Assembly (NCBI GenBank): GCA_964431555.1
Contig: CAYSJW010000009.1
Location: 10,413-74,412, forward strand
Length of the DNA: 64,000 nt
Origin: an uncultured Gammaproteobacteria bacterium
GTDB lineage: Bacteria > Patescibacteriota > Microgenomatia > UBA8517
Direction of reading: 5' to 3'
The notes under the pieces were generated by a model. That model had not been told where the DNA came from. It was given only the letters and a program-made list of their open reading frames with translations, and searched no databases. How positions within the stretch are numbered: position 1 is the first letter of the stretch; the number at the start of each line of letters is the position of its first letter. The translations under genes and the position numbers were made by a program. This document shows, piece after piece, positions 1-64,000 of the stretch.

Positions 1-2
1 CG

Positions 3-236
3 ATTACTATTATATTTTGGGTATTCTACAGCCTATATAATGTAATCAAATCGACACCACCGATTAATGTAGATCCCAAAATTCTCAAACCATTCAATCC
101 CAATCTTGACCAAGAAGCTTTGAACCGACTCGAAAATAGGATATTTTTCGAAGAAGGTCAAACAAGCTCTCCAACTATTAGCAAATCAGTTGAATTAATT
201 GAAAAGAACGAGAAATCCGAAGAAAATTTTGAATAA
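3..236 (+). CDS. 3' fragment of an upstream gene (hypothetical protein, C-terminal ~77 aa); open from the window edge to TAA at 234-236
   Basis: Frame-3 translation is open from position 3 to the TAA at 234-236 (…NRIFFEEGQTSSPTISKSVELIEKNEKSEENFE*). No start in window, so it is absent from the ORF track. Confidence 0.3.
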   Translation: MTIIFWVFYSLYNVIKSTPPINVDPKILKPFNPNLDQEALNRLENRIFFEEGQTSSPTISKSVELIEKNEKSEENFE

Positions 237-299
237 AAAACAAAAATTCATTAACAAAAAATATTTGACTTAGAGATAAGATACAAACTATCATTAACT

Positions 300-1286
300 A
301 TGCAAGACAATCAAAATTCAGCAAAAACAGAGGATTTAAACAATCTCAATAGCATTGGTAATTCTAGTTCAACCATTTCTGATTTATCTACAACCCAAAC
401 AGTAACTAACTCCTCCAACGATCCTAATAATCTTTCTGAAAAAATCCCAGAGTTAAACAGTCTTGACTCAAATCCAAACCTAACTAACCTGCCTTCTACT
501 GAAAGCAAACCCAATTTAGAAAACATAATTTCCCCTCCAGTTCCAGATAAGAAATACGAAAGCAAAAAGTTTATAGCCACCATCTTTGGTATTTTAATTC
601 TTGTCAGTAGTGTATCAATCGGTGTTTATCTCGTGCAAAAACAACAAGACATAAGAGAACGTGCAGCAAGCGGAAGCACTTGCGATCAAAGCCCTGATTG
701 TGAACTTGTGGATAATGCAGCAAACAAAGGCTCAAAAACCGTAGAAAGGCAAATAATCTACGTTGATATTACCGACAAAGAATACCACAGATATTATCCA
801 GGGGACACTGATGATGGTTGTAGAAAAGTAAATATTACATCTAATACAATCTCTTGGGAAAAATACGGAGAGGGGTCTAACTGCAAAGATATCAGTAACG
901 TTCAAATTTGGATGAGTAAGGAAGAACCATCAAATACGCCAACTCCTCTACCATCAATAACTCAATCTCCTACTATAACACAACCCCCAAGTATTAGTGC
1001 AAAGTGCTCTGATCTAAAAGTATACAGCCAAAACTGGAATCCTCTTTCTCAACAAGAACTCAATAAGCTAACGCCAGGAACAAAAGTAATATTCGCCGTA
1101 TCCGGTACTGCAAATTCAGGTATATTTGATAAGGCTAGATTTAGCGTCAATTCTAAAAGTTTGGGTGAAACTACTTTAAAAAAGCCAGTAACTGAGGAAT
1201 TCTATATCTACTACACAATACCTGAAAATACAGTAAATTTTAACGTTGAAGCACAGATACACCATTCAGAATTGGGTTGGTTTTGA
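300..1286 (+). CDS. Hypothetical membrane-anchored/secreted protein: low-complexity N-terminus, single TM helix, Cys-containing ectodomain
   Basis: ORF track. TM segment FIATIFGILILVSSVSIGVYLV is followed by the motif YLVQKQQDIRERAA. Ectodomain has paired Cys (CDQSPDCELV, DDGCRK, SNCKD) and a PT-rich linker. Confidence 0.5.
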   Translation: MQDNQNSAKTEDLNNLNSIGNSSSTISDLSTTQTVTNSSNDPNNLSEKIPELNSLDSNPNLTNLPSTESKPNLENIISPPVPDKKYESKKFIATIFGILILVSSVSIGVYLVQKQQDIRERAASGSTCDQSPDCELVDNAANKGSKTVERQIIYVDITDKEYHRYYPGDTDDGCRKVNITSNTISWEKYGEGSNCKDISNVQIWMSKEEPSNTPTPLPSITQSPTITQPPSISAKCSDLKVYSQNWNPLSQQELNKLTPGTKVIFAVSGTANSGIFDKARFSVNSKSLGETTLKKPVTEEFYIYYTIPENTVNFNVEAQIHHSELGWF

Positions 1287-1330
1287 TAAATTCATTATTA
1301 AATTTGAATTTTAAGATATAAATTCTTAAA

Positions 1331-2089
1331 ATGAGCGATTTTATTAAAGGAAAATTCTTTACTATTCTAATAGTCACCATAACGGTAATTCTTGCCGGTG
1401 TAGCTATCTTTACAGCCATCAGACTATATCAATTAAGACAAGAGTCTATCAGTATAACTAGACCCGAAAGTGAACCATTAGCCTGGGATTGTAAAAATTA
1501 CACATTTTCTCTAAGTCAAACAGGTGAAGTCACAGTAAAAAACAGTTCAAGTAAAGACGAACCACCACAAAAAGCTCAAGTGTATATAAATAACCAACTC
1601 GTGCAAACATTTGATGTTCCAAAACTTACTTCAGGACAAAGTGCTACTTTAGGGACAGTTAATTTACCAGAAGGAGTTTTTTCATGGAAAGTGATAGGAA
1701 CCTTAGACTGCCAAAACTCAGGTACTTTAACAAAAGGCCCTATTGCCTGCACTCCTCTTCAATTCACAATTTCAAAAATAACAGCTACTCCTACTCCTAC
1801 AACCTCTTCCACTCCAACTCCGACTTCAACTTCAACCCCCACACCTACGGAAAAACCCATAGGGGGCAACAGTCCTACCCCTACTCAATCGGCAACTTCA
1901 ACTCCTACACCTACACCAAAAGAGGAACCTTCTCCCACACCAACACCTACAACCGGAAAAATTAGCGAAATTACGCCGACATCGGGCGGTTTGGCTTTAC
2001 CGGATGCCGGAGTTACCACACCAACCATTTTCGGAATCTTCCTAGGTGTACTTTTAATAATAATGGCTACTTTCCTTTTTGTTTTTTAA
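1331..2089 (+). CDS. Membrane-anchored protein with Pro/Thr-rich stalk and C-terminal LPDAG + hydrophobic segment (sortase-signal-like)
   Basis: N-terminal TM (FFTILIVTITVILAGVAIFTAI) followed by RLYQLRQES. Long (TPTP)n/TSTSTPTPT repeat. C-terminus …GGLALPDAGVTTPTIFGIFLGVLLIIMATFLFVF. Confidence 0.5.
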   Translation: MSDFIKGKFFTILIVTITVILAGVAIFTAIRLYQLRQESISITRPESEPLAWDCKNYTFSLSQTGEVTVKNSSSKDEPPQKAQVYINNQLVQTFDVPKLTSGQSATLGTVNLPEGVFSWKVIGTLDCQNSGTLTKGPIACTPLQFTISKITATPTPTTSSTPTPTSTSTPTPTEKPIGGNSPTPTQSATSTPTPTPKEEPSPTPTPTTGKISEITPTSGGLALPDAGVTTPTIFGIFLGVLLIIMATFLFVF

Positions 2090-2108
2090 TTTACAAAGAA
2101 ACTAAAAA

Positions 2109-2146
2109 ACTACTTGCCTTTACCAATTCACAAGTAGTATATTTTG
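2109..2146 (+). terminator. Rho-independent terminator-like hairpin downstream of the 1331..2089 gene
   Basis: Inverted repeat ACTACTTG (2109-2116) / CAAGTAGT (2131-2138) with a 14-nt loop, followed by ATATTTTG. Confidence 0.4.
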
Positions 2147-2155
2147 CTAAGAAAT

Positions 2156-2287
2156 ATGTCTAGCTCTCTAAGAAAAAAACTTCTAACAGCATTGGGAGTA
2201 ATCCTCCTTTTGGGGGGAATCGCAGCTGGTTTATATTTAGTTCAACAAAACCAAGAGTACAGAGAAAAAGCAGCCACTCAAAATTAA
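2156..2287 (+). CDS. Small (43 aa) membrane protein, not in ORF track; shares the TM+'YLVQ.Q..RE.AA' anchor motif with ORF 300..1286
   Basis: ATG at 2156. Translation is MSSSLRKKLLTALGVILLLGGIAAGLYLVQQNQEYREKAATQN*, ending TAA at 2285-2287. The motif LYLVQQNQEYREKAA parallels VYLVQKQQDIRERAA in the first ORF. Confidence 0.3.
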   Translation: MSSSLRKKLLTALGVILLLGGIAAGLYLVQQNQEYREKAATQN

Positions 2288-2318
2288 ACTCCTTCATTAG
2301 TGTTGCTATACTTCATAT

Positions 2319-3971
2319 ATGCAAAGGTGTTTTTTTAATTTCCCAAAAAAATATCTAACCGAAACAATATTATTTATTTTATTTTTTCTCTTCTCCAATC
2401 TTATAATGTGGAAAACATTCAGATTAACTCCAGAAGAAAACCTCCAAATTGCAACCAAAGCATGGAGTGATTTTGCCGCTACAATACCTCTTATCCGTTC
2501 ATTTTCTTATGGAAATAATTTCCCTCCTGAATATCCAATTTATGCAGGCCCACCTATACGCTACCATTTTTTCTTCTTCATGATTGTAGGATTATTAGAA
2601 AAATTGGGTATTCCACTTGATTTGGCCTTGAATAGCTTAAGCACTCTAGGGTTTTTTTTACTACTTTCTGCTATCTATTTAGTGGGTAAAACTATCTTCA
2701 GAAGCAAGGCTATCGGAATCATTTCGACTGTTCTTTTTCTATTTAACGGATCGTTTGCTTATTTAGAATTTTTCAAAAATAATCCGCCATCACTTAAAAC
2801 CATTTCAGATATCATCGAAAACAGAAATTTTTCCTCCTTTGGCCCCTATGATGGAAGAATTGTTTCTGCTTTTTGGAATCTAAACGTATATACAAACCAA
2901 AGACATCTTGCACTGGCTTATTCTTTATTTATACTTTTACTTATCCTCATCTACAAATACTCGACAAAACTAAAAGTTTTTAATTGGTACAAAAGCTTTA
3001 TTTTAGGATTTTTTTTAGGATTAACTCCATTTTTGCACTTTAGTGTTTTTGTTATGTCTGGAGTGAGTCTGTTAATCTTCTTAATCATCTTTCCAAAAAT
3101 AAGGATAAAAATTTTTACTGCAGGAACTATCGCTCTACTTTTGGCAATTCCACAGTACCTTTATATGGGCCAATCAGAAGTGGCGGTAAAATTTTTCAAA
3201 CCCGGATACTTGATTGAAAACCTCTCCCTTTTCAACTTTATAAAATACTGGTTTTTAAATTTAGGATTGACTACTCTTTTAGCACCCATAGGATTTTTAC
3301 TTGCAACAAAAGAGCAAAGAAAAATCTTATTACCCTTCTTAGCATTCTTTCTTATCGGTAATCTTTTCCAATTCACACCAGATATGCCAACCAATCATAA
3401 ATTCTTCAATCTATTTCTAATAGGAGTCAACTTTTTCACTGCACTTTTTTTATACAAGACCTACACAAAGAATGCTTTAGGAAAGGTTTCAGTAACAATC
3501 GTCTTTCCATTTCTTATACTCAGTGGCATAATAGATTTTTTCCCAATAGTCAACGATAGATATATAACAATTCAGGATATACCCAATAACAAAGTGGCAA
3601 AATTCATAGCAGAAAATACACCGAAGGATTCTGTTTTTTTAAACTCCTCATATCTTTACAATCCTGCATCAATAGCCGGAAGAAAAATATATATGGGCTG
3701 GCCTTATTTCGCTTGGTCAGCAGGATATGATACAAACGCAAGGAAAGAAAAAATGAAAAAATTTTTTAAACCCAACAACCTTACAACTTTATGCAATCAA
3801 CTTATAAAAGAAGATATAGACTTCATAGAGATTAATAATCGTACCGGTTTGGAAGATATTGAAATTAATGATCAATTTTTTGAAAATAATTTTATTGATA
3901 TCTACAAAAGTGAAGCATCTTATACTAAGATATACGATGTTAAAAAATCATGTCAATCAAATATTTACTAA
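2319..3971 (+). CDS. Polytopic membrane protein (>=10 TM), probable GT-C-type glycosyltransferase-like protein with a C-terminal soluble domain
   Basis: ORF track. Many hydrophobic helices and a C-terminal ~120-aa hydrophilic domain. Sits in a cluster with other GT-C-like genes and an LCP gene. Family assignment not certain. Confidence 0.4.
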   Translation: MQRCFFNFPKKYLTETILFILFFLFSNLIMWKTFRLTPEENLQIATKAWSDFAATIPLIRSFSYGNNFPPEYPIYAGPPIRYHFFFFMIVGLLEKLGIPLDLALNSLSTLGFFLLLSAIYLVGKTIFRSKAIGIISTVLFLFNGSFAYLEFFKNNPPSLKTISDIIENRNFSSFGPYDGRIVSAFWNLNVYTNQRHLALAYSLFILLLILIYKYSTKLKVFNWYKSFILGFFLGLTPFLHFSVFVMSGVSLLIFLIIFPKIRIKIFTAGTIALLLAIPQYLYMGQSEVAVKFFKPGYLIENLSLFNFIKYWFLNLGLTTLLAPIGFLLATKEQRKILLPFLAFFLIGNLFQFTPDMPTNHKFFNLFLIGVNFFTALFLYKTYTKNALGKVSVTIVFPFLILSGIIDFFPIVNDRYITIQDIPNNKVAKFIAENTPKDSVFLNSSYLYNPASIAGRKIYMGWPYFAWSAGYDTNARKEKMKKFFKPNNLTTLCNQLIKEDIDFIEINNRTGLEDIEINDQFFENNFIDIYKSEASYTKIYDVKKSCQSNIY

Positions 3972-5379
3972 AAAAATAAAAATTAACATTAACACCTTAT
4001 TTCCCCTTTGTATTTTTTCTTCATTATATTCATCCTCTTTTGGCCTGATTCCCTACCTTGATGGAGGTATTGACTTCGTCAAAAGTTTTGATTTTTTTAG
4101 TGGAGGGTTTAAAAAACTTTTCCAAAACTGGGTCTCTGTACACCCTCCAGGAAAAGAGTTTATAAGCCTACTATTATTTTCAACTTTAGGCATTAACAAG
4201 TTCTCATATAGTTTAATAGGATTAGTATTTGGAATAATTGGCATTATATTATTTCATCAATTTGTATTAAAATTATCCGACAAAAAAATAGCAAACTTTG
4301 CTTCTATTCTCTTAGCTGCAAATCCACTTTTTATATCTGTAGGAATATTTAGTTTAACAGATTATCTACTTGCAATATTTGTCATTGGCTCATTTTATTT
4401 TTATTTAGAGAGAAAATGGTTTCTCATGACAATCTTTTTAAGCTTCGCATTCCTAACCAAAGAAACTGGTATTTTATGTTCAATATCGATAGGATTAGTA
4501 GAACTGACTCTTAACAATAAAAAACTCATCAAGAAACGGGTTCTCTTTTTAAAATTTCTAGCGAGTATATTATTCCCCTTCTTACTATTTTTAATTTGGT
4601 ACTTATTCCTTAAACTTCACAGTAAACCTTTCTGGACTGACTGGAATTTTTCAGAAACATCTAGCAAAGGAAGTTTATATACTATTATTCACAACATATT
4701 ATCATTTTCATTCCTCAATAAATATGCCTATCAAAATTGGTTACATCTTTTCTTTCTTAACTTTAACTGGGTTTACTGGTTATTAATAATTGTAGGATTG
4801 TTAATCTTTATCAGAAAAACATTAAAAAATAAAAGATACACGAAGATTACTAAATCAGAAAAAACAAAGTTATCAATAACCCTGTTCTTTCTTTTCTATA
4901 ACGTTATTGCACTCTCTTATCAAACTTTTACAATACCAAGATATATATTACCCTGCGTACCGATTCTAATTCTTTGGGTTTCTTCATCAATAAAGACAAT
5001 TACAAAATTTCTAAAGATAAAGAATTTTTATTTATATTTAATAGTTCCTATTTTTTCAATAAACGCTGTTTCTCTTTTTTTCTCCCTTGATCCGATATCC
5101 TCCAGAGTTTGGGGGAAGGAAAAAATATATGGCGAAGAAATATACTCCCTAAGAAAACACCTAGCAGGAAATGATGGGATTACATACAACCTACAATATG
5201 TGACTATCACAAGACGGCGTACTAAAGATATCCTTAATTCGGCTAAAAGTGGTAATATCATATCTAGCGACTGTAGCTGGATTTTTCCCGACCCTAGAAA
5301 TGACAAGAGAATATTACAAGCTCTTAAAATAAATATTGACATAGAAAAACCTTGTTTTAACATAGGCTACTTAAGATAA
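3934..5379 (+). CDS. ArnT/PMT-family (GT39/GT83-like, GT-C fold) membrane glycosyltransferase
   Basis: ORF 3859..5379 overlaps the upstream gene, so an internal start (Met at 3934, MLKNHV…) or a non-ATG start after 3971 is likely. Polytopic. Motif HPPGKEFISLLLF is typical of ArnT/PMT_2 enzymes. Basic residues in loops. Confidence 0.5.
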   Translation, partial: TMLKNHVNQIFTKKIKININTLFPLCIFSSLYSSSFGLIPYLDGGIDFVKSFDFFSGGFKKLFQNWVSVHPPGKEFISLLLFSTLGINKFSYSLIGLVFGIIGIILFHQFVLKLSDKKIANFASILLAANPLFISVGIFSLTDYLLAIFVIGSFYFYLERKWFLMTIFLSFAFLTKETGILCSISIGLVELTLNNKKLIKKRVLFLKFLASILFPFLLFLIWYLFLKLHSKPFWTDWNFSETSSKGSLYTIIHNILSFSFLNKYAYQNWLHLFFLNFNWVYWLLIIVGLLIFIRKTLKNKRYTKITKSEKTKLSITLFFLFYNVIALSYQTFTIPRYILPCVPILILWVSSSIKTITKFLKIKNFYLYLIVPIFSINAVSLFFSLDPISSRVWGKEKIYGEEIYSLRKHLAGNDGITYNLQYVTITRRRTKDILNSAKSGNIISSDCSWIFPDPRNDKRILQALKINIDIEKPCFNIGYLR

Positions 5380-5385
5380 AAGAAT

Positions 5386-7407
5386 ATGTTTTTTTCAGAC
5401 TTTTACTATATGGTTAACTGGTGGTTTTTATTTTTAATTTTCGGAATTGTATTGCTACCGACCACTTACTTATTTTTTAAAAGATTTTTTGACACTGGAT
5501 ACGGATTTTCGAAAACAGTTGGTTTGCTAGCAGTTTCATACTTAATTTTTATTCTATCTACATTTAAAATTGTTCCCTTCACAAGGATTTCAATTATATT
5601 TATCCTTTTTATATTTCTAATTTTTAATATTCATATTTTTCTAAAATACAAAGATAATTTTTTGACTTCATTCAAAAAAAGAATAAAAATAATTATCTTC
5701 CAGGAAATTTATTTTACTCTTGGCTTCAGTTTCTGGTGCATGATAAGAGGATACCAACCAGATATAAACGGTTTGGAAAAATTCATGGATTATGGATTTG
5801 TGAATTCTATTTTGAGATCCAATTATCTGCCCCCCGCAGACATGTGGTTTGCAGGAGAAACAATTAACTACTATTGGTTTGGGCATTTCTTAACCGCCCT
5901 CGCTACAAAACTTTCAAACATTCCCTCAGAAATAACCTACAACCTAATGTTGGCAACTCTACTTGGCCTAACGCTAACAGGAATCTTTTCTCTCGTTACC
6001 ACTTTATTCGAAAAAATTAATTTAAAATTTAAAAAAATTGCAGTAATTGCAGGAATTTTATCCTCTCTTTTAGTCACATTCGGAGGAAATTTCCACACCC
6101 CCTTTTATGTGCTTAAAAACGGTAAAGAAAATTACTGGTATCCTGACGCAACTCGATTTATTGGCTATAATCCTGAAACAAATGATAAAACAATCCACGA
6201 ATTTCCCATCTATTCATTTGTCGTTTCCGATCTTCATGCACACCTTATTAACCTTCCAGTGGTAATACTTTTCATAAGCCTTCTTTATAAATCCATAACC
6301 TCGAAAAAAACGAGATTAGCCACAGCCAAAATACTACCTTTAGGATCTTTGTTGGGAATAATGTTCATGACCAGCACATGGGATTTTGGAAACTACCTAA
6401 TTCTAACAGGTATTTCCACCCTGGCATTTTATATATTCAAAAGCAATTTAACATTTCAGCAAATTTTAAAATCAGGGCTTTTTTTAGTAGGGACAGTAAC
6501 AATTAGCATTTTGACAGCACTCCCTTTTATTATTAATTTCACTTCTATCGCAAAGGGAATAGATTTTGTCAACGCTCATACCCCGCTTTGGCAGTTAGGA
6601 ATCTTGTGGGGTTTTCCCGCAATACTTACCCTTTTATTTACCATTAATCTAACTAAAATAAAGATAGTCAAAAATTCTGATCTTTATGTAGCTGTTCTTT
6701 TGTGTTCATCCTGGATTTTAATAGTCATTCCGGAAATTCTTTATGTAAAAGATATCTATATAGCCAGCCATCACAGAGCCAACACCATGTTCAAGCTTAC
6801 ATATCAGGCTTTTGTCATGTCTTACATTACCTCCGGCTATATAGCTTTAAGATTTATAAACTCTATTCAAAATATTGTTAAAAAAACCCTGGCAATATTA
6901 ACTTTCACAATACTTTTCGCCAGTGTTCTTTGGTATCCTAAATTCGCAATCAACTCCTACTATCACAATCTTAAGAATTATATTGGCCTAAACGGAACAA
7001 TCTGGCTAAAAGAAGAAAATCCCGATCTATACTTTTTAATAAAATGGTTTAACAAAAACATTAAAGGACAACCTGTTATCCTCGAAGCTCCAGGAGATAG
7101 TTATACTGAATATAATGTTATTTCTTCCTACACTGGTTTACCGACCGTTAGCGGCTGGTTTGTTCATGAGTGGTTATGGAGGGGAGATTCAAGTTTCCCA
7201 CAAAAAAGAGTTACAGATATAACAGAAATTTACACAAATCCCAACCAAAAACTTACAAGATCACTTTTGGAAAAATACAAAGTTGAGTATGTTATCATTG
7301 GAAAAAATGAAAGACAAAAGTTCCCTAACATAGATGAAAAAAAATTTAATGAGTTAGGAACTATGGTATTTGAAAATTTAAGTACCAAAGTTTATAAAAT
7401 CAATTAG
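5386..7407 (+). CDS. Large polytopic membrane protein (673 aa), GT-C/oligosaccharyltransferase-like (DUF2298-like) candidate
   Basis: ORF track. More than 12 predicted TM helices and a C-terminal soluble domain (~150 aa). Motifs YYWFGHFLTALATK and FPIYSFVVSDLHAH. Clustered with GT-C and LCP genes. Confidence 0.4.
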   Translation: MFFSDFYYMVNWWFLFLIFGIVLLPTTYLFFKRFFDTGYGFSKTVGLLAVSYLIFILSTFKIVPFTRISIIFILFIFLIFNIHIFLKYKDNFLTSFKKRIKIIIFQEIYFTLGFSFWCMIRGYQPDINGLEKFMDYGFVNSILRSNYLPPADMWFAGETINYYWFGHFLTALATKLSNIPSEITYNLMLATLLGLTLTGIFSLVTTLFEKINLKFKKIAVIAGILSSLLVTFGGNFHTPFYVLKNGKENYWYPDATRFIGYNPETNDKTIHEFPIYSFVVSDLHAHLINLPVVILFISLLYKSITSKKTRLATAKILPLGSLLGIMFMTSTWDFGNYLILTGISTLAFYIFKSNLTFQQILKSGLFLVGTVTISILTALPFIINFTSIAKGIDFVNAHTPLWQLGILWGFPAILTLLFTINLTKIKIVKNSDLYVAVLLCSSWILIVIPEILYVKDIYIASHHRANTMFKLTYQAFVMSYITSGYIALRFINSIQNIVKKTLAILTFTILFASVLWYPKFAINSYYHNLKNYIGLNGTIWLKEENPDLYFLIKWFNKNIKGQPVILEAPGDSYTEYNVISSYTGLPTVSGWFVHEWLWRGDSSFPQKRVTDITEIYTNPNQKLTRSLLEKYKVEYVIIGKNERQKFPNIDEKKFNELGTMVFENLSTKVYKIN

Positions 7408-8542
7408 AACAGCTGCCCCCTTTCAATAAACACTTAACCCAATTTTGTACTTCGCTCCAATTTCCTCTCTTTGGTATAAAAACATATAAATTATCGTATT
7501 TAGAAGATTTTGGAGGATTCTCCAAGAGATTCTCTGGGATAACAAAAGTCTCCGTATTATTTCTCGCATCAAAAATCATTCTCGCCAAAATTACACCCTC
7601 ACTTTCAGTTATATCCGTTTCAAAAGCAGAAAAAAATACATTCTTTAACTGCAATAACTTCCGGGGAGATAAAATTATATTTTTATCTAAAATCTTATCT
7701 TTAATAGCTTCAACGATTTTTTGTTGCCTTTTCTGCCTAGCAAAATCTGTTCCCTCATCTCCTTCAGCATTCCTCGAACGCGCAAATTTAAGAGCGGTTT
7801 CCCCGTCCATAAATTGTTTCCCCTTCTTGAAACTTACAGTCTCATAACGACACTTGTATTCCGGATCACCGCCACATAAATCACTTTCCTTACCCGGTAT
7901 GGGATACTTTTCATCGGTAAACGAATTCTCAACATCCACTTCAATACCACCTAAAGCATCAATTATCTCCTTAAATCCGGAAAAATCTAAAACCACAGCA
8001 TAATGAACATGCTGTCCTAAAATTTCCTCTACCGAAGATTTAGCCAAAATCACACCCCCACCAACCTCCTTTTTATTTCCCCAATAATAAAGACTGTTTA
8101 ATTTTGTTCTCAAAGGAGAAATCCATATATCCCTGGGGAGTGAAATTATTGTAATCTTCCTTGAATTTCTATCTAAGGACAACAAAAGTATAGTATCGGT
8201 TAAATCCGGTGCTTCATGACCATTACCACCTTTCCCAAGAATCAAAATGTTGGTTCTACCTTCAATTTCTTTGACAACATTTCTCGGAACAAAAACAAAA
8301 TTCTTTATCAAGCTAGAATAATAGGGTAATTTTGTCCTCTTAATCAAGTTACTGAAAAGAAAGATTATCAAACAAAATAGCGCAACAATGCCCAAAAAAA
8401 GTGCTCCCCTTAAAATCCAAATATGTTTAAGAAGCTTTCTTTTTACACGAGAAAGAAAAACCTTTCTTTTATTTACCTTAGATGATGAAAGGTCAATATC
8501 ATTATCATTTCCATCATCCCTAACTTTTCCTAAGACCTGCAT
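7400..8542 (-). CDS. LytR-CpsA-Psr (LCP) family cell-wall glycopolymer ligase
   Basis: N-terminal TM, then ILILGKGGNGHEAPDLTDTILLLSLDRNSRKITIISLPRDIW, the hallmark LCP core. C-terminal region has the conserved Arg/Asp pattern of LCP proteins. Confidence 0.8.
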   Translation of the reverse strand: MQVLGKVRDDGNDNDIDLSSSKVNKRKVFLSRVKRKLLKHIWILRGALFLGIVALFCLIIFLFSNLIKRTKLPYYSSLIKNFVFVPRNVVKEIEGRTNILILGKGGNGHEAPDLTDTILLLSLDRNSRKITIISLPRDIWISPLRTKLNSLYYWGNKKEVGGGVILAKSSVEEILGQHVHYAVVLDFSGFKEIIDALGGIEVDVENSFTDEKYPIPGKESDLCGGDPEYKCRYETVSFKKGKQFMDGETALKFARSRNAEGDEGTDFARQKRQQKIVEAIKDKILDKNIILSPRKLLQLKNVFFSAFETDITESEGVILARMIFDARNNTETFVIPENLLENPPKSSKYDNLYVFIPKRGNWSEVQNWVKCLLKGGSCSN

Positions 8543-8628
8543 GTTAAAATGGTATTCAAGTTTATCTCAAAAGCAAACCCAAAGAAAGATGAATTGGGTC
8601 AATTTAAAAGAGTTTAAACCCAATAATT

Positions 8629-10548
8629 ATGTCAGTAAAGTATTCAAAAGAAAATACACTATTAGGATTAAACGAAAAACAAATCGAGGCGGTTACCTTC
8701 GAAGGAGGTCCCCTTTTGGTTCTAGCTGGAGCAGGAAGTGGAAAAACAAAAGTCTTAACTCACAGAGTCGCCTGGTTTATAGCCCAAGGAAAAGTTCAAC
8801 CAGAAGAAGTTCTTTTGTTAACTTTCACCAACAAAGCAGCCGGCGAAATGAAAGAAAGAGTAATTAAACTAACAAAAAGTGTCCCTGCCTTTGCTGGAAC
8901 TTTCCATTCTTTTTGTGTGAAATTGCTTAGAAAAAGCGGTAGGGTAATTGATATTCCAGCCAACTTTCTTATTTTTGATGAAGAAGATAGCAAAGAAATC
9001 ATAAAAGAAGTCATTTCGAGATTAAATCTACCTACTGACAAATTCAACCCTAACACAGTTGCCTCACAAATATCCGAAGCCAAAAACCAGACACTCACCC
9101 CCCTACAATACGCAGAATTCACCCAAGGAGAGTGGCAGGAAAAGGTATTCAAAATATGGATTGAGTATGAAAAAAGCCTAAAAAAAATCGGCGCTCTTGA
9201 CTTTGACGATCTACTTTTAAAAACTGTGCAACTTTTCGATGAAAGTAAAAGCACACTTTCTTATTGGCAAACTATCTTAACCCACGTTTTTGTAGATGAG
9301 TGGCAAGATACAAACAAAGTCCAATATAAACTAACCAAACAAATTGTCGGGGAGAAAGAAAACTTAACCGCTGTTGGTGATGCCTCTCAATCAATATATT
9401 CTTGGAGAGGAGCCGACTACAGAAATATAAACTATCTCATACAAGACTTCCCTGGCATAAAGGTAATAAATCTAGAACAAAACTATCGCTCCACTCAAAT
9501 AATCCTAGATGCCGCAAACTCAATTATCAAAAAAAACACTTCTCACCCAATCTTAAAATTGTGGACAGAAAAAAAAGCAGGCCAAAAAATAAAAATATAT
9601 AGAAGTTCAAGCGAAGTGGATGAGGCATCTTTCATCTTAAAAGAGATCGATAAACTAATCTTTCAAGGCGCACAATACAAAGACATTGCAATTCTTTACC
9701 GAACAAACGCCCAGTCTCGTGTACTGGAAGAAAGTTTCCTCCATGCAGGGATTCCATATACTCTTGTAGGAGGAGTAAGATTCTACTCGAGGCGGGAAAT
9801 AAAAGATGTACTTTCTTTTTTACGATTGCTAATAAATCCAAATGATTCAGTATCTGAAAGACGTATTAAAAAAATTGGGAAAAGACAGTACGAAAAATTT
9901 TTAAAATTCTCCGAAAAACTTTCTTCTGATTGGCAAAATACAATGACTACATTAAACATTCTGGATCAAATCATCGAAAGTACTGACTACCTCTCAAAAT
10001 ATAAATTAGAAAATGAAGAAAACTTAGCCAGGCTGGAAAATATAAAGGAACTTCGATCCGTCGCGACTGAATTTCCTGACATTAACGAATTCCTTGAAAA
10101 TGTAGCGCTCATTGAAGCGGAACAGCTTGACTCTGGAAAAATCCAATCACAAGCCGCCAACAACCAATCACCACGTAACGCAGTTACACTCATGACCCTT
10201 CATTCAGCAAAGGGGTTGGAATTTCCGATTGTTTTTATAGTCGGAATGGAGGAGGGTCTTTTTCCTCATTCAAGGAGCCTTTTTGACATAGACCAACTTG
10301 AAGAAGAAAGACGTTTAGCTTATGTCGGAATAACCAGAGCCAAAGAAATCCTTTACCTAACGTACGCCATAAAAAGACTTTATTTTGGTCAAAGAACATC
10401 CAATACTCCCTCAAGATTTATAGTTGACATACCTGAAAACTTACTGGAAGGGGTAGAAGGAAATTTTAAAAGGTACTATACAAATGATACAAACGATAAA
10501 CTCAACGATTATTTTAAAAACGAAATCGACGATATCATAAATTTCTAA
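8629..10548 (+). CDS. pcrA: UvrD/PcrA-family SF1 DNA helicase
   Basis: Walker A LAGAGSGKT, motif II VFVDEWQDTN, motif III VGDASQSIYSWRGA, motif IV NYRST, motifs V/VI TLHSAKGLEFPIVFIVGMEEGLFPH…VGITRAK. Confidence 0.8.
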   Translation: MSVKYSKENTLLGLNEKQIEAVTFEGGPLLVLAGAGSGKTKVLTHRVAWFIAQGKVQPEEVLLLTFTNKAAGEMKERVIKLTKSVPAFAGTFHSFCVKLLRKSGRVIDIPANFLIFDEEDSKEIIKEVISRLNLPTDKFNPNTVASQISEAKNQTLTPLQYAEFTQGEWQEKVFKIWIEYEKSLKKIGALDFDDLLLKTVQLFDESKSTLSYWQTILTHVFVDEWQDTNKVQYKLTKQIVGEKENLTAVGDASQSIYSWRGADYRNINYLIQDFPGIKVINLEQNYRSTQIILDAANSIIKKNTSHPILKLWTEKKAGQKIKIYRSSSEVDEASFILKEIDKLIFQGAQYKDIAILYRTNAQSRVLEESFLHAGIPYTLVGGVRFYSRREIKDVLSFLRLLINPNDSVSERRIKKIGKRQYEKFLKFSEKLSSDWQNTMTTLNILDQIIESTDYLSKYKLENEENLARLENIKELRSVATEFPDINEFLENVALIEAEQLDSGKIQSQAANNQSPRNAVTLMTLHSAKGLEFPIVFIVGMEEGLFPHSRSLFDIDQLEEERRLAYVGITRAKEILYLTYAIKRLYFGQRTSNTPSRFIVDIPENLLEGVEGNFKRYYTNDTNDKLNDYFKNEIDDIINF

Positions 10549-10553
10549 ATTTC

Positions 10554-11579
10554 ATGGAAACAAAAGAAATATTAAAAAAGGAAAATTTTAATAAAACCTC
10601 TCTTCATCCACTTCAATCTTGGGAATGGGGAGAGTTCAGAAAAGAATGGGGTAATAAAGTAGTAAGATTTCCATTTGGCCAGATAATATTTTCAAAAATT
10701 CCCTTGACAAAACTTAAAATCGGAACCTTTATAAAGGGACCAAAACCGACTCAAAAAATGATTCAAACATTAAAAAGACTAGGAAAGAAAGAAAACGCTT
10801 TGTTTATTAAATTGGAACCAAATGTAATAGTAAATTCAAAATTCAAATTTCAAGATTTAAAATTACAAACCAGAAATGAAAGAAGGATAATTAAATTATT
10901 AGAAGATAACCATTTCGTAAAAGGAAAAACACTATTTACTCCCACCTCGTTCTGGATTGATTTAACTAAATCTGAAGAAGAGCTGATGCAAAATTTCTCA
11001 AGCAAAACTCGTTACAACATTCGCTTGGCACAAAGGCATGAAGTTAAAATAACTGAGGACAATTCCGATCTCGCCTTTGAAAAATATCTTGAATTAACTC
11101 GAGAAACAGTTAAACGACAGAGTTTTTACGCCCACACTGAAAAATACCACAGATTGATGTGGAAACATTTACATAAAATCCCGATTTCAAAATCTCAAGA
11201 ACCAATCGCAAGACTTTTGACAGCTAAATATAAGGGTGAGGTCATAACAACTTGGATTGTCTTCGTCTGGAAAGACTTTCTTTACTACCCCTACGGGGCA
11301 TCTTCCTACAAGTATAAGAATGTTATGGCAAATAACCTAATGATGTGGGAGGCAATTCGCTTCGGTAAGAAACTGGGCTTAAAAACTTTTGATCTCTGGG
11401 GCAGAGAAGAAGGAAAAGGTTTCACTAAGTTTAAAGAAGGCTACAATCCGCAAATTGTTGAATTTTTGGGAAGTTGGGATCTAATAACTTCACCCTATTA
11501 CAAACTTTATAAAATTGTCGAAAGTCTTCGCTGGCAAATCCTAAGAACTAAAAACAAATTCATAAAACCAAAGTTTTAA
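10554..11579 (+). CDS. FemAB-family peptidoglycan interpeptide-bridge aminoacyltransferase (FemX/MurM-like)
   Basis: Motifs SKTRYNIRLAQRHEV, YYPYGASSYKYKN and FDLWGRE match the FemAB (PF02388) signature. Confidence 0.75.
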   Translation: METKEILKKENFNKTSLHPLQSWEWGEFRKEWGNKVVRFPFGQIIFSKIPLTKLKIGTFIKGPKPTQKMIQTLKRLGKKENALFIKLEPNVIVNSKFKFQDLKLQTRNERRIIKLLEDNHFVKGKTLFTPTSFWIDLTKSEEELMQNFSSKTRYNIRLAQRHEVKITEDNSDLAFEKYLELTRETVKRQSFYAHTEKYHRLMWKHLHKIPISKSQEPIARLLTAKYKGEVITTWIVFVWKDFLYYPYGASSYKYKNVMANNLMMWEAIRFGKKLGLKTFDLWGREEGKGFTKFKEGYNPQIVEFLGSWDLITSPYYKLYKIVESLRWQILRTKNKFIKPKF

Positions 11580-11581
11580 TC

Positions 11582-12409
11582 ATGGTCGATCTTCGCCAAA
11601 CCCCCCAATATGCAACCTTTATGAAATCAATTGGCTGGGTTGTAGAAAGAGAAAATGCTATAAATTACTTTATTAAAAAAATACCTTTTATCGGTTCATT
11701 TATAAAAATTCAACGCCCCAATAGAATTGATATAGAGCGTATCGACAATCTAATTCACAAATACAAAGCATTCCAGATTGTAATTGAGCCCAAAGACACT
11801 AATCAACAATCATTAATCACAAATTCCGGCTTTCGACAAAGCCGGATTCCCTTTATTCCCGCAAAAACTATTTATATAAATCTAACAAAATCGGAAAAAC
11901 AACTTCTCTTCGAAATGCATTCTAAAACCCGATATAACATAAAGAAAGCTACAAACAATAAACTACAAGTAACACATTCTAATAAAATAGAAGAATTTGC
12001 CGAATTCTGGCAAAAGTGTGCCTTAAAACAAAGAGGAATGTTTTTAAGCCAAAAAAAAGAAATTGTCAATCTATATAAAGCCTTTGGAAAAAACATCCAT
12101 CTTATCTTTATACACAAAAAGGGAGAAATTCTTTCAGGTGTCTTAATGCCAACCAGTAAAGAAATTGCCTACTATATGTATGCTGCCTCCTCCGATATTG
12201 GGAAAAAGCTATTTGCACCCACCCTGAATACATGGGAGGCAATAAAATTAGCCAAAGGAAAAGGATGTGAAATTTTTGATTTCGAAGGAATATTCGATGA
12301 ACGTTTTCCTTTAAAATCCTGGATTGGTTTCACAAGATTCAAGAAAAGTTTTGGTGGAACTGAAATCAAATATCCTGGAGCATTTACAAAATACTTCTTT
12401 CCTTTTTAA
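11582..12409 (+). CDS. FemAB-family aminoacyltransferase, shorter paralog
   Basis: SKTRYNIKKATNNKLQV, YYMYAASSD, CEIFDFEG. It is a tandem paralog of the upstream gene, with a 2-nt gap. Confidence 0.7.
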   Translation: MVDLRQTPQYATFMKSIGWVVERENAINYFIKKIPFIGSFIKIQRPNRIDIERIDNLIHKYKAFQIVIEPKDTNQQSLITNSGFRQSRIPFIPAKTIYINLTKSEKQLLFEMHSKTRYNIKKATNNKLQVTHSNKIEEFAEFWQKCALKQRGMFLSQKKEIVNLYKAFGKNIHLIFIHKKGEILSGVLMPTSKEIAYYMYAASSDIGKKLFAPTLNTWEAIKLAKGKGCEIFDFEGIFDERFPLKSWIGFTRFKKSFGGTEIKYPGAFTKYFFPF

Positions 12410-12517
12410 TTAAATTCTTCTTCGACTCCCAGCTTATCAATTAATTCCAGTTCATCTACCCCTGTCCCCTTCCCCTTTTCTCTTTTGGCGGTATTTTCCC
12501 ATCTTTTTAACTCTCCC

Positions 12518-15511
12518 TTACTTTCTATCCTCCCTGCAGAATAATTTATACTCACAGCTTTCACAAAGTATGTTTCCGGAGCACTTGAAATCAGATTCCT
12601 CTATCTGTTTTTTATAATCTAATATTTCCTCTTTTGCCTTCTCAATTTGTTCTGCAGTTCTTCTTGTTGTAACAATTTGTGGCTTATCAAAATAGTACAA
12701 AGAAAGTTTTACCTCATCCGGTTTTCTATTGAAAGGATACTCCGGAATTAACGTTGCTGCTAAAGCATAAATCGATAACTGCAAGTCGGAATCAGCTTCT
12801 TTTTGAGTCAAAGGATTAGCTCCAGTTTTGTAATCAATTATATTTACTCCACCTTCGTCCTCATCCACTCTATCCATCTTTCCGCCAACTCTTAAGTTTC
12901 CGACTCTCACCACAAACGGTTGTTCTGTTTGAATAGGAATAACTTTCGGATCAAAAAGATTGATGTAATAATGCTTCAAAAATTTCTTCATTTTCTCAAA
13001 AGAACGTTTTTCATGACTTTTTCCTAAATATCCCTCTGAAATCCACTTCTCCTCTAGAATTTTAAAGATCAAAGAAAGACTCATCTTTTTCCCAGCTTTA
13101 ACTAAATCGTAAAAAGTTTTCATAACTGAATGAAAGGTATTCCCAAAACTTTGCGAAGATGTTGGCGGAGTCGGGAGCTGGTAAATATATTTAAGTTTAT
13201 AATGCAAGGGACAGGTTCTAAAAGTTTCTATTTGGGAGTAGGAAAGATAATCGACATGGAATTCAAATTCTTTATCATCGGCCAAAGTACTCAAAGATGA
13301 AGGTTGAAAATCAAGAAAGCTTAATTGGACATTACCTTCTGCAAATTTTTCGCTAACTCCAGCTTTTTCACCGAGTGACTCAAAAATAAAGGGGGAAAGT
13401 TTCTTTTCCCTTCTGCTATCTCCATAAAAGTTAGCCGCAGTAAAATAAAGTCTGTCCATCGCCCGTGTCATCCCTACATAAAAAAGCCTCCTTTCTTCTT
13501 GAAGATGATAATCCCCTTGTGGCAATACTTCCTTTATCAGCTCATCAGGTATTGGTATTTGTTCTCTTCTTTCATTTGTTGGAAACCTTTGCGAAACAAG
13601 ATTAACCAAAAAGACAATCGGAAATTCCAATCCCTTGGCTGAATGAATCGTTAAAATGTTAACCGCATTCTCTTTTGAAAAATCAAAATCGTAAGCTAAA
13701 GGTGATTCTCCTAACTCGCTCGCCAATTCTATCCAATCCACCACAGATGATACACTAGCATCTTCATGCTCAGTTTCATAGGTTTTCAATTTTTCAAAAA
13801 ACTTTGAAATATTCAAAGCTCTTCTTTCTGCCTCTGCCGAATCGGGACTAAGGTATTTCTGCAACAATCCAGTATCCTGTAAAAAATAATACAATAATTG
13901 ACCAGCTGTTTCTTTGCTTACTTTTTTTATATGCCTATCAATGACACTAATCAACTTGACAATTTTCTCCCTCGTTTCCTGCTTAACAAAAATTTCGTCA
14001 ACTCTCTCACACGCACTATATAAAGAAATATTTTGCCTCCTGGCAAAATTAGATATCCTAATGATGTCTTTTGCATCTATATCAAAATAATCAATAGACA
14101 AAAGCCTATAAAAAGAAACAGAATCATCAAGATCATACAAAACCTTTAAATACGCTATAAGGTCGATAATTTCCGGCTGTTTAAAGAGTCTACCCGGACC
14201 CAAAAATTGGTATGGAATTGAATGCCTTTGTAAGGATCTAATAAAAGGTTCCGAATGATTATTTGCTCTCACTAAAATAGCAATATCTTTATATGTGTAA
14301 TTTTGCTCTCTTTGTTTATTCTTTGAAGTAATCTTTAAAATTTCTCTGGCTACTGCCTCCGCCTCATCTTCAACTCTCTCTTTGTGAATAAAACAGATAG
14401 GTTCCCCATCTTTCAAATCCCTAAAACTTATTAAATTTTTATCAATCCCAAGTTTAGCCTCTAATGTATCCGGATTGTTAAACTGAATCAACCTATAAGC
14501 ACAATCCAAAATTGATTGAGTAGACCGATAATTCTTGGTTAAAACAATTGTTTCAGCATTTTTATAATCTTTCTTAAAATACAAAATATTTGATACTGCA
14601 GCACCTCTGAATTTATAAACAGATTGCGAATCATCTCCAACAACTGTTAAGTTCCCTTTACTTTCGGGAGGAACAAGAAGTTTAAGTAATTCATACTGTG
14701 CAATATTAGTATCTTGAAACTCGTCAACTAAAATGTATTTAAACTGCTTCTGGTAATCTTTCAAGATATTTTTTCTCTTTCTGAAAAGGTACAAAGTTTT
14801 AACAATTAAGTCACCAAAATCCATGAAACCCTCTCTTACTTTTAGTTCGTCATATTTCCCGTAAGCCTTTGCCAATTCCATCCATTTAGAATTCTCCTCC
14901 ATCAATACACTTAGTTCCTCCTTAGTATATCTTTTACTCTTGCCTTTTATTTTTCCTTTCGCCAATTTTAATTTCTGATTTTTAATTTTTGAATTCACCC
15001 AGCTTAAGTATTGATGTGGTGTCACATCCTCATCTTGTAATCTTGAAAAATGCTGAATCATCCCTTCAACAAATTTAGTAGGATTTCCCAAAGGCCGAAA
15101 GTAATCTAAATCAAATTCAAATAAATTTTTCCTGACAAACTGAATTATCTCCGAATTAGTTAAAAGCCTATATTTTGTACTTAATCCTATGTGTAAAGCA
15201 TTATCTCGCAAAATACGATCGCAAAAAGAGTGAAATGTAGAAATCCACATCTGTGTATAACCCAAAGGAAGTGCAACGTCTACCCTTTCTTCCATTTCAT
15301 GAGCCGCTTTTTCAGTAAAGGTTAATGCCAAAATTTCCGAAGGTCTCGCCAAATCTTTTTTGATTAGATATTTTATCTTTTCAGTTACAACCGTAGTTTT
15401 ACCCGTTCCTGCTCCGGCAATAATCAAAAGTGGGCCATCAAAATACTCAACTGCCCTTTTTTGTTCCTCATTAAGTTTTTTTCTATCTTCCATCGAAATA
15501 AATTCTACCAC
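12518..15511 (-). CDS. Single-chain UvrD-type SF1 helicase fused to a C-terminal RecB/Cas4-like PD-(D/E)XK nuclease with Cys4 (Fe-S-type) cluster; AddA/AdnB-like
   Basis: Helicase motifs AGAGTGKT, ILVDEFQDTN, VVGDDSQSVYKFRGA, NYRSTQ, IHSAKGLEFPIVFLV, YVGMTRA. Nuclease motifs FRTCPLHYKL…GNTFHSVM…GKMDRVDE…NIIDYKTG…QLSIYALA. C-terminal CSGNILCESCEYKLFC gives the Cys(N)…Cx2Cx5C ligand pattern. Confidence 0.8.
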   Translation of the reverse strand: MVEFISMEDRKKLNEEQKRAVEYFDGPLLIIAGAGTGKTTVVTEKIKYLIKKDLARPSEILALTFTEKAAHEMEERVDVALPLGYTQMWISTFHSFCDRILRDNALHIGLSTKYRLLTNSEIIQFVRKNLFEFDLDYFRPLGNPTKFVEGMIQHFSRLQDEDVTPHQYLSWVNSKIKNQKLKLAKGKIKGKSKRYTKEELSVLMEENSKWMELAKAYGKYDELKVREGFMDFGDLIVKTLYLFRKRKNILKDYQKQFKYILVDEFQDTNIAQYELLKLLVPPESKGNLTVVGDDSQSVYKFRGAAVSNILYFKKDYKNAETIVLTKNYRSTQSILDCAYRLIQFNNPDTLEAKLGIDKNLISFRDLKDGEPICFIHKERVEDEAEAVAREILKITSKNKQREQNYTYKDIAILVRANNHSEPFIRSLQRHSIPYQFLGPGRLFKQPEIIDLIAYLKVLYDLDDSVSFYRLLSIDYFDIDAKDIIRISNFARRQNISLYSACERVDEIFVKQETREKIVKLISVIDRHIKKVSKETAGQLLYYFLQDTGLLQKYLSPDSAEAERRALNISKFFEKLKTYETEHEDASVSSVVDWIELASELGESPLAYDFDFSKENAVNILTIHSAKGLEFPIVFLVNLVSQRFPTNERREQIPIPDELIKEVLPQGDYHLQEERRLFYVGMTRAMDRLYFTAANFYGDSRREKKLSPFIFESLGEKAGVSEKFAEGNVQLSFLDFQPSSLSTLADDKEFEFHVDYLSYSQIETFRTCPLHYKLKYIYQLPTPPTSSQSFGNTFHSVMKTFYDLVKAGKKMSLSLIFKILEEKWISEGYLGKSHEKRSFEKMKKFLKHYYINLFDPKVIPIQTEQPFVVRVGNLRVGGKMDRVDEDEGGVNIIDYKTGANPLTQKEADSDLQLSIYALAATLIPEYPFNRKPDEVKLSLYYFDKPQIVTTRRTAEQIEKAKEEILDYKKQIEESDFKCSGNILCESCEYKLFCREDRK

Positions 15512-15605
15512 CCTATATAAACCTATACACCGTCAATTTGATAAAAGTAGACCAATAAACGCTTCCAAAAAGGCTAAAATGATAAATGCAAAAATAATAT
15601 ATTTA

Positions 15606-16562
15606 CTATTTACTTAACCTAGGTATTTTAGAGTCTTCTCCTTTTATACTTTCGGTTGAAGTTATTTTCTGACCCAGCCTACCAAATAGAGAATAAACAT
15701 CACCCATGACATTAAATGCATTGGTTAGATGTCTTTGTAAAACATCCAAATGTTCCCCAACCTTGTCATAATCTTTCTTTATGGCTCTTATAGAAGCCAA
15801 GATTTCCTTTGCTCTCATTTCAATTTTCTGGCCCTCAAAACTCATGAGTATTGCTTTCATATATGCATAAAAAGTAGTTGGAGAAACAGGTAATACTCTC
15901 TTCCTGCCAGCATAATCAAAAAGATCCTCATCGTTAACAATTTCATAGTAGACAGCTTCGCTAGGTAAATACATCAAAGCATAATCAATCGTACCTTCTT
16001 CCGTTAAGATATATTTTCGCGAAATATCATCGATGTGTTTTTTTACATCTTTCCTGAACTCCCTTTGATAAATTTTTGCCTCCGTTTCATCTTTTGTTTT
16101 ACTCATTTTGGAAAAATTTTCCATGGGAAACTTAGAATCAATTGGAATTATTCCTGCCGATGTTTTTATCGCTGCGTCAACTTTTTCTCCAGACTTAAAT
16201 GTATATTGAAGATAAAATGATTGTTTTGGCAAAAATTGTGAAAGAAGCTCCTTCAAAACTTGTTCACCAAAATTTCCGCGAATTTTTGGACTCCTCAAAA
16301 ATTCTTGCAATTCTCTCATTCCCCGACCTATCTCAACCATCTCTCCAATACTTTTTTGGACTGAAGAAATAACTCTTGCTGCGTTATCTAATCTTTCATT
16401 AAAAATTTTGCCTTGTTCATTTAAACGAAGATTTGTAGTTTTAAGATATTCCAAAAGTTCATCCGAAGCACCTTTCTTCTGCACAAAATCATTAAGGCGT
16501 TTATTCAAAAACAAGCCTAATAAAAACAGCCCAACAAGCAAAACTAAAATAAAAATCTCCAT
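15606..16562 (-). CDS. rmuC: DNA recombination protein RmuC homolog
   Basis: N-terminal TM, coiled-coil region, then PKIRGNFGEQVLKELLSQFLP…IIPIDSKFPMENF, matching the RmuC core (RGxWGE… vDaKfPlexy). Confidence 0.6.
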   Translation of the reverse strand: MEIFILVLLVGLFLLGLFLNKRLNDFVQKKGASDELLEYLKTTNLRLNEQGKIFNERLDNAARVISSVQKSIGEMVEIGRGMRELQEFLRSPKIRGNFGEQVLKELLSQFLPKQSFYLQYTFKSGEKVDAAIKTSAGIIPIDSKFPMENFSKMSKTKDETEAKIYQREFRKDVKKHIDDISRKYILTEEGTIDYALMYLPSEAVYYEIVNDEDLFDYAGRKRVLPVSPTTFYAYMKAILMSFEGQKIEMRAKEILASIRAIKKDYDKVGEHLDVLQRHLTNAFNVMGDVYSLFGRLGQKITSTESIKGEDSKIPRLSK

Positions 16563-16622
16563 AAATATACCTTTATCAAATTATCATTTTAACACCTAAA
16601 TAATATAAAATGGAATTAAATT

Positions 16623-16961
16623 ATGAGCAAAATTAAAATTAGACAAAGGGAAATTAAACTTAGAAAAAATTTTTTCTTTACGCTTTTATTAACCATATCT
16701 TTTTGGATACTTTTAGGCTGTCTGATTTTCTTTACAGACCCGTCAGGTTTCGGATCAATAACTCTTTTCTTCTTACTAACTTTCATAGCACTTACCTTTA
16801 CCTTTTCAATTGTTTTTATAAACACAAGAAGGGGAATAATATCGGCGATAGTTTTAGTAATTTTTCTTTTTTTTAGATTTTTAGGAATAGGCAATCTCCT
16901 AAACTTCCTTTTATTACTTGGAATCGGATTAACAATAGAGTACTTTTTATCGAACAAATAA
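16623..16961 (+). CDS. Small polytopic membrane protein (112 aa), hypothetical
   Basis: Three to four hydrophobic helices. The overlapping minus-strand ORF (16616..16978) is Lys-rich and looks like the antisense shadow of a Phe/Leu/Ile-rich gene in AT-rich DNA. Confidence 0.35.
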   Translation: MSKIKIRQREIKLRKNFFFTLLLTISFWILLGCLIFFTDPSGFGSITLFFLLTFIALTFTFSIVFINTRRGIISAIVLVIFLFFRFLGIGNLLNFLLLLGIGLTIEYFLSNK

Positions 16962-17053
16962 TTTAAAGCTATTGACATAATTAATCTTCTTGATATACTG
17001 CAATTAGTCTTTTAAAAAGGACTTCATTAAAATAAAGTCTGCCTCCGAAAAAT

Positions 17054-17407
17054 ATGAGAACATCAGATAAAATTCTTAACCCTTCTTTAAAGAAAGAAAT
17101 CGAAAATACATTTGCTCAAACCATTGCAGATCTTAAAGATATTTCTGAAGCAAAAACTTTTCTCAAAGATTTTTTTAACGAAAGCGAAAATGAGGCATTC
17201 GCAAAAAGACTTGCAGTGGCTTACTGGCTTAGAAAAAAAAGATCATACAATAACATTAAAGAAAATTTAAAAGTATCAAGCGCAACAATAGCATCTGTTC
17301 AATCCATGATGGAAAAACCAGGCTTCAAACTCGCACTCAAAAAAATAGAAGCCGAAGAGTGGGCTAGCAAATGGGCTGAAAAAATAAAGAAATTTGTTAA
17401 ACAATAA
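17054..17407 (+). CDS. TrpR-like/YerC-YecD family small DNA-binding protein
   Basis: KRLAVAYWLRKKRSYNNIKENLKVSSATIASVQ resembles the YerC/TrpR-like HTH. Confidence 0.5.
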   Translation: MRTSDKILNPSLKKEIENTFAQTIADLKDISEAKTFLKDFFNESENEAFAKRLAVAYWLRKKRSYNNIKENLKVSSATIASVQSMMEKPGFKLALKKIEAEEWASKWAEKIKKFVKQ

Positions 17408-17496
17408 AAATCCTAAACAATACCATGAAAAAAGAAAACAAAATGATGATGCAATCAAACTTCTAGGAAAGGAGGTTTGATCTGCAAAAGGGAAAG

Positions 17497-17517
17497 ACCT
17501 CCATAAGGAGGTTTTTT
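17497..17517 (+). terminator. Intrinsic terminator hairpin (ACCTCC-ATAA-GGAGGT + T6) between the yerC-like gene and metG; an upstream GGAGGT copy (17471-17476) could form an alternative pairing
   Basis: Stem 17497-17502 ACCTCC pairs with 17507-17512 GGAGGT, then TTTTTT at 17512-17517. The same ACCTCC could instead pair with GGAGGT at 17471-17476. Confidence 0.4.
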
Positions 17518-17593
17518 GTGCGATAATTAAATGAAAAATATTCAGACCTATTTGGAAGTTTCAAATAATTTAACATTATAGTCTAATCAATCT

Positions 17594-19156
17594 ATGTCAA
17601 ATAAAAATTTTTACATCACAACCACACTACCTTATGTAAACTCCAAACCTCACATCGGCTTTGCACTGGAAATAGTTCAAGCTGACGTTCTTGCCAGATA
17701 TAAATCGCTTTCAGGTTTTAACGTCTTTTTCAACTTTGGAACCGATGAACATGGACAAAAAATCTACAAAAAAGCTTTAGAGGATGGGAAAGATCCTCAA
17801 ACGTATGTAGATGAATACGCCAAAAAATTTAAGGCCTTAAAAAAAGCACTAAGTTTAACCTACAACAACTTTATAAGAACAACTAATCCTCAACACCAAA
17901 AAGCAGCCCAAGAATTATGGAAAATATGCCTTAAAAATGGTTATATTAAAAAGGGAATTTACAAATCAAAGTATTGTGTAGGTTGTGAATTGGAAAAACA
18001 AGATTCAGAACTAATAAACGGGAGGTGCGCTCTTCACCCCAACTACCCGATAGAACTTATCGAAGAAGAAAATTATTTTTTCAAATTCTCCCAATTCCAA
18101 GACAAATTACTTGCACTTTATAAAAAATTTCCTGACTTTGTCATTCCTCCAAATAGATTAAAGGAAATTAAAAACTTTGTTTCTTCCGGTTTGCAGGACT
18201 TTAGCGTTTCAAGACTTAAGGAAAAGATGCCCTGGGGAATTGAAGTACCAGGAGATGATAAACATGTCATGTACGTCTGGTTTGATGCTTTAACCAACTA
18301 CATTTCAGCATTAGGTTGGCCTCACAATAAAAAAAGGTTTGAGAAATTCTGGGGTACAAATGAAAAACCAAACGCCATTCAAGTAGCAGGAAAGGACAAT
18401 CTAAGACAACAATCAGCAATGTGGCAAGCAATGCTGATGGCAGGAAATTTACCGCCAACAAGACAAATCTTTATACATGGATTTATCACTTCAAAAGGAG
18501 AAAAAATGAGCAAAAGTCTTGGCAACGTTATTGATCCTTTCGAATATGTTCAAAACTACGGAACTGACGCGCTAAGGTATTTTTTGTTAGCAAAAATAAG
18601 CCCCACAGAAGACAGCGATTTTACCAAAGAAAGATTTGAAAAAACTTATAACGCAGACTTGGCAAATGGCTTGGGAAACCTAGTCTCAAGAATTCTAAAA
18701 CTGGTAGAATTGTACTGCGAGGGCAAAGTTCCTCCGGTAGACTCGACAAATCTTAACCCTTTAAAAAAGAATAATAAAATCCACAATATCAGTAAAACTT
18801 GGGAGGATATTAATAACTTTTTACCCCAATTCAGATTCGATGAAGCTTTAAACTCAATCTGGAAGCTTATCAAAGAAATTGACATTTACATAAATGAAAA
18901 CAAACCTTGGGAGTTAGCCAATAAAGATGGTAGGAAATTTAACTTAATAGTCTTTAACCTTTTGCAATCACTCCATCAAATAGCATGGCAAATTTATCCT
19001 TTTTTACCAAACACTTCGAAAAAGATCGCACAAATATTAAATATTAAGGAATTACTTCAAAAAAAACCCAACTACAAAGAAAGTGTTGTAATAATAGTTC
19101 CGGGTACACCAATCTCACCCCCTAAAACTCTTTTCCCCCGTCTTGTTGTAAAATAA
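17594..19156 (+). CDS. metG: Methionyl-tRNA synthetase (class I, core enzyme without C-terminal tRNA-binding appendix)
   Basis: HIGH-type motif PYVNSKPHIGFALE, KMSKS motif KMSKSLGN, Zn-knuckle Cys (CVGCE…C), anticodon-binding helical domain. Confidence 0.9.
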   Translation: MSNKNFYITTTLPYVNSKPHIGFALEIVQADVLARYKSLSGFNVFFNFGTDEHGQKIYKKALEDGKDPQTYVDEYAKKFKALKKALSLTYNNFIRTTNPQHQKAAQELWKICLKNGYIKKGIYKSKYCVGCELEKQDSELINGRCALHPNYPIELIEEENYFFKFSQFQDKLLALYKKFPDFVIPPNRLKEIKNFVSSGLQDFSVSRLKEKMPWGIEVPGDDKHVMYVWFDALTNYISALGWPHNKKRFEKFWGTNEKPNAIQVAGKDNLRQQSAMWQAMLMAGNLPPTRQIFIHGFITSKGEKMSKSLGNVIDPFEYVQNYGTDALRYFLLAKISPTEDSDFTKERFEKTYNADLANGLGNLVSRILKLVELYCEGKVPPVDSTNLNPLKKNNKIHNISKTWEDINNFLPQFRFDEALNSIWKLIKEIDIYINENKPWELANKDGRKFNLIVFNLLQSLHQIAWQIYPFLPNTSKKIAQILNIKELLQKKPNYKESVVIIVPGTPISPPKTLFPRLVVK

Positions 19157-19176
19157 AATCTAACCTCTCACGATTT

Positions 19177-20670
19177 ATGATCGAGAAATTTATAGTTAAT
19201 CACGAAAGAGGTGTTCAAAGAGCGCTTGAAATCTTACCGGGTTTTTTTTCTTGGAACTTAATACTATTTCCTTACTGGGGAATTTTCCTAGTACCCAATT
19301 TAGTTGCCTATTTTGTGCTCGCCTTTAACATCTATTGGTTTTATCAATCTCTAACTGTTGCTTTATCCTCAATTATCTCTCACATTCGCATACAAGCTTC
19401 AATAAAATATGACTGGATTTCAGATTTAAAATCCTTTCCCGATTGGAAAAGGGTTCATCATGTGGTAATTATTACTACCTACAAAGAACCTCTTTATATT
19501 CTTGAAAGAACCATCAGATCTTTAGCAAATCAAACTTTACCAAAAGATCAAATCAGTGTATGTCTTGCAACAGAAGCGGCCGAACCGGAAGAAGAAAGAA
19601 AAAATAAAGTTAGATTATTAAAAGAAAAATTCGGAAAAATATTTAAGAATTTCATTGTAACAGTTCACACCCTCAAGCCTGGGGAAGTAAAAGGTAAAGC
19701 ATCTAACGAACGTTTTGCAGCAATTTGGGTAAAAAATTACCTAATAAACAAAAAAAGAGAAAACATAAACTACATAACAATAACCAGTTGCGACGCAGAT
19801 CATAAATATCATCCGAACCATTTTGCAGCCCTTACCTTTAAATTTCTTGATTCTCCTGAAAGATACCTACGCTTCTGGCAGGCAGCGGTCATGTTCTACA
19901 ACAACATTTGGGAACTGCCTGCAATAACTCGCGTTCCAAATACTCTCATGTCAATTTGGAACCTTTCACAACTACCCAGAAGAGATAGACTAATTAATGC
20001 TCAAAATTATTCCCTGTCTCTCAAACTTTTAGATGAAATAGGTTATTGGGATCCAGACAAAATTCCAGAGGATTGGGGAATATTCTTCAAAGCTTTTTAT
20101 CAAAAAAATGGAAAGGTTGAAGTAGAGCCAATCTACCTACCCTTATATGCAGACGCTGCACTATCAACCTCATTCTTTAAAACTCTCAAAAACCAATATG
20201 AACAAATAAAAAGATGGGCTTGGGGTGCTAGTGACGATCCTTGGATTATTAAAAATTATTTTTTAACAAAAAATGTTCCGTTTTGGGATAAAACAATGAG
20301 ACTTATTGGAGTCATCTGGGCACATTTTCTATGGCCGGTTAATTGGTTTGTTATCACGCTAGGACTCACTGTCCCCATTATCCTTAACCCAGCTTTTGGA
20401 AGAACAATATTGGGCTATACAATTCCAAAATTTTCATCTTTTATCCTCTCCATAACACTAATTTTCCTGACTTTTATGTTGATTTTAGATAACATCTACA
20501 AACCTAAAAGACCAAAAACTTTTCCTATCTGGCGAGCGGTTATCATTCCTTTAGAGTTTGTTTTAATGCCAATTGCCGGATTCTTATTTTCAGCACTCCC
20601 CGGCCTTGATGCCCATACAAGATTAATGCTTGGCAAATATATAGAATACAGAGTTACAGAAAAAGTTTAA
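19177..20670 (+). CDS. Processive family-2 glycosyltransferase (cellulose/chitin/hyaluronan-synthase-like) with flanking TM helices
   Basis: VIITTYKEP, GKASN (KAGN-like), DxD in TSCDADH, QIKRWAWG (QxxRW). TM helices at both ends. Confidence 0.65.
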   Translation: MIEKFIVNHERGVQRALEILPGFFSWNLILFPYWGIFLVPNLVAYFVLAFNIYWFYQSLTVALSSIISHIRIQASIKYDWISDLKSFPDWKRVHHVVIITTYKEPLYILERTIRSLANQTLPKDQISVCLATEAAEPEEERKNKVRLLKEKFGKIFKNFIVTVHTLKPGEVKGKASNERFAAIWVKNYLINKKRENINYITITSCDADHKYHPNHFAALTFKFLDSPERYLRFWQAAVMFYNNIWELPAITRVPNTLMSIWNLSQLPRRDRLINAQNYSLSLKLLDEIGYWDPDKIPEDWGIFFKAFYQKNGKVEVEPIYLPLYADAALSTSFFKTLKNQYEQIKRWAWGASDDPWIIKNYFLTKNVPFWDKTMRLIGVIWAHFLWPVNWFVITLGLTVPIILNPAFGRTILGYTIPKFSSFILSITLIFLTFMLILDNIYKPKRPKTFPIWRAVIIPLEFVLMPIAGFLFSALPGLDAHTRLMLGKYIEYRVTEKV

Positions 20671-20966
20671 TTTTTTAAAATAGTTATCATTAATACATTT
20701 TGTAATTGCCAAGATAAAAAATTAATAAAGTTTAAATAATTATTCTTTAAAAAAAACAATAAATTTTTAATCTGTCCCCTATTAAAGATGAAAATCCTAT
20801 AGTTTATAGCCATTTTATACGCCAAACTCCAGTTTCTTTTTTCACAGTTATCCACATTTTTTTAAATCAATGTGCAGATGTGAAAATTAGTAATTTATCA
20901 GTAGGAAGAAATTTAAAAATTCATATGTTTTTATACAATTTCGCTTTCTATTATCCAACTACTTAT

Positions 20967-21647
20967 TTAAAAATCGTAAAGCAATGGTTGATCTTCGTAA
21001 TAAATAGTCGATATCTCCTTAATGGCTTTAAAATCATTTATGGTAATTAACTTCTTGTCTACCAATATTAAATCTTTATCTTTGAGTTTTTTAAGCTCAA
21101 TGCTAGCAGTTTCTCTTGATACACCCGAAAGATTTGCAATATCACTATGCGTCTGCGGAATAGGAATTTGAATTCTATTTTCACCTACCGTCTTACCAAA
21201 TCTCCTAGCCAGTAAAACTAAAGAGGATGCCACCTTTTGAGTTGAGTTAGAACGAATCAAATATTGAGTTCTTATCATAAAACCCTCCAGACCAGAACTC
21301 ACTCTTTTTGCAAAGTCAAATAAAACATCTTTATTATTTTTGATAAATTCGTGAACTTTATGAGTAGGAGCTTTTGCAACAACAATATCAGTTACCGCTT
21401 GAAAATAGTAACTATTTGTTTTATCTGCAAGAGTCTCGGTTATCGGAATTAAATTATAAGGTTTATAAATATTAATAGTCAGCTCTAGTCAATTATCATT
21501 TAAAGAGTAAGATTTGATATATCCTGAATAAAGATTGTAAATATAGGCAAGAGGCTCTTCTGGCTTTATTAAAATCCAACTTTTGGGATATTTAAGCTTG
21601 GGATATTGCGAATAAAAATTATCTATTTTTTCCTGAACCAAATCCAT
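20967..21647 (-). pseudogene. Crp/Fnr-family transcriptional regulator interrupted by a single in-frame TGA (minus-strand codon 53, + coords 21489-21491) at a conserved Gly position
   Basis: ATG at 21647 gives MDLVQEKIDNFYSQYPKLKYPKSWILIKPEEPLAYIYNLYSGYIKSYSLNDN-TGA-LELTINIYKPYNLIPITE… (cNMP-binding beta-roll). This continues in the same frame into the ORF-track 111-aa ORF, which carries the Crp-type HTH (RETASIELKKLKDKDLI). Confidence 0.5.
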
Positions 21648-21650
21648 AAT

Positions 21651-21669
21651 TTGACACTAATTGTATCAA
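21651..21669. promoter_or_regulatory. Imperfect dyad TTGACACTAATTGTATCAA immediately upstream of the crp-like gene start (candidate Crp/Fnr-family operator)
   Basis: 7 of 9 symmetric positions (TTGA.C.A…T.G.TCAA). Lies in the divergent intergenic region between the crp-like gene and the fasciclin gene. Confidence 0.25.
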
Positions 21670-21744
21670 AACTTTGTAATCTAGCTCACTGAAATCGAAT
21701 ATTAATTAATATTATCATCTTGCTATTAGAAAGGGGGTGAAAAA

Positions 21745-22320
21745 ATGAGGCAATATTTAATTACTACCCTAATAGCAGTCATACTAGTTGGATTCGCTAT
21801 TTTCTATACGAAAGGCGTAAATTTCAACAATAATATGACTTACGAAAACGGTCTAAGAAGTCAAACAATTTCAAAAACCGAAATTAATAAAGTGCCTAAA
21901 GAAGATATGAATCAAAAACAAAATATAGTTGAAATAGCATCTTCAGATGAAAAATTTTCAACATTAGTTTCAGCAATAAAAGCTGCTGGATTGGTTGAAA
22001 TTCTTTCGTCAGAAGGACCATTTACTGTCTTTGCTCCAACCAATGAAGCATTCGCTAAACTTTCCAAAGAAACCTCAGACGCCGTCTTAGCCGATAAAAA
22101 ACAGCTAAAAAACATACTTATATACCACGTAGTTTCTGGAAAGGTTATGGCGAAAGATGTTGCAAAACTTGATTTGGCAAAGACTTTGCAAGGTGGAAGT
22201 TTAAAAATTAAAGTTACAGATGAAAACGTGATGGTGGACAATGCAAAAGTTATTAAAGCTGACATTGAAGCTGAAAACGGAGTAATTCATATAATTGATA
22301 CAGTCTTGATACCAAACTGA
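21745..22320 (+). CDS. Fasciclin (FAS1) domain protein, membrane-anchored/secreted
   Basis: N-terminal TM/signal. FAS1 motifs [14 protein letters not shown] and …HIIDTVLIP. Good SD (AAAGGGGGTG) upstream. Confidence 0.75.
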
Positions 22321-22386
22321 TACCAAAGCAATTATACAAAGAAGAATAAATAAGCCGGCTAAAAAGCCTGCTTATTTATTAGATCA

Positions 22387-22890
22387 CTAAATTTTCCTTG
22401 AATCATAAGCCCAGTGCAACAATGCTTGTCGCTGGCGACGCCTGCAGTTTAAATCCCCAGTTTTGCAGTGTTTCTTTATCTGAGCAATATGACGTTTCAT
22501 CATCTTCCAACGTTTTATCTGCCTTTGATCATCCAAACTTCTCCTACCCATATAATATCTGCAGTACCATTGAAACCAACCCCTCGGATCTTGCGGATTT
22601 ATCCATCCCTTTTTTTGCCAGACTGACAACGGCTGGCTTGCATCCACTCCGAAAAAATTAAGTTTTGGGTTTTTCTTTGCAGGAGACAATTTCGCTTTTT
22701 CGAACCAATTTTTAGGAAACTCTTTCCTACAATCCGTTATATACTTTCCACCAAAAACACCAAGCTCAAGCATTTGTTTGGGAGTTAATTCAGGTTTAAA
22801 TTCCGGATCAAAATTCTTGCCGACAGGTTCAGTCAAGTGATACTTGTAATTCTTTTGCATTTTATCATTAACAACAACTATTTTATTCAT
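22387..22890 (-). CDS. Conserved hypothetical protein, Trp-rich core (GVFGGKY…WQKKGWINPQDPRGWFQWY) and Arg/Lys-rich C-terminus
   Basis: ORF track 22387..22905. Start probably at the second Met (22890) to avoid overlap with the upstream gene. No confident family assignment. Confidence 0.4.
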   Translation of the reverse strand: MNKIVVVNDKMQKNYKYHLTEPVGKNFDPEFKPELTPKQMLELGVFGGKYITDCRKEFPKNWFEKAKLSPAKKNPKLNFFGVDASQPLSVWQKKGWINPQDPRGWFQWYCRYYMGRRSLDDQRQIKRWKMMKRHIAQIKKHCKTGDLNCRRRQRQALLHWAYDSRKI

Positions 22891-22894
22891 GAAG

Positions 22895-23647
22895 TTAATA
22901 CACAAAAGGAATTAATCTGGCAGTTTTCTTCTTATACCTTTGATATCTTTTATCACTCCCCCATTTTTTATCAGCCTTTTCCTCAAGTTTTGGAATCCCA
23001 CTTACAAAAAGTAAAAGCGCAGTAATAAAAAGTGGACTTAATAACCCTACCACTTTATAAGTATTAGGAAGTGAACTATAAACGTATAAATAAATTCCAA
23101 ACCAACACAAAATCTCTCCTAAATAATTCGGATGACGAGAATATTTCCAAAGTCCAATATCAATCCATCTATCTTTGTTACGAGGATCATTTTTAAAGGA
23201 AAACTTCTGATAATCCGCTAGTCCCTCAATTAACAAACCAATAAACCAAATTCCAAAACCCCAAAAGCTAAAGTGTCTAAAATTAGTCTCTGTCTGAAAA
23301 TAAAATAAAGTCGGAAGAAGAATCACAAAAACACTTACTCCCTGCAAAATCCAAAAACTCAAGAATTTAACAAAATCCGGTCTTATTTCATCAAAACGAT
23401 CATCTTTTTTCGTTTTATTTATTCGAATAAACAAGTACACTCCAAGTCTTATTCCCCAAACAGAAATCATTATAAGAAGAAGCAATTTGGGATACACCAT
23501 ATCGCTTTGTAAAAATGCGATCAGGGTAAGAAGAACAAAGGTTAAACTATAAGACAAATCTGTAAGTTTATCTGTTTTAAATTTGAATGCCGGTATAAAA
23601 AGAAAAAATTGTATGGCTAAACTGATTAATAACAAATTGACAATCAT
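22895..23647 (-). CDS. Polytopic membrane protein of the ICMT/DUF1295/steroid-5alpha-reductase-like superfamily
   Basis: Motif WKYSRHPNYLGEILCWFGIYL (RHPNYxGE signature) with 6-7 TM helices. Confidence 0.55.
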   Translation of the reverse strand: MIVNLLLISLAIQFFLFIPAFKFKTDKLTDLSYSLTFVLLTLIAFLQSDMVYPKLLLLIMISVWGIRLGVYLFIRINKTKKDDRFDEIRPDFVKFLSFWILQGVSVFVILLPTLFYFQTETNFRHFSFWGFGIWFIGLLIEGLADYQKFSFKNDPRNKDRWIDIGLWKYSRHPNYLGEILCWFGIYLYVYSSLPNTYKVVGLLSPLFITALLLFVSGIPKLEEKADKKWGSDKRYQRYKKKTARLIPFVY

Positions 23648-23808
23648 ACCTAATTACCTCCCTTTGACTTTCTCTTTTTTTCAAAGTCATTTTCGACAAT
23701 TACTAATGAATTCAAAAATTCATGTTATTTCTCTTTTGAGAATAGCCGCAAAATAAACACGAACATATAAGCTTTTTTTCGTATTCAAATAGTACCTTTA
23801 TATATAGT

Positions 23809-24543
23809 TTAATTTATTTGCAGATCATACAATTCCTGAATCTGAATCTTTCTCCTAATTTGCTCCTGCTCTATTTTTTCCTGTTGTTTTCTTGCCTTAG
23901 ATATCTGTCTTGAAGGATTTATTGCAACTAAGATTATTGTTGCTAAAATTCCCAAAATAGCTATTGTTGGTAAAATAAAGGCCAAAACATAAGCCAATAT
24001 CTTTTTTTCTCTGCCCATCTCCTGTTTTTGAACAACATAAGTTCCCGCTATTTTATCATGCCATGCCTGTTTTTCCCTATCCCAAATAACCCAAAGGTAA
24101 CCTAAAGAAAACACAAAGGATGATATTATTTTTCCAAAAAACTCTCTGATTATCGCCTTAGCATAGCCAATATTACCTCCTTCTTTTGAAACCACTTTTA
24201 AGTAAAAGAAGTTTTTGCCTATCGTTGTCTGATAATTGGCGATTGCCACCACCGAATAGGTCACAAATATCAATCCAGAAATCGCATCTCTTACCTCTTT
24301 ACCTGATTTATAAAAAGGGATACTTATAATTAGAATTGGAATTGCCAAAATTAATCCATCCAGTACACTTGCCGCCCATCTTACAACAAATCCTGCCTTG
24401 GGAAGCTCACTCTCGGGGAAATCAGTATTTTTATTTAATTCACCTTTTGATGATTTTGTAACCTCTTGATTTTCAGTAGTTAAAACCGAAGATAAAGGTT
24501 GAATAGCTTCTTTCAATGATTGTCTAACATCGCTTTTCTCCAT
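23809..24543 (-). CDS. RDD-family membrane protein
   Basis: FVVRWAASVLDGLI…WDREKQAWHDKIAGTYVV gives the R…D…D signature with 3 TM. Confidence 0.6.
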   Translation of the reverse strand: MEKSDVRQSLKEAIQPLSSVLTTENQEVTKSSKGELNKNTDFPESELPKAGFVVRWAASVLDGLILAIPILIISIPFYKSGKEVRDAISGLIFVTYSVVAIANYQTTIGKNFFYLKVVSKEGGNIGYAKAIIREFFGKIISSFVFSLGYLWVIWDREKQAWHDKIAGTYVVQKQEMGREKKILAYVLAFILPTIAILGILATIILVAINPSRQISKARKQQEKIEQEQIRRKIQIQELYDLQIN

Positions 24544-24665
24544 TTGATTAATTTAAACACTCCCAAGTTAAAAAGGCAACCAATTTCTGTTAAACTGAAA
24601 AATAGATGACTTAGTAACTTTTTCAAGTATATTCAATAATAATTAAAAACAACTCCAACCAAAAT

Positions 24666-26036
24666 ATGGTCGAAAATGTATTTAATCAAAGTATCTGGGG
24701 AGATGAGGGATTCAGTGCAATTCTTTCGATGAAACCTCTCCCTGAAATAATAAAAATAATTTCAAAAGATACATCACCTCCTCTATGGAACCTAACAGAA
24801 TGGTTAGTTTTTAAAACACTTGGCACAGACGAAATATATATACGCGGATTGTCGCTCTTTTTTTTCTTTGGAGCAGCAATCTTTACATATAAAATAGGGT
24901 CTTTTTGCTGGTCCAGAAAAACCGGCTTTTGGGCCTTAATATTGACCATTTTAAATCCCTTTTTCTTTATATATGCTTTTGAAGGACGAATGTATTCTAT
25001 AATGGCTTTGGGAGTTACCGCATCAAATTACTTTTTCCTTAGGATCTTTTATAACGAAGAAAAAGTTCGTCAAAGAGATAAAATCGGCTATTTTTTCTTT
25101 ACTCTCTGGGCACTTTATTCTCATCACTTTGCTATCTTCAACATCTTTATTCAAATACTTTGGTGGTTTTACGAATTAATCTTCGGAAAAAGAAATAGAG
25201 CGAAAAAAATGTTTAAATTATTTCTAATTACAGGACTAGGTTACACTCCGTGGCTAATTCCCCTTTACAACCAAACTAAGATGGTAAGTGGAGGATTTTG
25301 GCTGGGAAAACCAAATTCCAATGACCTTATCAACTTAATTTTTGACTATCTTGCCTGCGGAATTAAAAACACCAATCTTAAAATACCCATCCTAAACAAA
25401 CCCTTATACGAGATCGGCTTGTATCTGGTTTTTGCCACACTCATTCTTAGAAAATGGTGGAAAAATTTCAAAAAAACATTGTTCCAAATTTTGTGTTTTC
25501 TAGGACCAATAATTTTAACTTGGCTAATTTCTCAGAATTTTCAATCTATCTTTTTTAACAGATACCTTCTCTATACAATCCCATCAGCGATGATTATACT
25601 AGCCTCATCAAGAAGTAAGATTTCGATAGTTCCACTTTCGACTTTGGTTATACTTTTTGGAATAATTGACTATAACTACTTCACTCACCCCCAAAAATTG
25701 CCATTCAGACAGTACTCAGAGTACGTAAAGAGCCAATTAAAAGAGGGGGATTTCCTGATCAATTGGAATTCATCCTCTCATCATCTTTGGGAAACAAAAT
25801 ATTACGGAATTCCTGCACCGATATATATACCTCCTCATGGAGGGGAATTACCATTTTTTGTAGGAACTGCACTTATGGAAAAAGAAGATATTATTAGAGA
25901 AATTCCTAAAGACATAAAAAGACTTGGCGTAATCACAAGTGGACCAATTGAAGAGATTGTCCTTACAGACTATACTCAAATTAGTCTAAAAGAATTTAAA
26001 AACCTTAAATTTATCCTTTATGAAAAAAGTAAATAG
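24666..26036 (+). CDS. GT-C fold membrane glycosyltransferase (ArnT/PMT_2-like)
   Basis: N-terminal DE motif (IWGDEGFS) in the first loop. More than 10 TM. C-terminal soluble domain. Confidence 0.5.
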   Translation: MVENVFNQSIWGDEGFSAILSMKPLPEIIKIISKDTSPPLWNLTEWLVFKTLGTDEIYIRGLSLFFFFGAAIFTYKIGSFCWSRKTGFWALILTILNPFFFIYAFEGRMYSIMALGVTASNYFFLRIFYNEEKVRQRDKIGYFFFTLWALYSHHFAIFNIFIQILWWFYELIFGKRNRAKKMFKLFLITGLGYTPWLIPLYNQTKMVSGGFWLGKPNSNDLINLIFDYLACGIKNTNLKIPILNKPLYEIGLYLVFATLILRKWWKNFKKTLFQILCFLGPIILTWLISQNFQSIFFNRYLLYTIPSAMIILASSRSKISIVPLSTLVILFGIIDYNYFTHPQKLPFRQYSEYVKSQLKEGDFLINWNSSSHHLWETKYYGIPAPIYIPPHGGELPFFVGTALMEKEDIIREIPKDIKRLGVITSGPIEEIVLTDYTQISLKEFKNLKFILYEKSK

Positions 26037-27528
26037 ATTAACAAAAAAATTACACGCACCAAATTGGCTCTTATTACTCTTAGCAATAGTATTTATCTTA
26101 AGAATTCCTTCTTTTTTTGAACCATATTCATACGGAGACGAAATGATATACCTAATTTTGGGCAACGCGATTAGAATGGGAATTCCCTTATATTCAGGTA
26201 TTCACGATAATAAACCACCTCTTCTTTATATAATGGCTGCAATAGCTGGAAATCTTTTCTGGTTTAAGGCTATTCTGACTTTTTGGCTGATTATCACCAT
26301 TTATATCTTCTCTAGACTAATAAAAATTCTTTTTCCAAAAGGAAAAATTTCCCATATAATAGGAGTTTCCTTATTCGCACTCCTTGTTACCATCCCTCTT
26401 TTGGAAGGAAATATTATAAATGCCGAGCTATTTATGATAGGTCCAACAATTTTAGCTTTCTTTATCCTTCTTAAAAGAAATCCCAAACCCAAAACTCTTC
26501 TTTTTTCTGGATTTCTTTTTTCTCTATCAACGTTGTTTAAAATACCTGCCATTTTTGATATACCAGCCATTATTTTTCTCTGGATAGCAACAAAACCAGA
26601 CAAAAAAGGTGAATTTAAAACCGTAGTAAAAAATACTTTTCTTCTTTTTATCGGCTTTATCTTGCCTATCCTAGCCTCAATATTATGGTTTTACACAAGG
26701 GGAAGTTTAAAGGAATATATAACAGCAGCATTCTTACAAAATATCGGTTATCTTTCTTCCTGGAGACCCGGAGATGTAAAAGATCCTTTTTTTATCAAAA
26801 ATTTACCTTTAATTATCAGGGGATTAATTGTTTTTCTGGGATTAGCAATTCTTTATCTTAAAAGAAAATTCCTTTCCAAAAATTTTATCCTTGCAACCTC
26901 TTGGCTTTTCTTATCTCTTTTTGCCGCAACTCTTTCAGAAAGACCTTATCCCCATTATCTTATCCAGTCAGTTGCACCTTTATCCATTTTATTCACAATA
27001 CTTTTTAGTCAAAAATCCATAGAACAAGTTCTAACTATAATCCCTTTAACCATCTTTACCATCGTCCCTTTTTATTATCACTTCTGGTATTACAAAACCA
27101 TTCCTTATTATGAAAAATTCATTAAATTTTCAAAGGGTGAATTATCAAAAGAGGAGTATTTTCTTACCTTTGGGGAAGATGTTCTAAGAAACTATAAAAT
27201 TTCCGAATTTATTGTCTCTTCAACAAGAGAAAGTGAAAAAATATTCGTCTGGGGCAGTAACAATTCAACGATTTACGCGCTAAGCAAAAGGCTTCCTCCA
27301 GGAAAATATTTTGCAGATTACCACATAAAGGATTTCTCAAACGACTCAGAAACCACACAAACCCTGCAAAAGGATTTACCTTCCTTTATTGTTATTTTAC
27401 CTAACGCTCCCGAAATATCAGGACTACAAAACCTCTTATTATTAAATTATGGCCTCGTTGAAGAAATAGATAAAGCTAAAATCTGGAAACTTCTAAGTCC
27501 CAAGATAAGATCACTTATTTCCTTTTAA
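26020..27528 (+). CDS. GT-C fold membrane glycosyltransferase (ArnT-like)
   Basis: YGDEMIYLILGNAIRMG (Dex motif), polytopic, C-terminal periplasmic-type domain. Overlaps the upstream gene by 17 nt. Confidence 0.5.
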   Translation: MKKVNRLTKKLHAPNWLLLLLAIVFILRIPSFFEPYSYGDEMIYLILGNAIRMGIPLYSGIHDNKPPLLYIMAAIAGNLFWFKAILTFWLIITIYIFSRLIKILFPKGKISHIIGVSLFALLVTIPLLEGNIINAELFMIGPTILAFFILLKRNPKPKTLLFSGFLFSLSTLFKIPAIFDIPAIIFLWIATKPDKKGEFKTVVKNTFLLFIGFILPILASILWFYTRGSLKEYITAAFLQNIGYLSSWRPGDVKDPFFIKNLPLIIRGLIVFLGLAILYLKRKFLSKNFILATSWLFLSLFAATLSERPYPHYLIQSVAPLSILFTILFSQKSIEQVLTIIPLTIFTIVPFYYHFWYYKTIPYYEKFIKFSKGELSKEEYFLTFGEDVLRNYKISEFIVSSTRESEKIFVWGSNNSTIYALSKRLPPGKYFADYHIKDFSNDSETTQTLQKDLPSFIVILPNAPEISGLQNLLLLNYGLVEEIDKAKIWKLLSPKIRSLISF

Positions 27529-27601
27529 TCAATCCTCAAAAAATCAAAAAAACTATAAAATCAGAGAAAATAGTTATAAAATTGTTAAACTGGCAAAGAA
27601 C

Positions 27602-27994
27602 ATGATTAAAGGTAAAACAATAAGAATTAACAACTCCATTTCTACACCTTATAAATCTAAATTTTTGGAAAATATAGCACTGAAGAAAACAGTATACGCT
27701 GCAATATCTTTGTGTCTTCTAAATATTCTTTTTGTTATAATCTCACAAAACAACCTTCCACCAGAAGTTCCTCTCTTTTACGGATTTAGTGAGGGAGAGA
27801 AACAGTTAAGCCAAAAGTGGGGACTTTTAATCCCCGGGGCAATATCTCTGATAATAATACTATTTAATCTAATCCTCTCTGCCATGATAAAAAATAAATT
27901 TTTGAAAGAGACATTAAGTATGACTTCTTTTGTAGTTAGCTTCCTTTTCTTGATAACAGTTTTTAAAATAGTTCTTTTGGTCGGTTTTTTCTGA
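27602..27994 (+). CDS. Small membrane protein (3-4 TM), hypothetical
   Basis: ORF track. Hydrophobic helices. Located within the glycosylation cluster. Confidence 0.35.
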   Translation: MIKGKTIRINNSISTPYKSKFLENIALKKTVYAAISLCLLNILFVIISQNNLPPEVPLFYGFSEGEKQLSQKWGLLIPGAISLIIILFNLILSAMIKNKFLKETLSMTSFVVSFLFLITVFKIVLLVGFF

Positions 27995-27995
27995 A

Positions 27996-29060
27996 ATGTT
28001 AAAAATAATTAATCTCGTCGCACTACCTTTACTGGCCGCAGCATTAACCACTTTTTTTATCACTCCCACAATAATCAAAATTGCTTGGAAGATAGGAATC
28101 ATCGATGATCCTAAAAAAAATAAACATCCAAAGGTGATACACACTTACCCAACCCCTAGAGGTGGTGGTTTGGCAATCTTTTCCGGTGTAGTAGTTTCCT
28201 CTTTACTTTTTTTACCTTTGGATAAACATTCAATTGGGATCCTTTTTGGAGGACTTATTCTCAGCATCCTTGGAATTTTGGATGATAAATATAACCTACA
28301 CCCGATTGGAAGGTTAATAGTACAATTTATCGTTGCATGCTTTCCTATAGCTTCCGGTATTGGTATTGCTTATATTTCAAACCCCTTTGGAGGAATAATT
28401 GATCTTTCCCATCCTCAAATAACTTTCTCTTTTTTGGGAGATGAAAAAAGCATCTGGTTACTTTCCGATCTTTTTGCACTCTTTTGGATCGTTACCCTGA
28501 TGAACTTTATCAATATGGGCGCAAAGGGAGTAGACGGACAACTTACAGGAACGGTAATAGTTGCAGCAGCCACGATTTCCATTCTCTCTTTAAAATACAG
28601 TGCCGATATAACCCAATGGCCAGTTATCATTCTCTCATCAATTACTACAGGAGCTTATTTAGGTTTCCTTCCCTGGCACATCTATCCTCAAAAGATAATG
28701 CCTGGTTTTGGAGGATCTACTTTAGCCGGTTTTTTATTGGGTGTCTTGTCTATTCTCTCTACCACTAAAGTAGGTACTTTGATGGTGGTATTAGCAGTCC
28801 CTCTTATAGATACTTCATTTACCATTTTAAGAAGAATATTATCTGGAAAATCACCTTTTTGGGGCGATAGAGGACACCTTCATCACAAGCTTCTTGATCT
28901 TGGTTTAAGTAAAATGGGTGTTGCCTACTTTTATTGGGGGATAACAGCTATTTTAGGAGTAGCTGCCATAAATTTGAACGCCTCATCCAAGTTTTATACA
29001 ATTATTGGGGTATCAATACTCTTGGGAGGAAGCTTAATCTTGCTTACTAAGAAAAAATAA
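27996..29060 (+). CDS. Polyprenyl-phosphate N-acetylhexosamine-1-phosphate transferase (MraY/WecA/TagO superfamily; WecA/TagO-like)
   Basis: GIIDDPKKNKHPKVIHTYPTPRGGGLAI (WecA-type N-terminal motif), LGILDDKYNL, NMGAKGVDGQL, DRGHLHHKLLDLGLS (DRxHhHH motif as in WecA). Confidence 0.7.
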   Translation: MLKIINLVALPLLAAALTTFFITPTIIKIAWKIGIIDDPKKNKHPKVIHTYPTPRGGGLAIFSGVVVSSLLFLPLDKHSIGILFGGLILSILGILDDKYNLHPIGRLIVQFIVACFPIASGIGIAYISNPFGGIIDLSHPQITFSFLGDEKSIWLLSDLFALFWIVTLMNFINMGAKGVDGQLTGTVIVAAATISILSLKYSADITQWPVIILSSITTGAYLGFLPWHIYPQKIMPGFGGSTLAGFLLGVLSILSTTKVGTLMVVLAVPLIDTSFTILRRILSGKSPFWGDRGHLHHKLLDLGLSKMGVAYFYWGITAILGVAAINLNASSKFYTIIGVSILLGGSLILLTKKK

Positions 29061-30029
29061 ATGAAAAATAGCCAAAATACCACCATTTTTTTTATCGAAT
29101 TAATTAAATTAATGCGCCCCATTCATTGGATTAAAAACTTTTCAATATTCGCTGCTTTAATATTTTCTGGCAATTTATTTATATCGCAAATGTTCAATAA
29201 GGTTCTTATAGCTTTTTTTTCCTTTTGTTTCGCCTCATCTGCAACCTACGTTTTCAATGACATTTTCGATGCAAAATTAGATAGACTACACCCGATAAAA
29301 AGAAGAAGACCAATAGCTTCTGGTAAAATAAACACTGCCACCGCTAGTGTAATTATTATTATTTTAACTTCCATTTCATTATTTCTCGCTCAAAAATTAA
29401 ACACTCTTTTTTTGTTTACTCTTGTTTCGTATCTTTCGATACAAGCCACCTACTCAATGGGTCTTAAAAATTTCTACGTTGTGGACATATTAATAATCGC
29501 ATCTGGTTTTATATTAAGAGTTTACGCCGGAGCTTTTGTAATCAATTCTCATCTTTCTGTTTGGTTTCTTCTTTGCGTTATCTCAGTCGCACTTTTCTTA
29601 GCAGCTGGAAAGAGAAGGGCAGAACAGGGAACAATCCCTCAAGGAAATACACGAGTTAGTTTAACAAAATATAAAAGGGAGTTACTAAATTCTTATGTAA
29701 CTATGTTCGGCAATGCCGCATGGATGAGTTGGTCTCTCTTTACATTTTTTGAATCTCCCCCTCCCAATCTCCCCGTCTGGCTCTTTCTAGCAGAAATTTC
29801 CAGAACCACAACAATCAGTAAACTTCTCATGTTAACCATACCCGTAGTAATCTTTGGAATCATGCGTTATGAATCACTGATTTTTGAAGACAGAAGTGAA
29901 TCTCCAGAAAGCTTACTTCTTAAAGACAGGGCGTTGGTCTTTTCAGTACTTCTTTGGGTATTTATGATTGTAACTATACTTTACGGAAGCACCTCCCTAA
30001 ATTTTTTTCAAAACTTCAGAACATCTTAA
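29061..30029 (+). CDS. UbiA-family prenyl/phosphoribosyl transferase, decaprenyl-phosphate phosphoribosyltransferase (DPPR synthase)-like
   Basis: YVFNDIFDAKLDRLHPIKRRRPIASG (NDxxDxxxD + KxxRP(i/l)asG), 8-9 TM. Start codon abuts the WecA-like gene stop. Confidence 0.7.
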   Translation: MKNSQNTTIFFIELIKLMRPIHWIKNFSIFAALIFSGNLFISQMFNKVLIAFFSFCFASSATYVFNDIFDAKLDRLHPIKRRRPIASGKINTATASVIIIILTSISLFLAQKLNTLFLFTLVSYLSIQATYSMGLKNFYVVDILIIASGFILRVYAGAFVINSHLSVWFLLCVISVALFLAAGKRRAEQGTIPQGNTRVSLTKYKRELLNSYVTMFGNAAWMSWSLFTFFESPPPNLPVWLFLAEISRTTTISKLLMLTIPVVIFGIMRYESLIFEDRSESPESLLLKDRALVFSVLLWVFMIVTILYGSTSLNFFQNFRTS

Positions 30030-30922
30030 GGCGTAGGTGTTAATATCTGTGAGGGAGTAACTGACACTAATTCAATTTTCTCAGCATATTGATTGGTTAT
30101 CCACCCTTCGCTCTCATCACCAGTTTTTTCATTTACAAACTTTATTTTATACCAACCAGTCTTTTCATCCACCTCTAAAAGTTCATACTCGTTTCCCGGC
30201 TCAACTGTCCCTATTTCCTTCCCTGAAATAGACGGTTCATTCCTCACCCTCAAAAATCCTGTAGGAGTTGAAAGAATTTTAACCTTGTTTTTAATATCCT
30301 CTTCTTTAACTATTTCCTCAATATTACCAACCATCTCTTCATCCCCTCCACTTTTTTTTGCTAGTTTAACGATTGCTATAAGTTTGTAACCTTGGTAAGT
30401 TTTAATATCTATTTTTCTTTCTTGATAACCATCCATTCTTAAAATAAGCTGGTGAGGACCTGGCATTATTGATGTCGTTCTATGGGGGGTAAAGGCTCTT
30501 TCAAATCCATCGATTATAAGCTCTACCGAATCAGGAATTGATACAACAGCCAAACTTACCTGATCTTTGTCAACCTTTTCAAAAGATATTATCTCGCCAC
30601 TTGAAGTTTCCTCACTTTCTCCAAATTCTCTTCTAATTACTGTCTTGACTCCCTGTACAAGGTCAATCTTGGTTTCATAAGGAACCAAAGGTTTATCAAT
30701 TGAATCCGGAACAAGTTTTACAACAATTTCGCCCGGCTTTAGATTTTTTGGATAAGGAGTCCTCCCTACTTCCACTCCATCAATGAAAACTGTTGCCAAA
30801 GGAGTAGTTTCTATATATATTCCAGCCACCTTGGGTTTAAGAATACTGAAAACTAAATATGCAAAACCAACAAGAGAAATCAATCCTAATATAATCAAAA
30901 GTGTTATCTTGACTTTTTTCAT
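30026..30922 (-). CDS. Membrane-anchored protein with PEGA-like repeats and C-terminal bacterial SH3 (SH3b) domain
   Basis: N-terminal TM. TVFIDGVEVGRTPY (PEGA-like). C-terminal GFLRVRNEPSISGKEIGTVEPGNEYELLEVDEKTGWYKIKF (SH3_3-like). Confidence 0.5.
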   Translation of the reverse strand: MKKVKITLLIILGLISLVGFAYLVFSILKPKVAGIYIETTPLATVFIDGVEVGRTPYPKNLKPGEIVVKLVPDSIDKPLVPYETKIDLVQGVKTVIRREFGESEETSSGEIISFEKVDKDQVSLAVVSIPDSVELIIDGFERAFTPHRTTSIMPGPHQLILRMDGYQERKIDIKTYQGYKLIAIVKLAKKSGGDEEMVGNIEEIVKEEDIKNKVKILSTPTGFLRVRNEPSISGKEIGTVEPGNEYELLEVDEKTGWYKIKFVNEKTGDESEGWITNQYAEKIELVSVTPSQILTPTP

Positions 30923-31041
30923 TGATTTCGAAGTTTACATCAAAACTTACCTTCTTGACAAATAGAAAATCATTTAATATTATAATTTTAGCACTTTACA
31001 ATAGAGAGTGCTAATTGCATCAAATTTAAAATTGAAAGGGG

Positions 31042-31464
31042 GTGAGAATCAAAATGGTAGATTTAGTCAGACGGGATCCTTTCAGAAGCATTTTCAGCTG
31101 GCCACGATGGTTGGATGAATGGGAAGAAGAATTTCCAACTCTAACAACTTCGCGAGGATTAAGAATACACGAAGATGAAAAAAACATTTATGTAGATGCC
31201 GTTGTTGCCGGTGTTCCCGCTGAAGATGTAGAAGTTGACATAGAAGATGGAGTAGTAACCATCAAGGCAGAAAAGAAATCCGAAGAAAAGAAAAAAGGAG
31301 AATACAGAGCCTCATTATATAATTACTACTACACTTGCGCCTTGTCAGGTGGTCAGTGGGATAAAGCCAGCGCGGAGGTATCAAATGGAGTTTTAGAATT
31401 AACTATTCCCAAAACCGAAGCGGCAAGACCAAGAAAGATAACCGTTAAAGCAAAAAACAAATAA
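31042..31464 (+). CDS. Hsp20/alpha-crystallin small heat-shock protein
   Basis: ACD core IHEDEKNIYVDAVVAGVPAEDVEVDIEDGVVTIKAEKK…GVLELTIPK. Confidence 0.8.
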   Translation: MRIKMVDLVRRDPFRSIFSWPRWLDEWEEEFPTLTTSRGLRIHEDEKNIYVDAVVAGVPAEDVEVDIEDGVVTIKAEKKSEEKKKGEYRASLYNYYYTCALSGGQWDKASAEVSNGVLELTIPKTEAARPRKITVKAKNK

Positions 31465-31489
31465 AATCTTTTTAAATCTCTAAAAACAG

Positions 31490-31528
31490 ACACTCCATAC
31501 TCTAATAAAGTGTGGAGTGTTTGTTTTT
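31490..31528 (+). terminator. Rho-independent terminator after hsp20
   Basis: ACACTCCATAC (31490-31500), loop TCTAATAAA, GTGTGGAGTGT (31510-31520), then TTGTTTTT. Confidence 0.6.
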
Positions 31529-31561
31529 CAAACAAAATAATATAAAATAACTTCAAAACAA

Positions 31562-31635
31562 GGCCTGGTGGCGAAGTGGAAACGCTGCGGTCTGCAAAAC
31601 CGCGATGCAAGGGTTCGATTCCCTTCCAGGCCTCA
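31562..31635 (+). tRNA. tRNA-Cys (anticodon GCA)
   Basis: Acceptor stem GGCCTGG/CCAGGCC. Anticodon stem GCGGT/ACCGC with loop CTGCAAA (GCA). T-arm AAGGG-TTCGATT-CCCTT. 3-bp D-stem. CCA not fully encoded. Confidence 0.8.
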
Positions 31636-31872
31636 AAATTAATTTCTTGGATGTACCGGATATAATTTCTTTCTCTTTCTGCCCTAAAAGGTTTAGGCTC
31701 AAAACCTAAGGTCATCCAGCTGAAAATAGAAGTTACAAGCTTTCTGGCTTTGTGGATTAGTATAATATCAGAAGAGGTTATGGTTCCTTAAAAAGTTAGC
31801 AGATTAGGAAAAAACCATAAACCAACTAAAAACAGGTCAACTTTAAACCAATAAAAAAGGTGAAAAGTAGCA

Positions 31873-32241
31873 ATGTTTAACAAACTTTTTGCAAATTGTC
31901 TTCTGGTTAATAATTTTGAAAAATCCCTGACATTTTATCGTGACATTCTGGGGCTAGAAGTAAATAACCAAGAAGAAAAATTTGCAGATTTCAAACTTGA
32001 AGGCACAACTTTAGCAATCTTTGAAAAAGAAGCCGCAACAGCTATGTTTTCTAAAGAGTATATGAGGCATGGAGGTGGTGTTGTTCTGGCTTTTCAAGTA
32101 AAAGATCTGAACACCGCCTGCGATGAATTAAAAGCCAAGGGTGTTAATATTTTTGAGGGACCGAAGAAAACAGAGTGGGGACAGAAGGTCGCCTACTTTA
32201 AAGATCCGGACGGAAATATATGGGAGATGTCTGAATTATGA
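31873..32241 (+). CDS. VOC/glyoxalase-bleomycin resistance family protein
   Basis: GGGVVLAFQVKDLNTACDELKAKGVNIFEGPKKTEWGQKVAYFKDPDGNIWEM. Confidence 0.75.
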   Translation: MFNKLFANCLLVNNFEKSLTFYRDILGLEVNNQEEKFADFKLEGTTLAIFEKEAATAMFSKEYMRHGGGVVLAFQVKDLNTACDELKAKGVNIFEGPKKTEWGQKVAYFKDPDGNIWEMSEL

Positions 32242-33206
32242 AGCTTAAATACAAAGTTATAAAAGAAATTAAGCCAACATCACCTTTTAATTTCAATACC
32301 ACCTTTTTTAAACCGGACCACTTTACCTCCAGTGATAACTACTGGCAACCCGGTATTCGTTGGCAGACTTGGTGGTGGCAAGGTAAAGAATTCGGACTAA
32401 AGTTTGAAAATAAGGGAACGATCGAGAAACCAAAAATATCTGTAAGCATTTACTCTGTAGCAAAACCCAATCAAAAATTAACGGATTCACTAATTGAAGA
32501 AATTAAATATCGCTACAATTTAGGTCTCGAACTTGGCGATTTTTACAAAAAATTTCCCAAAGATAAATTTTTAGGCCCCGTTTTCAAAAGACTTAGAGGA
32601 ACAAGACCGGGACATCCAAGCTCTCTATATGAGTACTTAATCATCGGAATAGTACTTCAAAATGCAAGAATCGGACGGTCTATCCAAATGTTTAAGGCTT
32701 TGCTTGAGAAATATGGCAAGCTTTTAGAATTTGACGACAAAAAACTTTGGTGTTCCTGGGCACCAGGTGCTCTAAAAAATGTAACCGAGGAGGAACTGCG
32801 AGCCCTAAAAGTTGGCTATCGGGCAAAATCAATAAAAAGGATCGATGATTACTTTAGCCAAGGACTTATTGATGAAATAAAACTTAGGAAAAAAGATAGA
32901 GAAACACAAATTAAAGAGCTCTTAAAGCTTTATGGAGTTGGACCTGCTACTGTCTGGTATCTTCTGTTTGATGTCTTCCACCACTGGGATTTTTTCAACC
33001 ATATTTCACCTTGGGAACAAAAGATTTATTCAAAGTTATTCTTCAACCAAAGCCCTGAAAAGCCTGTTTCTACTGAAAAACTCCTAAAATTTATCGAAAG
33101 ATACGGGAAGTATAAACAGCTTGCAGTTCACTACATCTGGGAAGATTTATGGTGGAAACACAAGAAAAAGCCGATTCCTTGGCTTGCGAAGTTGATTAGA
33201 ACATAG
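32238..33206 (+). CDS. HhH-GPD superfamily DNA glycosylase (OGG/AlkA-like)
   Basis: Helix-hairpin-helix + Gly/Pro loop + Asp: LYGVGPATVWYLLFDVF. Upstream helical domain. Confidence 0.55.
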   Translation: MKLKYKVIKEIKPTSPFNFNTTFFKPDHFTSSDNYWQPGIRWQTWWWQGKEFGLKFENKGTIEKPKISVSIYSVAKPNQKLTDSLIEEIKYRYNLGLELGDFYKKFPKDKFLGPVFKRLRGTRPGHPSSLYEYLIIGIVLQNARIGRSIQMFKALLEKYGKLLEFDDKKLWCSWAPGALKNVTEEELRALKVGYRAKSIKRIDDYFSQGLIDEIKLRKKDRETQIKELLKLYGVGPATVWYLLFDVFHHWDFFNHISPWEQKIYSKLFFNQSPEKPVSTEKLLKFIERYGKYKQLAVHYIWEDLWWKHKKKPIPWLAKLIRT

Positions 33207-33310
33207 CCGCAATACCGGGTGTTGAGCAAGTTAAACAACGGGTAATTTGAGGAAAAAGCTATCTAAAAAACACTCCTTACTCAACTCATCTACTTCCTAA
33301 ATTAAGATAT

Positions 33311-33964
33311 TTAAGTACTCTCTAAACTTCTCCACAAGTACCAACTGGCAATAGTCCTGTAAGGCTTCCAACGTAGCGAAAAAATTTCCATTTCACTCCT
33401 ATTTAAATCTTTACCAATAATTTTTTTAAAGGCATTCCTTAGTCCCAAATCCTCAATAGGAAAAATATCAGGTCTTGCCAACGTAAACATAAGAAACATT
33501 TTGGAAGTCCAAATCCCTATCCCCTTAATTTTGAGGAGCTCTTGCATAACTTCTTCATCCGATAGTCTATCAAGTTTTCTTATTTCCAGTTTATTACTCA
33601 AAACCATTTCCGATAAACATTTTATGTAATAAATCTTAGCTTTAGATAAACCGCAACTGCGAAGTTCTTTATCCGGAAGACTTAGAATTTTCTCTGGTGT
33701 AATTTTAACATTTAAAGTTTTTGCTTCCCTCCACTTATGCTTTTTTGTCTTTTTAAAACCAACTTTGTCATAAATTTTTTCTTTAATTCTCTCAAAAATT
33801 TTGGCAGCTGCCCTCATTGACAATTGTTGCTGAACAATTGAATCCAGCAAATCCTCGAAATAATATTCTTTACCTCTCGGCTTAATACTGCATGAACCGT
33901 ATTTTAAAACCAACGGTCCAATATACTCATCCTTTAATAAGAATTCTTCAGCATTTTTCCACAT
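33311..33964 (-). CDS. HhH-GPD DNA glycosylase (AlkA/3-methyladenine glycosylase II-like)
   Basis: IKGIGIWTSKMFLMFTLARPDIFPIEDLGLRNAFKKI (HhH + catalytic Asp). Confidence 0.6.
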   Translation of the reverse strand: MWKNAEEFLLKDEYIGPLVLKYGSCSIKPRGKEYYFEDLLDSIVQQQLSMRAAAKIFERIKEKIYDKVGFKKTKKHKWREAKTLNVKITPEKILSLPDKELRSCGLSKAKIYYIKCLSEMVLSNKLEIRKLDRLSDEEVMQELLKIKGIGIWTSKMFLMFTLARPDIFPIEDLGLRNAFKKIIGKDLNRSEMEIFSLRWKPYRTIASWYLWRSLEST

Positions 33965-34041
33965 AAGAAGAAATTATAAAAAATTGAGGCGATTTAATTA
34001 ATTACTAATTAAAGAAATCTTAATAACCACCAACTAATATT

Positions 34042-35670
34042 TTAGTAATCCATTCCCCCACCCATTCCACCGGGTACAGAGGGCTCTTTTTTCTCCTCCG
34101 GCATATCAGCTACCAATCCTTCTGTAGTTAAAACCATCATGGCAACGGAGGCCGCATTTTGCAAGGCAGCACGAGTAACCTTTAAAGGATCTAGTATACC
34201 AAATTTCGTCATTGAACCAAAAGTACCGGTTAATGCGTTATATCCATAATCACCATCTTTACTTTCTTCCACCTTTCTCAAAACATAACCATCATCCTCT
34301 CCAGAATTCTTTGCCAACCAGCGAAGTGGCTGTTCAAGAACTCCTTTAACAATATCTATTCCCACCTGTTCATCTTCTGTTTCTCCTTTTAAGTTATCCA
34401 AAACAGACCTGGACCTTAATAGTGCTACTCCTCCTCCAGGAACTATACCTTCTTCAATTGCAGCCTTTGTTGCCCCCACAGCATCCTTAACTCTTTCTTT
34501 CTTCTCATTTAACTCAATTTCCGTTGCCGCACCAACATTGATCTGAGCAACACCACCCGACAACTTCGCCAACCTCTCTTCTAATTTTTCTCTGTCAAAA
34601 TCAGAGTCCGTCTCTTTAATCTGCCTTTGTAAAAGAGAAATTCTAGCTTTTATCTTGGAAGAATCACCTTTACCACCAATTATTCTCGCATTGTCTTTAT
34701 CAGCCCAAACCTTATCGGCTTGACCTAAATCTGAAATTTCCAAAGACTCAAATGTTCTACCCGTATCTTCGCTAATTACAGTTCCTCCGGTTAGAATTGC
34801 AATGTCTTCCAACATCTCTTTCCTTCTATCACCAAAGCCCGGAGCCTTAACAGCCAAAACATTAAATGTACCTTTTAGTTTATTAACTACCAAAGTCGCC
34901 AAAGCCTCACCCTCAACTTCATCAGCAATTATCACCAAATTCTTTGAAACTTTTACAAACTTTTCCAAAAATGGAAGAAATTCCTGTATCGAAGAGATCT
35001 TTTTGTCTGTAAGAAGGATATAAGCATCCTCAACCTCTGCCTCCATTTTTTCAGGATTGGTTACAAAATAAGGAGAAACATAACCTCTGTCAAATTCCAT
35101 CCCTTCTTTATATTCGATATCTATTGTAAGGCCCTTTCCTTCTTCTACAGTGACCACACCATCTCTTCCAACTTTATCTAAAGCCTCTGCTATCTTTGCC
35201 CCAATCGCCGAATCCCCCGCAGAAATTGTTGCTACCTGTTCTATCTCTTCTCTGTTTTTTATAGGCTTCGAGATTTTCTTTAACTCATTTACTACAGCCT
35301 CAACCGCTTTCTCAATTCCCCTTTTGACAACCATCGGATTGGCACCTGCCGCTATATTTTTCATCCCTGCCGCGGTTAACTGTTGAGCCAAAAGAGTTGC
35401 CGTTGTCGTCCCATCTCCTGCTACATCGTTTGTTTTATCTGCCGCTTCCTTTACAAGCTGTGCTCCCATATTCTCAAAGGGATCTTTGAGTTCTATTTCT
35501 TTTGCAACTGTAACTCCGTCATGAACTATATTTGGCGCTCCCCACTTTTTATCAAGAGCTATATTTCGCCCTTTAGGTCCAAGTGTAGTTACAACTGCTT
35601 TTGCCACAACATCAATTCCTCTCATTAAGGATTGCCTGGCATCATCTGAAAATTTTAGTTGTTTTGCCAT
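34042..35670 (-). CDS. groL: Chaperonin GroEL (Cpn60)
   Basis: Full-length GroEL signature ([11 protein letters not shown]…, [11 protein letters not shown]-terminal GGMGGGMDY). Confidence 0.95.
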
Positions 35671-35712
35671 ATTTTTTTATCCTCCTTTTCCAATAAAAGT
35701 TGGTAAATAAAA

Positions 35713-36027
35713 TTAAGAACCTACAACCGCAAGTATATCATCAAATTTTGCAAATAAATATTCTTTACCTTCAACCTTAACTTCGTTGCCACCCCATTTT
35801 TTGTAAATTACCAAATCTCCAACCTTAACCGGAGATTTTCTTTTTGTTCCATAATCAGTTATTTCATCATCCCCCACAGCGAGAACTTTACCCTGCTGAG
35901 GCTTTTCACCTGCAGAATCAGGCAAATATATACCAGAGGAAGTTTTTTCCTCTTTTTCGGTTGGCTCGATTAGAAGATAGCCGGCAACCGGCTTTAAATT
36001 AATTTTAACCGATGATAGCTTACTCAT
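35713..36027 (-). CDS. groS: Co-chaperonin GroES (Cpn10)
   Basis: MSKLSSVKINLKPVAGYLLIEP…GKVLAVGDD…KVGDLVIYKKWGGNEVKVEGKEYLF. True start is the ATG at 36027; the ORF-track start at 36045 is a TTG. Confidence 0.9.
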   Translation of the reverse strand: MSKLSSVKINLKPVAGYLLIEPTEKEEKTSSGIYLPDSAGEKPQQGKVLAVGDDEITDYGTKRKSPVKVGDLVIYKKWGGNEVKVEGKEYLFAKFDDILAVVGS

Positions 36028-36038
36028 AATACTTACGT

Positions 36039-36065
36039 TTAGCAAACAATTATAACGAGTGCTAT
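36039..36065 (-). promoter_or_regulatory. Degenerate CIRCE (HrcA operator)-like inverted repeat upstream of groES, overlapping a TATAAT box
   Basis: Minus-strand reading is TAGCACTC-GTTATAATT-GTTTGCTAA, against consensus TTAGCACTC-N9-GAGTGCTAA. The right arm has 2 mismatches. Confidence 0.4.
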
Positions 36066-36129
36066 TTTAATAAAATTTATTTTTATTTGTCAAGAGGTTA
36101 TTTGAATTTTTTTGCTCTTATGGGTTTAC

Positions 36130-37548
36130 TCAATTAATTTTTAAACCATATTTACTCAATATCTGTCTAAGTTCTTGGGATCTTGATCTTAATGTTTTTT
36201 CGGATACATCACTATTAACAATTTTTTTATACAACTCATTCACTAAGCTATTTATTCCATTCGGACCATCGGTTGGATTATCTGCTAAATAAAAACTACC
36301 CGAGTCATAAGCAAAGTTTATAACTGACCCTAATATAGGATCTTGAATCAAACTTTCATTCATATATGGTCTTGGGTAAATCCTTCTAAATGTTTCTATT
36401 TTCGCAATATTGTCATTTATTTCCACCAAAGATTTTTCCTCGGCTAAAAATTTCAAAAACTTCCAAGCATCTTCTTTAACATTACTTTTTTCTGAAACAC
36501 CCTGCACCCAGTATGTAGCGTAGGAATAATCTGGATCATTGGGATTATTTTTTCTAATTTGAGGCAATTTTACAGTTCTAAATTTTAAATTCCGATTTGC
36601 CTCAATTATTTCTCTAGCCCGTCTTGTCGGTCCAAAATACATCGCAAGCTCCCCCCTCGCAAAAGCAATTGTAGATTTTGGCAATGTGTTATTCCAAACA
36701 TTGGCCTTGGAAAAATCCTTGTAAAAGGTAATAGCAGACTTAGCGAGATAACCTTCTGGTTTGGCAGGATTTACTCTGTTTTGTAGTAACATCAATCCAA
36801 TAATTTCAGGCCAATGATCAATATTATCGGTAATCCCCAAAGCCACACCACTTTGCATAATTATCTTTCTATCTTTAGCTTGAGTTAGCTCAACTGCCAA
36901 AGGTTTTACTTCATCCCAAAATTCAGGTGGACTTTTTAAAGAAGATGTAAAAATATCTTCATTGATAAAAAGTGCCAGCGCATCATATTCCAATGGAATT
37001 CCCACAATCCCCTTTTGCAAACTTAAATTACTAACAATTATAGGGTAGAAACTCTTTTCATATTCCGCCCTTGACATTATTGACTCCGGCATAACCGCCA
37101 GTTCATTCCTGAAAACAACAGGCCAAGTGTTGTGTATCTCAAAAATATCAGGTCCCTTCCCGGAAGCTAGTGAATTAATTAATCTGACCTGATAATCCTT
37201 TTCCGATTGTTTCTCATACCTTATCTTTATATTCGGATGACTCCTCTCGTACTCATCTATCAAAGATTTATAAACACTTAAATCATGCTGAATACCCCAC
37301 CAAACAATCTCTCCTTTATCCTTACCTTGACCGTTAGAGCGAAGGCTTATCTTTATAAATAAATAAAACAAAGACAGTAAAACCATTATCAGTAAAATAA
37401 ATCCAAGATATTTCACAAACCTAAAGTACTTTTTGATTTTTACACTTTTCTCAATATCAACCTGTTCAGAAAAATCCTTATCAGTAGATTCTCCTATTAT
37501 TGTCTGTTCCAATTCGACATTTTTCTTCTCTACCTCAAGATCTTCCAT
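36130..37548 (-). CDS. Extracellular solute-binding protein, family-1-like (sugar ABC SBP fold), membrane-anchored; no cognate permease genes adjacent
   Basis: N-terminal TM. VWWGIQHD…DIFEIHNTW…GIPLEYDALALFINEDIF pattern is typical of SBP_bac_1. Confidence 0.5.
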   Translation of the reverse strand: MEDLEVEKKNVELEQTIIGESTDKDFSEQVDIEKSVKIKKYFRFVKYLGFILLIMVLLSLFYLFIKISLRSNGQGKDKGEIVWWGIQHDLSVYKSLIDEYERSHPNIKIRYEKQSEKDYQVRLINSLASGKGPDIFEIHNTWPVVFRNELAVMPESIMSRAEYEKSFYPIIVSNLSLQKGIVGIPLEYDALALFINEDIFTSSLKSPPEFWDEVKPLAVELTQAKDRKIIMQSGVALGITDNIDHWPEIIGLMLLQNRVNPAKPEGYLAKSAITFYKDFSKANVWNNTLPKSTIAFARGELAMYFGPTRRAREIIEANRNLKFRTVKLPQIRKNNPNDPDYSYATYWVQGVSEKSNVKEDAWKFLKFLAEEKSLVEINDNIAKIETFRRIYPRPYMNESLIQDPILGSVINFAYDSGSFYLADNPTDGPNGINSLVNELYKKIVNSDVSEKTLRSRSQELRQILSKYGLKIN

Positions 37549-37666
37549 AATAATTTTCTTCCTTTTTAATAATACTTACGTTTATTCTGCAAAAACAAAA
37601 TGCATTAATATATACTTCATAGTATAGATTAGGTCATCTACTAGAATAAAGATAGTATTTAAAAAT

Positions 37667-39451
37667 ATGCAAAAACTTTATTCAACTTTTAACTTTATAA
37701 CAATCAAACTTAAAACCCTTTTAAAAAACGGATTAATCCTGTTTCTAATATTACTATTCCTTTTGTTCTCTACTTTTCTACTTATCTTAAATTACTATTT
37801 TAGAAACAGAATTTATCCCCAAATTAATGTTCTATCGTTAAACCTGGGGGGAAAAACAAAAAAAGAAGCAATTATCTTTTTAAGTGAAAATATCTCCCCA
37901 CCCGGAAAGATCCAAATTTCTTCAAATAAAAAAAATTTCGATCTTTCCTTACCTGACATCTCTTTTAAATACGAATATGATAAAACTGTAGAAACTGCCT
38001 TTAATTACTACAGAAAAAACAATTTCCGTTTTAATTTTCTTAAACCATTCATTTTTTTGTTTAAAAAACACAATCTTGAAATTGAGTATAGCTACGACAA
38101 ACAAAAACTCGATGAGTTTATTGAGGTTGTTTCAAACGATATTTTATCAGAGCCAATTTATCCTTCTGTCAATCTCATTGACGGAAAAATTATTGTCAAT
38201 AAAGGCACTCCCGGCGAAACATTGGATAAAGAAATATTTTTAGATGAATTTGAAAAAAAAATCAAAAACATTAATTATTCTAAAATGTACTTACCGCTTA
38301 AAAAAATAGATCCTACTCTATCCCAAAAAGATTCAGAGATTTTTGAAAAAAGAGCAAAGAAATTTCTAAACAAGACACTCATACTGAAAAACGATTTTTT
38401 TAATCTTACACTTGATGATAAATCAATCCTTGGTTTTTTAGATTACTACGAACAATATAGCCTCGACAAAATAAAGGATTTTGTTATTGTGGAAATTTCC
38501 CCTCAACTAGAAAGGCCTCCCCAAAACGCAGTATTCAGATTTGAAAATGGCAAAGTCACTGAATTCACTCCTGCTAGAGATGGAATAAAAATAGAAATTA
38601 ACAATTTTTTGGATAAAATCATTGACAGCCTCTCTGAATTAGAGAATACAGAAAACAACTCAATAATTATTGAAATACCTATCATCAAAGCCCCTCCGGA
38701 AATAACCTTAAACGAAGTTAATAATTTGGGTATAAGAGAATTATTAGGAAGAGGTTCATCTAAATTCAAGGGTTCAATTGAAAGTCGTGTACACAACATA
38801 TCCCTCGCATCTTCAAAATTCAATGGCGTGTTAGTTCCTCCCGGTGAAACACTTTCTTTCAATAAAACCCTGGGAGATGTTTCAAGCTTTACAGGATACA
38901 AAAAGGCTTACATCATAAAGGATGGAAAAACAATTTTGGGAGATGGAGGAGGCGTTTGTCAGGTTTCAACAACACTTTTTAGGGCAGTTCTCAGTGCCGG
39001 TCTACCAATAATCGAAAGAAGTCCTCACTCCTACAGAGTTTATTATTATGAACAAGACTCGTCACCGGGAATGGATGCCACCGTTTTTGATCCCACAACA
39101 GATTTCAAATTTAAAAACGACACGCCAGGTTATATCCTAATTCAAACCTTTGTCGATGCCAAAAATTATAGTCTTACAATAGAAATTTATGGAACACCCG
39201 ACGGAAGAAAGACCACTATTACAAAGCCAGAAATTTTATCCTCATCCCCACCACCCGATGATCTTTATATTGATGATCCTTCGTTGCCAGCTGGAGTTAT
39301 TAAACAAATCGAACATAAAGCCTATGGCGCAAAAGTAAGGTTCATTTATAAAGTAGAGCGAGACGGTGAAATAATTATTAATCAGGAATTTATCTCTACA
39401 TATCGTCCTTGGCAAGCAGTTTTTCTAAAAGGGGTAGGAAATACTAACTGA
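37667..39451 (+). CDS. VanW-family protein with N-terminal TM
   Basis: VanW core GDGGGVCQVSTTLFRAVLSAGLPIIERSPHSY. N-terminal anchor. Large preceding extracellular domain. Confidence 0.7.
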   Translation: MQKLYSTFNFITIKLKTLLKNGLILFLILLFLLFSTFLLILNYYFRNRIYPQINVLSLNLGGKTKKEAIIFLSENISPPGKIQISSNKKNFDLSLPDISFKYEYDKTVETAFNYYRKNNFRFNFLKPFIFLFKKHNLEIEYSYDKQKLDEFIEVVSNDILSEPIYPSVNLIDGKIIVNKGTPGETLDKEIFLDEFEKKIKNINYSKMYLPLKKIDPTLSQKDSEIFEKRAKKFLNKTLILKNDFFNLTLDDKSILGFLDYYEQYSLDKIKDFVIVEISPQLERPPQNAVFRFENGKVTEFTPARDGIKIEINNFLDKIIDSLSELENTENNSIIIEIPIIKAPPEITLNEVNNLGIRELLGRGSSKFKGSIESRVHNISLASSKFNGVLVPPGETLSFNKTLGDVSSFTGYKKAYIIKDGKTILGDGGGVCQVSTTLFRAVLSAGLPIIERSPHSYRVYYYEQDSSPGMDATVFDPTTDFKFKNDTPGYILIQTFVDAKNYSLTIEIYGTPDGRKTTITKPEILSSSPPPDDLYIDDPSLPAGVIKQIEHKAYGAKVRFIYKVERDGEIIINQEFISTYRPWQAVFLKGVGNTN

Positions 39452-39653
39452 TATTTCTAATTTATTTAAATAAAACTATCCTATTTCTAAACAATTATAT
39501 ACATAAAAATGAAGGGGTGTTTTTTTAAAAAATTTTAAAAATATATCATTTTTAATCGTATTTTCGGATAATTTTTTCTTGTATCAAATTTTTACCGAAA
39601 AAACTACAGGTATTTCATGTTATAGAAAAAATATGCTATATTTTTAAACTTAT

Positions 39654-40715
39654 ATGGAGATCGTCAAAATAAAACACGCAAAAATTTCTAAAATAGTTGA
39701 TATCTTAAAAAAAGATGGTTTAGTAATCATGCCAACAGAAACCTTGTATGGAGCTATGGTTGATGCAACAAATCAAAAAGCTGTAAATAAATTGATCGTA
39801 TACAAAAACCGTCCATTTGGGAAACCGTTTTCCATAGCGGTTAAAAATCAAAAAATGGCACAAGAATACGTCTATCTAAATAAAACCGCCAAAAATCTTT
39901 ACAAAAAATATCTTCCTGGCCCTTTAACAATTATCTCAAAAAGTAAAGGAAAAGTTGCCAAAGGAATAGAAGCTGAAAATAAAACATTAGGGATAAGAAT
40001 TCCTGACTATAAACTGGTAATTGATGTAGTAAATAAACTCGGTAAACCAGTTACAGCTACTTCAGCAAATGCAAGTTACAAAAAAAGGCCATACAAAATT
40101 TCTGATATTTTAGACAACCTCTCCATAAAGCAAAAAAAATTGATAGATCTAATCATTGATGGAGGAAAACTCCCTTTTAGAGAACCTTCCACAGTTATAG
40201 ATACAACTTGCGATGACCCGGTAATTTTAAGACAAGGCGACATTAAACTAAAAAAAAGTTTTGAAGTCCTAAGTCGATCTGAAGAAGACACTCAAAACAT
40301 AGCCAAAAATTTGTGGCAAAAATACGAAAAGTTTAAAGGCAAAAGAGCTATTATCTTTGCTCTTGAAGGCGAAATGGGTTCAGGTAAAACTCAATTTACC
40401 AAAGGGCTGGCCAAAGCTATCGGAATTGAGGAGGATATTTTGTCCCCTACATTTATTTTAGAAAGTGAATATTCTTCTAAAACCAATAAAATTTCTCTCA
40501 TTCATATAGACACGTGGAGAATGCAAAATCCAGATGAACTTTTAAAAATTGGTTTTGAAAAAAGAATTAATGAAAAAGGCGTAATTTCAATAGAATGGGC
40601 AGAAAGAGTTTCAGATGTTATAAGAGAATTTGATGAACAGGCTATAATACTATGGGTAAAAATAAAATACACAAAAAAATTCAATGAAAGATTAATAAGC
40701 TGGGGGGTAATTTAA
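39654..40715 (+). CDS. Fusion protein: TsaC/Sua5/YrdC (threonylcarbamoyl-AMP synthase) domain + TsaE (YjeE P-loop ATPase) domain
   Basis: N-terminal: PTETLYGAMVDATNQKAVNKLIVYKNRPFGKPFSIAV…GIRIPD (YrdC fold). C-terminal: IIFALEGEMGSGKTQFTKGLAKAIGI…SPTFILESEY…HIDTWRM (TsaE motifs). Confidence 0.7.
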   Translation: MEIVKIKHAKISKIVDILKKDGLVIMPTETLYGAMVDATNQKAVNKLIVYKNRPFGKPFSIAVKNQKMAQEYVYLNKTAKNLYKKYLPGPLTIISKSKGKVAKGIEAENKTLGIRIPDYKLVIDVVNKLGKPVTATSANASYKKRPYKISDILDNLSIKQKKLIDLIIDGGKLPFREPSTVIDTTCDDPVILRQGDIKLKKSFEVLSRSEEDTQNIAKNLWQKYEKFKGKRAIIFALEGEMGSGKTQFTKGLAKAIGIEEDILSPTFILESEYSSKTNKISLIHIDTWRMQNPDELLKIGFEKRINEKGVISIEWAERVSDVIREFDEQAIILWVKIKYTKKFNERLISWGVI

Positions 40716-40728
40716 CTTTTTTTACTCA

Positions 40729-41817
40729 ATGGTCTCTAAATCAAAATATAAAATACTTTCTATCGACACATCATGCGATGAAACATCTGCCTCGATAACA
40801 GAAAATCTTGTTGTTTTATCAAACGTAATATGGTCTCAAGCTTCACTTCACGCAAAATGGGGTGGCGTAGTTCCATCTCTAGCAAAGAGAGAGCACGAAG
40901 AAAGAATAGATTGGGTAATAAAAAAGTCTTTGACAAAATCCCGTAAAAAACTAGAGGATCTTGATGCTGTCGCAGTAACTTTTGGACCAGGCCTGGCTAT
41001 CGCTTTGGAAGTTGGAATAAGAAAAGCTAAAGAAATTTGCAAAAATTACAATTTACCCCTGATTCCAGTTAATCATATCGAGGGGCATTTGCTTAGCCCT
41101 CTGGCACTTTCCAAAAATAAAATACAACTTCTTCAAGACACTTTTCCAGCTTACGGTCTTATTACATCAGGAGGACATACTGAAATCATATTTGCAAAAA
41201 ACCCAAACAATTATGAAGTTCTTGCTCAAACACAAGACGACGCACTAGGTGAATCTTTGGATAAAGCTGCAAGAATATTAGGATTTGGTTACCCTGGAGG
41301 TGAAATTTTGGAAAAGGTTGCAAAAAAAGGGAATCCGAAAGTTTATAAACTTCCAATTCCTCTTATCGGCAGAGAAAAAGAAATGTTCTTAAGCTATTCA
41401 GGTATTAAAACTGCTTTAATTAGAAAAATTGAGGAAATAAAAATAACTAAAAATGATCTTTCAAAGGAAGACATAGAAAATCTAGCCTCTTCCTATCAAC
41501 AAAATTGTTTTCAACATTTAATAAGAATTTTAGAATATGTTTTTAATCAAAACACATATAAAGCAAAAAAAATTCTTTGCGGAGGTGGGGTTATGGCTAA
41601 CAAAACCTTAAGAAAAATGGTTAGAGCAACTTCGTCAAGGTATGGTATTAAAACATTATTTCCTTTTTCTAAAAAACTTTATGGTGACAACGCGGCCATG
41701 ATTGGGATTGCTGCTTATTTTAGGTTTAAGAATAAAAATTATTTTAAAATAAACAACCTAGATATATTGGAAAGAATTCCCAATGCACGTATAGATAAAA
41801 AATATTTTCATTTTTAA
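40729..41817 (+). CDS. tsaD: tRNA N6-adenosine threonylcarbamoyltransferase TsaD (Kae1/YgjD family)
   Basis: ILSIDTSCDETSASI, VTFGPGLAIALEVGIRKAKEI, PVNHIEGHLLSP (metal-binding His pair), ASKOW-type C-terminal region. Confidence 0.8.
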   Translation: MVSKSKYKILSIDTSCDETSASITENLVVLSNVIWSQASLHAKWGGVVPSLAKREHEERIDWVIKKSLTKSRKKLEDLDAVAVTFGPGLAIALEVGIRKAKEICKNYNLPLIPVNHIEGHLLSPLALSKNKIQLLQDTFPAYGLITSGGHTEIIFAKNPNNYEVLAQTQDDALGESLDKAARILGFGYPGGEILEKVAKKGNPKVYKLPIPLIGREKEMFLSYSGIKTALIRKIEEIKITKNDLSKEDIENLASSYQQNCFQHLIRILEYVFNQNTYKAKKILCGGGVMANKTLRKMVRATSSRYGIKTLFPFSKKLYGDNAAMIGIAAYFRFKNKNYFKINNLDILERIPNARIDKKYFHF

Positions 41818-41828
41818 ATTTCCAAAAA

Positions 41829-41857
41829 TTGAGAATATATTGAAATAGTGTATAATT
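41829..41857 (+). promoter_or_regulatory. Sigma70-type promoter for the valS leader (TTGAGA - 16 nt with TG - TATAAT)
   Basis: TTGAGA at 41829-41834. Extended -10 TGTATAAT at 41850-41857. Confidence 0.4.
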
Positions 41858-41864
41858 CTAATAA

Positions 41865-42031
41865 AAAAAAGCGTTCTGAGTGGGATTCGTCCCCCCACAA
41901 GCTGCTTGCTGAACAGAACTTTAAGCAAGACAGGTAAGCCTGTAATAGCTTGAAATAAGTAAAAAAAAAGAAGGTGGTACCACGGATTCTTCAGAACCGT
42001 CCTTCAGGTCATCTGAAGAATAAAAATTCAT
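41865..42031 (+). ncRNA. T-box leader (tRNA-sensing riboswitch) upstream of valS, with 3' hairpin overlapping the start-proximal region
   Basis: Canonical T-box sequence AGGTGGTACCACGG at 41972-41985. Stem-I-like nested helices (CAAGCT…AGCTTG, GCTTGCT…AGCAAG, ACAGG-taag-CCTGT). 3' hairpin TTCTTCAGA…TCTGAAGAA (41987-42020), 11 nt before the ATG. Confidence 0.6.
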
Positions 42032-44248
42032 ATGGACAAGGTTTACAATCACAGAAAATATGAATCCAATATTTATCAACTTTGGGAAAGTTCTAGTGCA
42101 TTTACTCCTACAATCGATAAAAACAAAAAACCCTTCACAATAATTATGCCTCCTCCTAATGCAAATGATCCCTTGCATGTCGGACATGCACGATTTATTG
42201 CTATAGAAGATATTCTAATTAGGTACCATAGAATGCTAGGTAGACCCACTCTTTGGCTTCCAGGTTCTGATCATGCTGGAATCGAGACACAATTTGTTTT
42301 TGAAAAACACCTAAAAGAAGAGGGCAAAAGCCGTTTTGATTTTAACCGAGATAAACTTTATCAAATGATCTGGGATTATGTTCAAAAAAATACCGGAATT
42401 ATGGAAAAACAACTAAAAATACTGGGTGCATCTTGCGACTGGACAAGGTTTAAATTTACCCTAGATCCCGAGATAGTAAAAATTGTCTATAAAACCTTTA
42501 AAAAACTTCATGATGATGGATTGATTTATCGAGGAGAGAGGGTTGTCAACTACTGCCCTCGTTGCGGAACTTCTTTTTCCCAACTAGAGGTAAATTATAT
42601 TGAAAAAGACGATTTCTTATATTTCATAAATTATGGCTTACTATCCATAGCCACAACAAGACCTGAAACAATATTTGCTGATGTTGCAATCGCTGTTAAT
42701 CCTAAAGACAAAAGATATACACACTTAATTGGCAAAACTGCAACAATTCCGATTATAAACCGTGAGATACCAATAATTAAAGATTCTCTGGTTGATCCAA
42801 ATTTTGGCAGTGGGGCTTTAAAAGTAACCCCAGGACATGATCCAGTAGATTTCGAGATAGGCCAAAAGCATAAACTTCCAGTGTTATCTATCATAGATGA
42901 AACCGGAAAAATGATAAATACTCCACCAAAATATATCGGTTTGTCTGTAAGTTCAGCTAGAGAGGAGGTGGTTAAAGACCTAAAAGAAAAAGGGGTATTA
43001 ATAAAAATAGAAAAAATTCACCACACTGTCGGAACATGCTACCGGGATAAAGGAAATTTAGAACCTACAGTATCCAAGCAATGGTTCTTAAATGTCAATC
43101 CATTGGTAAAAATGACCTTAAATGCTATCAAAGAAAAAAGTGTTGTCTTTGCTTCAAAAAAGTACGAAAAAATTGCAATACACTGGCTTAAAAATTTAAA
43201 GGATTGGAACATATCCCGCCAGATAGTTTGGGGAATAAGAATACCAGCCTGGAGATGTGAAAAGTGTCTCGAGTGGACCGTAACAGATGGAAAAACACCT
43301 AAAATTTGTAGTCTTTGCGGCCATACTAAACTCAAACAAGATGAGGATACATTTGATACTTGGTTTTCTTCAGGCCAATGGCCTTATGCCACATTGTTAT
43401 CAAATTCAAAAAATTCCCCAATTTCCGATCGATCAAAAACAAACTCTAAAACCCTGTCTAAAATTAATATCGATTATCCAGTTTCAGAAGACTTCAAATA
43501 TTTTTATCCTACGTCTTTGATGGAAACCGGCTATGACATTCTTCCTTTTTGGGTAATAAGGATGATTATGCTGGGTCTTTACATAACAAACAACGTCCCA
43601 TTTAAAACAGTTCTTCTACACGGTTTGGTTAGAGATGCAAAAGGAGAAAAAATAAGCAAATCAAAAGGTAACGTAATTGATCCTATAGAAATGGCTGAAA
43701 AATACGGAGCAGATTCGCTAAGAATGAGTCTTGTTTGGGGCGCCTTAATCGAAAATGACATCTCTTTATCAGAAGATAATATTCGTGGACAAAGAAATTT
43801 TTCAAATAAAATTTGGAATTTGGGAAGGTTTATAAAAAATAAATTTGAACAAACTCAATGTGAGTTCCTAAATTTAAAAGAAATTAATAGGCACATAAAA
43901 AATGAGGATAAAGAAATAATTAAAGAAACTAAAAATCTTGTTAAAAAAACTGGTAACTTGATTGAAAAATACCGATTAAACGAAGCTGCACAAAGCCTAT
44001 ATGAATTTATTTGGAGGAAATTTGCCGATAAATACACTGAATCAATCAAAAAAAGATTGGAAAACGGTGATAAATTTGTCTTATCAGTTTATCTTAATTT
44101 ATATATCACCTACCTTAAACTTTTACATCCTTTTATGCCTTTTGTTACCGAAGCAATTTGGCAAGAAATCAAACATTTGATAAAAGAAAAATACGAAAGC
44201 ATGCTTATAAACAGCCCATGGCCATCGAACTTTTTTAACAGTAATTAA
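42032..44248 (+). CDS. valS: Valyl-tRNA synthetase (compact form lacking C-terminal coiled-coil)
   Basis: PPPNANDPLHVGHA (HIGH), LWLPGSDHAGIETQ, editing domain, KISKSKGN (KMSKS). Confidence 0.85.
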   Translation: MDKVYNHRKYESNIYQLWESSSAFTPTIDKNKKPFTIIMPPPNANDPLHVGHARFIAIEDILIRYHRMLGRPTLWLPGSDHAGIETQFVFEKHLKEEGKSRFDFNRDKLYQMIWDYVQKNTGIMEKQLKILGASCDWTRFKFTLDPEIVKIVYKTFKKLHDDGLIYRGERVVNYCPRCGTSFSQLEVNYIEKDDFLYFINYGLLSIATTRPETIFADVAIAVNPKDKRYTHLIGKTATIPIINREIPIIKDSLVDPNFGSGALKVTPGHDPVDFEIGQKHKLPVLSIIDETGKMINTPPKYIGLSVSSAREEVVKDLKEKGVLIKIEKIHHTVGTCYRDKGNLEPTVSKQWFLNVNPLVKMTLNAIKEKSVVFASKKYEKIAIHWLKNLKDWNISRQIVWGIRIPAWRCEKCLEWTVTDGKTPKICSLCGHTKLKQDEDTFDTWFSSGQWPYATLLSNSKNSPISDRSKTNSKTLSKINIDYPVSEDFKYFYPTSLMETGYDILPFWVIRMIMLGLYITNNVPFKTVLLHGLVRDAKGEKISKSKGNVIDPIEMAEKYGADSLRMSLVWGALIENDISLSEDNIRGQRNFSNKIWNLGRFIKNKFEQTQCEFLNLKEINRHIKNEDKEIIKETKNLVKKTGNLIEKYRLNEAAQSLYEFIWRKFADKYTESIKKRLENGDKFVLSVYLNLYITYLKLLHPFMPFVTEAIWQEIKHLIKEKYESMLINSPWPSNFFNSN

Positions 44249-44850
44249 TCTAAAAACCTTATAGAACTAATAAGTTTTTGCATTTGATCCGTAATTGTAC
44301 TAAAAGAATACGTAAAATTTTTCCTTTGAAAAACCAGAAAACTTTTTCTTTCCAATTGATCATCCTCCGGCTCAACCTCTATTAACCTTGCCTTCTCTTC
44401 CAATAAATCTATCTCTTTTTCTTTTATTACTTTTATTTTTCCCTCCCTTTTAATCCCTTCCTTTATACGATTTATTTCCTCATCAACTCCCCCACTGCTT
44501 ATACCAAAAGCTACTCCTTTAGCTAGAGAAAATTTATTTTCTTCAAAAACTACAAAATATTCATATTCTCCAGGTTCTTCATATTCAACTTTTCTCAAAA
44601 AAGGTGGGTAAGAAAAGCCAATGGAATAATCTTTGTTCTCGTAATTTGACCAATTATCATCCATTTTATTTTCTTCATCCTTTTTAATAACGAGGTTTTT
44701 ATTATCATTTTTGTACGAATCACTAAAACTCTTATCTACTAATACTTTATTACTTTGCGAAAGAATTAAAGAAAAGATACTTCCAATTAAAAGTAATAAA
44801 CCAATTTTTAAAACGCTTATTTTTTTTCTTTTTTTAATCATAAAAAGCAC
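44245..44850 (-). CDS. Hypothetical membrane-anchored protein (201 aa)
   Basis: ORF track. N-terminal TM (ISVLKIGLLLLIGSIFSLIL) and a charged C-terminal domain. Confidence 0.4.
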   Translation of the reverse strand: MLFMIKKRKKISVLKIGLLLLIGSIFSLILSQSNKVLVDKSFSDSYKNDNKNLVIKKDEENKMDDNWSNYENKDYSIGFSYPPFLRKVEYEEPGEYEYFVVFEENKFSLAKGVAFGISSGGVDEEINRIKEGIKREGKIKVIKEKEIDLLEEKARLIEVEPEDDQLERKSFLVFQRKNFTYSFSTITDQMQKLISSIRFLD

Positions 44851-44912
44851 TCTTTTTCTTATCGTATATTGTAAAAAAGCTAAAACTTTTCTTAGATATT
44901 AACCTAAATATA

Positions 44913-45581
44913 TTACGAAAGCTTATCTTCTTGACCTTCCTTAGTTGATTCAGAAGTTTCTGGGGCTTCTACTTCCTCTTTCTTTTCTTCTCCCTCTTCT
45001 TTGGGAGTGATTTCTTCTTTTTCCTCTTTAGCGGCTTCCACTTTGACTACAATTTTCTGTAAATCATCTCTTATTTCCACCTTAGTTTTATCGTACTTTA
45101 AATCCTTTATAATAATTGTTTGATCAACTGAATTAAGATCATTAGCATTTATTTCAAACTTTTCAGGCAAATCACCAGGCAAAGCTTCAACTTCTACCTC
45201 ATCAAGATATTGTACAACTGTTCCCAAACCTTGTTTCTCAACTGGTGACTCGCCAATAATTGTGATGGGTACTTTAGCAGTAACTTTTTCTTTAAGGTCA
45301 ACTTGTAAAAAATCTATATGCAAAGGAAAATCATTTATAGGATCTTTTTGTACAAAATGAATTAAAACAGGTCTTTTACTTCCATCTACCTGCAATTCCA
45401 AAAGGCCTGTCTCCCCAACTTGTTTGAAAACTTTTTGAAATTCGCCCAATTTAATCTCTATAGGCTCAGATTTAATCTTTTTACCATAAATAATAGCCGG
45501 AATAATCCCCTCTTTTCTTAAATTTTTTACCTTTCTTCCAAATATCTTTCTTTTTTCAGCTTTTAATATATATTTATCCAT
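44913..45581 (-). CDS. rplY: Ribosomal protein bL25 (general stress protein Ctc form) with acidic C-terminal extension
   Basis: MDKYILKAEKRKIFGRKVKNLRKEGIIPAIIYGKK…, beta-barrel L25 core, Glu/Lys-rich tail. Confidence 0.85.
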   Translation of the reverse strand: MDKYILKAEKRKIFGRKVKNLRKEGIIPAIIYGKKIKSEPIEIKLGEFQKVFKQVGETGLLELQVDGSKRPVLIHFVQKDPINDFPLHIDFLQVDLKEKVTAKVPITIIGESPVEKQGLGTVVQYLDEVEVEALPGDLPEKFEINANDLNSVDQTIIIKDLKYDKTKVEIRDDLQKIVVKVEAAKEEKEEITPKEEGEEKKEEVEAPETSESTKEGQEDKLS

Positions 45582-45587
45582 AAATTA

Positions 45588-48113
45588 CTACCAAAAAATA
45601 CGGGCTTTCAAATCCCCGCTTGGTAAGGCATTATATCTAAAATCTTTATTCTCAGTCAAGCAATCTTTATTATCAGTTTTAAAATCAACCCCATCAGGCA
45701 AATTCAAAAAAAGATCAACGGGATAATTTTTTACTCCAGATTGTTTACTTAAAAATAATCTATATTCACCTTTCTTTTCAAAATCGATTAATAATCTATT
45801 CTCCCAAATAAAAGATATTTTCCTTAATTCGTTAGGCTTTAACTCTAAATATACACCCGCTTCTTTTGTTTTTTTACCTGCAATAATATCAGGAATTAAA
45901 TACTTTTCTTCATCAACAGATTCTACTTTTACTGAAGAAAAACTTGTTTCATTACCGGCAAAAAATCTCAAGTAAACTTTATAATCTTTCTTTCCTGTAT
46001 TCTTAACATAAAAATCAAATCTACCTTTTAACACTTTCTCCTGAAAATAAATGCTCACTTTAGCCATTCTTGAAACAGAAGACGAAACTTCCCCCTCAGA
46101 TGTTTCTATCAAAGAAAAATAATCCAAGAAGCAATTTGCAATACAATCCTCCTTTAATATTTTTTTTTCTAAATCAGTTTTTAAATGATTGTTTCCTAAT
46201 CCTTGATCACTAAAGTAAATTTGGATATCCTTTTGATTAAATCCTTCATATATTTTTTTGATTATTTTTAAACCCTTATCATTTATCAAAATACCCTTAT
46301 TTACTTTATCCATTTCATTAACTAACTCATTTATAAAATTTTGATTTATAAATAATGTTCCATCAATCTTTGTCTTAAACTCCTTATTTATAAAATTAGA
46401 AACATCTAAGGCAGAATATGATATATCAGGATTCCAGTTAAACTTATCAAGGTTGGTATAACTATCTTTAAAATATTTTTTTACAACCACTGGTTTTTCA
46501 AAACTACCTAAAATTTTATTATTTAATTCATATTTGTCTTCAATTAAGAGACTGGCAATAGAAAAATTATGGAGAATAAGAAAAACAAACTTTTCTATTA
46601 CTCCCCCAGTGGGTCTCAAATACGAGTTATCTTGCAAAACTATTAAATACTTTCTTTCTCCTTCATAACCAAGCAATAAAGTTAAATTTTTTAATATATC
46701 TCCAAATTTATAACTTAAATTTTTTAATTTATTTGTTTCCGAATTGTCAAAAATAACAAATTTTCTTAAAATTTCATTATCTTTATCACTTAGGTATTCC
46801 GCTTCTAAGAAACTAATGTCTTCATATAAATCATTCATATCTATACTTATTGAATTTATATCAGAAAAATTCAATCTTTCTTTATTATTAAAAGATTTAA
46901 CAATTAAAATTAATTTTTCTAAAATACTTAAATATTCTCTATACGCTTCTGATTGAAGTTCTAAAACTAATGTGGGTTTTGTAAAAATATTATAATAATT
47001 ATCTAATAAATATATCTGTTTTAAACCATTTGAAATTTTATTAGAACATTTAGAAAAAAATAGTGACATATTTGTTGAGTATTTAGATAAATAAAAAAAA
47101 TCATTTTCATAAAAAAAATTAGATAAGTGTAAAAACGATAGCGATAATAAACATGATCCTACGGGAAATAAAAATAAAAATATAATAATACCTAAAATTA
47201 ATTTACTGGTTTTATCTAATAAAGTTTCTTTTATTTTATTAAAATAATCTTTAACCTTTGTTACAAACCCATCTTTGTATTTTTTTCTTTTTTCTTTATC
47301 TTTAAGTAATTCTTTATATACTCTATTTAATATTATTTTTGGTCTCTTTTTAATTATGATTTCCTCATCATATTTAAAAATGTTAGTATTTCTATTCTTA
47401 ATATTTAACGATTTTATATCAACACCGATAATTTCCACTAATCTATTCAACTTTATTTTTTTACCTATAATAAATACTGCTTTTCCAAAATAACTTATCG
47501 AAAATAATATTTTTATAATTAATGTAACCAAATCTTCATCCAATAAAGGATAAAAAAACTCATTACACCTTAAATTAATGTTTTTGTTTAGAACTATATT
47601 TTTTAAAACTTCATATAAATCACTTATATAAAAATCCTCGTATTTTGGTGTTATTAAATCACTGTAAAATATTACTGCACCAAATGATTTTAATTCTTGA
47701 AATTTCTTATAAATATAATCCTCATCAATACTTTTTAAATTAAAATTATTTAGTCCATTTATCAAAAATGTGGATTTTGTCTTAAAAATTTTATTTATAT
47801 ATTTATATAAATTGATGTTTTTGTTTAAACTTTTTATAAATTTATTTTTGTTCTCATACTCTTTATCTTTAAATTTATTAAAATAAATTAAATAATTTAT
47901 ATTTGTTTTATTTCTGATTAATTCCTTTATATTTTTTATAATATTAACATCATTGTTAGAATAACTATTCATTAAATCTTTTTTATCATTTTTGGTAATT
48001 AAATAAACCTTTAAGTTATAATTCAAAAGGTTCTTAATTAATAATTTGTTAATACTACTAATATCTGAAAATATTAAAATACTATTTTTCTCAGTAATTT
48101 TACTTTGTAACAT
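45588..48113 (-). CDS. Large Asn/Lys/Ile-rich membrane protein (841 aa); C-terminal part DUF4012-like (RPTGG motif), N-terminal degenerate Rossmann-like region
   Basis: Central TM (LILGIIIFLFLFPVGSCLLSLSFL). C-terminal …LQDNSYLRPTGGVIEKFVFL…. N-terminal ILIFSDISSINKLLIKNL…VYLITKND. Encoded in the most AT-rich tract of the window. Confidence 0.4.
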   Translation of the reverse strand: MLQSKITEKNSILIFSDISSINKLLIKNLLNYNLKVYLITKNDKKDLMNSYSNNDVNIIKNIKELIRNKTNINYLIYFNKFKDKEYENKNKFIKSLNKNINLYKYINKIFKTKSTFLINGLNNFNLKSIDEDYIYKKFQELKSFGAVIFYSDLITPKYEDFYISDLYEVLKNIVLNKNINLRCNEFFYPLLDEDLVTLIIKILFSISYFGKAVFIIGKKIKLNRLVEIIGVDIKSLNIKNRNTNIFKYDEEIIIKKRPKIILNRVYKELLKDKEKRKKYKDGFVTKVKDYFNKIKETLLDKTSKLILGIIIFLFLFPVGSCLLSLSFLHLSNFFYENDFFYLSKYSTNMSLFFSKCSNKISNGLKQIYLLDNYYNIFTKPTLVLELQSEAYREYLSILEKLILIVKSFNNKERLNFSDINSISIDMNDLYEDISFLEAEYLSDKDNEILRKFVIFDNSETNKLKNLSYKFGDILKNLTLLLGYEGERKYLIVLQDNSYLRPTGGVIEKFVFLILHNFSIASLLIEDKYELNNKILGSFEKPVVVKKYFKDSYTNLDKFNWNPDISYSALDVSNFINKEFKTKIDGTLFINQNFINELVNEMDKVNKGILINDKGLKIIKKIYEGFNQKDIQIYFSDQGLGNNHLKTDLEKKILKEDCIANCFLDYFSLIETSEGEVSSSVSRMAKVSIYFQEKVLKGRFDFYVKNTGKKDYKVYLRFFAGNETSFSSVKVESVDEEKYLIPDIIAGKKTKEAGVYLELKPNELRKISFIWENRLLIDFEKKGEYRLFLSKQSGVKNYPVDLFLNLPDGVDFKTDNKDCLTENKDFRYNALPSGDLKARIFW

Positions 48114-48195
48114 TATTGATTATTAACTAAAAGGTTTATTTAAATGAAGTGATATTTTTAAAAATTTTTAATAAAAAATATTTTCTAACGTGAAA

Positions 48196-48627
48196 CTATT
48201 TTGAATTTTCATCTAAAATTTTATTTACTAAATAATCAGCTATTCTATTTTTTTCTCTAGATATTAAATAAAAGTTAATAGGTATCTTTAAATTCTTAAT
48301 AACACTTTTGACCTCATTATATAAAGGAAAAAGTTTTTTACTTTTAATTCGGTACTTGCCCGTTATTTGGCTAAAAACTAGTTCAGAATCAATAAAAAAA
48401 TTAATAGAAAAGTTATTAGTAAAATAATTCATATTTGATTTTATCCAATTCAACGCATTTATTACACCATAATACTCTGACTCATTGTTGGTCTTAATTC
48501 CTAGATACTGGGAATTTTTAAAAATAACCTTGCCGTCTTTTATTACTACAAAAGCACAACTAGAAAAACCGGGGTTTCCTCTCGATCCTCCGTCCGAATA
48601 TATTTTAAAAACATTTTTATCCATCAA
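48196..48627 (-). CDS. rnhA: Ribonuclease HI
   Basis: KIYSDGGSRGNPGFSSCAFVV…NNESEYYGVINAL…ADYLVN (DEDD RNase H fold). Confidence 0.7.
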   Translation of the reverse strand: MMDKNVFKIYSDGGSRGNPGFSSCAFVVIKDGKVIFKNSQYLGIKTNNESEYYGVINALNWIKSNMNYFTNNFSINFFIDSELVFSQITGKYRIKSKKLFPLYNEVKSVIKNLKIPINFYLISREKNRIADYLVNKILDENSK

Positions 48628-49106
48628 GATTTTGAAGAAATTATAAGACAGCGTTCTTTACCCTCCCCTCGGGACTCTGTCTTTATACGAGGGTTTTCAG
48701 AAAGATAAAGATGTATGATTCTTCTTTGAGATGATGAAAGATTATACAAGTACTGTGGTTTACCTGTTTCTTCTGCGCGTTTTGCAGTAACTTCAGCCAA
48801 ACTTTCAAGTCTCCTTTTTTCCTGATTCCTCCAACCAGAAACGTCTATAATAACTCTTCTCCATTTTTTAAATTTATTATTTAAAATAACACCAATAATC
48901 AATTGAAGAGAATTAAGTACTTTACCTCTGTTTCCAATCAATAAACCTGCATCTCTTTCCACATTAATATTAATTATTAAATCATCGCTAGCCTCGTCAA
49001 TTTCAGTAACTATTTCCGGCTTTACATCAAGAAAATTCAATAAATCTCCAACTATTTGTGTAGCTAGTTCTTTTTCCTTATCTGCGTTTTCTTTATCAGA
49101 ACTCAT
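48624..49106 (-). CDS. jag: Jag/KhpB RNA-binding protein (KH + R3H domains)
   Basis: KH GxxG (LLIGNRGKVLNSLQ). R3H C-terminus (LSSSQRRIIHLYLSENPRIKTESRGEGKERCLII). 4-nt overlap with rnhA. In the yidC-jag arrangement. Confidence 0.75.
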   Translation of the reverse strand: MSSDKENADKEKELATQIVGDLLNFLDVKPEIVTEIDEASDDLIININVERDAGLLIGNRGKVLNSLQLIIGVILNNKFKKWRRVIIDVSGWRNQEKRRLESLAEVTAKRAEETGKPQYLYNLSSSQRRIIHLYLSENPRIKTESRGEGKERCLIISSKS

Positions 49107-49921
49107 AATTTTTTACTATGAAAATTTATCTTTTCAAGATATGGTGTTAGTTCACCCCATCCTTGGTTTTTTACCTGTTGATAAACTTGAGTCAAAGAAA
49201 AAACCAACCAATAAATTGCTAATCCTGATGCGAATTTCATCCCAATCAAAAGAGTAAATAAGGGAAAAGTGTAAATCATTGATTTTTGCATTGCTATCTG
49301 AAAATCATCAGTCTTTTCTAAAGTCTTATTTGCAATTTTTTCTTCTAATTTTGTGTATGGAGAACTTATTTTAGCCGATAAAAATTGTACCAAAGCTGTG
49401 AAAATCAAAACAGGTCCAGGAATAGAAAATGGAATAAATGGAAAGTTAAATACATCTGGTTTAGTTACATCCAAATACAAAAATTTTGTATTCAAAACAC
49501 TATCAGTCGAAAATTTTAATGGTTCATAAAGTAATTGGTTAAACTGCAATATTGCATCTCCGTTTGGAGAAAGTACTTTCATAAACACATTAAAAAATGC
49601 TATTAAAACAATTATTTGTAAAATATATGGTAAACAACCAGCACCGGGATTAACTCCCTTTTCTTTATAAAAATCTGCCTGTGCTTGTGCAAGTTTAACT
49701 TTGTCATCTTTATATTTTTTTTTAAGTTTTTCTAATTGAGGAGCTACTTCTTTCAATTTCTTCATTGATTCCAAATAAGGTTTTGTTAACGGACTTAAAA
49801 TTAATCGCAGAAAGAGACTAAATGCTATTATTGCTAATCCCATATTTCCCCACAAGACTTTATAAAAGAAGACTAGTCCATTTGCCAAAGGTTTGATTAG
49901 TAATAATGAAAAAATGTCCAT
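49103..49921 (-). CDS. yidC: Membrane protein insertase YidC (short Gram-positive-type)
   Basis: YidC/Oxa1 core with 5 TM, …GCLPYILQIIVLIAFFNV…, conserved position next to yidD/rnpA. Confidence 0.8.
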   Translation of the reverse strand: MDIFSLLLIKPLANGLVFFYKVLWGNMGLAIIAFSLFLRLILSPLTKPYLESMKKLKEVAPQLEKLKKKYKDDKVKLAQAQADFYKEKGVNPGAGCLPYILQIIVLIAFFNVFMKVLSPNGDAILQFNQLLYEPLKFSTDSVLNTKFLYLDVTKPDVFNFPFIPFSIPGPVLIFTALVQFLSAKISSPYTKLEEKIANKTLEKTDDFQIAMQKSMIYTFPLFTLLIGMKFASGLAIYWLVFSLTQVYQQVKNQGWGELTPYLEKINFHSKKL

Positions 49922-49933
49922 AAATTATTATTT

Positions 49934-50143
49934 TTAAATTTTATAATTTAAATAGGAATTACAACCTAAAATTCTTTTAACACTTAGCAAAACTCCCCTT
50001 AAAACTCCATATTTGTTAATTACTTCTTCCGAATATTCACTACATGTTGGTCTAAAACGACAATTACTTGGCAAATAAAGATTTAGATAAGGCTTTAATA
50101 CTTTCCTATAAAACCATATTAAGAATAAAATTATTCTTTTCAT
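49934..50143 (-). CDS. yidD: Membrane protein insertion efficiency factor YidD
   Basis: YRKVLKPYLNLYLPSNCRFRPTCSEYSEEVINKYGVLRGVLLSVKRILGCNSY. Confidence 0.85.
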   Translation of the reverse strand: MKRIILFLIWFYRKVLKPYLNLYLPSNCRFRPTCSEYSEEVINKYGVLRGVLLSVKRILGCNSYLNYKI

Positions 50144-50150
50144 ATTTTGT

Positions 50151-50498
50151 TCATTTATAATTGTTTTTAAAGTTTATAAAAAATTCCTGAACTTCCTTCA
50201 TAATTTCATCAGTGGATTTGCTTACAATACTCTTCTTAGCTAAAAGAACGAAATCCAAACCAACCGGAATTATACCAATATTCCTTCTAACAGATTCACT
50301 CATGGCTCTTTTAACCCTGTTTCTGTTTATAGCAAGTCTTGATATCTTTTTAGAAACTACAAAAGCAAATTTTGGAATATCTAAATCCTCCCTTTTTCTA
50401 AAAAAAACTCCAAAGTTTTCCGACTGAACCTTTCTACCATTCTTCAAAATATCCTCAATCTTCTTTTGTCCTTTCAAAGAATATATTTGTGCAAGCAT
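50151..50498 (-). CDS. rnpA: RNase P protein component
   Basis: FAFVVSKKISRLAINRNRVKRAMSESVR (RnpA RNR motif). Adjacent to rpmH. Confidence 0.8.
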   Translation of the reverse strand: MLAQIYSLKGQKKIEDILKNGRKVQSENFGVFFRKREDLDIPKFAFVVSKKISRLAINRNRVKRAMSESVRRNIGIIPVGLDFVLLAKKSIVSKSTDEIMKEVQEFFINFKNNYK

Positions 50499-50501
50499 GG
50501 T

Positions 50502-50636
50502 TTAAACCAGTCTCTTTCTTTTTCTTAATATCCTTCTTTTAATAACCTTCTTTCTCCTTTTATCTTTAGATCTTGACCTAAAACCATGAACTCTTGCTCT
50601 CTTGATTCGACTTGGTTTGTAAGTCCTTTTTGGCAT
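50502..50636 (-). CDS. rpmH: Ribosomal protein bL34 (44 aa; below ORF-track length cut-off)
   Basis: Minus-strand translation from the ATG at 50636: MPKRTYKPSRIKRARVHGFRSRSKDKRRKKVIKRRILRKRKRLV*, stop at 50502-50504. rnpA starts 4 nt downstream. Confidence 0.85.
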   Translation of the reverse strand: MPKRTYKPSRIKRARVHGFRSRSKDKRRKKVIKRRILRKRKRLV

Positions 50637-50750
50637 AAGCTTTTAAATCAACTTACTTATAATACAGAAGAATTTTAAAATTTTCCATACCTTGAAAATA
50701 TCAAAATAACATACATCCTTTTAAATTACCAATTTTGGGGATTGACTTAA

Positions 50751-50759
50751 TGTGGATAA
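50751..50759 (-). promoter_or_regulatory. Perfect DnaA box (TTATCCACA, minus-strand orientation) in the rpmH-dnaA intergenic region / dnaA promoter
   Basis: TGTGGATAA at 50751-50759, ~60 nt upstream of the likely dnaA start (50822). Confidence 0.5.
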
Positions 50760-50821
50760 CTTTTTTATTATGCATTTGCCCTTCAAACAGTTTACTGCCC
50801 TTCAATATTATTGTTGATAGT

Positions 50822-52192
50822 ATGAACGAACTAAATACAAAAAAAATTTGGCATGATGTATTAGAAACAATTAAAATTAATGTTTCACCCGCAAATTTTA
50901 CAACATGGTTTAAACAAACCCACCTAATAAGTTTAAAAAATCAGGATGGAAGGTATATAGCAGAAATTGGTTGTTCTTCTCCTTTTACTAAAAATACAAT
51001 CGAAACCAGATATTTTGGCTTGATTCAAGATAACCTAACAAAATCACTAAACTCCAGTTGTGATCTTATCTTCACAGTAAAATCTAGCTCTGAATATGAA
51101 GGTGATAAAGAAAAAAAACCTACCCCTCTTTTTGAAAACTATCCAGATAAGGAAAATCTTTTTGATAGTTTAATAAGAGCGGGTATAAGAATCGGTTTTA
51201 CTTTTGAAAATTTTGCCGTTTCTTCATCCAACCAAATGGCTTGGGCAGCGGCAGAAGCTGTTACAAAAAATATTGGAAAAGCATATAATCCCTTGTTTAT
51301 TTGGGGAGGGGTCGGAGTCGGAAAAACTCATCTTATGAGCGCCGTGGGACACAGGGCACTGGAACAAGATCCTAATACACCAGTTTTATTTTGCACAGGC
51401 GAACAATTTACAAATGATATTGTTGAGGGTATTAGAAATAAAAACACCCCTGCAGTAAGAAATAAATACAGGAAACTTAAAATTCTTCTTATTGACGATA
51501 TTCAATTTATTGCGGGAAAAGACGCTGTACAAGAAGAATTTTTCCACACCTTTAATGCACTTGTTTTCGCTGGCGCCCAAATAATACTAACTTCAGATAA
51601 ACCTCCATCTGATATTCCAAAACTTGAAGAGAGGTTAAGAAGTCGTTTTGAAGCTGGTTTAATTGTAGATATTGCACCACCTGATTTTGAGCTTAGATGC
51701 GCCATAACCCAGATAAAAGCGCAGGAAAAAAATATACCTTTAGAAATGGATCTTATACATCTAATTGCTGGTAATTTAGAATCTGCAAGAAAAATAGAAG
51801 GATTTTTAACAAAACTCTTGTCTGAAACTACAACCAAAAAAATCAGCCCCACTAAAGAAATTGTCGAAAATCTTTTGGGTAAAAAAGGAGAAAACGATAT
51901 TAAACTTTTAAAAGCAACTCCTAATGATATTCTTTCAGCGGTTTCCAAATACTATTCGCTGGGGAAAAGGTCTCTTTTAGGTAATATAAGAGCAAGATCT
52001 ATTGCGCGACCAAGACAAATTTTAATGTATCTATTAAGAAAGGAGTTGTCTTTACCTTACAAAGAAATTGGAAGATTAATTGGAGGGCGTGACCATACAA
52101 CTGTAATGCACGCTGTGGAAAAAATAACAAATTTAGTTTCAACCTCTATGCAAGTAAGGGAGGATTTAAGGGGGATAAAAAATATGATATGA
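50822..52192 (+). CDS. dnaA: Chromosomal replication initiator DnaA
   Basis: ORF-track ORF begins at 50735. The DnaA N-terminus aligns from MNELNTKKIWHDVLETIK… (ATG 50822). AAA+ Walker A GGVGVGKTHL, Walker B LLIDDIQF, sensor motifs. C-terminal DNA-binding domain (…RDHTTVMHA). Confidence 0.9.
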   Translation: MNELNTKKIWHDVLETIKINVSPANFTTWFKQTHLISLKNQDGRYIAEIGCSSPFTKNTIETRYFGLIQDNLTKSLNSSCDLIFTVKSSSEYEGDKEKKPTPLFENYPDKENLFDSLIRAGIRIGFTFENFAVSSSNQMAWAAAEAVTKNIGKAYNPLFIWGGVGVGKTHLMSAVGHRALEQDPNTPVLFCTGEQFTNDIVEGIRNKNTPAVRNKYRKLKILLIDDIQFIAGKDAVQEEFFHTFNALVFAGAQIILTSDKPPSDIPKLEERLRSRFEAGLIVDIAPPDFELRCAITQIKAQEKNIPLEMDLIHLIAGNLESARKIEGFLTKLLSETTTKKISPTKEIVENLLGKKGENDIKLLKATPNDILSAVSKYYSLGKRSLLGNIRARSIARPRQILMYLLRKELSLPYKEIGRLIGGRDHTTVMHAVEKITNLVSTSMQVREDLRGIKNMI

Positions 52193-52392
52193 GGATAAAA
52201 TTTATAAATTTTTACACTTATCCACAAAAATACTTTTTTCATCCACACATTTTTCTACATTTTAACAAGGCTAATAATCACATTAAGTTTTATCTTCAAT
52301 TAATTTCAGATTTACACATATCTACATTTTCTACTACTAGAACTACTAATTAAAATATGATAAAAATGCACATAACAAATACTTAATCACAT
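52193..52392. other. Candidate oriC: dnaA-dnaN intergenic region with DnaA boxes and an AT-rich unwinding tract
   Basis: Perfect TTATCCACA at 52218-52226. One-mismatch TCATCCACA at 52239-52247. Weaker TGCACATAA-type box. 52250-52390 is strongly AT-rich. Canonical rpmH-rnpA / dnaA-dnaN synteny. Confidence 0.55.
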
Positions 52393-53502
52393 ATGAAAGT
52401 CCAAGTATTACAGGAAAATTTTCTAAAAGCACTTAATATCTGTTCAAGATTTGTTAGTTCAAGAGTACAACTTCCCGTACTTGCCAATATACTTTTAAAA
52501 ACAAATAAAAACAAACTTTCTCTCTCTGCAACAAACTTGGAAAACTCTGTGGTTATAAGCATTGGGGCTAAGGTTATTAAAGAGGGTGAAATAACTATTC
52601 CTTCAAGGATAATTACCGAAACAATTTCCAATTTAGATGTAGGTACAATTGATCTCGAAGTAGAAAAAGAGATATTAAAAATTAAGACAAATAACTTTGA
52701 ATCTAATATTTCAGGTCTTAATTCTTCGGATTTTCCCAGTATTCCATCTGAAATTGGAATAAATAATTTTGAAGTAGAAAGTGACGGTTTTTTGGATGCA
52801 TTAAATTCTGTTTTATTTTCTGTCTCTTCTGATGAGACAAGACCTGTTTTAACTGGGGTCTTATTAATAATAGGAAAAGAACATATAACTTTAGTTGCAA
52901 CAGATGGTTTTCGTTTATCTCAAAAAAAGATAAAAAATAAGGGTATTAAAGAAGAAATTAAATTTATTTTGCCTAAAAGTATTTTATCTGAGCTTGTTAG
53001 GGTAAGTACTTCTGAGAAAATTGTCGTCTCCTACAAAAAAAATGAGAACCAAATTATTTTTGGTCTAGATGATATAATTTTAAGTTCAAGAATAATAGAA
53101 GGGGAATTTCCAGATTTTGAAAGGATAATTCCTAAAAATACAAAATTTAAAGTAAATTTGGATAGGGAGGATTTTTTAAGGTCCGTTAAATTAGCTGGAG
53201 TTTTTGCTAGAGACTCAGCAAATGTTGTTAAATTGAGAATTTTAAAAGATATTGTTCAAGTGTTGGCTGAAAGTAGTCAATCAGGAAGTCAGAAGAGAGA
53301 ATTGGAAGCTAAAATAGAGAAAGACAATTCAGATACTTTTACTATTGCGTTTAATTACAGATTTTTAGAGGACTTTTTAAGTGTGATAAAAGGTGAGGTT
53401 GTGAGAATGGAATTTTCAGATCCCAATGCTCCATCTTTATTTTTAGACGAGAAAGACAGTGATTTTTTACACATAATTATGCCGGTAAGACTTCAGGTAT
53501 AA
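52393..53502 (+). CDS. dnaN: DNA polymerase III beta sliding clamp
   Basis: Three-domain beta-clamp (MKVQVLQENFLKALNICSRFVSS…, …LHIIMPVRLQV). Conserved position after dnaA. Confidence 0.9.
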   Translation: MKVQVLQENFLKALNICSRFVSSRVQLPVLANILLKTNKNKLSLSATNLENSVVISIGAKVIKEGEITIPSRIITETISNLDVGTIDLEVEKEILKIKTNNFESNISGLNSSDFPSIPSEIGINNFEVESDGFLDALNSVLFSVSSDETRPVLTGVLLIIGKEHITLVATDGFRLSQKKIKNKGIKEEIKFILPKSILSELVRVSTSEKIVVSYKKNENQIIFGLDDIILSSRIIEGEFPDFERIIPKNTKFKVNLDREDFLRSVKLAGVFARDSANVVKLRILKDIVQVLAESSQSGSQKRELEAKIEKDNSDTFTIAFNYRFLEDFLSVIKGEVVRMEFSDPNAPSLFLDEKDSDFLHIIMPVRLQV

Positions 53503-53504
53503 AC

Positions 53505-54230
53505 TTAAATAACAAAATATTTAATATTTTTTGTATCTACTCCAATAGCCTCTAGATCGTTCAAAGCTTTATTTAAAATATTTTGTTTTTCTTCTGATGA
53601 AATATTTTGATTATTCAATTTGATTCTAAACGCATTTTGTTCGAAACTATAAACTATAGAATATTCTTCTTTGACGATTGGTAATTTTTTATTCCAGGGA
53701 TACTCTTTATCTGTCTTTTTCTGGGCTTCTCCTACAGTAATGGCGTCTTCAACTAATTGTTTAGTTTGTTGATTGAGTTGGTTAATAGAGAGAGGATTTG
53801 TATAGAAAGAAAAATTATATATAGTTTCTTTGTTATAAAAAACACTTATTGTGTATTTTGTTGAAGTTTTATAAGAAGTTAAATTTTTTATTTTAAGTAG
53901 GGTATTTTTTTCCCATACTTTTTCAAAATCTATTGTGGGATTGAATATTATTTCAATGGAATTTTTTTCGTTATCATTTAAATTTCTGTTAAAAGTAATT
54001 TCTATAATTTGATCATCAAGTACGTATTTTTGATTATTTGAGGGCAAGGTTTTAATTACCTTAATGGTTTGATCGATTATAGTAGGTGTAATATTAATTC
54101 CTTTTTTTGATTCTTCTTTATAGGGTCTTTGTTTTAGGGAGATAAATAAATAAATACCAATAATAAACATAAAAATCCATAAAATTATAAAAAATCTCTT
54201 TCTTTTTAAAATTGATTCAAATATATTCAT
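53505..54230 (-). CDS. Hypothetical membrane-anchored protein (241 aa), last gene of the minus-strand T4SS-like operon; possible VirB8-like bitopic component
   Basis: N-terminal TM (FFIILWIFMFIIGIYLFISL) plus a ~200-aa extracytoplasmic domain. AT-rich like host DNA. VirB8-like assignment is by topology and position only. Confidence 0.35.
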   Translation of the reverse strand: MNIFESILKRKRFFIILWIFMFIIGIYLFISLKQRPYKEESKKGINITPTIIDQTIKVIKTLPSNNQKYVLDDQIIEITFNRNLNDNEKNSIEIIFNPTIDFEKVWEKNTLLKIKNLTSYKTSTKYTISVFYNKETIYNFSFYTNPLSINQLNQQTKQLVEDAITVGEAQKKTDKEYPWNKKLPIVKEEYSIVYSFEQNAFRIKLNNQNISSEEKQNILNKALNDLEAIGVDTKNIKYFVI

Positions 54231-54235
54231 GTATT

Positions 54236-56836
54236 TTATGGTATACCAAAACCCACTACCCTTGCCCAGGAAAGGTTTTCTACCCCGACTCCATCGTTTT
54301 CAAATATTAAGTAACCATCTTTATATCCAGAGTTTGCTTGTACAAAAACTATGGCCTGTTTCTCTATAACATGATGGACAATAGCAACATGATTTGTTCT
54401 TAGTGGCCCACCATATACATAAAAAAATATAATACTTCCGGTAGGTATGTTTTTTGAAGTGGCTTGTGACGCGTCTATAAAACGCCCGTTATTTCTAAAC
54501 CAATTTTCTAGGATATTAGACATATAGTATTCTGGAATTTCATGTCCGGTCTCTTTCCAAGAAATCACTGCCAGTTGTGTACACCAGAAAAGGTTTCTAG
54601 CCTCGTTGGATACTTGATCTCTGGTTGGGTTAGGATTGACTGCGAATAATTCTTCATTGAAAAGTTGAGGATAACTTGGTGGATAATAAATTTCGTCTCT
54701 CGGAAAACCACCCAGTAACTGATTTAATTTTTCTGAATCATCAGGAGATCTGTTCCAGAAACACCAAAATCCCTGATAAAGGTCTGCTGTAATTTCCCAA
54801 GCTCTCTTGGCAATCCCGGTTGCGCCATTATTATCAAAGGAAATAGAACCCTTTTCGTAAGTACATTCGACTGGAAATTGTCCAAACCCTGCAGGAAAAT
54901 CTGCTCTTTCGAAACCACCGAAAGGAACCACAAATGCACTATTGTTAATGATTATTAGAATAAAAATTACCAAAAAAAGAAATGTAATAATACTAATAAT
55001 AACTGGAATACTTATTGTTATTACAATACTTGCAATTACAGCAGATAAAAATGCTGGTATACCAGCTATTACACTTGCAATTGATCTTAAACCCAATGTT
55101 GTTAAAAATATTCCGCCTGAAATAAGTGCAGGAACTACTGAACCTATTGCCAAAAATGCAACCATTGCGATTCCAGAAATTTCTTTAAGTTGCGATTTTA
55201 AATCTTCCTTGCCTGTTATAAACTTAAGTATTCCGCGAAAGATTTTGGTTAAAAACTTTAAAATTTTTGGAAGAATGTCAGTAATTATAGTAATTATAAG
55301 GGCGATGATATTTCCAATAATGGGCACTAAAGTTCCTAAGGCTTGTGCTACTGTTGTAATTCCTGCTTTAGCGGCGATTTTACTTCCTTGTTTGATTAGT
55401 TCTTTGCCGGCCTTTTTTAATGATTCTGTAATGATTTTTTTAGCCGCGTCTTTAGCCACAGATATACCTGTTTTTTCTAAAAGTTTTCCAGCCTTTTCTT
55501 TAACAAAATCAACTCCTTTATCAAAAAGGGGCTTAAGAAATCCATTATCTCCGGTTTGAAGAGAGATCTGGTTGGGTTTTTCTGCAGTTTGCGGAGAATC
55601 GGTGGCGGCAGGCTGTATTGTTATTGATACATTTGGTATTCCTGCTTCTTTCCTGAATGCGTATGCCAATTCGGGATTTGATTTTTGTAAAGTTTTCAGG
55701 ATCCACGCCGAAAGCTGTAAGTCTTTTTCTTGCTGTTGTGTTATTAAATTGTTTTTAGCAACTCGATCGACTTCATTGGAGAATTGTTGAGCGTCAACTC
55801 CCAAAGGTAAAAGGTGTTTTGTTGCAACTTCGGCACTAGCTGATAGTTGTTCCGATGTGGTTCCCGGGGGAATTACCCCTTCGCTTATCAATAACGCTGT
55901 TTCTTCGGGTGTAAAGGAAATTTTACCAGTTCCGTCGATTACTTTTTCCCTGAAATTGATAGTTATCTGGGAAGGTTCGATAGCAGGAATAGTTGGAGTT
56001 GTAGTAATTATAATATTTTGCTGTGTTTCCATAGATTTTGATCTTTTTCTTTGTTTTCTTTCTGCCTTAAGCTGTTTTTCGTCAAGCTCCTCGGCATAAG
56101 CCCTATTTATATTCGACCACCTTTCCTGCCTGATGTTATATTCTTTTATTTCTTCCGGTGTTAATTCATCTTTATCTTTGCCTAGTTGTTGAAGATATCT
56201 TTCAGGGTCATATTTACGCACTTGCACCAAATACGCGGTTCTTAAATCTAGTTGTGTTGCACCGGGGGTTACCCCCAGAAGTTTCCAATTCTCACCGTGA
56301 TTGATCGGCCCGGCTTTTTTGCCTATCCACTTTTTTTGTTTACGGTCGAGCGTGTCTTTCCATTCGTCCTGACGCTTATATCTTAAGTGTTCGTGATAAT
56401 GATCTCTTCTGGTTTCGTCCCCGAGAACCTTGTGGGCTTTTTCTAAATAATAAAGAGTAGTTTTAGCACTTGCGAGACGTTTTTTAATTTCCGATTCGGA
56501 AAGTCCTTGTTCTCTTAGTTTTTTTTCTAAAACATCCGGTTGAAGTGATGCCTTTCTTTTTTTATAAGCTTCTTCGATCTCTTTTTGCGTTGCGTTTTCA
56601 TCTAATCCAAGCAGATCGTAGTAATCAGGCTCTTCGGGAAGTTGTCCGACACTTACAGAGTTGGCCTTACGAAGCCGGGCTTGAAGAACCTCGTATGCCA
56701 ATTCAACGCGCATACCAAGCGGGATTTTGGGATCAATAAGTGCTCCCTCAGAGGTTATTACAAAAGCTCTGGTACACAACTCCTCATAATCAAGATTTTT
56801 AGCCTGTACTAGTAATTTTCTTGCTTCATCACTCAT
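54236..56836 (-). CDS. Multidomain T4SS-associated membrane protein: two degenerate J-domain-like repeats (N-terminal, cytoplasmic) + VirB6/TrbL-like polytopic TM bundle + C-terminal CHAP peptidoglycan hydrolase domain
   Basis: J-like 1: DYYDLLGLDENATQKEIEEAYKKRKASLQPDV…KAHKVLGDETRRDHY (HPD->QPD). J-like 2: NWKLLGVTPGATQLDLRTAYLVQVRKYDPERY. Five or more TM helices (…IIALIITIITDILP…, …ITISIPVIISIITFLFLVIFILII). CHAP motifs NLFWCTQLAV (Cys) and TNHVAIVHHV (His). Confidence 0.6.
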   Translation of the reverse strand: MSDEARKLLVQAKNLDYEELCTRAFVITSEGALIDPKIPLGMRVELAYEVLQARLRKANSVSVGQLPEEPDYYDLLGLDENATQKEIEEAYKKRKASLQPDVLEKKLREQGLSESEIKKRLASAKTTLYYLEKAHKVLGDETRRDHYHEHLRYKRQDEWKDTLDRKQKKWIGKKAGPINHGENWKLLGVTPGATQLDLRTAYLVQVRKYDPERYLQQLGKDKDELTPEEIKEYNIRQERWSNINRAYAEELDEKQLKAERKQRKRSKSMETQQNIIITTTPTIPAIEPSQITINFREKVIDGTGKISFTPEETALLISEGVIPPGTTSEQLSASAEVATKHLLPLGVDAQQFSNEVDRVAKNNLITQQQEKDLQLSAWILKTLQKSNPELAYAFRKEAGIPNVSITIQPAATDSPQTAEKPNQISLQTGDNGFLKPLFDKGVDFVKEKAGKLLEKTGISVAKDAAKKIITESLKKAGKELIKQGSKIAAKAGITTVAQALGTLVPIIGNIIALIITIITDILPKILKFLTKIFRGILKFITGKEDLKSQLKEISGIAMVAFLAIGSVVPALISGGIFLTTLGLRSIASVIAGIPAFLSAVIASIVITISIPVIISIITFLFLVIFILIIINNSAFVVPFGGFERADFPAGFGQFPVECTYEKGSISFDNNGATGIAKRAWEITADLYQGFWCFWNRSPDDSEKLNQLLGGFPRDEIYYPPSYPQLFNEELFAVNPNPTRDQVSNEARNLFWCTQLAVISWKETGHEIPEYYMSNILENWFRNNGRFIDASQATSKNIPTGSIIFFYVYGGPLRTNHVAIVHHVIEKQAIVFVQANSGYKDGYLIFENDGVGVENLSWARVVGFGIP

Positions 56837-56860
56837 TTTTCCTAATTTAATATTACACCA

Positions 56861-58783
56861 TCATTTGTTTTCTTGGATGATTTTCAGCGTTGTTCTTAAT
56901 GGAATATTTGATTGTTCGACCAACTCTTGTGGTTTGGTTGTTATCAATTTATGTTCTTCGGGAGAAGCAACTACAGTTATGGGTGCATGATTATTGCCGG
57001 CAAAAAAAATACCCTCTCCAATGTTTGCTCCAAGTAAAAGCTGTCTTTCACCTTGTGAGAGGTAAAATACATCGCCAACCTTGTCTATAGCGGCAGGAGA
57101 TTGCTTTAGAAGAACCCTTAAAGCACTATTTGTAACAATTGCCTTGCCAATATCTTGGTTTAGAAAATCTTCAACGTCCTGGGTGATTGTAGTGAGTCCT
57201 AGATAATATTTTCTTGCGCGTTTAACAATACTCCACAAAAACTGAGCTGAATCTGAAAACCTCATCATATGCCACGCCTCATCAACAACCAAAAGTCTGG
57301 GTCTAAGATTTTTCTTGATTCTGGTCCAGATAAAATCCAGAATAACAAACATAGCAATTGGTCTTAAGGCATCTTGGAGCTCCCGTACGGAAAAAACAGT
57401 AAAGGGGTTGTTTATTTCAATATTTGTTTGTTTGTCAAAAATTCCCACAAAGCTTCCTCTGACAAATTTTTCAATTCTTGCTGCCAAATCTAATGCGTCA
57501 GGAGTTTCCATTCCGATAAGTATTTTATAAAGATCTTCCATTAAGGGAGGTTCTTTGGTTTGGGTTTCAGGATCTTGAGTAATCCCCTTGGATTTATAGG
57601 TTGCAACTAAAGCCCTGTCAAGAAGAGCCTCTTGTATTGGAGTTATTTGTCCCATGATGACTTTAAAAAGGGAATGTAAAGAAAGAATTTTAAGGCCAAG
57701 GTTGTTTTCACCCTCTTCATAGACTTGGGAAAGATCAAAAGGGTTAATTTTTGATGGAGAGTTGAAAGAAAATGAAATATTTACCCCTCCTACCGCGTTG
57801 GCTAGGTTTTTATACTCACCTTCAGGATCGATTATGATTATTTCTGTCCCAAGCATTAATGATCTTAAACTTTCCAATTTGACAAAGTAGCTTTTACCTG
57901 CGCCTGAAGTTGCAAAAACAGTCATGTTGGAATTTTCCAGTGAGAATCGGTCGAAGATGATAAAGGATCCGTTTTGGGTGTTTATCCCATATAGAACTCC
58001 TTTATCAGCAGATAACTCCGCACTGGTTAGGGGAAAAGTCGTGGCCAAAGATGATGTATCCATATTTCTGGTTATGGAAAGACGATCTAACCCAAAAGGG
58101 GAGGTTGATAAAAGACCATTGTCCATATCTAAGGTGGCGTGTTTAGCTACAACTAAAAGAGAACCAAGCGTTGCCTCAACCTGCTTGGTAATATGGTTTA
58201 ATTGCTCTAGATCAGAAGCTCTGATGGTGATATAAAAACCAAATTCAAAAAAGTGTTCGGCTCCCTTAACAAGTTCTTCTTGGAAAAGTCTTGCATCTTC
58301 AAGTTTAGCCTCGGTTGCAGGATCAACTATTTTTCCTCTTTCAATGTCGGTGGCGATTTCAGCTTCCATTTCGGCAACCTTTCTCATAAGATCATCTAAA
58401 ACGCTTTTACCTTCAACGGGGTATATAAAAAATGAGATATCCAAAGAACTATTGAAGTTGATTATTTGCTCTAACCAGCCTGGAGATACAAAGCGCGGAT
58501 ATCCAGAAACAAAAAGAGTTCTAAGGTATACATTATTGATTTTTAGATAGTCCATTTCAATTTCTACCATTTGTGGTGCTACAACATCGAGTATGTTGAG
58601 ATTTTGAGAATTAACCGCCTCAACGGGATTAATTATTTTCGGTTTGTCGACTATTACTTGTTTAGCCTTATCTGAATTTAAAGCATCTTTCTCTTTGAGA
58701 GTTTTTTCTTTACTTTGGGTAGAATCTTTTGGAAGATTGTTAATTGTTTTTGTTTTTGGTTTAAAAAAATTAAGTTTTAACAT
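56861..58783 (-). CDS. VirB4/TraC/TrbE-family type IV secretion ATPase (main body)
   Basis: Walker A VFATSGAGKSYFVK, Walker B LLVVDEAWHMM, Arg finger/sensor region. N-terminal YLRTLFVSGYPRFVSPGWL typical of Gram-positive VirB4 (PrgJ/TcpF-like). Confidence 0.75.
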   Translation of the reverse strand: MLKLNFFKPKTKTINNLPKDSTQSKEKTLKEKDALNSDKAKQVIVDKPKIINPVEAVNSQNLNILDVVAPQMVEIEMDYLKINNVYLRTLFVSGYPRFVSPGWLEQIINFNSSLDISFFIYPVEGKSVLDDLMRKVAEMEAEIATDIERGKIVDPATEAKLEDARLFQEELVKGAEHFFEFGFYITIRASDLEQLNHITKQVEATLGSLLVVAKHATLDMDNGLLSTSPFGLDRLSITRNMDTSSLATTFPLTSAELSADKGVLYGINTQNGSFIIFDRFSLENSNMTVFATSGAGKSYFVKLESLRSLMLGTEIIIIDPEGEYKNLANAVGGVNISFSFNSPSKINPFDLSQVYEEGENNLGLKILSLHSLFKVIMGQITPIQEALLDRALVATYKSKGITQDPETQTKEPPLMEDLYKILIGMETPDALDLAARIEKFVRGSFVGIFDKQTNIEINNPFTVFSVRELQDALRPIAMFVILDFIWTRIKKNLRPRLLVVDEAWHMMRFSDSAQFLWSIVKRARKYYLGLTTITQDVEDFLNQDIGKAIVTNSALRVLLKQSPAAIDKVGDVFYLSQGERQLLLGANIGEGIFFAGNNHAPITVVASPEEHKLITTKPQELVEQSNIPLRTTLKIIQENK

Positions 58784-58785
58784 AG

Positions 58786-59460
58786 TTAAACATTAAAAAG
58801 TTCCTTCTCCTTTATAGGTGGTTCGGGATTGTATGTTTGATAAAAAAGATTAATAAGTTCATCGTTATTAAGTTGGTGTAGAGATATTCCTAATCGTCCA
58901 GCCTGTCTTATTAGATGGTCTCTTTTGGGAAAGAGTGAAATTTTTGCTTTTCTAACCACGTATGATTTAGGGTAGGGAAGCTTAGGGTTTTTTCCGCCTG
59001 AAGGAAGAAAGGACGAAGATAAAGATTTTGAAATCCCCAATTCATATGGACTAAACGGTATTACAATGTAAAATTTTTTAGATAGTACATTTCTCTTTTT
59101 GATTGCATCCTGTACAAAATTCATGTAGTCATCCATTATGTTTTTAAGCTTTTGGTTTTTTATTTTTTGACTAGCATTGGTTAAGAATTCCATGTAAGTT
59201 GATATATCTTTTTTTTCGCTTCTGACAACTATTTGGACGGGAAAATTAAAAGAGTTTAAAAGACCAGCGTATGAAGCGATAACTGCTTTTTGTTCCCTTT
59301 CATTAAGAAGTCCGAAATTAAGAGAAGTTGATTCCATGATTAAAGCTGCACCTCCATTTTTATAAATAACAATGTTGTCTGTAATATCTGCAATAGGAAT
59401 TAATTCTTGGGTTGATGCTGTTAGTGGTTTGTCGGGTTTAGAGATAAACGGTATGGGCAT
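58786..59460 (-). CDS. VirB4 N-terminal-like domain protein (possible detached N-terminal part of a split VirB4, or adaptor)
   Basis: LIPIADITDNIVIYKNGGAALIMESTSLNF…NEREQKAVIASYAGLLNSFNFPVQIVVRSEK resembles the TrbE/VirB4 N-terminus (LPYA.L.DDGIVL.KDGSLL…E.N.L.RR.NQAL…). Stop TAA is separated from the VirB4 ATG by only 2 nt, in a different frame. Confidence 0.4.
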   Translation of the reverse strand: MPIPFISKPDKPLTASTQELIPIADITDNIVIYKNGGAALIMESTSLNFGLLNEREQKAVIASYAGLLNSFNFPVQIVVRSEKKDISTYMEFLTNASQKIKNQKLKNIMDDYMNFVQDAIKKRNVLSKKFYIVIPFSPYELGISKSLSSSFLPSGGKNPKLPYPKSYVVRKAKISLFPKRDHLIRQAGRLGISLHQLNNDELINLFYQTYNPEPPIKEKELFNV

Positions 59461-59526
59461 GGGAATTAACTGTCGGTTTTAAAAATTAAATTAAAAATTA
59501 AAACTTCCATATTTTTTGTATAAAAT

Positions 59527-60516
59527 CTAATTATTAACCTTTTCCTTTCCGGTAATCACAATTGGTGGTATTATTTTGCCTAAAGCACTGATATTTATTG
59601 GTTCAAATAAAAAGCCCTCTTTTTCTGTAATTATTTGATAATTGCCGTTTACTAAGGGGGTAACTATCATAAAATGACCTAATTTGTTGCTTCTTAATGC
59701 CCTTGCGGGCCTTCCGTTGGAATCACGAATCTCAAGTATGGCGTTTTCGATAATTTTTCCGTTAGTATCTTGTACCTGACCGACAATAATGTTTGGTTTG
59801 GATGGTGGAAGTGGAGGAGCGGCTTCAGAGGAAAATTGGGCTTGTTTAATATCTTTGTAGATACGGCCTTCTGAAGGCGTTAGTTTGAATCCGGTCGAAG
59901 GAACCTTTTCCGCTTTATCTGGAAGAGTTTGTTGAGTTTCCTTTTTTGGTTGGGGCTTTATTTTTATAGCTTCGGTTTTGGGAAATTGAATACCACGTCT
60001 GTCATACGTAATTCCCTTATCGGCTAGATCAACTTTATTGGTTGGGATGTATGCTAATTCTGAAAAGCTATTATTTATATTTTGCAATATTTGGCTTTCC
60101 TGCGTCTCTAATTTTGCTTGTTCATCTGAGGTTTTCATGATGGCAAGCAATTGAGGAGAGGTTTTTTTATTATCCTCTGCTTGTGTACTTGTTTCGGGTT
60201 GGAAGTAGCTGAAATTATCAGGAAGTTTTTTCCAAACATAAAGGGTAGGGGAGTAAATTGCTTTAAAAAAAAGAACAATCCATTTTGCCAAAGGTCTATC
60301 TTCTAAAGGGAAAAAAGCGAGCGCAATTCCCATTACAAAGGAAAAGATGATTAAAGGCCATTTGATATAAGAAGGTAAACCTGAAGAATAAATTAGAAGA
60401 GCAATTAAAGCCCCACCAGCAACCTGAAAAAATTGTTGTAAGGTCATATCACCAACCAGTTTAAACTGGTAAGATGATACCTGTTGTGGAATTGGATGTT
60501 GTTCTTCAATTTCCAT
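59527..60516 (-). CDS. PrgI/VirB3-like two-TM protein with C-terminal carboxypeptidase-regulatory-like (beta-sandwich) domain
   Basis: YQFKLVGDMTLQQFFQVAGGALIALLIY + second TM (PrgI-family pattern). C-terminal IIVGQVQDTNGKIIENAILEIRDSNGRPARALRSNKLGHFMIV…GNYQIITEKEGF. Confidence 0.45.
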   Translation of the reverse strand: MEIEEQHPIPQQVSSYQFKLVGDMTLQQFFQVAGGALIALLIYSSGLPSYIKWPLIIFSFVMGIALAFFPLEDRPLAKWIVLFFKAIYSPTLYVWKKLPDNFSYFQPETSTQAEDNKKTSPQLLAIMKTSDEQAKLETQESQILQNINNSFSELAYIPTNKVDLADKGITYDRRGIQFPKTEAIKIKPQPKKETQQTLPDKAEKVPSTGFKLTPSEGRIYKDIKQAQFSSEAAPPLPPSKPNIIVGQVQDTNGKIIENAILEIRDSNGRPARALRSNKLGHFMIVTPLVNGNYQIITEKEGFLFEPINISALGKIIPPIVITGKEKVNN

Positions 60517-60938
60517 AATTAGAGTATAAGAGCGGGAGAGTATAAGAGTGTAAGTAACACTCTCATTTCCTCATGCTCTTCTGATAAGCATATAATAGTT
60601 TTTTTATCTTCTGATATGACTTTGATAATTTTGACTAATTTAATATTATCAAAATATTGCAGTTTGTAGGATAGGTAATAGATTTAAGGTTTTAAAATAA
60701 AGAAACTGTTCTTTATTAGAAAATTTTTTCGTCATTTTGTGAGTAAGAAAAACCAGCCCAAAAAATTTTGGTAAACTATTAGCTTTTCGCAACCTTGTTT
60801 TAGGTAGGCAGTTTCAAAATTCATGTATTCTCACGCTCTTCCTCTTCTACTTTTACCCGTGGACATGTTATTTCAACCGGTAAACTTTTTCACAAAATTA
60901 TGTATTAAAAACTTAAGGTTGGTGGTAAAATATATGAT

Positions 60939-63422
60939 ATGACAAATTCAGAAAGAGTAGGCGATAGTGGTTCGGGGAGTTCAAGAGGAAAAGAGGGAAG
61001 CAGAAAAAAGGGGGGAAAAGGAACGAAAGAGGGAGAAAAGAATAAAAAAGTTGGTGGTGGGGAAGTTGGGTCGCAAAATAAACCCGAATCTCCAGACCGT
61101 GGTGAATTAGGTGTTCCAGTGACAAGAAAAGAAGATTTAAAAGATCAACCTGATGATTCTACAGAGGCAAGACTGTTAAGAAGAATTTTAGGGGAAACAA
61201 TATCGTTTAGAAAGCAAATGAAAACTCAACTTGAAGAAATTAGATCTACAATCTCTTCGCAAACAACCGCAATAAACCAATTACTTGAGAGGCTTGCTAA
61301 AGCCGCAAGTCCTGCTGATGAACAAGTGTTGATGAAGACGATTGATGCAATGGAGAAAAAGCTTGTAGAAAGCGTTGAGGGATTCAGCAATGTATTAGAT
61401 AAAGTAAACGCCTCAATTAATCAGGAACAGCAAATTTTTGAAGAGAACAGGGAAATGATAGCGCTATTTATGAGGGAACTTGAAAGAATGCAAGAAGCTC
61501 AAGGTATTACGGAAAGTCTTAGGATCCCTTCCCTTGATAGAATGGCAGCGAGGCTAAAAGGAGACTTTAAAGAAGAGTATGAAAAATCTAGAAAAGTAGG
61601 AGATAAAGATTGGACCGTAGAGAATGAAATATATCAGAATATGGTAGAGGATTGGTTTGAGGAACACATCAGAGCTATGGAATCAAGCGAGCTTGCATTT
61701 GAAGAACAACCAGATATGTACAGATACCTTTCGCTTTATGCGAGCAACTTTGCAAAAACTGAAGGGATGAAAGATTTTGGAGAGAGGATTCAGGCAAAAC
61801 TTGAAGCAAGAAGAATACGACATCGCGCAGTGAGAGTTTTGAGCATGTCTCCGCCAGATGCTATTGTTAATGTAATGCAAAATTTTAAAGTACAGGAAAT
61901 GTCGAATTTTTTTAGGGGAGAGGTTGTTGGATCCTATTCCATAGATAAGGCAACCGGAACAAGGGCTAGGGGTACTGATGGCGAAGTTGTTGTAATTAAC
62001 CATGTCGAAAGGGAGCTTAGAAACTACGAGAGGATGATGAGAATATTAAGGGAAAGAAGAGATGAATACAGAAAAAAGTACTTAGAAGAAGAAGAAAGGA
62101 TGAAAAAACGCTTAGGTGTTAGGGTATTGGATTATGGGCAAAGAGTTAAACTGCAAAATAACCCTGAATTAAAGAGGTTGAGTGAAGAAATAAAAGTTAA
62201 GGAAAAATATATTGTAGATTATTACACTTATGGTGGCCACATAGAGGATGAAGGAATTGATGGAGCCTATGTTGATGAAGAAGGCAACCTGCAGGATAGA
62301 TGGAACGAAGAGTTAGGTAGTCAAAGTAATGATAATAGAGATGGGTTTTTTTACAGGCTTGGAACTGATAGACCTCCAGAAAGGCAAGGTAGAAAAATTG
62401 AATCTTATGGGGTAGAAGATTTGGTTAAGAGTCATATAAGAGAAGGGAAGGATCCTGTGTCACGAGATAAAGAAATTGAACTTAGAGATAAATTTTGGGC
62501 AAGAAGGTATGCAGGAGGGACTTTAAGTTTGATGTTTAGAATTAGTCGTGAAGTGCAAATAAACGGGACTGCGGACTTTTATTTAAATAGAATATACAAT
62601 TTTGGAGATAAAGTTGCAGAAAACTTTTTACTAAGGCACACGAGAGAGATATGGGATCCTACAGAGGGTGTATATAAGGGAGATCAGATAAGCCTTGGTT
62701 ATATTGACATAATGTCAGACATGCTTTCAAAAGCGAAAGAAAACCAACTTAAGAGAGTTGGTATCAATAAAAAAAGGGAAGATCATAATGGAGCGTTTTT
62801 AAGTTTTGAAAATTTAGATTGGGGGAGCAAAGAGCTTTGGGATGATTTAATACAGGGAGAGCTTGCTGTTAACCCCGCTACGCCTTCAGTAAAGGGGCAG
62901 TATGTTGCAGAGGCTGACGGATCAGGAAGAAAACCCATGTGGGGTCCTGATAGTTTATTACACGGGCCGACTGTAGAAAAAACAGCAATATTTGAACATA
63001 TGGGAGGCTGGCTTGGTACAGGGCCAGCCGAACCTTTCTGTTTACCTGGTTCAAATGAGCCAATTGAGGTTTCAAAACAGGAAAAATTTCAAATCGAAAT
63101 AATGGATAGAATGCTTAATTATTTGAGATCCGATGAAGCCAAAGATCAGTTGGGTGATCCAATAATAGGCTATTCGGAAAAAGCGACAATTTGTGAATGG
63201 ATTAATTCATGGGTAAGGCACGGAATGATAGATAGTAAAGTAAGTAAAGTATTATTTGAGAAATATTTAGGAACTAGTAACAAAACCCTTCTAAGAATAA
63301 TAAGCACATCAGATATAATTTGGAATGATCTTAAAAATAATTGGGGAACGATGTCTTTGCAGGGAATCGGAGAATTTATAAAAAGATTATTTGGTTATAT
63401 TTTTGCAGATGAGTTCAGATGA
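60939..63422 (+). CDS. Large (827 aa) highly charged soluble protein with Gly/Ser/Lys-rich N-terminus and extensive predicted coiled coils; hypothetical, island-associated
   Basis: ORF track. No TM and no NTP-binding motifs found by eye. Divergent from the T4SS-like operon. Codon composition matches the GC-richer island. Confidence 0.5.
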   Translation: MTNSERVGDSGSGSSRGKEGSRKKGGKGTKEGEKNKKVGGGEVGSQNKPESPDRGELGVPVTRKEDLKDQPDDSTEARLLRRILGETISFRKQMKTQLEEIRSTISSQTTAINQLLERLAKAASPADEQVLMKTIDAMEKKLVESVEGFSNVLDKVNASINQEQQIFEENREMIALFMRELERMQEAQGITESLRIPSLDRMAARLKGDFKEEYEKSRKVGDKDWTVENEIYQNMVEDWFEEHIRAMESSELAFEEQPDMYRYLSLYASNFAKTEGMKDFGERIQAKLEARRIRHRAVRVLSMSPPDAIVNVMQNFKVQEMSNFFRGEVVGSYSIDKATGTRARGTDGEVVVINHVERELRNYERMMRILRERRDEYRKKYLEEEERMKKRLGVRVLDYGQRVKLQNNPELKRLSEEIKVKEKYIVDYYTYGGHIEDEGIDGAYVDEEGNLQDRWNEELGSQSNDNRDGFFYRLGTDRPPERQGRKIESYGVEDLVKSHIREGKDPVSRDKEIELRDKFWARRYAGGTLSLMFRISREVQINGTADFYLNRIYNFGDKVAENFLLRHTREIWDPTEGVYKGDQISLGYIDIMSDMLSKAKENQLKRVGINKKREDHNGAFLSFENLDWGSKELWDDLIQGELAVNPATPSVKGQYVAEADGSGRKPMWGPDSLLHGPTVEKTAIFEHMGGWLGTGPAEPFCLPGSNEPIEVSKQEKFQIEIMDRMLNYLRSDEAKDQLGDPIIGYSEKATICEWINSWVRHGMIDSKVSKVLFEKYLGTSNKTLLRIISTSDIIWNDLKNNWGTMSLQGIGEFIKRLFGYIFADEFR

Positions 63423-63449
63423 GGGAATAAGGTTTTAAAAAGTGTTGTT

Positions 63450-64000
63450 TTATTTTCCTCCAAAGCGCGGTAGTTTTATTCCGGTCATTGCACCTCTTAC
63501 AGCTTCAGTTAGCCTTCCTGCCCTTTCTTTATAATACGCTTCTTTAGCGTAACTTATTGTTTGACCAAACGGCGACCAGAGAGTTCCAGCCGCAGCGCCA
63601 AATGCTGCTCCGATTGCGGTTCCGTAGCCAAAGGGTTTGCCTGCTACTGCGCTTTTAATCATGTCAGCTATTTTTGGAATAAGAGTCATTACTATGACGC
63701 TGGCAATAAGCCAAACAAGATCTAAGTTTTTTCCGAATGGAACGAATGGTGGAAGCCAAGGCGAATTATCTAGTAGATTTGCTTTTGGATCGAAAGGTAT
63801 AGTATTAGAAAATAGATCTGATAGAGGTCCACTAGGTAGTGCTGAAGCTAAAAAGACAAAAGAAATTGCAAGCATGGGACCTATAGTTGCAAAGACAGCT
63901 AGATTGCTGGATATGTTTTTTATCCATTTTACAAAACCTCCGGTAATTATAAATACAGGCCCAGCGATAATTAAAAGGAGTATTGTTATGTAAGTTTTAA
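63450..64000 (-). CDS. Polytopic membrane protein, partial (N-terminus beyond window); possible TrbL/VirB6-like or other T4SS membrane component
   Basis: ORF track gives 63450..63875. The frame stays open upstream to the window end (…YITILLLIIAGPVFIITGGFVKWIKNISSNLAVFATIGP-M…). Gly/Ala-rich C-terminal segment GYGTAIGAAFGAAAGTLW. Confidence 0.4.
   Translation of the reverse strand, partial: KTYITILLLIIAGPVFIITGGFVKWIKNISSNLAVFATIGPMLAISFVFLASALPSGPLSDLFSNTIPFDPKANLLDNSPWLPPFVPFGKNLDLVWLIASVIVMTLIPKIADMIKSAVAGKPFGYGTAIGAAFGAAAGTLWSPFGQTISYAKEAYYKERAGRLTEAVRGAMTGIKLPRFGGK

Follow-up and report, generated by a model that had tools for sequence, protein, structure and literature searches.

An in-frame TGA at an invariant glycine codon of a Crp/Fnr-type regulator gene in Woesebacteria: probably a young, lineage-specific nonsense mutation

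What does a single in-frame stop codon mean when it falls on a glycine that every relative of the protein shares, in a part of the bacterial tree where other lineages read that same codon as glycine? The question is raised by a gene for a Crp/Fnr-family regulator in a stretch of 64,000 nucleotides from an uncultured bacterium (hereafter the window, to which all coordinates refer). The initial annotation of this DNA left three options: a recent nonsense mutation, a sequencing error, or programmed read-through. Here, we examine whether the stop is real, how UGA is read in this genome, what orthologous genes carry at the same site, and what has become of the regulator and of the module to which it belongs.

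The interrupted gene and its family

The Crp-like frame that the initial annotation had described, broken only by a TGA at codon 53, holds: the coordinates, the Pfam matches and the structural alignments all agree (Table 1). Across the site the translation runs KSYSLNDN-stop-LELTINIYKP and the nucleotides AAT-TGA-CTA, so that the base following the stop (+4) is C. The frame is unchanged on the two sides, and the 173 codons downstream contain neither a frameshift nor a second stop. Under standard decoding the list of open reading frames keeps two fragments only, the 52-aa N-terminal piece and a 111-aa HTH piece that starts at GTG (20967..21302). When codon 53 is translated as Gly, however, the product matches cNMP_binding (PF00027) with 35.8 bits against a gathering threshold of 27.5 at residues 19-105, and HTH_Crp_2 (PF13545) with 49.8 bits against a threshold of 27 at residues 137-211; the NCBIfam models for Fnr, CRP and NtcA also match over their full length, but below threshold. 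Solved chains of NtcA, FNR and CRP align end to end with this translation over about 180-190 residues, and the TGA lies opposite a conserved Gly of these structures ('eaGeE', 'eqGdE').

Table 1. Features of the regulator locus and of the divergent gene
Feature	Position	Strand	Remarks
Crp/Fnr-family regulator gene	20967..21647	-	ATG at 21647, TAA at 20967; 226 codons plus TAA, one in-frame TGA; orthologues 226-227 aa, intact
In-frame TGA, codon 53	21489..21491	-	Invariant-Gly site in beta4-beta5 hairpin turn; orthologues have GGN
52-codon N-terminal ORF left by standard decoding	21489..21647	-	Called as a 52-aa gene in two JGI samples
Internal-ATG (codon 124) ORF, 103 aa	20967..21278	-	End of dimerisation helix plus HTH; putative product
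-10-like TACAAT, putative regulator promoter	21660..21665	-	12 nt to ATG
Degenerate CRP-like palindromic box (predicted)	21675..21690		AGTGAGCTAGATTACA on the regulator strand; T1A plus unique C11A, A13T
-10-like TATCAT, putative fasciclin-gene promoter	21713..21718	+	Starts 22 nt past box
Fasciclin (FAS1) domain gene, 191 aa, intact	21745..22320	+	Divergent conserved neighbour; likely regulator target

The predicted fold is that of a Crp protein. An AlphaFold2 model of the nearest orthologue from the protein database search, 79% identical to the window protein (P0001), has a pLDDT of 90, and its best Foldseek matches are GlxR, Mycobacterium tuberculosis CRP, E. coli CRP and NtcA, with TM scores of 0.75-0.85. 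Like E. coli CRP, Mtb CRP/Rv3676, C. glutamicum GlxR and cyanobacterial NtcA, the protein combines a beta-roll with a long dimerisation helix and a C-terminal HTH, while its identity to solved Crp/Fnr proteins is only 20-25%. Residue 53 of the model sits in the turn that links strand 44-49 to strand 55-61; in E. coli CRP the beta4-beta5 hairpin bears activating region 3, used at Class II promoters. The 226 codons include no cysteine at all, and the regulator is therefore not an Fe-S sensor of the FNR type, which holds its [4Fe-4S] cluster by cysteines. No Arg is visible by eye in the cassette region ITETLADKTNSYYFQA, where the equivalents of Arg82/Ser83 make the cAMP contacts in CRP. A functional Crp/Fnr member has an uninterrupted coding sequence, and in contrast to such intact members the window gene is cut by the stop at codon 53.

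A protein database search returned 27 full-length orthologues of 224-252 aa (mostly 226-227) with 58-79% identity, from Patescibacteria MAGs labelled Woesebacteria, Paceibacterota, Saccharibacteria or 'Patescibacteria group'. Judged by these alignments, the gene is a Woesebacterial member of a Patescibacteria-wide Crp/Fnr-type orthologue group. One group member, 49% identical (P0028), lies on a contig of 1777 nt (L007, JAGXNV010000355.1) in a bin named 'Candidatus Heimdallarchaeota archaeon', more probably through mis-binning of a CPR contig than because the gene is archaeal.

A comparison of orthologues, which the initial annotation had proposed as a check, turned up glycine at this position throughout and a stop in none. 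Column 53 is Gly in 27 of 27 orthologous proteins of the alignment and in 28 of 28 full-length orthologues examined altogether, every one from Patescibacteria, and it is still all Gly once more distant Crp proteins join the alignment. The statement that Gly is the canonical residue here is thus borne out both by the orthologues and by NtcA, FNR and CRP. None of the eleven orthologue loci compared as DNA has TGA at the site: in eight the codon is GGG, GGT, GGC or GGA, and L017, L018 and L020 give intact translations. Locus L021, whose protein is 80% identical and which shares synteny with the window on the fasciclin side, reads GAC-GGA-TTG-GAG-CTG where the window has AAT-TGA-CTA-GAG-CTG. Thus, one of the two closest relatives has GGA at codon 53, and the window also uses GGA for Gly more often than any other codon (219 of 497).

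Since both the relative and the codon usage of the window favour GGA, which differs from TGA by one base, one G>T transversion is enough to account for the stop, and we infer that the ancestral codon was GGA. The coincidence with glycine, described as striking at the outset, is then weaker than it sounds: the location at an invariant Gly is confirmed, but the emphasis was overstated, because GGA, the Gly codon used most, is among the few sense codons that one base change turns into TGA, and about a third of all columns are highly conserved (79 of 226, or ~35%, at a level of at least 90%).

How old might such a change be? The window sequence deviates at 4 of the 79 highly conserved columns, within the orthologue range of 0-9; with the frame intact as well, either the mutation arose recently or some selection still acts on the gene. 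The window lineage has 20 unique amino-acid changes compared with 8 for L021 (p = 0.036), and compared with 14 when P0001 serves as the sister (p = 0.39), so that the apparent acceleration in rate is weak and hinges on the sister sequence chosen. No intact allele from the same species turned up in the collections searched: identity in the protein database search did not exceed 79%, the GTDB representative genomes yielded relatives at 49-66% only, and a scan of JGI metagenomes yielded relatives at 63% only.

A real stop, read as a stop

The TGA is present in all three assemblies of the locus that we recovered, the source contigs having been located by means of the neighbouring genes. JGI metagenome 3300022548 (Ga0212092_1000766) has the same sequence as the window, and JGI 3300010284 (Ga0129301_1000138) differs from it by 3 SNPs, among them 20085 C>T and 20268 A>C, in a stretch of ~11 kb that includes the gene; none of the three lies inside the gene. 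In both JGI records a 52-aa gene is called together with one of 103 or 111 aa. The Logan assembly of SRR5216256, whose contig (L016) corresponds to window 20119..22480, matches the window at 100% identity along 2.4 kb, with the TGA likewise in place. Because the same TGA stands in three assemblies, a random error of sequencing or assembly is very unlikely, and TGA is the consensus allele of the sampled population. Assembly error was set aside on the same ground, the three assemblies being concordant and one of them carrying SNPs nearby.

One catalogue entry seems at first sight to tell another story. The Logan protein catalogue holds a 226-aa 'intact' protein (P0035) with Trp at position 53, as though a TGG allele existed. 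Its underlying DNA is the contig L016, which reads TGA, and the TGG allele is therefore rejected in favour of a table 4 translation. This short, AT-rich contig was evidently gene-called with table 4, and entries of this kind can mask nonsense alleles or mimic TGG.

If the stop is real, is it read as a stop? The initial annotation had argued from long uninterrupted reading frames that UGA does not encode Gly here (code 25), and this argument was right and is made stronger by the use of stop codons: the 53 non-overlapping long ORFs of the window end 32 times in TAA, 13 times in TGA and 8 times in TAG, and several of the TGA stops form 4-bp ATGA overlaps with the next gene, as at 32238 and 49103. 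Coding density in the window under the standard bacterial code is 92%. Translating TGA as a sense codon merges no real genes of the window other than the two Crp halves and the pair 56861..58783 / 54236..56836. The latter was considered as a second case of read-through and rejected, as it joins a TraG-like ATPase to a DnaJ/CHAP protein, members of unrelated families. In this stretch of the minus strand (54236..58783) a TraG/VirB4-like P-loop ATPase of 640 aa with a TGA stop is followed, after 24 nt, by an 866-aa DnaJ+CHAP gene in the same frame; we judge that these are two genes whose common frame is a coincidence. The regulator is accordingly the only gene split by TGA in the 64 kb. Codes 25 and 4 were both rejected for the window on these grounds, TGA terminating 13 of 53 long ORFs and the merging test joining only the Crp halves. 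The window contains a single tRNA gene, for tRNA-Cys(GCA), and no release factor gene.

Among bacteria, UGA is known as a glycine codon only from Gracilibacteria and Absconditabacteria (PMC8629427). The present genome resembles theirs in belonging to a CPR bacterium of low G+C with a UGA at a Gly position, and differs from them in that TGA is a frequent true stop and occurs in frame only once in 64 kb. Moreover, the best named relatives of its GroEL (83-89% identical) are all Candidatus Woesebacteria. Transfer of the gene from a code-25 donor was considered too, and is unlikely because synteny with the fasciclin gene and with the DUF1295 block, common to code-11 relatives with GGN at the site, points to vertical descent.

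Several other features of the window deserve mention. The segment 48196..53502 is the neighbourhood of a replication origin, with rpmH (50502..50636), rnpA, yidC, a jag-like KH/R3H gene and an RNase H-like gene on the minus strand and dnaA and dnaN on the plus strand, and the minimum of the cumulative GC skew falls near 50-52 kb. Next to it lies an 841-aa ORF with a DUF4012 match (45588..48113), in a region where the G+C content falls to 0.205 (46-48 kb) compared with ~0.33 elsewhere. The reading frames 2319..3971 and 3859..5379, the second with a TTG start and a PMT_2 glycosyltransferase domain, are in different frames and have 113 nt in common, and the true start of the second gene is probably further downstream. 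Finally, a small gene of the Trp-repressor family (PF01371; 17054..17407) lies upstream of metG, according to precomputed Pfam matches on the source contig.

The predicted operator and the divergent fasciclin gene

In the orthologue loci the regulator gene is accompanied by a divergent gene for a fasciclin-domain protein, which is at times preceded by a small DUF378 gene. A 16-bp palindrome, TGT(T/G)AGCTNGCT(A/C)ACA, occurs in one copy upstream of the regulator in every one of these loci (ten distinct: L001-L006, L017, L018, L020 and L021). In nine of the ten the box is perfect or has only the clade-specific change T1A, and mismatches number 0-1 in the orthologue loci as compared with 3 in the window, where two of the changes to the conserved CRP-like operator TGTKAGCTNGCTMACA are unique. 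The family operator is a palindrome of the TGTGA-N6-TCACA type known from CRP, and in locus L006 it is literally TGTGAGCTAGCTCACA, with the CRP half-sites on either side of GCTAGC; it differs from CRP sites in that the central 6 bp (GCTNGC) are conserved. Further copies of the operator within the window do not exceed chance.

On the fasciclin side of the box, a TAnnnT hexamer begins exactly 21 nt past the box in 10 of 10 orthologues and 22 nt past it in the window. Because the hexamer starts 21 nt past the box, the centre of the box would lie at about -41.5 of the fasciclin-gene promoter, and at Class II CRP promoters the activator site is centred at -41.5. On the regulator side, orthologues have a -10-like hexamer 3-9 nt past the box, and this hexamer is 7-8 nt from the ATG in all orthologue loci but L006, compared with 12 nt in the window; the short spacing suggests that regulator transcripts of the family are leaderless.

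These arrangements point to a simple scheme for the intact family. A dimer would bind the 16-bp palindrome some 41.5 bp upstream of the start of fasciclin-gene transcription, in the geometry of a Class II activator, and the same bound dimer, lying over the spacer/-35 region of the regulator's own promoter, would repress the regulator. Thus, to go by promoter geometry, the family appears to activate the divergent fasciclin-domain gene from about -41.5, and activation may well be coupled to autorepression. We found no description in the literature of this regulator or of this module in CPR bacteria.

The fate of the regulator

The simplest explanation for the interrupted gene is that a G>T transversion turned the Gly53 codon, ancestrally GGA, into TGA in this lineage. 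Since TGA is a normal stop in this genome, translation would end after 52 residues; the effector-binding, dimerisation and DNA-binding parts would not be made, and the regulator would therefore be inactivated. We consider it likely that the TGA is such a real, lineage-specific nonsense mutation and that the locus holds a young pseudogene or crippled gene, ordinary in kind. In that case the initial annotation was correct in the first of its three options, while the second is contradicted by the three assemblies and the third lacks any signal.

The alternatives, in descending order of plausibility, are a leaky stop, an HTH-only product, an artefact, UGA as glycine, and selenocysteine. Could enough protein be made in spite of the stop? 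The base at +4 is reported to modulate termination, and a C in that position, as here, to raise read-through (PMC5289835); for E. coli K-12, read-through of UGA at 2-4%, with Trp-tRNA, is reported (PMC10570021). Given the UGA-C context and this basal level, a small amount of full-length protein with Trp at position 53 is conceivable: near-cognate decoding by Trp-tRNA in competition with RF2 would yield at most a few percent of full-length chains, most likely with Trp for the turn glycine. If this sufficed for function, as it might for a low-copy autoregulated factor, the gene would be kept under purifying selection, which would suit the 173 open downstream codons, the retention of all invariant residues and the fact that TGA is the consensus in two samples. 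The open frame fits a young pseudogene equally well, however, and Trp at this site is likely to be harmful because Gly53 is invariant and occupies a tight hairpin turn; to judge from the modelled turn it would probably damage the protein. Considering also that no orthologue has a stop here, that operator and promoter carry lineage-specific changes and that amino-acid changes are in mild excess, we regard a functional leaky stop, together with the selection that it implies, as improbable, if the most serious of the rivals. A conserved, programmed event is a different matter. The 81 nt that begin with the TGA fold at -3.9 kcal/mol, against a mean of -5.3 for shuffled sequences (z = +0.6), there is no Rfam match near the site, SECIS included, and a conserved read-through stop is absent from all eleven orthologue loci at the DNA level. 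Frameshifting, selenocysteine insertion and conserved programmed read-through are thus unsupported, and the remark in the initial annotation that a SECIS-like element was not apparent agrees with both the folding test and the Rfam search. Selenocysteine in particular has nothing in its favour beyond the in-frame UGA itself, whereas homologues have Gly and never Cys or Sec at this position, which is a structural turn and no redox site, and we give this reading next to no credence.

Alternatively, translation could restart at the internal ATG at 21278 and produce a 103-aa, HTH-only protein that binds DNA independently of a ligand or competes for the site. An SD-like GGAGG is indeed visible 5 nt upstream of that ATG, and gene callers choose this ORF, which stands as a gene in public annotations (P0036). 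The GGAGG, however, is a by-product of the codons for the invariant LEGFM residues (it is made by those for LEGF), and orthologue L001 has a weaker GGAAGG there. Proteins of the Crp family bind their palindromes as dimers, and the fragment is without most of the dimerisation helix; the box itself is degenerating, and a functional short product seems very unlikely. An artefact that hides a true GGA is less credible still: it has the prior plausibility that any MAG lends it, and the three assemblies may stem from related samples with possibly overlapping reads, but the two JGI assemblies with the same TGA differ in consensus at 3 nearby SNPs, the Logan assembly was made with other software, and the site lies outside any homopolymer. 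Nor do we give much weight to the idea that the gene is intact because UGA is read as Gly, through code 25 or a suppressor tRNA-Gly(UCA). The exact placement at an invariant Gly and the precedent of two other CPR lineages, Gracilibacteria and Absconditabacteria (PMC8629427), speak for it; against it stand the 13 of 53 long ORFs that stop at TGA, several with ATGA overlaps, the single in-frame TGA in 64 kb at such a coding density, the identity of the organism as a Woesebacterium, the one tRNA in the window being tRNA-Cys(GCA), and vertical descent among relatives with GGN at the site, so that this reading is hardly tenable. The same slight likelihood attaches to a compromise in which the lineage decodes UGA ambiguously, mostly as stop and partly as Gly, with a suppressor of the tRNA-Gly(UCA) kind, or as Trp at an unusually high rate.

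A lineage-specific nonsense mutation, by comparison, asks for little that is out of the ordinary. As in other bacterial pseudogenes with a single nonsense change, there is one point change relative to intact orthologues, the frame is otherwise open, and the event is confined to one lineage; compared with ordinary examples of that kind there is nothing unusual about it, the invariant-Gly site following from the proximity of GGA to TGA. On the evidence of the sequence, regulator function has probably been lost. Mild additional signs of decay are the two unique changes in the window's operator, its altered promoter spacing and a number of unique amino-acid substitutions somewhat above that of its relatives; those in operator and promoter amount to little, however, and may be tolerable. 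Taken together, the facts from the window fit, without proving it, the view that function was lost fairly recently and that decay has begun to show.

The direct import of the finding is small: a point mutation would have disabled a single regulator in a single population of uncultured Woesebacteria. The case does serve as a worked example that code 25 need not be the cause when a CPR genome shows TGA in frame in place of Gly, and it shows how public protein catalogues can acquire a spurious 'intact' version, here with W53, from gene calling with table 4. If UGA decoding in this lineage did prove to be ambiguous, it would represent an intermediate toward the reassignment known from Gracilibacteria and Absconditabacteria, with the Crp-type gene as a case of tolerated or even regulated read-through. 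Possibly more useful is a by-product of the analysis, the outline of a Patescibacteria-wide regulator with a defined 16-bp operator, a fixed, Class II-like spacing and apparent leaderless autoregulation. This module of regulator, operator and fasciclin-domain gene would be among the few regulatory modules of CPR bacteria that can be read straight from sequence.

Follow-up and report, generated by a model that had tools for sequence, protein, structure and literature searches.

A candidate operon for extracytoplasmic pentofuranosylation in the core genome of Woesebacteria

The 64-kb window, which is the whole stretch of DNA analysed in this work, contains a five-gene module that we interpret, with moderate confidence, as a core-genome envelope-glycan operon of Woesebacteria/Microgenomates (CPR) for extracytoplasmic pentofuranosylation, the sugar being more likely ribofuranose. 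The underlying logic, in which a lipid-linked donor serves a GT-C glycosyltransferase, is supported and agrees with three-component pentofuranose systems (Kelly et al. 2024, PMC11127046). Such a pathway would be a reduced relative of the tuberculosis cell-wall arabinan route, with no genes found for conversion of ribose to arabinose. No description of a module joining a polyprenyl-phosphate 5-phosphoribosyltransferase (PPPRS) to GT-C enzymes in CPR was found in the searchable literature.

The module occupies positions 24666-30029 and consists of five abutting genes in one direction: two GT-C genes (GTC1 and GTC2), a small ORF with three transmembrane (TM) segments, a GT4 gene and a UbiA-family gene. 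GTC1 and GTC2 overlap by 17 nt, 73 nt separate GTC2 from the small gene, and 1 nt lies between the small gene's stop codon and the GT4 start; the last junction is a 0-nt gap, the UbiA start codon directly adjoining the GT4 stop. Co-translation is indicated by the overlap and by stop codons that meet the next start. The module proteins have hundreds to thousands of homologues with a mean column identity of 64-72% in alignments, and on this evidence the ORFs are judged to be real genes, chance ORFs being excluded. Four of them had been named in the first-pass annotation and lie exactly where it placed them; the fifth, the 130-aa ORF at 27602-27994, had been overlooked.

The donor-forming enzyme is encoded at 29061..30029 (+) as a 322-aa UbiA-family protein (PF01040, 83.8 bits) of the PPPRS/DPPRS-like type. 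Residues 66-74 read NDIFDAKLD and residues 80-88 KRRRPIASG, bearing out the NDxxDxxxD/KRRRPIASG DPPR-type motif reported previously. The NCBIfam DPPRS models matched at 204.9 and 197 bits (1.8e-60), below their equivalog cut-offs of 234 and 207, respectively, whereas all other named prenyltransferase classes scored 1e-15 or weaker. The top PDB match was 8j8j (Rv3806c) with an E-value of 5e-33, the next being 5e-7; across its whole length, the protein is 31% identical to Rv3806c. Of the eleven Mg/PRPP ligands defined for Rv3806c (PMC10994848), ten are identical (R22 to R19, K28 to K25, Y70 to Y63, N73 to N66, D77 to D70, K87 to K80, R90 to R83, Q135 to Q128, Y138 to Y131 and K143 to K136) and one is substituted (Y157 to F150). 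The ten identical residues are invariant among relatives, and most of them also in a set of 30 diverse representatives; these phosphoribose ligands are absent from true prenyltransferases (PMC10994848). The NCBIfam and PDB rankings and the retained PRPP ligands set the protein apart from the MenA/UbiA quinone prenyltransferases, and the earlier assignment as a DPPR-synthase-like enzyme stands. The protein is a homologue of Rv3806c and a well-supported candidate for a polyprenyl-phosphate phosphoribosyltransferase.

GTC1 (24666..26036, +, 456 aa) and GTC2 (26020..27528, +, 502 aa) had no Pfam match of their own, including Arabinose_trans and AftA, and no solved GT-C was detectably similar to them in sequence. 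Foldseek comparison of their AlphaFold (AF2) models (pLDDT 87.2 and 85.7) returned ArnT as the top match of both, namely 5ezm for GTC1 (TMq 0.62) and 5f15 for GTC2 (TMq 0.56), each with prob 1.0, followed by ALG12, PglB, OST, AglB and AftD; AftD and Emb were among the lower-ranked matches. The DE motif lies at residues 13-14 of GTC1 (E14 invariant, D13 at least 90% conserved) and within YSYGDEMIY after TM1 of GTC2 (E41 invariant, D40 at least 90% conserved). Judged from these models and the conserved motif, both are true GT-C fold enzymes, as had been proposed. GTC1 lacks the usual first TM helix, and in-frame stops lie upstream of its ATG. Some GTC1 homologues reach Pfam PMT_2, and GTC2 orthologues of 32-34% identity adjoin small-GT4-UbiA genes in L082 and L086, one being a PMT_2 match. 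With the UbiA enzyme placed apart from the quinone enzymes and the GT-Cs being genuine, the donor-transferase logic of the first-pass annotation survives.

The 354-aa GT4 product (27996..29060, +; PF00953, 80.8 bits) is a predicted polyprenyl-phosphate HexNAc-1-phosphate transferase of the PNPT superfamily. Its earlier WecA/TagO-like assignment is upheld by NCBIfam, where WecA was best at 98.6 bits compared to 43.8 for MraY, both under equivalog cut-offs. DD96-97, N170/N173...D180-G-Q and H294-L-H-H are invariant or nearly so among 81 homologues, and the gene was found in 81 of 82 loci. The preceding 3-TM protein (27602..27994, +), with the loop motif LPPEVPLFYG-x-x-GE-x-QL, is an orphan whose 81 members gave no Pfam, NCBIfam or PDB match, singly or as a profile. 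It occurs in 79-80 of 81 loci and forms an N-terminal fusion on GT4 in L087, L097, L098, L104, L105 and L107; it is probably a GT4 partner or extra module.

Two further genes accompany the module. A membrane GT2 synthase-like glycosyltransferase of 497 aa (19177..20670, +; PF13632, 37 bits) has one to two N-terminal and three to four C-terminal TM segments, with DAD, PEDW and Q-x-x-RW conserved in 52 of 56 homologues, features that fit a processive synthase and agree with the earlier description. Usually it is the gene immediately preceding the module: in about 52 of the 81 Woesebacteria loci, and in distant loci (L086, L087, L093, L097, L100-L107) too, GTC1/GTC2 or GT4 follows it directly; in the present window a ~4-kb variable insert intervenes. 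Convergent with UbiA, a gene at 30026..30922 (-) encodes a surface protein anchored by one N-terminal TM segment, with PEGA (47.5 bits) and SH3_3 (39.1 bits) domains. It adjoins UbiA in 78 of 81 loci and in the distant L086, L087 and L092-L107, and may be a wall or glycan binder, or an acceptor.

The core GTC2-small-GT4-UbiA was found in 79-81 of 81 related species-level loci (79 for GTC2). GTC1 is present in 42 of them and is therefore accessory, and an SDR fills a variable slot in 27. Adjacency of the module genes, as first noted, is conserved far outside the present genome; what had been missed is the accessory status of GTC1 and the regular partnership of the GT2 synthase. However, the entire RmuC-GroEL stretch is syntenic in Woesebacteria, and conservation inside the clade therefore exaggerates how far the genes are functionally linked. 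Among more distant Microgenomates, L082 has the same four core genes on an unrelated backbone, flanked by further GT-C, polyprenyl-P-sugar GT2 and GtrA genes, and the core genes keep their order in L086, L094, L099-L102, L106 and L108. An independent architecture, UbiA with two PMT/PMT_2 GT-Cs, was seen in L088, L112, L113, L115 and L120, while the lineage with the small::GT4 fusion has UbiA near a Wzy_C protein and no adjoining GT-C.

The first-pass annotation had favoured a mycobacterial-type, arabinogalactan-like polymer, in which epimerised polyprenyl-P-arabinofuranose would supply GT-C-built arabinan on a WecA-primed, GT2-made backbone ligated to peptidoglycan by an LCP protein. We now regard this as quite improbable, even though the PPPRS is homologous to Rv3806c, a WecA-like primer enzyme, GT2 synthase, GT-Cs and LCP share one window, and AftD and Emb appear among the fold matches. 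Searches for DprE1 (FAD_binding_4+ALO) found none in the window, nor in the 10 kb to either side of UbiA in 81 related loci; those with DprE2 yielded a single weak SDR (L076, E 6e-8). In contrast, arabinose-type loci among distant PPPRS homologues hold both enzymes, adjoining UbiA in L151, L157 and L158 and fused in L143 and L161. Since the module comes without a DprE1/DprE2-type epimerase, the pentose transferred in the present genome is more likely to be ribofuranose than arabinofuranose, although DprE1/E2 could be encoded elsewhere in the genome, the view being of 64 kb. The GT-Cs also best match ArnT/PMT_2 instead of Emb/Aft families. As for ligation, the LCP gene (7400-8542, -; PF03816, 116.6 bits) is real but lies 16 kb from the module and is never syntenic with it; none of 81 other loci has an LCP within 10 kb of UbiA. 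The nearby GT-C-like genes at 3859-5379 and 5386-7407 were likewise recovered, matching PMT_2 and DUF2298/Chlor_Arch_YYY, while the multi-TM ORF at 2319-3971, also claimed as GT-C-like, had no family match. Altogether, the window contains at least four, possibly five GT-C-like genes.

This abundance bears on another explanation, that synteny alone unites the genes, with the GT-Cs using a polyprenyl-P-hexose or aminosugar made elsewhere and the PPPRS product having another use. As GT-C-like genes are very common in the genome, chance adjacency is fairly likely; synteny reaches the unrelated housekeeping genes RmuC, TrpR, MetRS and GroEL, GTC1 is dispensable, the PPPRS homologues L087, L089, L090 and L091 have no GT-C neighbour, and L082 has nearby GtrB/ArnC-like GT2 genes able to feed GT-Cs. 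We nevertheless consider mere co-location unlikely: the four-gene core is found again in other genomic backbones where UbiA identity is 39-48%, the gene junctions indicate co-translation, the independent UbiA-GT-C architecture exists, the window has no other polyprenyl-monophosphate-sugar synthase, and the PPPRS-to-GT-C relation has been proven experimentally in other systems (PMC11127046). Alternatively, the GT-Cs could transfer the PPPRS-derived pentose to surface proteins (pilins, S-layer-like or PEGA-SH3) and not to a wall polysaccharide, a possibility to which we assign a small chance. GTC1/GTC2 homologues fall in Pfam PMT_2 and are named GT39 or mannosyltransferase in sources, the PMT/PMT_2 pair beside UbiA in L088 and L112 adjoins PilO-like and Big_13 surface-protein genes, among neighbours that are not enzymes the membrane-anchored PEGA-SH3 protein is conserved best, and arabinosylation of Pseudomonas pilin by TfpW is a precedent (cited in PMC11127046). 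However, protein glycosylation leaves unexplained why PPPRS is almost always coupled with a GT2 synthase and a WecA-type PNPT, enzymes that make lipid-PP-linked or polymeric glycans, and the module in the present window has no pilin gene.

In the preferred glycan-pentofuranosylation pathway, the UbiA enzyme would move 5-phosphoribose from PRPP to polyprenyl phosphate at the cytoplasmic face, as do Rv3806c and Citrobacter ORF15, a step for which the sequence evidence is good. The 5-phosphate would then be removed and the lipid-linked pentose flipped across the membrane, steps with no candidate since neither a HAD-PRP or PAP2 phosphatase nor a MATE or GtrA/SMR flippase was found in the cluster or window. 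Outside the membrane, GTC2, with its modelled ArnT-type fold, would transfer pentofuranose from the presumed donor to the presumed acceptor, joined by GTC1 in about half of species. Conserved linkage suggests that the WecA-type GT4 primes the acceptor glycan on polyprenyl-PP-HexNAc, with the small 3-TM protein acting as its partner and the upstream GT2 synthase priming and/or polymerising the glycan.

Experiments have established that systems of PPPRS, flippase and GT-C decorate O antigens with Ribf or Xylf; in Citrobacter youngae O1/O2 these are ORF15 (PPPRS-PRP), ORF14 (MATE flippase) and ORF12 (GT-C/GT136), with or without the SDR epimerase ORF13 (PMC11127046). As in Citrobacter, a UbiA-family PRPP:polyprenyl-phosphate phosphoribosyltransferase gene with the same conserved N/D motif and basic residues adjoins ArnT-like GT-C gene(s), and epimerases are optional pentose-setting additions, here the SDR of the variable slot. 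In contrast, the present module lacks the HAD phosphoribose-phosphatase domain and MATE flippase, its GT-Cs are not recognisably similar in sequence to solved ones, its fixed companions are an orphan small TM protein, a GT2 synthase and a WecA-type PNPT, and it resides in syntenic core genome beside housekeeping genes instead of an O-antigen variable island. Pilin D-arabinofuranosylation in Pseudomonas aeruginosa PA7/Pa5196 (PsPA7_6246 PPPRS cluster and TfpW) likewise combines a PPPRS with a GT-C outside the membrane, and a protein acceptor is possible in both; DprE1/E2 homologues and pilin-gene linkage occur there but not here.

A similar situation exists in lipid A aminoarabinose modification by ArnT/ArnC and in the Gram-positive CsbB/GtcA/YfhO and GacI/GacJ/GacK/GacL systems, where a sugar on a lipid monophosphate is synthesised in the cell and then flipped, to serve a GT-C on the outer side. 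The present module shares this logic, and ArnT is the top structural match of both its GT-Cs; the donor synthase, however, is a UbiA-type PRPP enzyme and not a nucleotide-sugar GT2. GacJ is a small membrane protein accompanying a polyprenyl-phosphate transferase, as does the 3-TM protein here, which is unrelated in sequence to GtrA, GtcA, ArnE/F and GacJ. The mycobacterial/corynebacterial DPA-arabinan set comprises Rv3806c, Rv3807c, DprE1/DprE2, Rv3789, Aft/Emb GT-Cs, WecA, GlfT and Lcp1. Common to both are the Rv3806c-type enzyme with its substrate ligands (one Y-to-F), a WecA-like primer, a GT2 and, within one region of the genome, an LCP together with several GT-Cs; residence in the core genome suggests a structural polymer of the wall, as in mycobacteria. 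Besides the epimerases, no PAP2 phosphatase or GtrA-like Rv3789 was found here, the GT-Cs are ArnT/PMT_2-like, and the GT2, unlike GlfT, is a membrane synthase with QxxRW. The host also differs from mycobacteria, being an uncultured, small-genome CPR bacterium (Woesebacteria) with ~33% GC.

The window (GC ~33%) is assigned by exact or near-exact protein matches to Candidatus Woesebacteria (Microgenomates, CPR/Patescibacteria), and its gene content includes MetRS, a LeuRS-type gene, GroEL/ES, the dnaA-dnaN origin region, FemAB and T4SS-like genes. The four ORFs named in the first-pass annotation were recovered with exactly the coordinates proposed there, namely the two GT-C candidates GTC1 (24666-26036) and GTC2 (26020-27528), the glycosyltransferase GT4 (27996-29060) and the UbiA-family enzyme UbiA (29061-30029). 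A fifth gene inside the block (27602-27994) encodes a 130-aa protein with three TM segments. Since all five genes are co-directional and their successive junctions consist of a 17-nt overlap and gaps of 73, 1 and 0 nt, the block is operon-like. A promoter and terminator scan of the 19-31.6 kb region was uninformative, as the counts did not differ from those in shuffles, and an Rfam search of the entire window returned nothing but tRNA-Cys at 31562. A GT2 synthase with a QxxRW motif lies upstream (19177-20670) and gave only spurious uS3 matches among PDB sequences.

The UbiA protein carries the membrane fold of the UbiA superfamily (PF01040, 83.8 bits), and its first Asp-rich motif N-D-x-x-D-x-x-x-D, here N66-D67-I-F-D70-A-K-L-D74, is invariant in 20 relatives. 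Three NCBIfam models for decaprenyl-phosphate 5-phosphoribosyltransferase (DPPRS) score 204.9, 197 and 150 bits (E 1.8e-60, 3.6e-58 and 7.9e-44), whereas the NCBIfam models for quinone, heme, chlorophyll and archaeal-lipid prenyltransferases reach at most 55 bits (E 9e-15 or weaker). Among PDB sequences the best match is 8j8j, the Mycobacterium tuberculosis Rv3806c enzyme (E 5e-33, full length, 31% identity), and the second-best has an E of 4.5e-7. A MenA/UbiA quinone prenyltransferase, the grouping on which the first-pass proposal of a DPPRS-type enzyme would have foundered, is thus rejected by both comparisons. Two scores fall just below the NCBIfam equivalog cut-offs (204.9 against 234 for NF008977 and 197 against 207 for NF008978), and UbiA represents a divergent clade, although some of its close homologues are already named DPPRS by NCBI and JGI.

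Ligand residues of Rv3806c are known from cryo-EM, and those contacting phosphoribose are not conserved across the wider UbiA superfamily (PMC10994848). In the 8j8j alignment, the Mg ligands N73 and D77 correspond to N66 and D70 of UbiA, and the ribose ligand Q135 to Q128. The 5-phosphate ligands K28, Y70 and Y157 correspond to K25, Y63 and F150, while the pyrophosphate ligands R22, K87, R90, K143 and Y138 correspond to R19, K80, R83, K136 and Y131 (Rv3806c ligands from PMC10994848). All mapped positions are invariant in the 20 relatives of the UbiA alignment, and most vary little or not at all among 30 diverse representatives that share 30-50% identity. The single change relative to Rv3806c, Tyr157 to Phe, is also found in some mycobacteria (PMC10994848). 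Taken together, the DPPRS models, the 8j8j match and the retained ligands make PRPP:polyprenyl-phosphate phosphoribosyltransferase (PPPRS) a well-supported predicted activity. The public gene call of this protein (P0001) is 279 aa long and starts at M44; because it would delete the PRPP/polyprenyl-phosphate ligands R19 and K25 (window 29061-29192), we consider the 322-aa ORF to be correct.

The adjoining GT4 belongs to the PNPT superfamily (PF00953, 80.8 bits). As the first-pass annotation suggested, it is classified by profile scores and motifs as WecA/TagO-like: the NCBIfam WecA model scores 98.6 bits, short of its cut-off of 326, and MraY only 43.8 bits, by which a housekeeping MraY is rejected. 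None of 81 homologues departs from the Mg site D96-D97 or from the WecA-type motif H294-L-H-H297, and the loop carries N-x-x-N-M-G-A-K-G-x-D-G-Q, a variant of the motif specific to this clade. In the small 3-TM protein the loop motif reads LPPxVPLFYG..G..QL, and no match was obtained in Pfam, NCBIfam or PDB, the Pfam search having been extended across 81 members. A sister lineage has this protein as an N-terminal fusion to GT4 (L087:6026-7540, L097:3563-5173, L098:217-1704, L104:4992-6512, L105:5710-7218 and L107:6502-7959; L-numbers denote comparison loci around UbiA homologues). By these recurrent fusions the small protein is linked with the PNPT and not with the GT-Cs, and it is more likely a PNPT partner, either a subunit or an extra module. 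A GtrA/GtcA-type flippase was demoted on the basis of the fusions and the missing Pfam and PDB matches, and a DUF1648-like identity likewise found no support in Pfam across the 81 members or in PDB.

For GTC1 and GTC2, Pfam gave nothing at E<=0.01 and NCBIfam nothing usable, and therefore we turned to structure prediction; profiles of the two families (A1 and A2) also matched no solved GT-C among all PDB sequences. AlphaFold (AF2) models built on 34-sequence alignments were confident, reaching pLDDT values of 87.2 for GTC1 and 85.7 for GTC2 with a pTM of 0.87 each, and both display the GT-C fold, with multiple TM segments and an extracytoplasmic domain at the C-terminus. In Foldseek searches against PDB, ArnT was the top match for GTC1 (TMq 0.62) and GTC2 (TMq 0.56) with a probability of 1.0, followed by ALG12, PglB, OST/STT3, AglB, AftD and PimE with probabilities of about 1.0. 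Some homologues reach Pfam PMT_2, including protein P0128 (27.6 bits) and the GTC2-like protein of L086; others carry PF27757, and source databases name some of them GT39 or ArnT-family. Judged by the models, both proteins belong to the ArnT/PMT_2 type of GT-C enzyme and are neither Emb/Aft proteins nor O-antigen ligases. The first-pass GT-C call is thus borne out at the level of fold, although neither protein has a Pfam family match of its own. Against an Emb/Aft identity, Pfam gave no Arabinose_trans or AftA match, and AftD and EmbB rank far below ArnT in Foldseek.

The two GT-Cs constitute separate families rather than paralogues from a recent duplication, as profile-profile comparison detected no relation between them. 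Profile HMMs of the two alignments matched none of the other GT-C-like ORFs in the window, and an exact look-up of the GTC2 protein sequence retrieved no database record. GTC2 has a canonical layout, with TM1 at residues 15-33 followed by Y-S-Y-G-D40-E41, so that its conserved acidic motif sits in the first extracytoplasmic loop. In GTC1, the conserved catalytic-type pair D13-E14 comes only 13 residues into the protein, and no TM helix precedes it (window 24666-24710); the ORF cannot be extended 5' past in-frame stops, and the same start is used in all 33 aligned homologues.

Conservation was assessed with one genome per GTDB species, which yielded 80 Woesebacteria/Microgenomates loci in addition to one locus (L001) from a 920-kb JGI contig, and genes were counted by ORF calling and BLAST clustering in 82 loci including the window. 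UbiA was found in all 82 loci, GT4 in 81, the small protein in 79-80 and GTC2 in 79, while GTC1 occurred in 42. The GT2 synthase was present in about 52-54 loci, positioned just upstream wherever the flanking sequence reaches that far. GT2 and GTC2 are separated by a variable slot that holds GTC1 and/or an extended-SDR epimerase/dehydratase (27 of 81 relatives, e.g. L021:6192-7136 on the minus strand), which may act on nucleotide sugars or be a lipid-pentose epimerase like ORF13. In the window, the 20670-24666 part of this slot contains a fasciclin gene (21745-22320), a 172-aa ORF without an assigned family, and DUF1295 (22895-23647) and RDD (23809-24543) genes on the minus strand. On the other side, a membrane-anchored PEGA + SH3_3 protein (30026-30922, minus strand) is convergent with UbiA over a 4-nt overlap and was counted in 78 loci. 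No other non-enzymatic neighbour is as widely conserved (78 of 81 loci, and distant loci as well), and its sequence is poorly conserved. The wider backbone of RmuC, TrpR, MetRS and further genes through GroEL is likewise syntenic in Woesebacteria, and conservation within the clade is therefore weak evidence for function.

Beyond this clade, an exhaustive HMMER search (E<=1e-30) returned 1,566 PPPRS-like clusters at 50% identity, from which we inspected the contexts of representatives at 34-48% identity together with 80 metagenomic loci. The four-gene core of GTC2-like protein, small protein, GT4 and UbiA recurs on other backbones (L082, L086, L094, L099-L102, L106 and L108) with GTC2 orthologues 32-34% identical. 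In L082 it is flanked by MptA_B and PMT_2 GT-Cs, GtrB/ArnC-like GT2s, a GtrA fusion, epimerases and UGDH. The lineage with the small protein fused to GT4 has a Wzy_C protein nearby instead of a GT-C. In a second architecture, two PMT/PMT_2 GT-Cs come after UbiA (L088, L112, L113, L115 and L120), and a third, more distant one shows the classical UbiA-DprE1-DprE2 order (L151, L157 and L158). PPPRS contexts unlike that in CPR (L084, L090 and L091) have no GT-C neighbour and are uninformative for this module. Two genes (L088:6703-7932 and L089:5636-6901) encode FAD oxidoreductases of the NCBIfam family NF005560/PRK07233, which is titled 'hypothetical protein' (337-367 bits, above the cut-off), that adjoin PPPRS homologues in two different lineages; they may act as non-DprE1 oxidases on the lipid-linked pentose. 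Apparent natural fusions of UbiA with a DprE1-like FAD oxidase were also noted in distant metagenomic loci (L143:7401-9569 and L161:87-2294).

The first-pass annotation had proposed an arabinogalactan- or teichoic-acid-like wall glycopolymer ligated to peptidoglycan. Its donor enzyme, GT-C fold and WecA-like GT4 are upheld, whereas the arabinan machinery and the LCP linkage are not. In phmmer searches with queries from L151 and L157, DprE1 (FAD_binding_4+ALO) gave no match in the window or the 81 Woesebacteria loci, and the SDR DprE2 gave one weak match only, in L076. This, with GT-Cs of a type other than Emb/Aft, argues against an arabinan-type pathway. The predicted LCP ligase does exist (7400-8542, minus strand); it is located 16 kb from the module, and no LCP gene was found within 10 kb of UbiA in any of the other loci examined. 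No HAD or PAP2 phosphatase was found among the scanned window ORFs, UbiA being a 322-aa TM domain alone with no PRP fusion, and these ORFs likewise gave no MATE or GtrA/SMR match that would point to a dedicated flippase.

The closest known counterpart is the system of Kelly et al. (2024), in which the joint action of a UbiA-type PPPRS fused to a HAD phosphatase, of a MATE flippase and of a GT-C resembling ArnT was shown experimentally to add alpha-Ribf to an O antigen in the periplasm (PMC11127046). In related systems, a cytoplasmic SDR epimerase turns the donor to Xylf, DprE1/E2 homologues accompany Araf systems, and further candidates were reported in Gram-negative bacteria, Gram-positive bacteria and one phage (PMC11127046). 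The module described here shares with that system a PPPRS and a GT-C encoded together, and fits the logic of the mycobacterial DPA-arabinan pathway more distantly. It differs in that it lacks a phosphatase, a known flippase and an epimerase, is hard-wired to a WecA-like PNPT with an orphan small subunit and to a QxxRW GT2 synthase, uses GT-C families missed by current models, and belongs to the core genome that is syntenic within a CPR class. Full-text literature searches found no paper joining DPPRS, decaprenyl or GT-C with CPR/Patescibacteria. Automated annotations already name some module homologues DPPRS, GT39 or ArnT, and the finding is not categorically new.

In the pathway that we propose, the PPPRS would make polyprenyl-P-ribose-5-P from PRPP, and this product would be dephosphorylated and flipped by other proteins. 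GTC2, with or without GTC1, would then transfer the pentofuranose outside the membrane, a role suggested by the modelled folds with the substrates presumed. By genetic linkage, the acceptor may be a glycan that GT4 primes together with the small protein, that the GT2 synthase makes, or both. The sugar delivered in this genome is more likely ribofuranose than arabinofuranose, and the final product may be a peptidoglycan-linked polymer, a lipoglycan or a glycoprotein. A bolder reading, which we put forward tentatively and regard as less likely than not, is that Microgenomates make a core, possibly essential, envelope polymer containing ribofuranose or 5-phosphoribofuranose by their own minimal module. 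Such a module would combine the GT2 synthase, a PPPRS that depends on PRPP, a WecA-like PNPT whose subunit would be a small membrane protein not described before, and GT-C families that are new, one of them working without TM1; it would operate without a dedicated phosphatase, flippase or epimerase. If true, this would be the first wall-glycopolymer pathway to be defined in the Candidate Phyla Radiation and, in evolutionary terms, could be a sister to the arabinan pathway of actinobacteria.

The CPR/Patescibacteria account for a large share of bacterial diversity, and to our knowledge their envelopes are essentially uncharacterised. This conserved, compact and tractable set of five to six genes offers an entry point to CPR envelope biochemistry, and its UbiA enzyme is assayable by the published PRPP/farnesyl-phosphate method. 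The module predicts a pentofuranose-bearing surface glycan across an entire CPR class and would extend the paradigm of pentofuranosylation by PPPRS and GT-C, recently defined for the serotype-variable decoration of O antigens, to a module of the core genome. It also points to a small membrane protein as a candidate new partner of WecA-type transferases, and to GT-C families that current Pfam/CAZy-style models miss. As we know of no PRPP-derived lipid-linked pentoses in eukaryotes, such glycans could be used as markers of these uncultured cells or as handles by which to label and enrich them.

Several other features of the window were noted. A second envelope cluster (2319-8542) is not syntenic with the PPPRS module and includes, besides the LCP ligase, a 550-aa protein of about 11 TM segments that matches no family, a PMT_2 GT-C (3859-5379) and a DUF2298/Chlor_Arch_YYY gene (5386-7407, 489 bits). 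The TTG start of the PMT_2 gene, which reaches 112 nt into the preceding ORF, is probably not the true one. Two FemAB-family genes in tandem (10554-12409) imply peptidoglycan interpeptide branching, and FemAB is also found upstream of the module in the distant locus L087. The GC content falls to 0.205 (46001-48000) within an ORF of 841 aa that carries a DUF4012 domain (45588-48113, minus strand) and sits just before the rnpA-yidC-jag/dnaA-dnaN origin region (49.1-53.5 kb). Type IV secretion/conjugation-like genes on the minus strand (56861-60516), including a TraG/VirB4-like P-loop ATPase and a PrgI-like protein, are adjoined by a gene for an 866-aa DnaJ + CHAP protein (54236-56836).

Follow-up and report, generated by a model that had tools for sequence, protein, structure and literature searches.

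Genes at the locus

The window (the whole 64,000-nucleotide stretch of DNA analysed here) carries a block of T4SS genes next to dnaA and dnaN, and every ORF named in an initial annotation of this DNA was found at the position it had been assigned. The T4SS operon lies on the minus strand, running from 60516 to 53505, and encodes a PrgI/VirB3-like protein, a split VirB4 (a TrsD-like N-domain and the ATPase), a polytopic CHAP-like protein and a bitopic Ig-like protein. It is convergent with dnaN, with a stop-to-stop gap of 2 nt. The features are as follows (coordinates, strand, description, basis).

50735–52192, +, dnaA, replication initiator, context (Bac_DnaA 6.8e-60, Bac_DnaA_C, DnaA_N)
52190–52247, no strand, DnaA-box cluster in the dnaA–dnaN spacer, candidate oriC (DnaA boxes and GC skew)
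52393–53502, +, dnaN, context (three DNA_pol3_beta domains)
53505–54230, −, bitopic protein of 241 aa with a predicted extracellular Ig-like domain, last gene of the operon (TM, Big_5)
54236–56836, −, 866-aa polytopic protein with a C-terminal CHAP-like wall hydrolase (DnaJ, CHAP, TM prediction)
56861–58783, −, VirB4 ATPase part, 640 aa (NF045971, P-loop_TraG, Walker A/B)
58786–59460, −, VirB4 N-terminal domain as a separate TrsD-like ORF, 224 aa (VirB4/TrsD models, PF26593)
59527–60516, −, PrgI/VirB3-like membrane protein with two TM segments, fused to a C-terminal CarboxypepD_reg-like beta-sandwich (profiles, TM prediction)
60517–60938, no strand, divergent intergenic region between the prgI-like and 827-aa genes, probable promoters (ORF coordinates, hexamer scan)
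60939–63422, +, soluble, highly charged, all-alpha protein of 827 aa (no TM, no Pfam match, AF2)
63450–64000, −, 3′ part of the gene for a 555-aa polytopic membrane protein (L001, TM prediction)

The origin that had been placed beside the block is well marked by dnaA, dnaN, a perfect DnaA box (TTATCCACA) at 52218 with one-mismatch copies at 52190 and 52239, and a cumulative GC-skew minimum at about 50–52 kb. Housekeeping genes flank the block (yidC, jag, rnpA, LeuRS, TsaD, GroEL and MetRS), and the only tRNA of the window is found at 31.5 kb. Promoter-like hexamers occur on both strands of the divergent intergenic region (60622–60658 and 60652–60539), and a promoter and terminator scan found no enrichment over shuffles.

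Identification of the ATPase as VirB4 with Walker A and B motifs was confirmed. With the ORF, NF045971 (VirB4-like ATPase, CD1110 family) gives 376.5 bits, above its cutoff of 325, and P-loop_TraG is matched at 2e-26; SGAGKS (Walker A) lies at residue 293 and LLVVDEAW (Walker B) at residue 497. It also matches the Mbov_0397 model at 4.7e-76 and is weakly similar to CedB (3.8e-13) and CedD (1.8e-8). The N-domain is encoded by its own ORF in a different frame from the ATPase ORF, a split absent from the earlier description. This ORF aligns to the N-terminal positions of VirB4 models NF045975 (8.3e-12) and NF045971, and matches TrsD (NF041427, 3.1e-5) and the TraC-like PF26593. The PrgI match in the window (8.6e-5, 23.4 bits) does not reach the gathering score of 27, yet PrgI is matched in 73/73 orthologues at E < 0.01 (best 2.3e-8), which upholds the PrgI/VirB3-like call. 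CarboxypepD_reg is matched at 1.6e-5 in the window protein and in 70 of the 73 orthologues, while a profile search of the PrgI-like family against PDB sequences returned nothing significant.

The 866-aa protein starts with about 490 cytoplasmic residues, overlooked previously, that include a DnaJ-like domain (3.7e-11) which is degenerate, with QPD replacing HPD. A TM cluster follows at residues 493–642, and then a CHAP match (1.2e-4) whose 22.9 bits fall short of the gathering score, 26; in it, candidate residues Cys752, His816 and Asn834 follow the CHAP order. The description of this protein as VirB6-like and polytopic with a CHAP domain holds for its topology and its CHAP-like head; its likeness to VirB6 is one of polytopic topology only, and VirB6, TrbL and PrgH profiles gave no match better than E = 0.013 on the polytopic candidates (866 and 555 aa). 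A homologue search with the 866-aa protein returned the self-match only, and an AF2 single-sequence model of residues 480–866 (pLDDT 47) was of no use for a fold search. We also considered whether the TM modules of the 866-aa and 555-aa proteins are related, and no relationship was detectable. Among the positional orthologues, the hydrolase domain is Peptidase_M23 in 26/62, CHAP in five, Amidase_2 in three, NAGPA in two and NLPC_P60 in one; judged by these profile matches, orthologues carry swapped hydrolase heads. The cluster contains a predicted VirB1-type cell-wall hydrolase, which is CHAP-like in the window.

The trailing bitopic protein was correctly described, with a single N-terminal TM segment at residues 10–34. 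It matches Big_5 at 4.4e-4, as do 16 of 65 positional orthologues (best 4.4e-10), and a bitopic gene holds the operon-end position in nearly all loci. Its place fits VirB8 (NTF2-fold), but that assignment found no support, the Ig-like Big_5 being matched instead. With the VirB4 ATPase, PrgI and a wall hydrolase in hand, the call of a core of an MPF-FATA-type (Gram-positive-type) T4SS stands.

The large divergent gene reported after the operon encodes the 827-aa protein, for which no TM segment was predicted and a Pfam scan gave no match. Its relatives number only 28 among 1.84 billion representatives, and a fold search with its AF2 model (pLDDT 76) found no match. The position is more constant than the protein: an ORF of 450 aa or more with no TM segment lies beside prgI on the opposite strand in 60/60 loci, and the proteins in this conserved but hypervariable slot sort into groups that have no mutual sequence relation and that HMM iteration and hhalign failed to unite. 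Profile searches of the 827-aa family and of a 928-aa family against PDB sequences found nothing significant, and a lysozyme-like C-terminus considered for the 928-aa protein (motif WLxESGASNY) was unsupported.

After the 827-aa gene, the window ends within a further polytopic gene, as had been noted. This gene extends to about 65.1 kb, with a complete copy in L001 (99.985% identical to the window), and encodes a 555-aa protein with a signal/TM segment, an ectodomain of about 190 aa and then at least six TM segments. The family is conserved in 60 loci with every pair alignable; Pfam and PDB sequence searches of it gave no match, and a homologue search with the 141-aa C-terminal fragment returned two fragments only. 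By position and topology only, the 555-aa protein is a candidate VirB6 analogue. The expectation that more parts lie beyond 64 kb was borne out: the gene for this conserved polytopic protein continues there and is accompanied by one for a secreted Cys-rich protein and by eight VirB2-like pilin genes. The pilin array is on contig L083, which is linked to the extension solely by an exact 127-bp end overlap; the same placement of pilin genes is seen in 31 relatives. Seven of the eight pilins score above the PF18895 gathering score, the eight are divergent (mean pairwise identity 27%), and one of them, 417 aa long, has a Cys-rich ectodomain. Contig extension via the VirB4 protein yielded just a 2.5-kb contig.

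Chromosomal position and conservation

The block had been described as an island inserted after dnaN. In 61/62 related species loci with enough flank, dnaN lies 1.5–7.4 kb from virB4, and the order common to Woesebacteria loci is rnpA-dnaA-dnaN-[bitopic]-[TM+hydrolase]-virB4-trsD-prgI, followed by [soluble, opposite strand]-[polytopic]-[Cys-rich]-[pilins]. A compositional difference is likewise not seen, as the GC (0.33–0.38) and GC3 (0.26–0.31) of the block compare with window means of 0.335 and 0.270 and its tetranucleotide z is about +0.5, all three inside the window's normal range. Because the dnaN–virB4 order is shared and the composition is unremarkable, the island reading does not stand, by the very refuting condition that the initial annotation had set for it. 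The placement is also not unusual, since an origin-side position is the norm of the lineage and had already been published (PMC12102498).

As initially reported, the window lacks mobility genes: no relaxase, VirD4 or integrase family was found among the 39 of its ORFs put through a Pfam scan. The two extension ORFs contained no relaxase or coupling protein, and the 8 kb extension no integrase. In 1.55 Mb (the window and 82 loci), tblastn found 0 matches for a CD1115-type VirD4 or an FtsK-like T4CP, while the control, the VirB4 of the same plasmid, matched all 83 sequences. Many T4CP genes lie far from virB4 in the Patescibacteria survey (PMC12102498). With relaxase, coupling protein and integrase all missing from the window and its extension, the earlier preference for a secretion or uptake apparatus over a classical ICE was justified. 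An ICE or ICE remnant inserted beside dnaN, with its relaxase, T4CP and integrase beyond the window, would fit the annotation of the VirB4 family as conjugal transfer ATPases and the resemblance of the PrgI-VirB4-hydrolase-bitopic order to a Paenibacillus conjugative-type plasmid, but we regard it as extremely improbable and close to refuted given the identical site and gene order in nearly all species, the absent compositional signal, the lack of mobility genes in the window or extension and of any T4CP closer than 10 kb to virB4 across 82 loci, a nearest plasmid VirB4 that is just 37% identical, and the 2-nt gap between the dnaN stop and the last stop of the operon, too short to hold an att site.

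It is highly probable that the block is a chromosomal, relaxase-less T4SS at the lineage-typical dnaA/dnaN position and not a mobile element. Since nearly all Woesebacteria share both the system and its position on the dnaN side, it is a lineage-wide core machine. The TrsD-like ORF was detected beside the VirB4 ATPase part in 81/82 loci, and a PrgI-family gene lies two genes away from the ATPase gene in 78/82. VirB4 is 66–85% identical across the 80 related species loci kept (Woesebacteria/Microgenomates), and over 62 genomes its median identity is 75% compared with 61% for DnaA and 50% for DnaN, exceeding both in 62/62 comparisons, in a sample chosen via VirB4 peptide patterns and thus biased toward conserved VirB4 and the same clade. 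By sequence identity, the window VirB4, which has additional close homologues in the database, is closest to Patescibacteria homologues and not to those of plasmids or ICEs.

Comparison with known systems

The window system is already known in kind, as T4SSs of Patescibacteria were published in 2025 by Quinonero-Coronel et al., who reported dnaA/dnaN proximity in Microgenomatia (PMC12102498), and the window adds no new system type. The published system has a split TrsD and VirB2 arrays and lacks a relaxase, and the high gene dosage that could follow from origin proximity was a suggestion made in the same study (PMC12102498). Together with the Southlakia epibionticum cluster SEML1_0006-0019 (PMC10633639), it shares with the window an MPF-FATA-derived VirB4, a separate TrsD-like ORF, PrgI, the missing relaxase, a VirB2-like pilin array (pairwise identity about 27%) and a site on the chromosome near dnaA/dnaN/rnpA, with no essential difference. 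The 2025 survey found VirB6 scarce in Microgenomatia and 22.6% of VirB3 homologues virB4-associated (PMC12102498), whereas in the clade of the window a PrgI-family gene is near VirB4 in most loci, as given above, and a polytopic family occupies the expected place of VirB6. The window thus supplies candidates for VirB6 and VirB3, which were scarce or unlinked in that survey. The conservation of VirB4 above DnaA and DnaN, the hydrolase-head swaps and the slot of unrelated soluble proteins are apparently unreported.

Among Firmicutes MPF-FATA systems, a Paenibacillus brasilensis plasmid (NZ_CP045297.1, CD1110-type VirB4) has the same series of PrgI, VirB4, hydrolase (NlpC/P60 or CHAP) and small membrane protein, and the separate TrsD-type N-domain is shared with the pGO1 subclass (pGO1/pIP501 TrsD/TraD). 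What sets the Paenibacillus plasmid apart from the window system is its VirD4 (CD1115 family), FtsK-like protein and MOBP relaxase typing, together with the lack of the pilins present here. Firmicutes MPF-FATA VirB4 proteins are about 29–37% identical to that of the window. An 897-kb replicon of Pontibacillus sp. ALD_SL1 (NZ_CP062975.1), typed as non-mobilizable, carries pilin-like gene(s), a large membrane protein, a small protein, a 274-aa ORF, a VirB4 that is 37% identical and a 1050-aa M23 hydrolase, in the gene order of the Woesebacteria loci. This cluster differs in lying away from the origin, beside flagellar genes, and homology of its membrane partners to those of Woesebacteria was not demonstrable (hhalign probability 5% for the polytopic counterpart and 29%). 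The Mbov_0395/0397 families of Mycoplasma ICEs are related to the extent that the window VirB4 matches the Mbov_0397 model. Archaeal Ced (CedB/CedD) is alike in using a VirB4-family ATPase without a relaxase, with weak CedB and CedD matches, but the scores are far under the cutoffs and the partner genes in the window are of the Gram-positive T4SS type.

Possible role in host contact

We think protein export or contact with the host more likely than DNA conjugation, and from the gene content we infer a host-contact conduit. In this model, PrgI would tether the VirB4 ATPase at the membrane, and a VirB2-type pilus or conduit, its assembly powered by VirB4, would make contact with the host cell of the bacterium, presumed to be an epibiont by analogy with other Patescibacteria. 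The channel may be formed by the 555-aa protein, and possibly also by the 866-aa protein through its TM module. The exchangeable hydrolase head of the 866-aa protein would open peptidoglycan, either of the cell itself or of its host; macromolecules could then cross the host interface through the conduit. The T4SS and pilins of S. epibionticum are essential (Wang et al. 2023, PMC10633639; PMC12857230), and the role of the Patescibacterial T4SS has been termed 'completely unknown' (PMC11665869).

It is possible, although somewhat unlikely, that the same machine is an importer of host DNA, RNA or other macromolecules, like archaeal Ced or H. pylori ComB. The weak similarity of VirB4 to CedB and CedD would agree with import, as would the general absence of nucleotide synthesis in Patescibacteria, the finding that the S. 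epibionticum T4SS is essential while competence is dispensable (PMC11665869), and a 2026 preprint that connects host-RNA feeding with possible T4SS pili. However, the locus has no detected nucleic-acid-binding or nuclease component, the CedB score is 48.9 bits against a cutoff of 700, and the sequence gives no pointer to direction. We consider it distinctly unlikely that the system is chiefly an organelle that assembles pili and lets the cell adhere to its host, translocating no substrate. In favour of this reading, VirB4 on its own is enough for pilus biogenesis in known systems (PMC12102498), the VirB2-type pilin array is large and diversified and includes the Cys-rich 417-aa pilin, and tblastn found no T4CP nearby. 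A conduit would agree equally well with the conserved hydrolase and polytopic proteins, though, and an adhesion organelle would leave the slot for a large soluble protein without a role.

The slot protein, encoded here by the 827-aa gene, could be what the Patescibacterial T4SS translocates, as a substrate or effector specific to the host. This proposal is speculative and we rate it as unlikely; if true, it would give the Patescibacterial T4SS its first candidate cargo. A motor conserved above DnaA, exchangeable hydrolase heads and a fixed slot offer handles on cargo and host recognition. The locus could represent an ultra-conserved motor (VirB4, PrgI and the 555-aa protein) amid fast-changing parts that set host specificity. 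The parts that change fast are the diversified pilins, the hydrolase head, which co-varies with the bitopic protein, and the slot gene beside prgI.

A T4SS locus beside the replication origin

The T4SS operon is made up of five closely packed minus-strand genes running from 60516 to 53505 and convergent with dnaN, at the end of a canonical origin region (yidC, jag, rnpA, dnaA, dnaN). The genes concerned are as follows.

50735-52192, dnaA
52393-53502, dnaN
53505-54230, minus strand, bitopic protein of 241 aa with a weak match to the Ig-like Big_5
54236-56836, minus strand, 866-aa protein whose long cytoplasmic N-terminus precedes a transmembrane (TM) cluster (residues 493-642) and whose C-terminus matches CHAP weakly
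56861-58783, minus strand, VirB4 ATPase of 640 aa (NF045971, 376.5 bits against a cutoff of 325), Walker A and B present
58786-59460, minus strand, TrsD-like ORF of 224 aa matching the TrsD family and the N-terminal part alone of VirB4 models
59527-60516, minus strand, PrgI/VirB3-like protein of 329 aa, two TM segments, CarboxypepD_reg-like beta-sandwich at the C-terminus
60939-63422, plus strand, divergent from the operon, 827-aa soluble protein without a family match
63450-64000, minus strand, 3′ part of a polytopic membrane protein gene that continues past the window's end

The VirB4 score, the Walker motifs and the operon genes lying where they had been reported bear out the T4SS identity proposed in the initial annotation. 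Its ORFs and T4SS parts also stand, but VirB4 is in fact split, a J-like domain had been missed, and the VirB6 label given to the 866-aa protein is unproven. The DnaJ-like domain occupies residues 71-147 of that protein, with QPD replacing the Hsp70-activating HPD motif, and a second J-like stretch (residues ~183-215) reads YDPE. HPD is retained in at least one orthologue (locus L013), and a DnaJ match is found in just 4 of 62 orthologues. The beta-sandwich of the PrgI/VirB3-like protein is present in 70 of 73 orthologues; given the two TM segments, this domain would face the same membrane side as the N-terminus.

The block had also been described as inserted after dnaN, in an unusual placement. 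VirB4 peptide patterns, run against species-representative genomes, picked out 80 related loci, whose gene order was read by tblastn and ORF mapping. The order is uniform: rnpA, dnaA, dnaN, bitopic protein, TM-plus-hydrolase protein, VirB4 ATPase, TrsD-like, prgI-like, soluble protein on the opposite strand, a 555-aa protein, a 928-aa protein and pilins. In 62 loci the sequence downstream of virB4 extends for 6.5 kb or more; in 61 of them dnaN lies 1.5-7.4 kb from virB4 (median 3.3 kb), the exception being a Blackburnbacteria genome. Composition is normal as well: neither the GC (0.33-0.38) nor the GC3 (0.26-0.31) of the block departs by more than one standard deviation from the window genes, and the tetranucleotide distance z is about +0.5. 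The same order in relatives and no compositional difference is the outcome that the initial annotation had itself named as telling against an island. The T4SS block next to dnaN is not an insertion and is not unusual for the lineage, an origin-proximal virB4 being normal there and already published (PMC12102498). The stop codons of dnaN and the last T4SS gene are separated by 2 nt (53503-53504), and a scan of this interval found no terminator-like site. The convergent virB4/dnaN orientation recurs in related loci, and replication forks leaving the neighbouring origin meet the core operon, which lies on the lagging strand, head-on.

Conserved core and variable periphery

In all 62 comparable genomes, identity to the window is higher for the VirB4 ATPase part than for DnaA or DnaN (medians 75%, 61% and 50%, respectively). 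Picking the loci by VirB4 patterns and ranking them on VirB4 similarity favours this result. Every pair is alignable within the PrgI-like, 555-aa and 928-aa families, which does not hold for the peripheral parts.

The protein at the 866-aa position invariably combines an N-terminal cytoplasmic part that varies with a TM cluster, after which comes a conserved motif (consensus ILFIINSGAYVVPP). The C-terminal heads of its 62 orthologues include Peptidase_M23 (26), CHAP (5, in addition to the window), Amidase_2 (3), NAGPA (2) and NlpC/P60 (1). The CHAP-type head is common to the window, L021, L027, L031, L037 and L059 and absent from the nearest VirB4 relatives (L003-L010), and four of those five CHAP-head loci are the only ones in which a homologue of the window's 241-aa bitopic protein is detectable. 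This co-occurrence outside the nearest VirB4 relatives suggests that the 3′ end of the operon acts as a module exchanged or differentially retained. The species that combine the CHAP head with the window-type bitopic protein (53505-55000) form a scattered subset.

In 60 of 60 loci, the slot from the 555-aa gene to prgI contains, on the opposite strand, an ORF for a protein of 450 aa or more that has no TM segment. These slot proteins form BLAST groups of 28, 11, 6, 4, 3 and 3, along with smaller groups and singletons, and neither HMM iteration nor profile-profile comparison linked the groups (hhalign probabilities <3%). Among 1.84 billion representative proteins, an exhaustive HMMER search returned no more than 28 relatives of the 827-aa protein encoded in the window. 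The slot protein could be a cargo or a specificity factor, and its variability, like that of the pilins, the hydrolase head and the bitopic protein, is consistent with host-specific adaptation.

Pilins beyond the window and the possible working of the machine

Extension past 64 kb, a check proposed in the initial annotation, was possible using a metagenome contig (L001) 99.985% identical to the window. It encodes the complete 555-aa polytopic protein and then a Cys-rich one of 928 aa, which has a signal or anchor at its N-terminus; neither protein has a Pfam match. The end of L001 shares an exact 127-bp overlap with a contig from the same sample (L083) carrying seven small pilin genes and one of 417 aa, all in the same orientation. 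Of these eight pilins, seven exceed the gathering score of PF18895 (T4SS_pilin), and the mean pairwise identity is 27%. The join is an assembly-graph adjacency and not continuous sequence, and it is supported because relatives show the same arrangement, with pilin genes at the equivalent place in 31 of 80 loci within the fetched flank. The largest pilin, which heads the array, is a possible tip or adhesin pilin.

L083 2934-4187, minus strand, 417-aa pilin with a Cys-rich N-terminal ectodomain and a C-terminal T4SS_pilin domain (28.8 bits)

From the observed parts, we infer the working of the machine by taking Gram-positive T4SSs and VirB4's pilus role as analogues. The split VirB4 would be anchored by PrgI, the membrane channel would be formed by the 555-aa polytopic family, perhaps together with the 866-aa protein's TM module, the hydrolase head would breach peptidoglycan, and the pilins would be built into a host-directed filament or conduit. 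Such a machine may export protein, may import host macromolecules, or may be a purely adhesive pilus. A 2024 perspective (PMC11665869) calls the role of the Patescibacteria T4SS "completely unknown" while mentioning effector delivery or uptake, and a 2026 preprint describes possible T4SS pili at the epibiont-host interface. In S. epibionticum, T4SS genes SEML1_0006-0019 and pilins are essential for epibiotic growth, and coupling protein and relaxase are missing (Wang et al. 2023, PMC10633639; summarised in PMC12857230). Conjugation is unlikely because there is no relaxase or nearby coupling protein: the 39 window and two extension ORFs scanned contain no integrase, relaxase or coupling protein families, in agreement with the initial annotation's suggestion that the block could be a secretion or uptake machine and not a classical ICE. 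CD1115-family VirD4 and FtsK-like queries from a Paenibacillus plasmid gave no matches in 1.55 Mb (window and 82 loci), whereas VirB4 of the same plasmid matches all 83 sequences.

Related systems and genomic background

The window's T4SS is an instance of a published system, origin position included, because Quinonero-Coronel et al. 2025 (PMC12102498) describe the same parts and position. They report that Patescibacteria VirB4 proteins form a monophyletic clade within MPF-FATA, that separate TrsD homologues are frequent and PrgI is present, that there are almost no relaxases, that Microgenomatia have abundant VirB2-like pilin arrays (average identity 25%) and that virB4 is near dnaA, dnaN and rnpA in Microgenomatia and Paceibacteria; they also suggest a gene-dosage effect for origin-proximal virB4, as the initial annotation does. 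Added here is comparative detail on the conserved motor and exchangeable periphery.

Outside Patescibacteria, the nearest plasmid VirB4 proteins are 29-37% identical to the window's. The Paenibacillus plasmid has the conjugative version (FtsK-like, VirD4, PrgI, unsplit VirB4, NlpC/P60 and a small protein), whereas an 897-kb Pontibacillus replicon (NZ_CP062975.1, 347334-367073) has a pilin-bearing version with gene order as in the window and Woesebacteria: an Mbov_0395-family pilin-like gene, a 779-aa large membrane protein, a 116-aa protein, a 274-aa ORF, VirB4 (37% identical to the window's) and a 1050-aa M23 hydrolase. This replicon is typed non-mobilizable, and its T4SS cluster adjoins flagellar genes.

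The window, from a Patescibacteria genome, has a GC of ~33%, and its closest relatives are named Woesebacteria or Microgenomates. Many GTDB representative MAGs with a Woesebacteria-type locus, including L005, L007, L008 and L010, are titled "uncultured Gammaproteobacteria bacterium"; given 70-85% VirB4 identity and the same synteny, these names look like mislabels. The dnaA-dnaN spacer contains DnaA boxes, and cumulative GC skew reaches its minimum at ~50-52 kb. The sole compositional outlier of the 64 kb (tetranucleotide z +3.7) is a minus-strand gene for an 841-aa DUF4012 protein (45588-48113, GC 0.217, GC3 0.17), flanked by ribosomal protein L25 and RNase H-like genes. Immediately 5′ of tsaD, a 353-aa plus-strand ORF (39654-40715) combines Sua5/YrdC and TsaE domains, joining two t6A-synthesis functions.

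Follow-up and report, generated by a model that had tools for sequence, protein, structure and literature searches.

The VirB1 homologues of Gram-positive T4SSs are all anchored in the membrane with their enzymatic domains outside the cell, and most of them also possess an intracellular domain (PMC12857230). The members of this class closest to the protein described here are PrgK of pCF10, TraG of pIP501, Orf14 of Tn916, and the Tn916-like CD630_03720 (PDB 4hpe). In Patescibacteria, T4SSs are widespread, adjoin the replication origin, and are essential for epibiotic growth in the sole species tested; they usually occur without a relaxase and without a nearby coupling protein (PMC12102498, PMC10633639). 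In Ca. Southlakia epibionticum ML1 (Saccharimonadia, the same phylum), genes for peptidase and lysozyme belong to an essential T4SS cluster near the origin (PMC12102498; PMC10633639) and occupy the same position relative to virB4 as the gene described below, a comparison that concerns position only. The S. epibionticum T4SS papers (PMC12102498, PMC10633639) make no mention of a J-domain.

The protein under study, 866 aa long, is encoded in a window of 64,000 nucleotides, i.e., the whole stretch of DNA that was analysed. Its ORF (54236..56836 on the minus strand, as are all features listed below) was confirmed exactly, both in coordinates and in length. On its predicted topology, the protein fits the Gram-positive VirB1-like plan of an intracellular domain, a membrane anchor, and an extracellular enzyme, and its gene fills the slot immediately downstream of virB4, as expected of such hydrolases. 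The best reading, in our opinion, is a hydrolase of the VirB1 type whose cytoplasmic J module is undescribed and, in this copy, degenerate. Several features set it apart from its described counterparts. Whereas PrgK and TraG contain a glycosidase domain (SLT or muramidase), Pfam finds no such domain in the 866-aa protein, which carries a peptidase domain only, and LytM is likewise absent from this copy. In contrast with the Gram-positive VirB1-like hydrolases, the anchor is made of several hydrophobic segments followed by an invariant exit motif, and the cytoplasmic part, approximately 490 aa, comprises two J-like domains and a domain that has no solved relative.

The operon beside the replication origin

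The gene lies inside an operon of the order prgI–trsD–virB4–866-aa gene–small gene, which adjoins dnaN/dnaA; this bears out membership in a Gram-positive-type T4SS, as the sequence-only reading had proposed. It shares the strand of prgI–trsD–virB4 and nearly abuts virB4, with 24 nt between the virB4 stop and the ORF and 5 nt between the ORF and the next gene; an AGGA ribosome-binding site lies upstream, and three metagenome contigs carry an identical copy of the protein. The PrgI/VirB3-like membrane protein (59527..60516; Pfam PrgI, E 8.6e-5), which has a C-terminal CarboxypepD_reg-like domain (E 1.6e-5), is encoded in all related loci fetched. It is followed by a TrsD/TraC-like protein related to the N-terminal part of VirB4 (58786..59460; NCBIfam TrsD and VirB4 N-terminal, PF26593 TraC-like) and by the VirB4 ATPase itself (56861..58783; NCBIfam conju_CD1110, 376 bits against a cut-off of 325; Pfam P-loop_TraG). 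The last gene of the operon (53505..54230) encodes a protein of 241 aa with an N-terminal membrane anchor and a weak match to an Ig-like domain (Big_5). Wherever a locus includes this region, the position is taken by a small protein anchored at its N-terminus, and alignment of these proteins across loci separates them into at least two unrelated families. Farther upstream, a Cys-rich secreted protein is encoded (L001:44-1666). Hsp70 signature motifs were found neither in the window nor in 745 kb of related flanks.

The order PrgI–TrsD–VirB4–large late-TM protein–(small anchored protein)–dnaN–dnaA is observed in 47 of 47 related Woesebacteria/Microgenomates loci, as far as the contigs extend. 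It should be kept in mind that such conservation of gene order, seen in a single bacterial class, could in part stem from vertical inheritance and not from functional coupling.

A word-indexed search with the full protein, its C-terminal 224 aa, or its N-terminal 492 aa returned the self-hit or nothing, and the family was revealed by exhaustive HMMER search. Without exception, the gene following virB4 encodes a membrane-anchored protein, the outer domain of which is of the M23, CHAP-like, M14, or amidase type. Among 46 positional homologues, Pfam identifies Peptidase_M23 in 18, CHAP in 3 (best E 5.6e-6), and Amidase_2 in one.

The predicted extracellular peptidase and its anchor

The C-terminal domain (aa 741-866; 54239..54616) is predicted to be a papain-like cysteine peptidase of the NlpC/P60–CHAP type. 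Three residues are candidates for catalysis: C752 (54581-54583), which is the Cys of NLFWCTQLAV and is present in 109 of 110 members, and H816 (54389-54391), the first His of NHVAIVHHV, and N835 (54332-54334), both kept in 110 of 110. The Cys and His of the CHAP-like motifs suspected from the sequence are virtually invariant and sit in a matching predicted fold. The profile search itself is borderline: on Pfam CHAP (PF05257), the whole protein scores 22.9 bits and the domain alone 25.8 bits, the cut-off being 26. Neither phmmer of the C-terminal region nor hmmsearch with a 27-sequence family profile gave a significant CHAP or NlpC/P60 match among PDB sequences. For this reason, a fold comparison was needed; the modelled structure has a papain-like alpha+beta fold and matches CHAP and NlpC/P60 enzymes. 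The CHAP and NlpC/P60 (C40) peptidases, such as the E. coli Gsp amidase, B. subtilis LytE and CwlO, and the phage lysins PlyPy and LysGH15, have this fold in common and likewise use a catalytic Cys, a His, and a polar third residue. Sequence similarity to them is marginal. No similarity to plasmid-borne hydrolases was detectable either: a tblastn search of 72,556 plasmids with the C-terminal domain returned no match and hence gives no link by sequence to the conjugative hydrolases already known.

In contrast with the CHAP and NlpC/P60 enzymes, a helical sub-domain that contains cysteines and is specific to the family (aa 646-740; 54617..54901) stands before the peptidase domain. It is predicted to be extracellular, is conserved together with the peptidase domain in about 100 representatives, and is modelled with low to medium pLDDT. 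Two of its cysteines, C658, kept in at least 90% of members, and C692, kept in 89 of 110, could form a disulfide.

The membrane block (aa 493-632; 54941..55360) contains three to four hydrophobic segments according to hydropathy, fewer than the at least five TM helices claimed for the centre of the protein. It is directly preceded by Lys-rich amphipathic helices (aa 441-492; 55361..55516; modelled helices 440-456 and 460-482), the final 30 residues of which hold 8 K+R. The outer end of the last helix bears INNSAFVVP (aa 630-638; 54923..54949), which surpasses all other motifs of the positional family in conservation: I630, N631, A634, V637, and P638 are invariant in the 46 positional homologues, in which mean column identity is only 13%. 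An orientation with the N-terminus inside and the C-terminus outside is supported by charge bias over 78 members, with a mean of +3.8 in a 40-residue window approximately 175 aa before the exit motif (roughly the pre-membrane flank) and a mean net charge of -1.4 in the 30 residues after it; the number of passes is three or four by hydropathy, the block being poorly modelled. Four true passes would place the C-terminus inside the cell. The conserved Cys658 and Cys692 are compatible with an extracellular location. On this predicted topology, the central proposal of the sequence-only reading, a cytoplasmic J-type module joined through a membrane block to an extracellular CHAP-type hydrolase, stands.

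The same reading had described the block as a VirB6-like TM bundle, for which no support was obtained. The block alone matches no Pfam family at E<=0.1, and the whole protein matches no TrbL/VirB6 or PrgH-type family at E<=1 in Pfam or NCBIfam; nor was a fold match to VirB6-type subunits found for this poorly modelled region. The VirB6 plan of at least five membrane helices and a large extracytoplasmic loop was rejected, there being only three to four segments and a single long loop (521-552), which is rich in Lys/Arg (8 positive charges) and predicted to be cytoplasmic. A separate, conserved polytopic protein of 555 aa encoded upstream is a better VirB6 candidate.

The predicted cytoplasmic J-like module

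The cytoplasmic part begins with a helical region (aa 1-64; 56645..56836) that is modelled, with low confidence, as three helices, has no Pfam match, and is conserved in the relatives P0002, P0003, P0005, P0117, and P0139. It is followed by the two repeats in which a J-domain pattern had been recognized from the sequence. Structure prediction gives a J-type helix pattern in both, i.e., a four-helix J fold (helices I-IV with a II/III hairpin), whereas profile searches detect the first repeat clearly and the second only weakly.

J-like domain 1 (J1; aa 69-150; 56387..56632) alone scores 41.1 bits on Pfam DnaJ (PF00226) over profile positions 1-62 of 63, and the whole 866-aa protein 43.4 bits (gathering cut-off 27.8). 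It aligns in register with solved J-domains (T. thermophilus DnaJ2, human DNAJA1, E. coli DnaJ), which puts Q99-P100-D101 (56534..56542) at the HPD position, after which a family-specific extra helix is inserted. J1 retains the Pro-Asp of the motif together with a basic helix-II face (AYKKRK), and Gln recurs at the same position in the closest relatives (QPD in P0006; QTD in P0002, P0003, and P0106).

J-like domain 2 (J2; aa 183-262; 56051..56290) is weak when taken alone (20 bits on Pfam DnaJ, E 7e-4, profile positions 3-34). It is homologous to the second J-domain of the relatives P0002, P0003, P0005, and P0006 (E 1e-15 to 1e-22). It is nevertheless credible because in close relatives this repeat is clearly a J-domain and carries HPD, and because its modelled helix pattern is that of J1 (pLDDT 82-89). 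When J2 is aligned without gaps to the relatives' second J-domains (HPD in P0003, P0005, P0006, P0010, and P0106; HRD in P0002), D210-P211-E212 (56201..56209) falls at the HPD position. Thus, the motif is altered in both repeats, as had been claimed, with QPD correctly given for J1; in J2, however, the residues are DPE and not the proposed YDP.

By the HPD criterion, both repeats are J-like rather than canonical J-domains. In every J-domain chimera examined, the H33Q substitution destroyed function in vivo, and it also abolished ATP-dependent BiP binding (PMC1906734); J1 carries the same His-to-Gln change. Judged from their motifs, the two J folds of this copy probably cannot stimulate DnaK and have probably been kept as J-like scaffolding or regulatory domains, as in Tim16/Pam16. 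Since its J-domains are degenerate, the contribution of this gene itself is probably structural or regulatory. The description of the module as DnaK-recruiting-like, therefore, does not suit this copy, in which both HPD motifs are lost, but may suit relatives in which HPD is intact.

Between J2 and the Lys-rich helices lies a family-specific alpha/beta "middle" domain (aa 270-440; 55517..56029), which is modelled confidently and for which comparison of the model with solved structures gave no match.

J-domains occur in about 25 of 150 representatives, 15 of which keep HPD. Iterative searches started from the degenerate J-like regions, with the J-less majority included, still returned the same 27 of 150 representatives; these 27 include one fragment and one J-only protein without a TM block, and four locus ORFs are additional to them. 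The outer domain of J-bearing members is M23, M14, or CHAP-like. Three members combine J with a CHAP-like domain, and HPD is absent from all three; intact HPD is found only in relatives, not in this copy. The J module, composed of one or two J-domains and the alpha/beta domain, is confined to a sub-branch of the family. The search of related genomes that had been suggested showed the combination of J-domain and hydrolase to be shared by relatives. In agreement with the claim that the fusion is undescribed, no such architecture was found in the open-access literature on T4SSs, nor was a J-domain on a T4SS hydrolase described there or in the supplements, although absence from this literature is not proof of absence.

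Among described J-proteins, DjlA is membrane-anchored and bacterial, and its J-domain is held at the cytoplasmic face by a transmembrane anchor, as here. In DjlA, unlike in the 866-aa protein, the anchor is N-terminal, the J-domain is C-terminal and keeps its HPD, and an extracellular enzyme is absent; the match to NCBIfam PRK09430 (DjlA; E 0.039) involves the J-domain alone. The J and J-like pair Tim14(Pam18)/Tim16(Pam16) of the mitochondrial TIM23 import motor, and also Sec63, offer an architectural resemblance only. In contrast with Tim14/Tim16, the two domains here belong to one bacterial, cytoplasmically exposed polypeptide and both are degenerate, and no common ancestry beyond the J fold is implied.

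Proposed role and alternatives

We consider it likely that the 866-aa protein is a membrane-anchored wall hydrolase of a chromosomal, origin-adjacent, Gram-positive-type (MPF-FATA-like) T4SS in an ultra-small bacterium, a Patescibacterium of the Microgenomatia/Woesebacteria type, and that its J-like domains are probably inactive. By analogy, it would be the functional counterpart of VirB1, PrgK, TraG (pIP501), and Tn916 Orf14. The first approximately 490 aa would reside in the cytoplasm, three or four hydrophobic segments would take the chain across the membrane, and the peptidase, placed outside, would cut peptide stems or cross-links of peptidoglycan locally, letting a secretion channel or pilus pass the wall. 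In HPD-intact relatives, the J module would most likely bring DnaK in its ATP-bound state to the cytoplasmic side of the machinery, where it may serve substrate handling, assembly, or control of the hydrolase.

Two alternatives concern the role of the enzyme. M23 and NlpC/P60 enzymes are common division hydrolases, and the region adjacent to dnaA/dnaN is syntenic across the class, so that conserved order alone is no proof of coupling. Still, that the protein is a general autolysin or division hydrolase merely located beside T4SS genes near the origin is highly improbable, given its strand and its 24-nt and 5-nt gaps within the prgI–virB4 operon; such a hydrolase is, moreover, characteristic of Gram-positive T4SS operons (PMC12857230), and the peptidase and lysozyme genes that directly follow virB4 in Saccharimonadia, a different class, share the essentiality of the T4SS (PMC12102498). 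It is also quite unlikely that the peptidase is an offensive effector, released, for example, at the exit motif (INSGA|YVVP) to attack the peptidoglycan of the host bacterium. Such cleavage is pure conjecture, and no immunity-type partner was identified; the protein is integral to the membrane and fixed in the core operon in 47 of 47 loci, and Gram-positive T4SSs routinely include membrane-anchored hydrolases built on the same plan.

Other alternatives assign more to the membrane block or to the J module. If the protein united three components, namely the VirB6 channel subunit in its central bundle, VirB1 at its C-terminus, and a working recruiter of DnaK at its N-terminus, it would fill a role that is formally vacant, since VirB6 homologues are scarce in Microgenomatia according to a survey of Patescibacteria T4SSs (PMC12102498), and the block with its exit motif is the most conserved part of the positional family. 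The block is not demonstrably VirB6-like, however, and therefore the protein is not a VirB6+VirB1 fusion; we give this proposal very little probability. The possibility that the J-like domains of this copy recruit Hsp70 despite the lost HPD, as HPD-bearing relatives would, draws on the preserved Pro-Asp and basic helix-II face of J1 and on the Gln that recurs at its His position in several relatives less than 50% identical, which suggests selection rather than decay. It is very unlikely in light of the effect of H33Q on J function and ATP-dependent BiP binding (PMC1906734), the alteration of both His and Asp in J2, and the lack of HPD in all three members with J and a CHAP-like domain. In a broader version, rather unlikely in our view, a tethered J/J-like pair brings DnaK to the mouth of the channel on its cytoplasmic side, making Hsp70 part of the machine. 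DnaK could then serve as a motor for unfolding or ratcheting, or as a substrate receptor replacing the coupling protein, which in Patescibacteria is rarely encoded near virB4 and was non-essential in S. epibionticum. The whole arrangement would have its parallel in Tim14/Tim16 on TIM23 or in Sec63 with BiP; HPD-less copies, this one included, would represent a Tim16-like regulatory form.

In this family, the wall-hydrolase slot of the T4SS is a chassis for interchangeable peptidase classes (M23, CHAP-like, M14, and amidase), and the family holds both a confidently folded cytoplasmic domain without a solved relative and an invariant membrane-exit motif. The fusion of a J-domain to a core-operon subunit would be the first sequence-level hint that Hsp70 may be physically coupled to a T4SS, and at least 25 representative protein clusters with a J-domain, most of them HPD-intact, provide an experimental handle.

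The secretion operon and its neighbourhood

The open reading frame lies exactly where the sequence-only reading had placed it, at 54236-56836 on the minus strand, and encodes 866 aa from an ATG start preceded by an AGGA ribosome-binding site; three metagenome contigs encode an identical protein. It is a member of a type IV secretion system (T4SS) operon, with gaps of 24 nt from the stop of the preceding gene and 5 nt to the following gene. The genes ahead of it, all on the minus strand, encode a PrgI/VirB3-like membrane protein (59527-60516; Pfam), a TrsD/TraC-like protein related to the VirB4 N-terminus (58786-59460; family matches), and a VirB4 ATPase of the CD1110 family (56861-58783; 376 bits versus a cut-off of 325). 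Downstream, the operon closes with a gene for 241 aa (53505-54230, minus strand), whose product is anchored at its N-terminus and weakly matches an Ig-like domain (Big_5); dnaN and dnaA follow on the opposite strand. This is the MPF-FATA-like T4SS that has been described in Patescibacteria, on the chromosome beside the origin (PMC12102498), and in Ca. S. epibionticum this T4SS is essential for epibiotic growth (PMC10633639).

A pattern scan, with one genome per species, yielded 47 related loci (L002-L048), nearly all from Woesebacteria, Microgenomates or unclassified Patescibacteria. Some of the MAGs are titled Gammaproteobacteria or Alphaproteobacteria; because their loci are of the Patescibacteria type, these titles are suggested to be mislabels. 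As far as each contig allows, every locus has the order PrgI–TrsD–VirB4–large protein–small anchored protein–dnaN–dnaA, where the large protein is 500-2012 aa long and has a late membrane block. Three of the large proteins (L020:3474-9512, L028:3411-9164 and L033:3438-9188) reach ~1900-2000 aa, with a ~1600-aa cytoplasmic extension ahead of the membrane block, and that of L020 ends in DUF7507 and Peptidase_M23. Some Woesebacteria VirB4 genes are also enlarged, to 1177-1349 aa (L003:3004-6537, L013:3244-7293, L030:3628-7203, L039:1730-5326). Pfam identifies an intein (Intein_splicing with a LAGLIDADG homing endonuclease) within the P-loop ATPase domain in L003 and L013, and in L030 and L039 the VirB4 homology is split in the same way.

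A small anchored protein (150-350 aa) follows the hydrolase gene in every related locus extending this far, and these proteins belong to two or more families unrelated in sequence. Patescibacteria have been reported to lack a VirB8-like component that spans the wall, and the 241-aa product may be that component. Divergent from the operon lies the gene of an 827-aa, apparently cytoplasmic, Glu/Lys/Arg-rich protein (60939-63422, plus strand), which has no Pfam match and keeps its position in L005, L007 and L009. Elsewhere in the window, G+C falls to 20.5% at 46001-48000, within an 841-aa ORF (45588-48113, minus strand), versus 30-38% in the rest.

Two J folds lacking the HPD tripeptide

The sequence-only reading had described two J-domain repeats in which the catalytic HPD tripeptide is altered. 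On the whole protein, the Pfam DnaJ profile scores 43.4 bits versus a cut-off of 27.8. Scanned alone, the first repeat (J1, aa 69-150; 56387-56632) is a clear J-domain match (41.1 bits, profile positions 1-62 of 63), whereas the second (J2, aa 183-262; 56051-56290) scores only 20 bits (E 7e-4, positions 3-34) and is supported by its homology to HPD-bearing second J-domains of relatives and by its modelled helices. AlphaFold2 modelled the entire protein from an alignment of 20 sequences (mean pLDDT 70): pLDDT is 87-90 for J1, 82-89 for J2, 78-93 for the middle domain and 87-96 for the C-terminal domain, and poor in the membrane region. By Foldseek, J-domains in the PDB match the model with a probability of 1.00 (target TM-score 0.87 for 2och and 0.82 for 5nro_B, a J-domain bound to DnaK); the length of the query makes the Foldseek E-values weak.

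Neither repeat retains HPD. Alignment to solved J-domains puts Q99-P100-D101 of J1 exactly on the tripeptide, and J2 has DPE, its segment KYDPERYLQQLGK pairing without gaps to ELHPDAFLAQLGK of P0005, one of the family representatives. When all family J-domains were aligned to E. coli DnaJ, canonical HPD was found in ten single-J members and in the second J of P0003, P0005, P0006 and P0010 (15 proteins in total, counting P0129), and near-canonical motifs in P0002 (HRD), P0089 (HSD), P0121 (HPN) and P0127 (HVD). The closest tandem-J relatives combine a degenerate first J (QTD, QPD, DTN, EIL; NLD in L007) with a second J that retains HPD, or HRD in P0002. HPD is absent from all three members that join J to a CHAP-like domain (QPD/DPE, NAD and NRE), a small sample (n=3).

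The substitution in J1 is a classic null: His33->Gln led to loss of in vivo function in every J-domain chimera tested and also abolished ATP-dependent BiP binding (PMC1906734). Since Gln recurs in J1 across relatives less than 50% identical, the sequences suggest that the degenerate first J is kept by selection. Its pairing with a canonical J parallels that of a Tim16-type partner with a canonical J; the parallel is architectural only and implies no family membership. Many family J-domains, HPD-bearing and degenerate alike, also share an insertion directly C-terminal to the HPD position (consensus LExxLRxQGLSxxEI in the J1 type, YLxQLGK...TPEEIK in the J2 type); in the query, the model shows it as one additional short helix per repeat. 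This insertion marks a distinct J-domain subtype tied to the T4SS hydrolase family.

Membrane block and C-terminal peptidase domain

Pfam assigns no family to aa 1-64, to the middle region (aa 269-490) or to the membrane block, which the sequence-only reading had called VirB6-like. That assignment does not hold: Pfam and NCBIfam scans of the query found no TrbL, VirB6 or PrgH-type family. As a candidate for the VirB6 that is "missing" in Microgenomatia, we prefer a 555-aa polytopic membrane protein at the end of the window (63450-64000, minus strand, the last 141 codons at 63450-63875), which continues beyond it as L001:1721-3388. Its N-terminal signal or anchor is followed by an outer domain of ~190 aa and then many TM helices; the protein has no Pfam match, and several related loci encode homologues ahead of their T4SS genes.

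Family-averaged hydropathy resolves four hydrophobic stretches in the query (493-520, 553-580, 585-611 and 612-632), the first of them weaker and Gly/Pro-containing, with Lys-rich flanks of 8 K+R on either side; an acidic region follows the last. Over 78 members, mean net charge is +3.8 in a 40-residue window that lies ~175 residues ahead of the exit motif and approximates the pre-membrane flank, and -1.4 in the 30 residues after the motif. Read with the positive-inside rule, this asymmetry favours an N-in/C-out topology in which the first segment falls short of a complete crossing and the other three are true passes. The proposed hydrolase function would be incompatible with four true passes.

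The exit motif, INNSAFVVP (aa 630-638; 54923-54949, minus strand; consensus FIINSGAYVVPP in L002-L048), lies where the last hydrophobic helix ends on the outer side. This motif, not any enzymatic residue, is the most conserved feature of the 46 positional homologues: at a mean column identity of 13%, the sole invariant columns are I630, N631, A634, V637 and P638. It loosely fits a small-x-small signal-peptidase site; the hydrolase domain might be released here, or the motif might serve for docking.

In the model, the C-terminal domain (aa 741-866) folds as a papain-like peptidase, and its triad is invariant in the family. Foldseek matches the model to the CHAP enzymes Gsp amidase (3a30) and PlyPy (5udm), and among 110 family members with this domain C752 is conserved in 109, and H816 and N835 in all. 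The CHAP-like Cys and His motifs of the sequence-only reading stand; the Pfam CHAP score (22.9 bits for the whole query, 25.8 for the C-terminal region alone) falls slightly below the cut-off of 26.

A modular family and its proposed function

Of 1.84 billion representatives searched exhaustively with HMMER, 303 are relatives at E<=1e-3 and 75 at E<=1e-30; a word-indexed homologue search brought up none. Among the best 150, which were dissected into domains, ~100 share the membrane block and C-terminal domain, with mostly unrelated N-termini, and 43 have the middle domain. Of the membrane-bearing members among these 150, 25 carry one J-domain or two in their N-terminal part, in every case ahead of the middle domain; iterative searches from degenerate seeds added no further J-bearing member. 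The C-terminal ends of J-bearing members vary: Peptidase_M23 in P0005, P0006, P0110, P0117, P0127, P0141 and L012, Peptidase_M14 in P0118, CHAP-like in the query, P0008 and P0025, and domains without a Pfam match in the remainder. In the 46 positional homologues, Pfam matches 18 Peptidase_M23, 3 CHAP, 1 Amidase_2 and 4 DnaJ, and the exact post-virB4 slot holds J-bearing proteins in L007 (tandem J), L009 (single J with HPD) and L012 (J and M23). A search of other CPR genomes had been proposed; the J–TM–peptidase architecture recurs in relatives and is not a one-off.

The query probably shares the role of a membrane-anchored hydrolase with the VirB1-like proteins of Gram-positive T4SSs. PrgK, TraG of pIP501 and Tn916 Orf14 each join extracellular LytM, SLT, muramidase or CHAP/NlpC-P60 domains to a membrane anchor, and an intracellular part is also present in most Gram-positive VirB1-like hydrolases (PMC12857230); in Saccharimonadia, essential peptidase and lysozyme genes lie directly downstream of virB4 (PMC12102498). 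Unlike PrgK, TraG and Orf14, the query has a J module, a middle domain without a solved structural relative, an anchor of several hydrophobic segments with an invariant exit motif, and no glycosidase domain, and its family swaps peptidase classes. The missing glycan-cleaving activity could come from a Cys-rich secreted protein (called as 928 aa; L001:44-1666), encoded outside the window and upstream of the 555-aa protein, whose C-terminal stretch GVNPAFALTIWLNESG... resembles lytic transglycosylase or lysozyme-type motifs by eye; it has no Pfam match. Searches of an open-access literature collection and of supplementary text from the Patescibacteria T4SS survey turned up no T4SS component or cell-wall hydrolase described as bearing a J-domain, in keeping with the novelty claimed earlier.

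We regard the original observation as largely real, apart from the VirB6 reading and with the J-domains degenerate in the query copy, and rate the protein as a VirB1-like T4SS cell-wall hydrolase with an undescribed cytoplasmic J or J-like module. Its peptidase domain would act extracellularly on peptidoglycan peptides and so give the T4SS an opening in the wall. The cytoplasmic J module would bring DnaK to the secretion machine in relatives that keep HPD; neither the window nor 745 kb of related flanks contains a DnaK gene. The query's own module would be a J-like scaffold or regulator, since J1 carries the null substitution and J2 lacks both His and Asp. At the level of the family, Hsp70 may be coupled to the essential T4SS of Patescibacteria.
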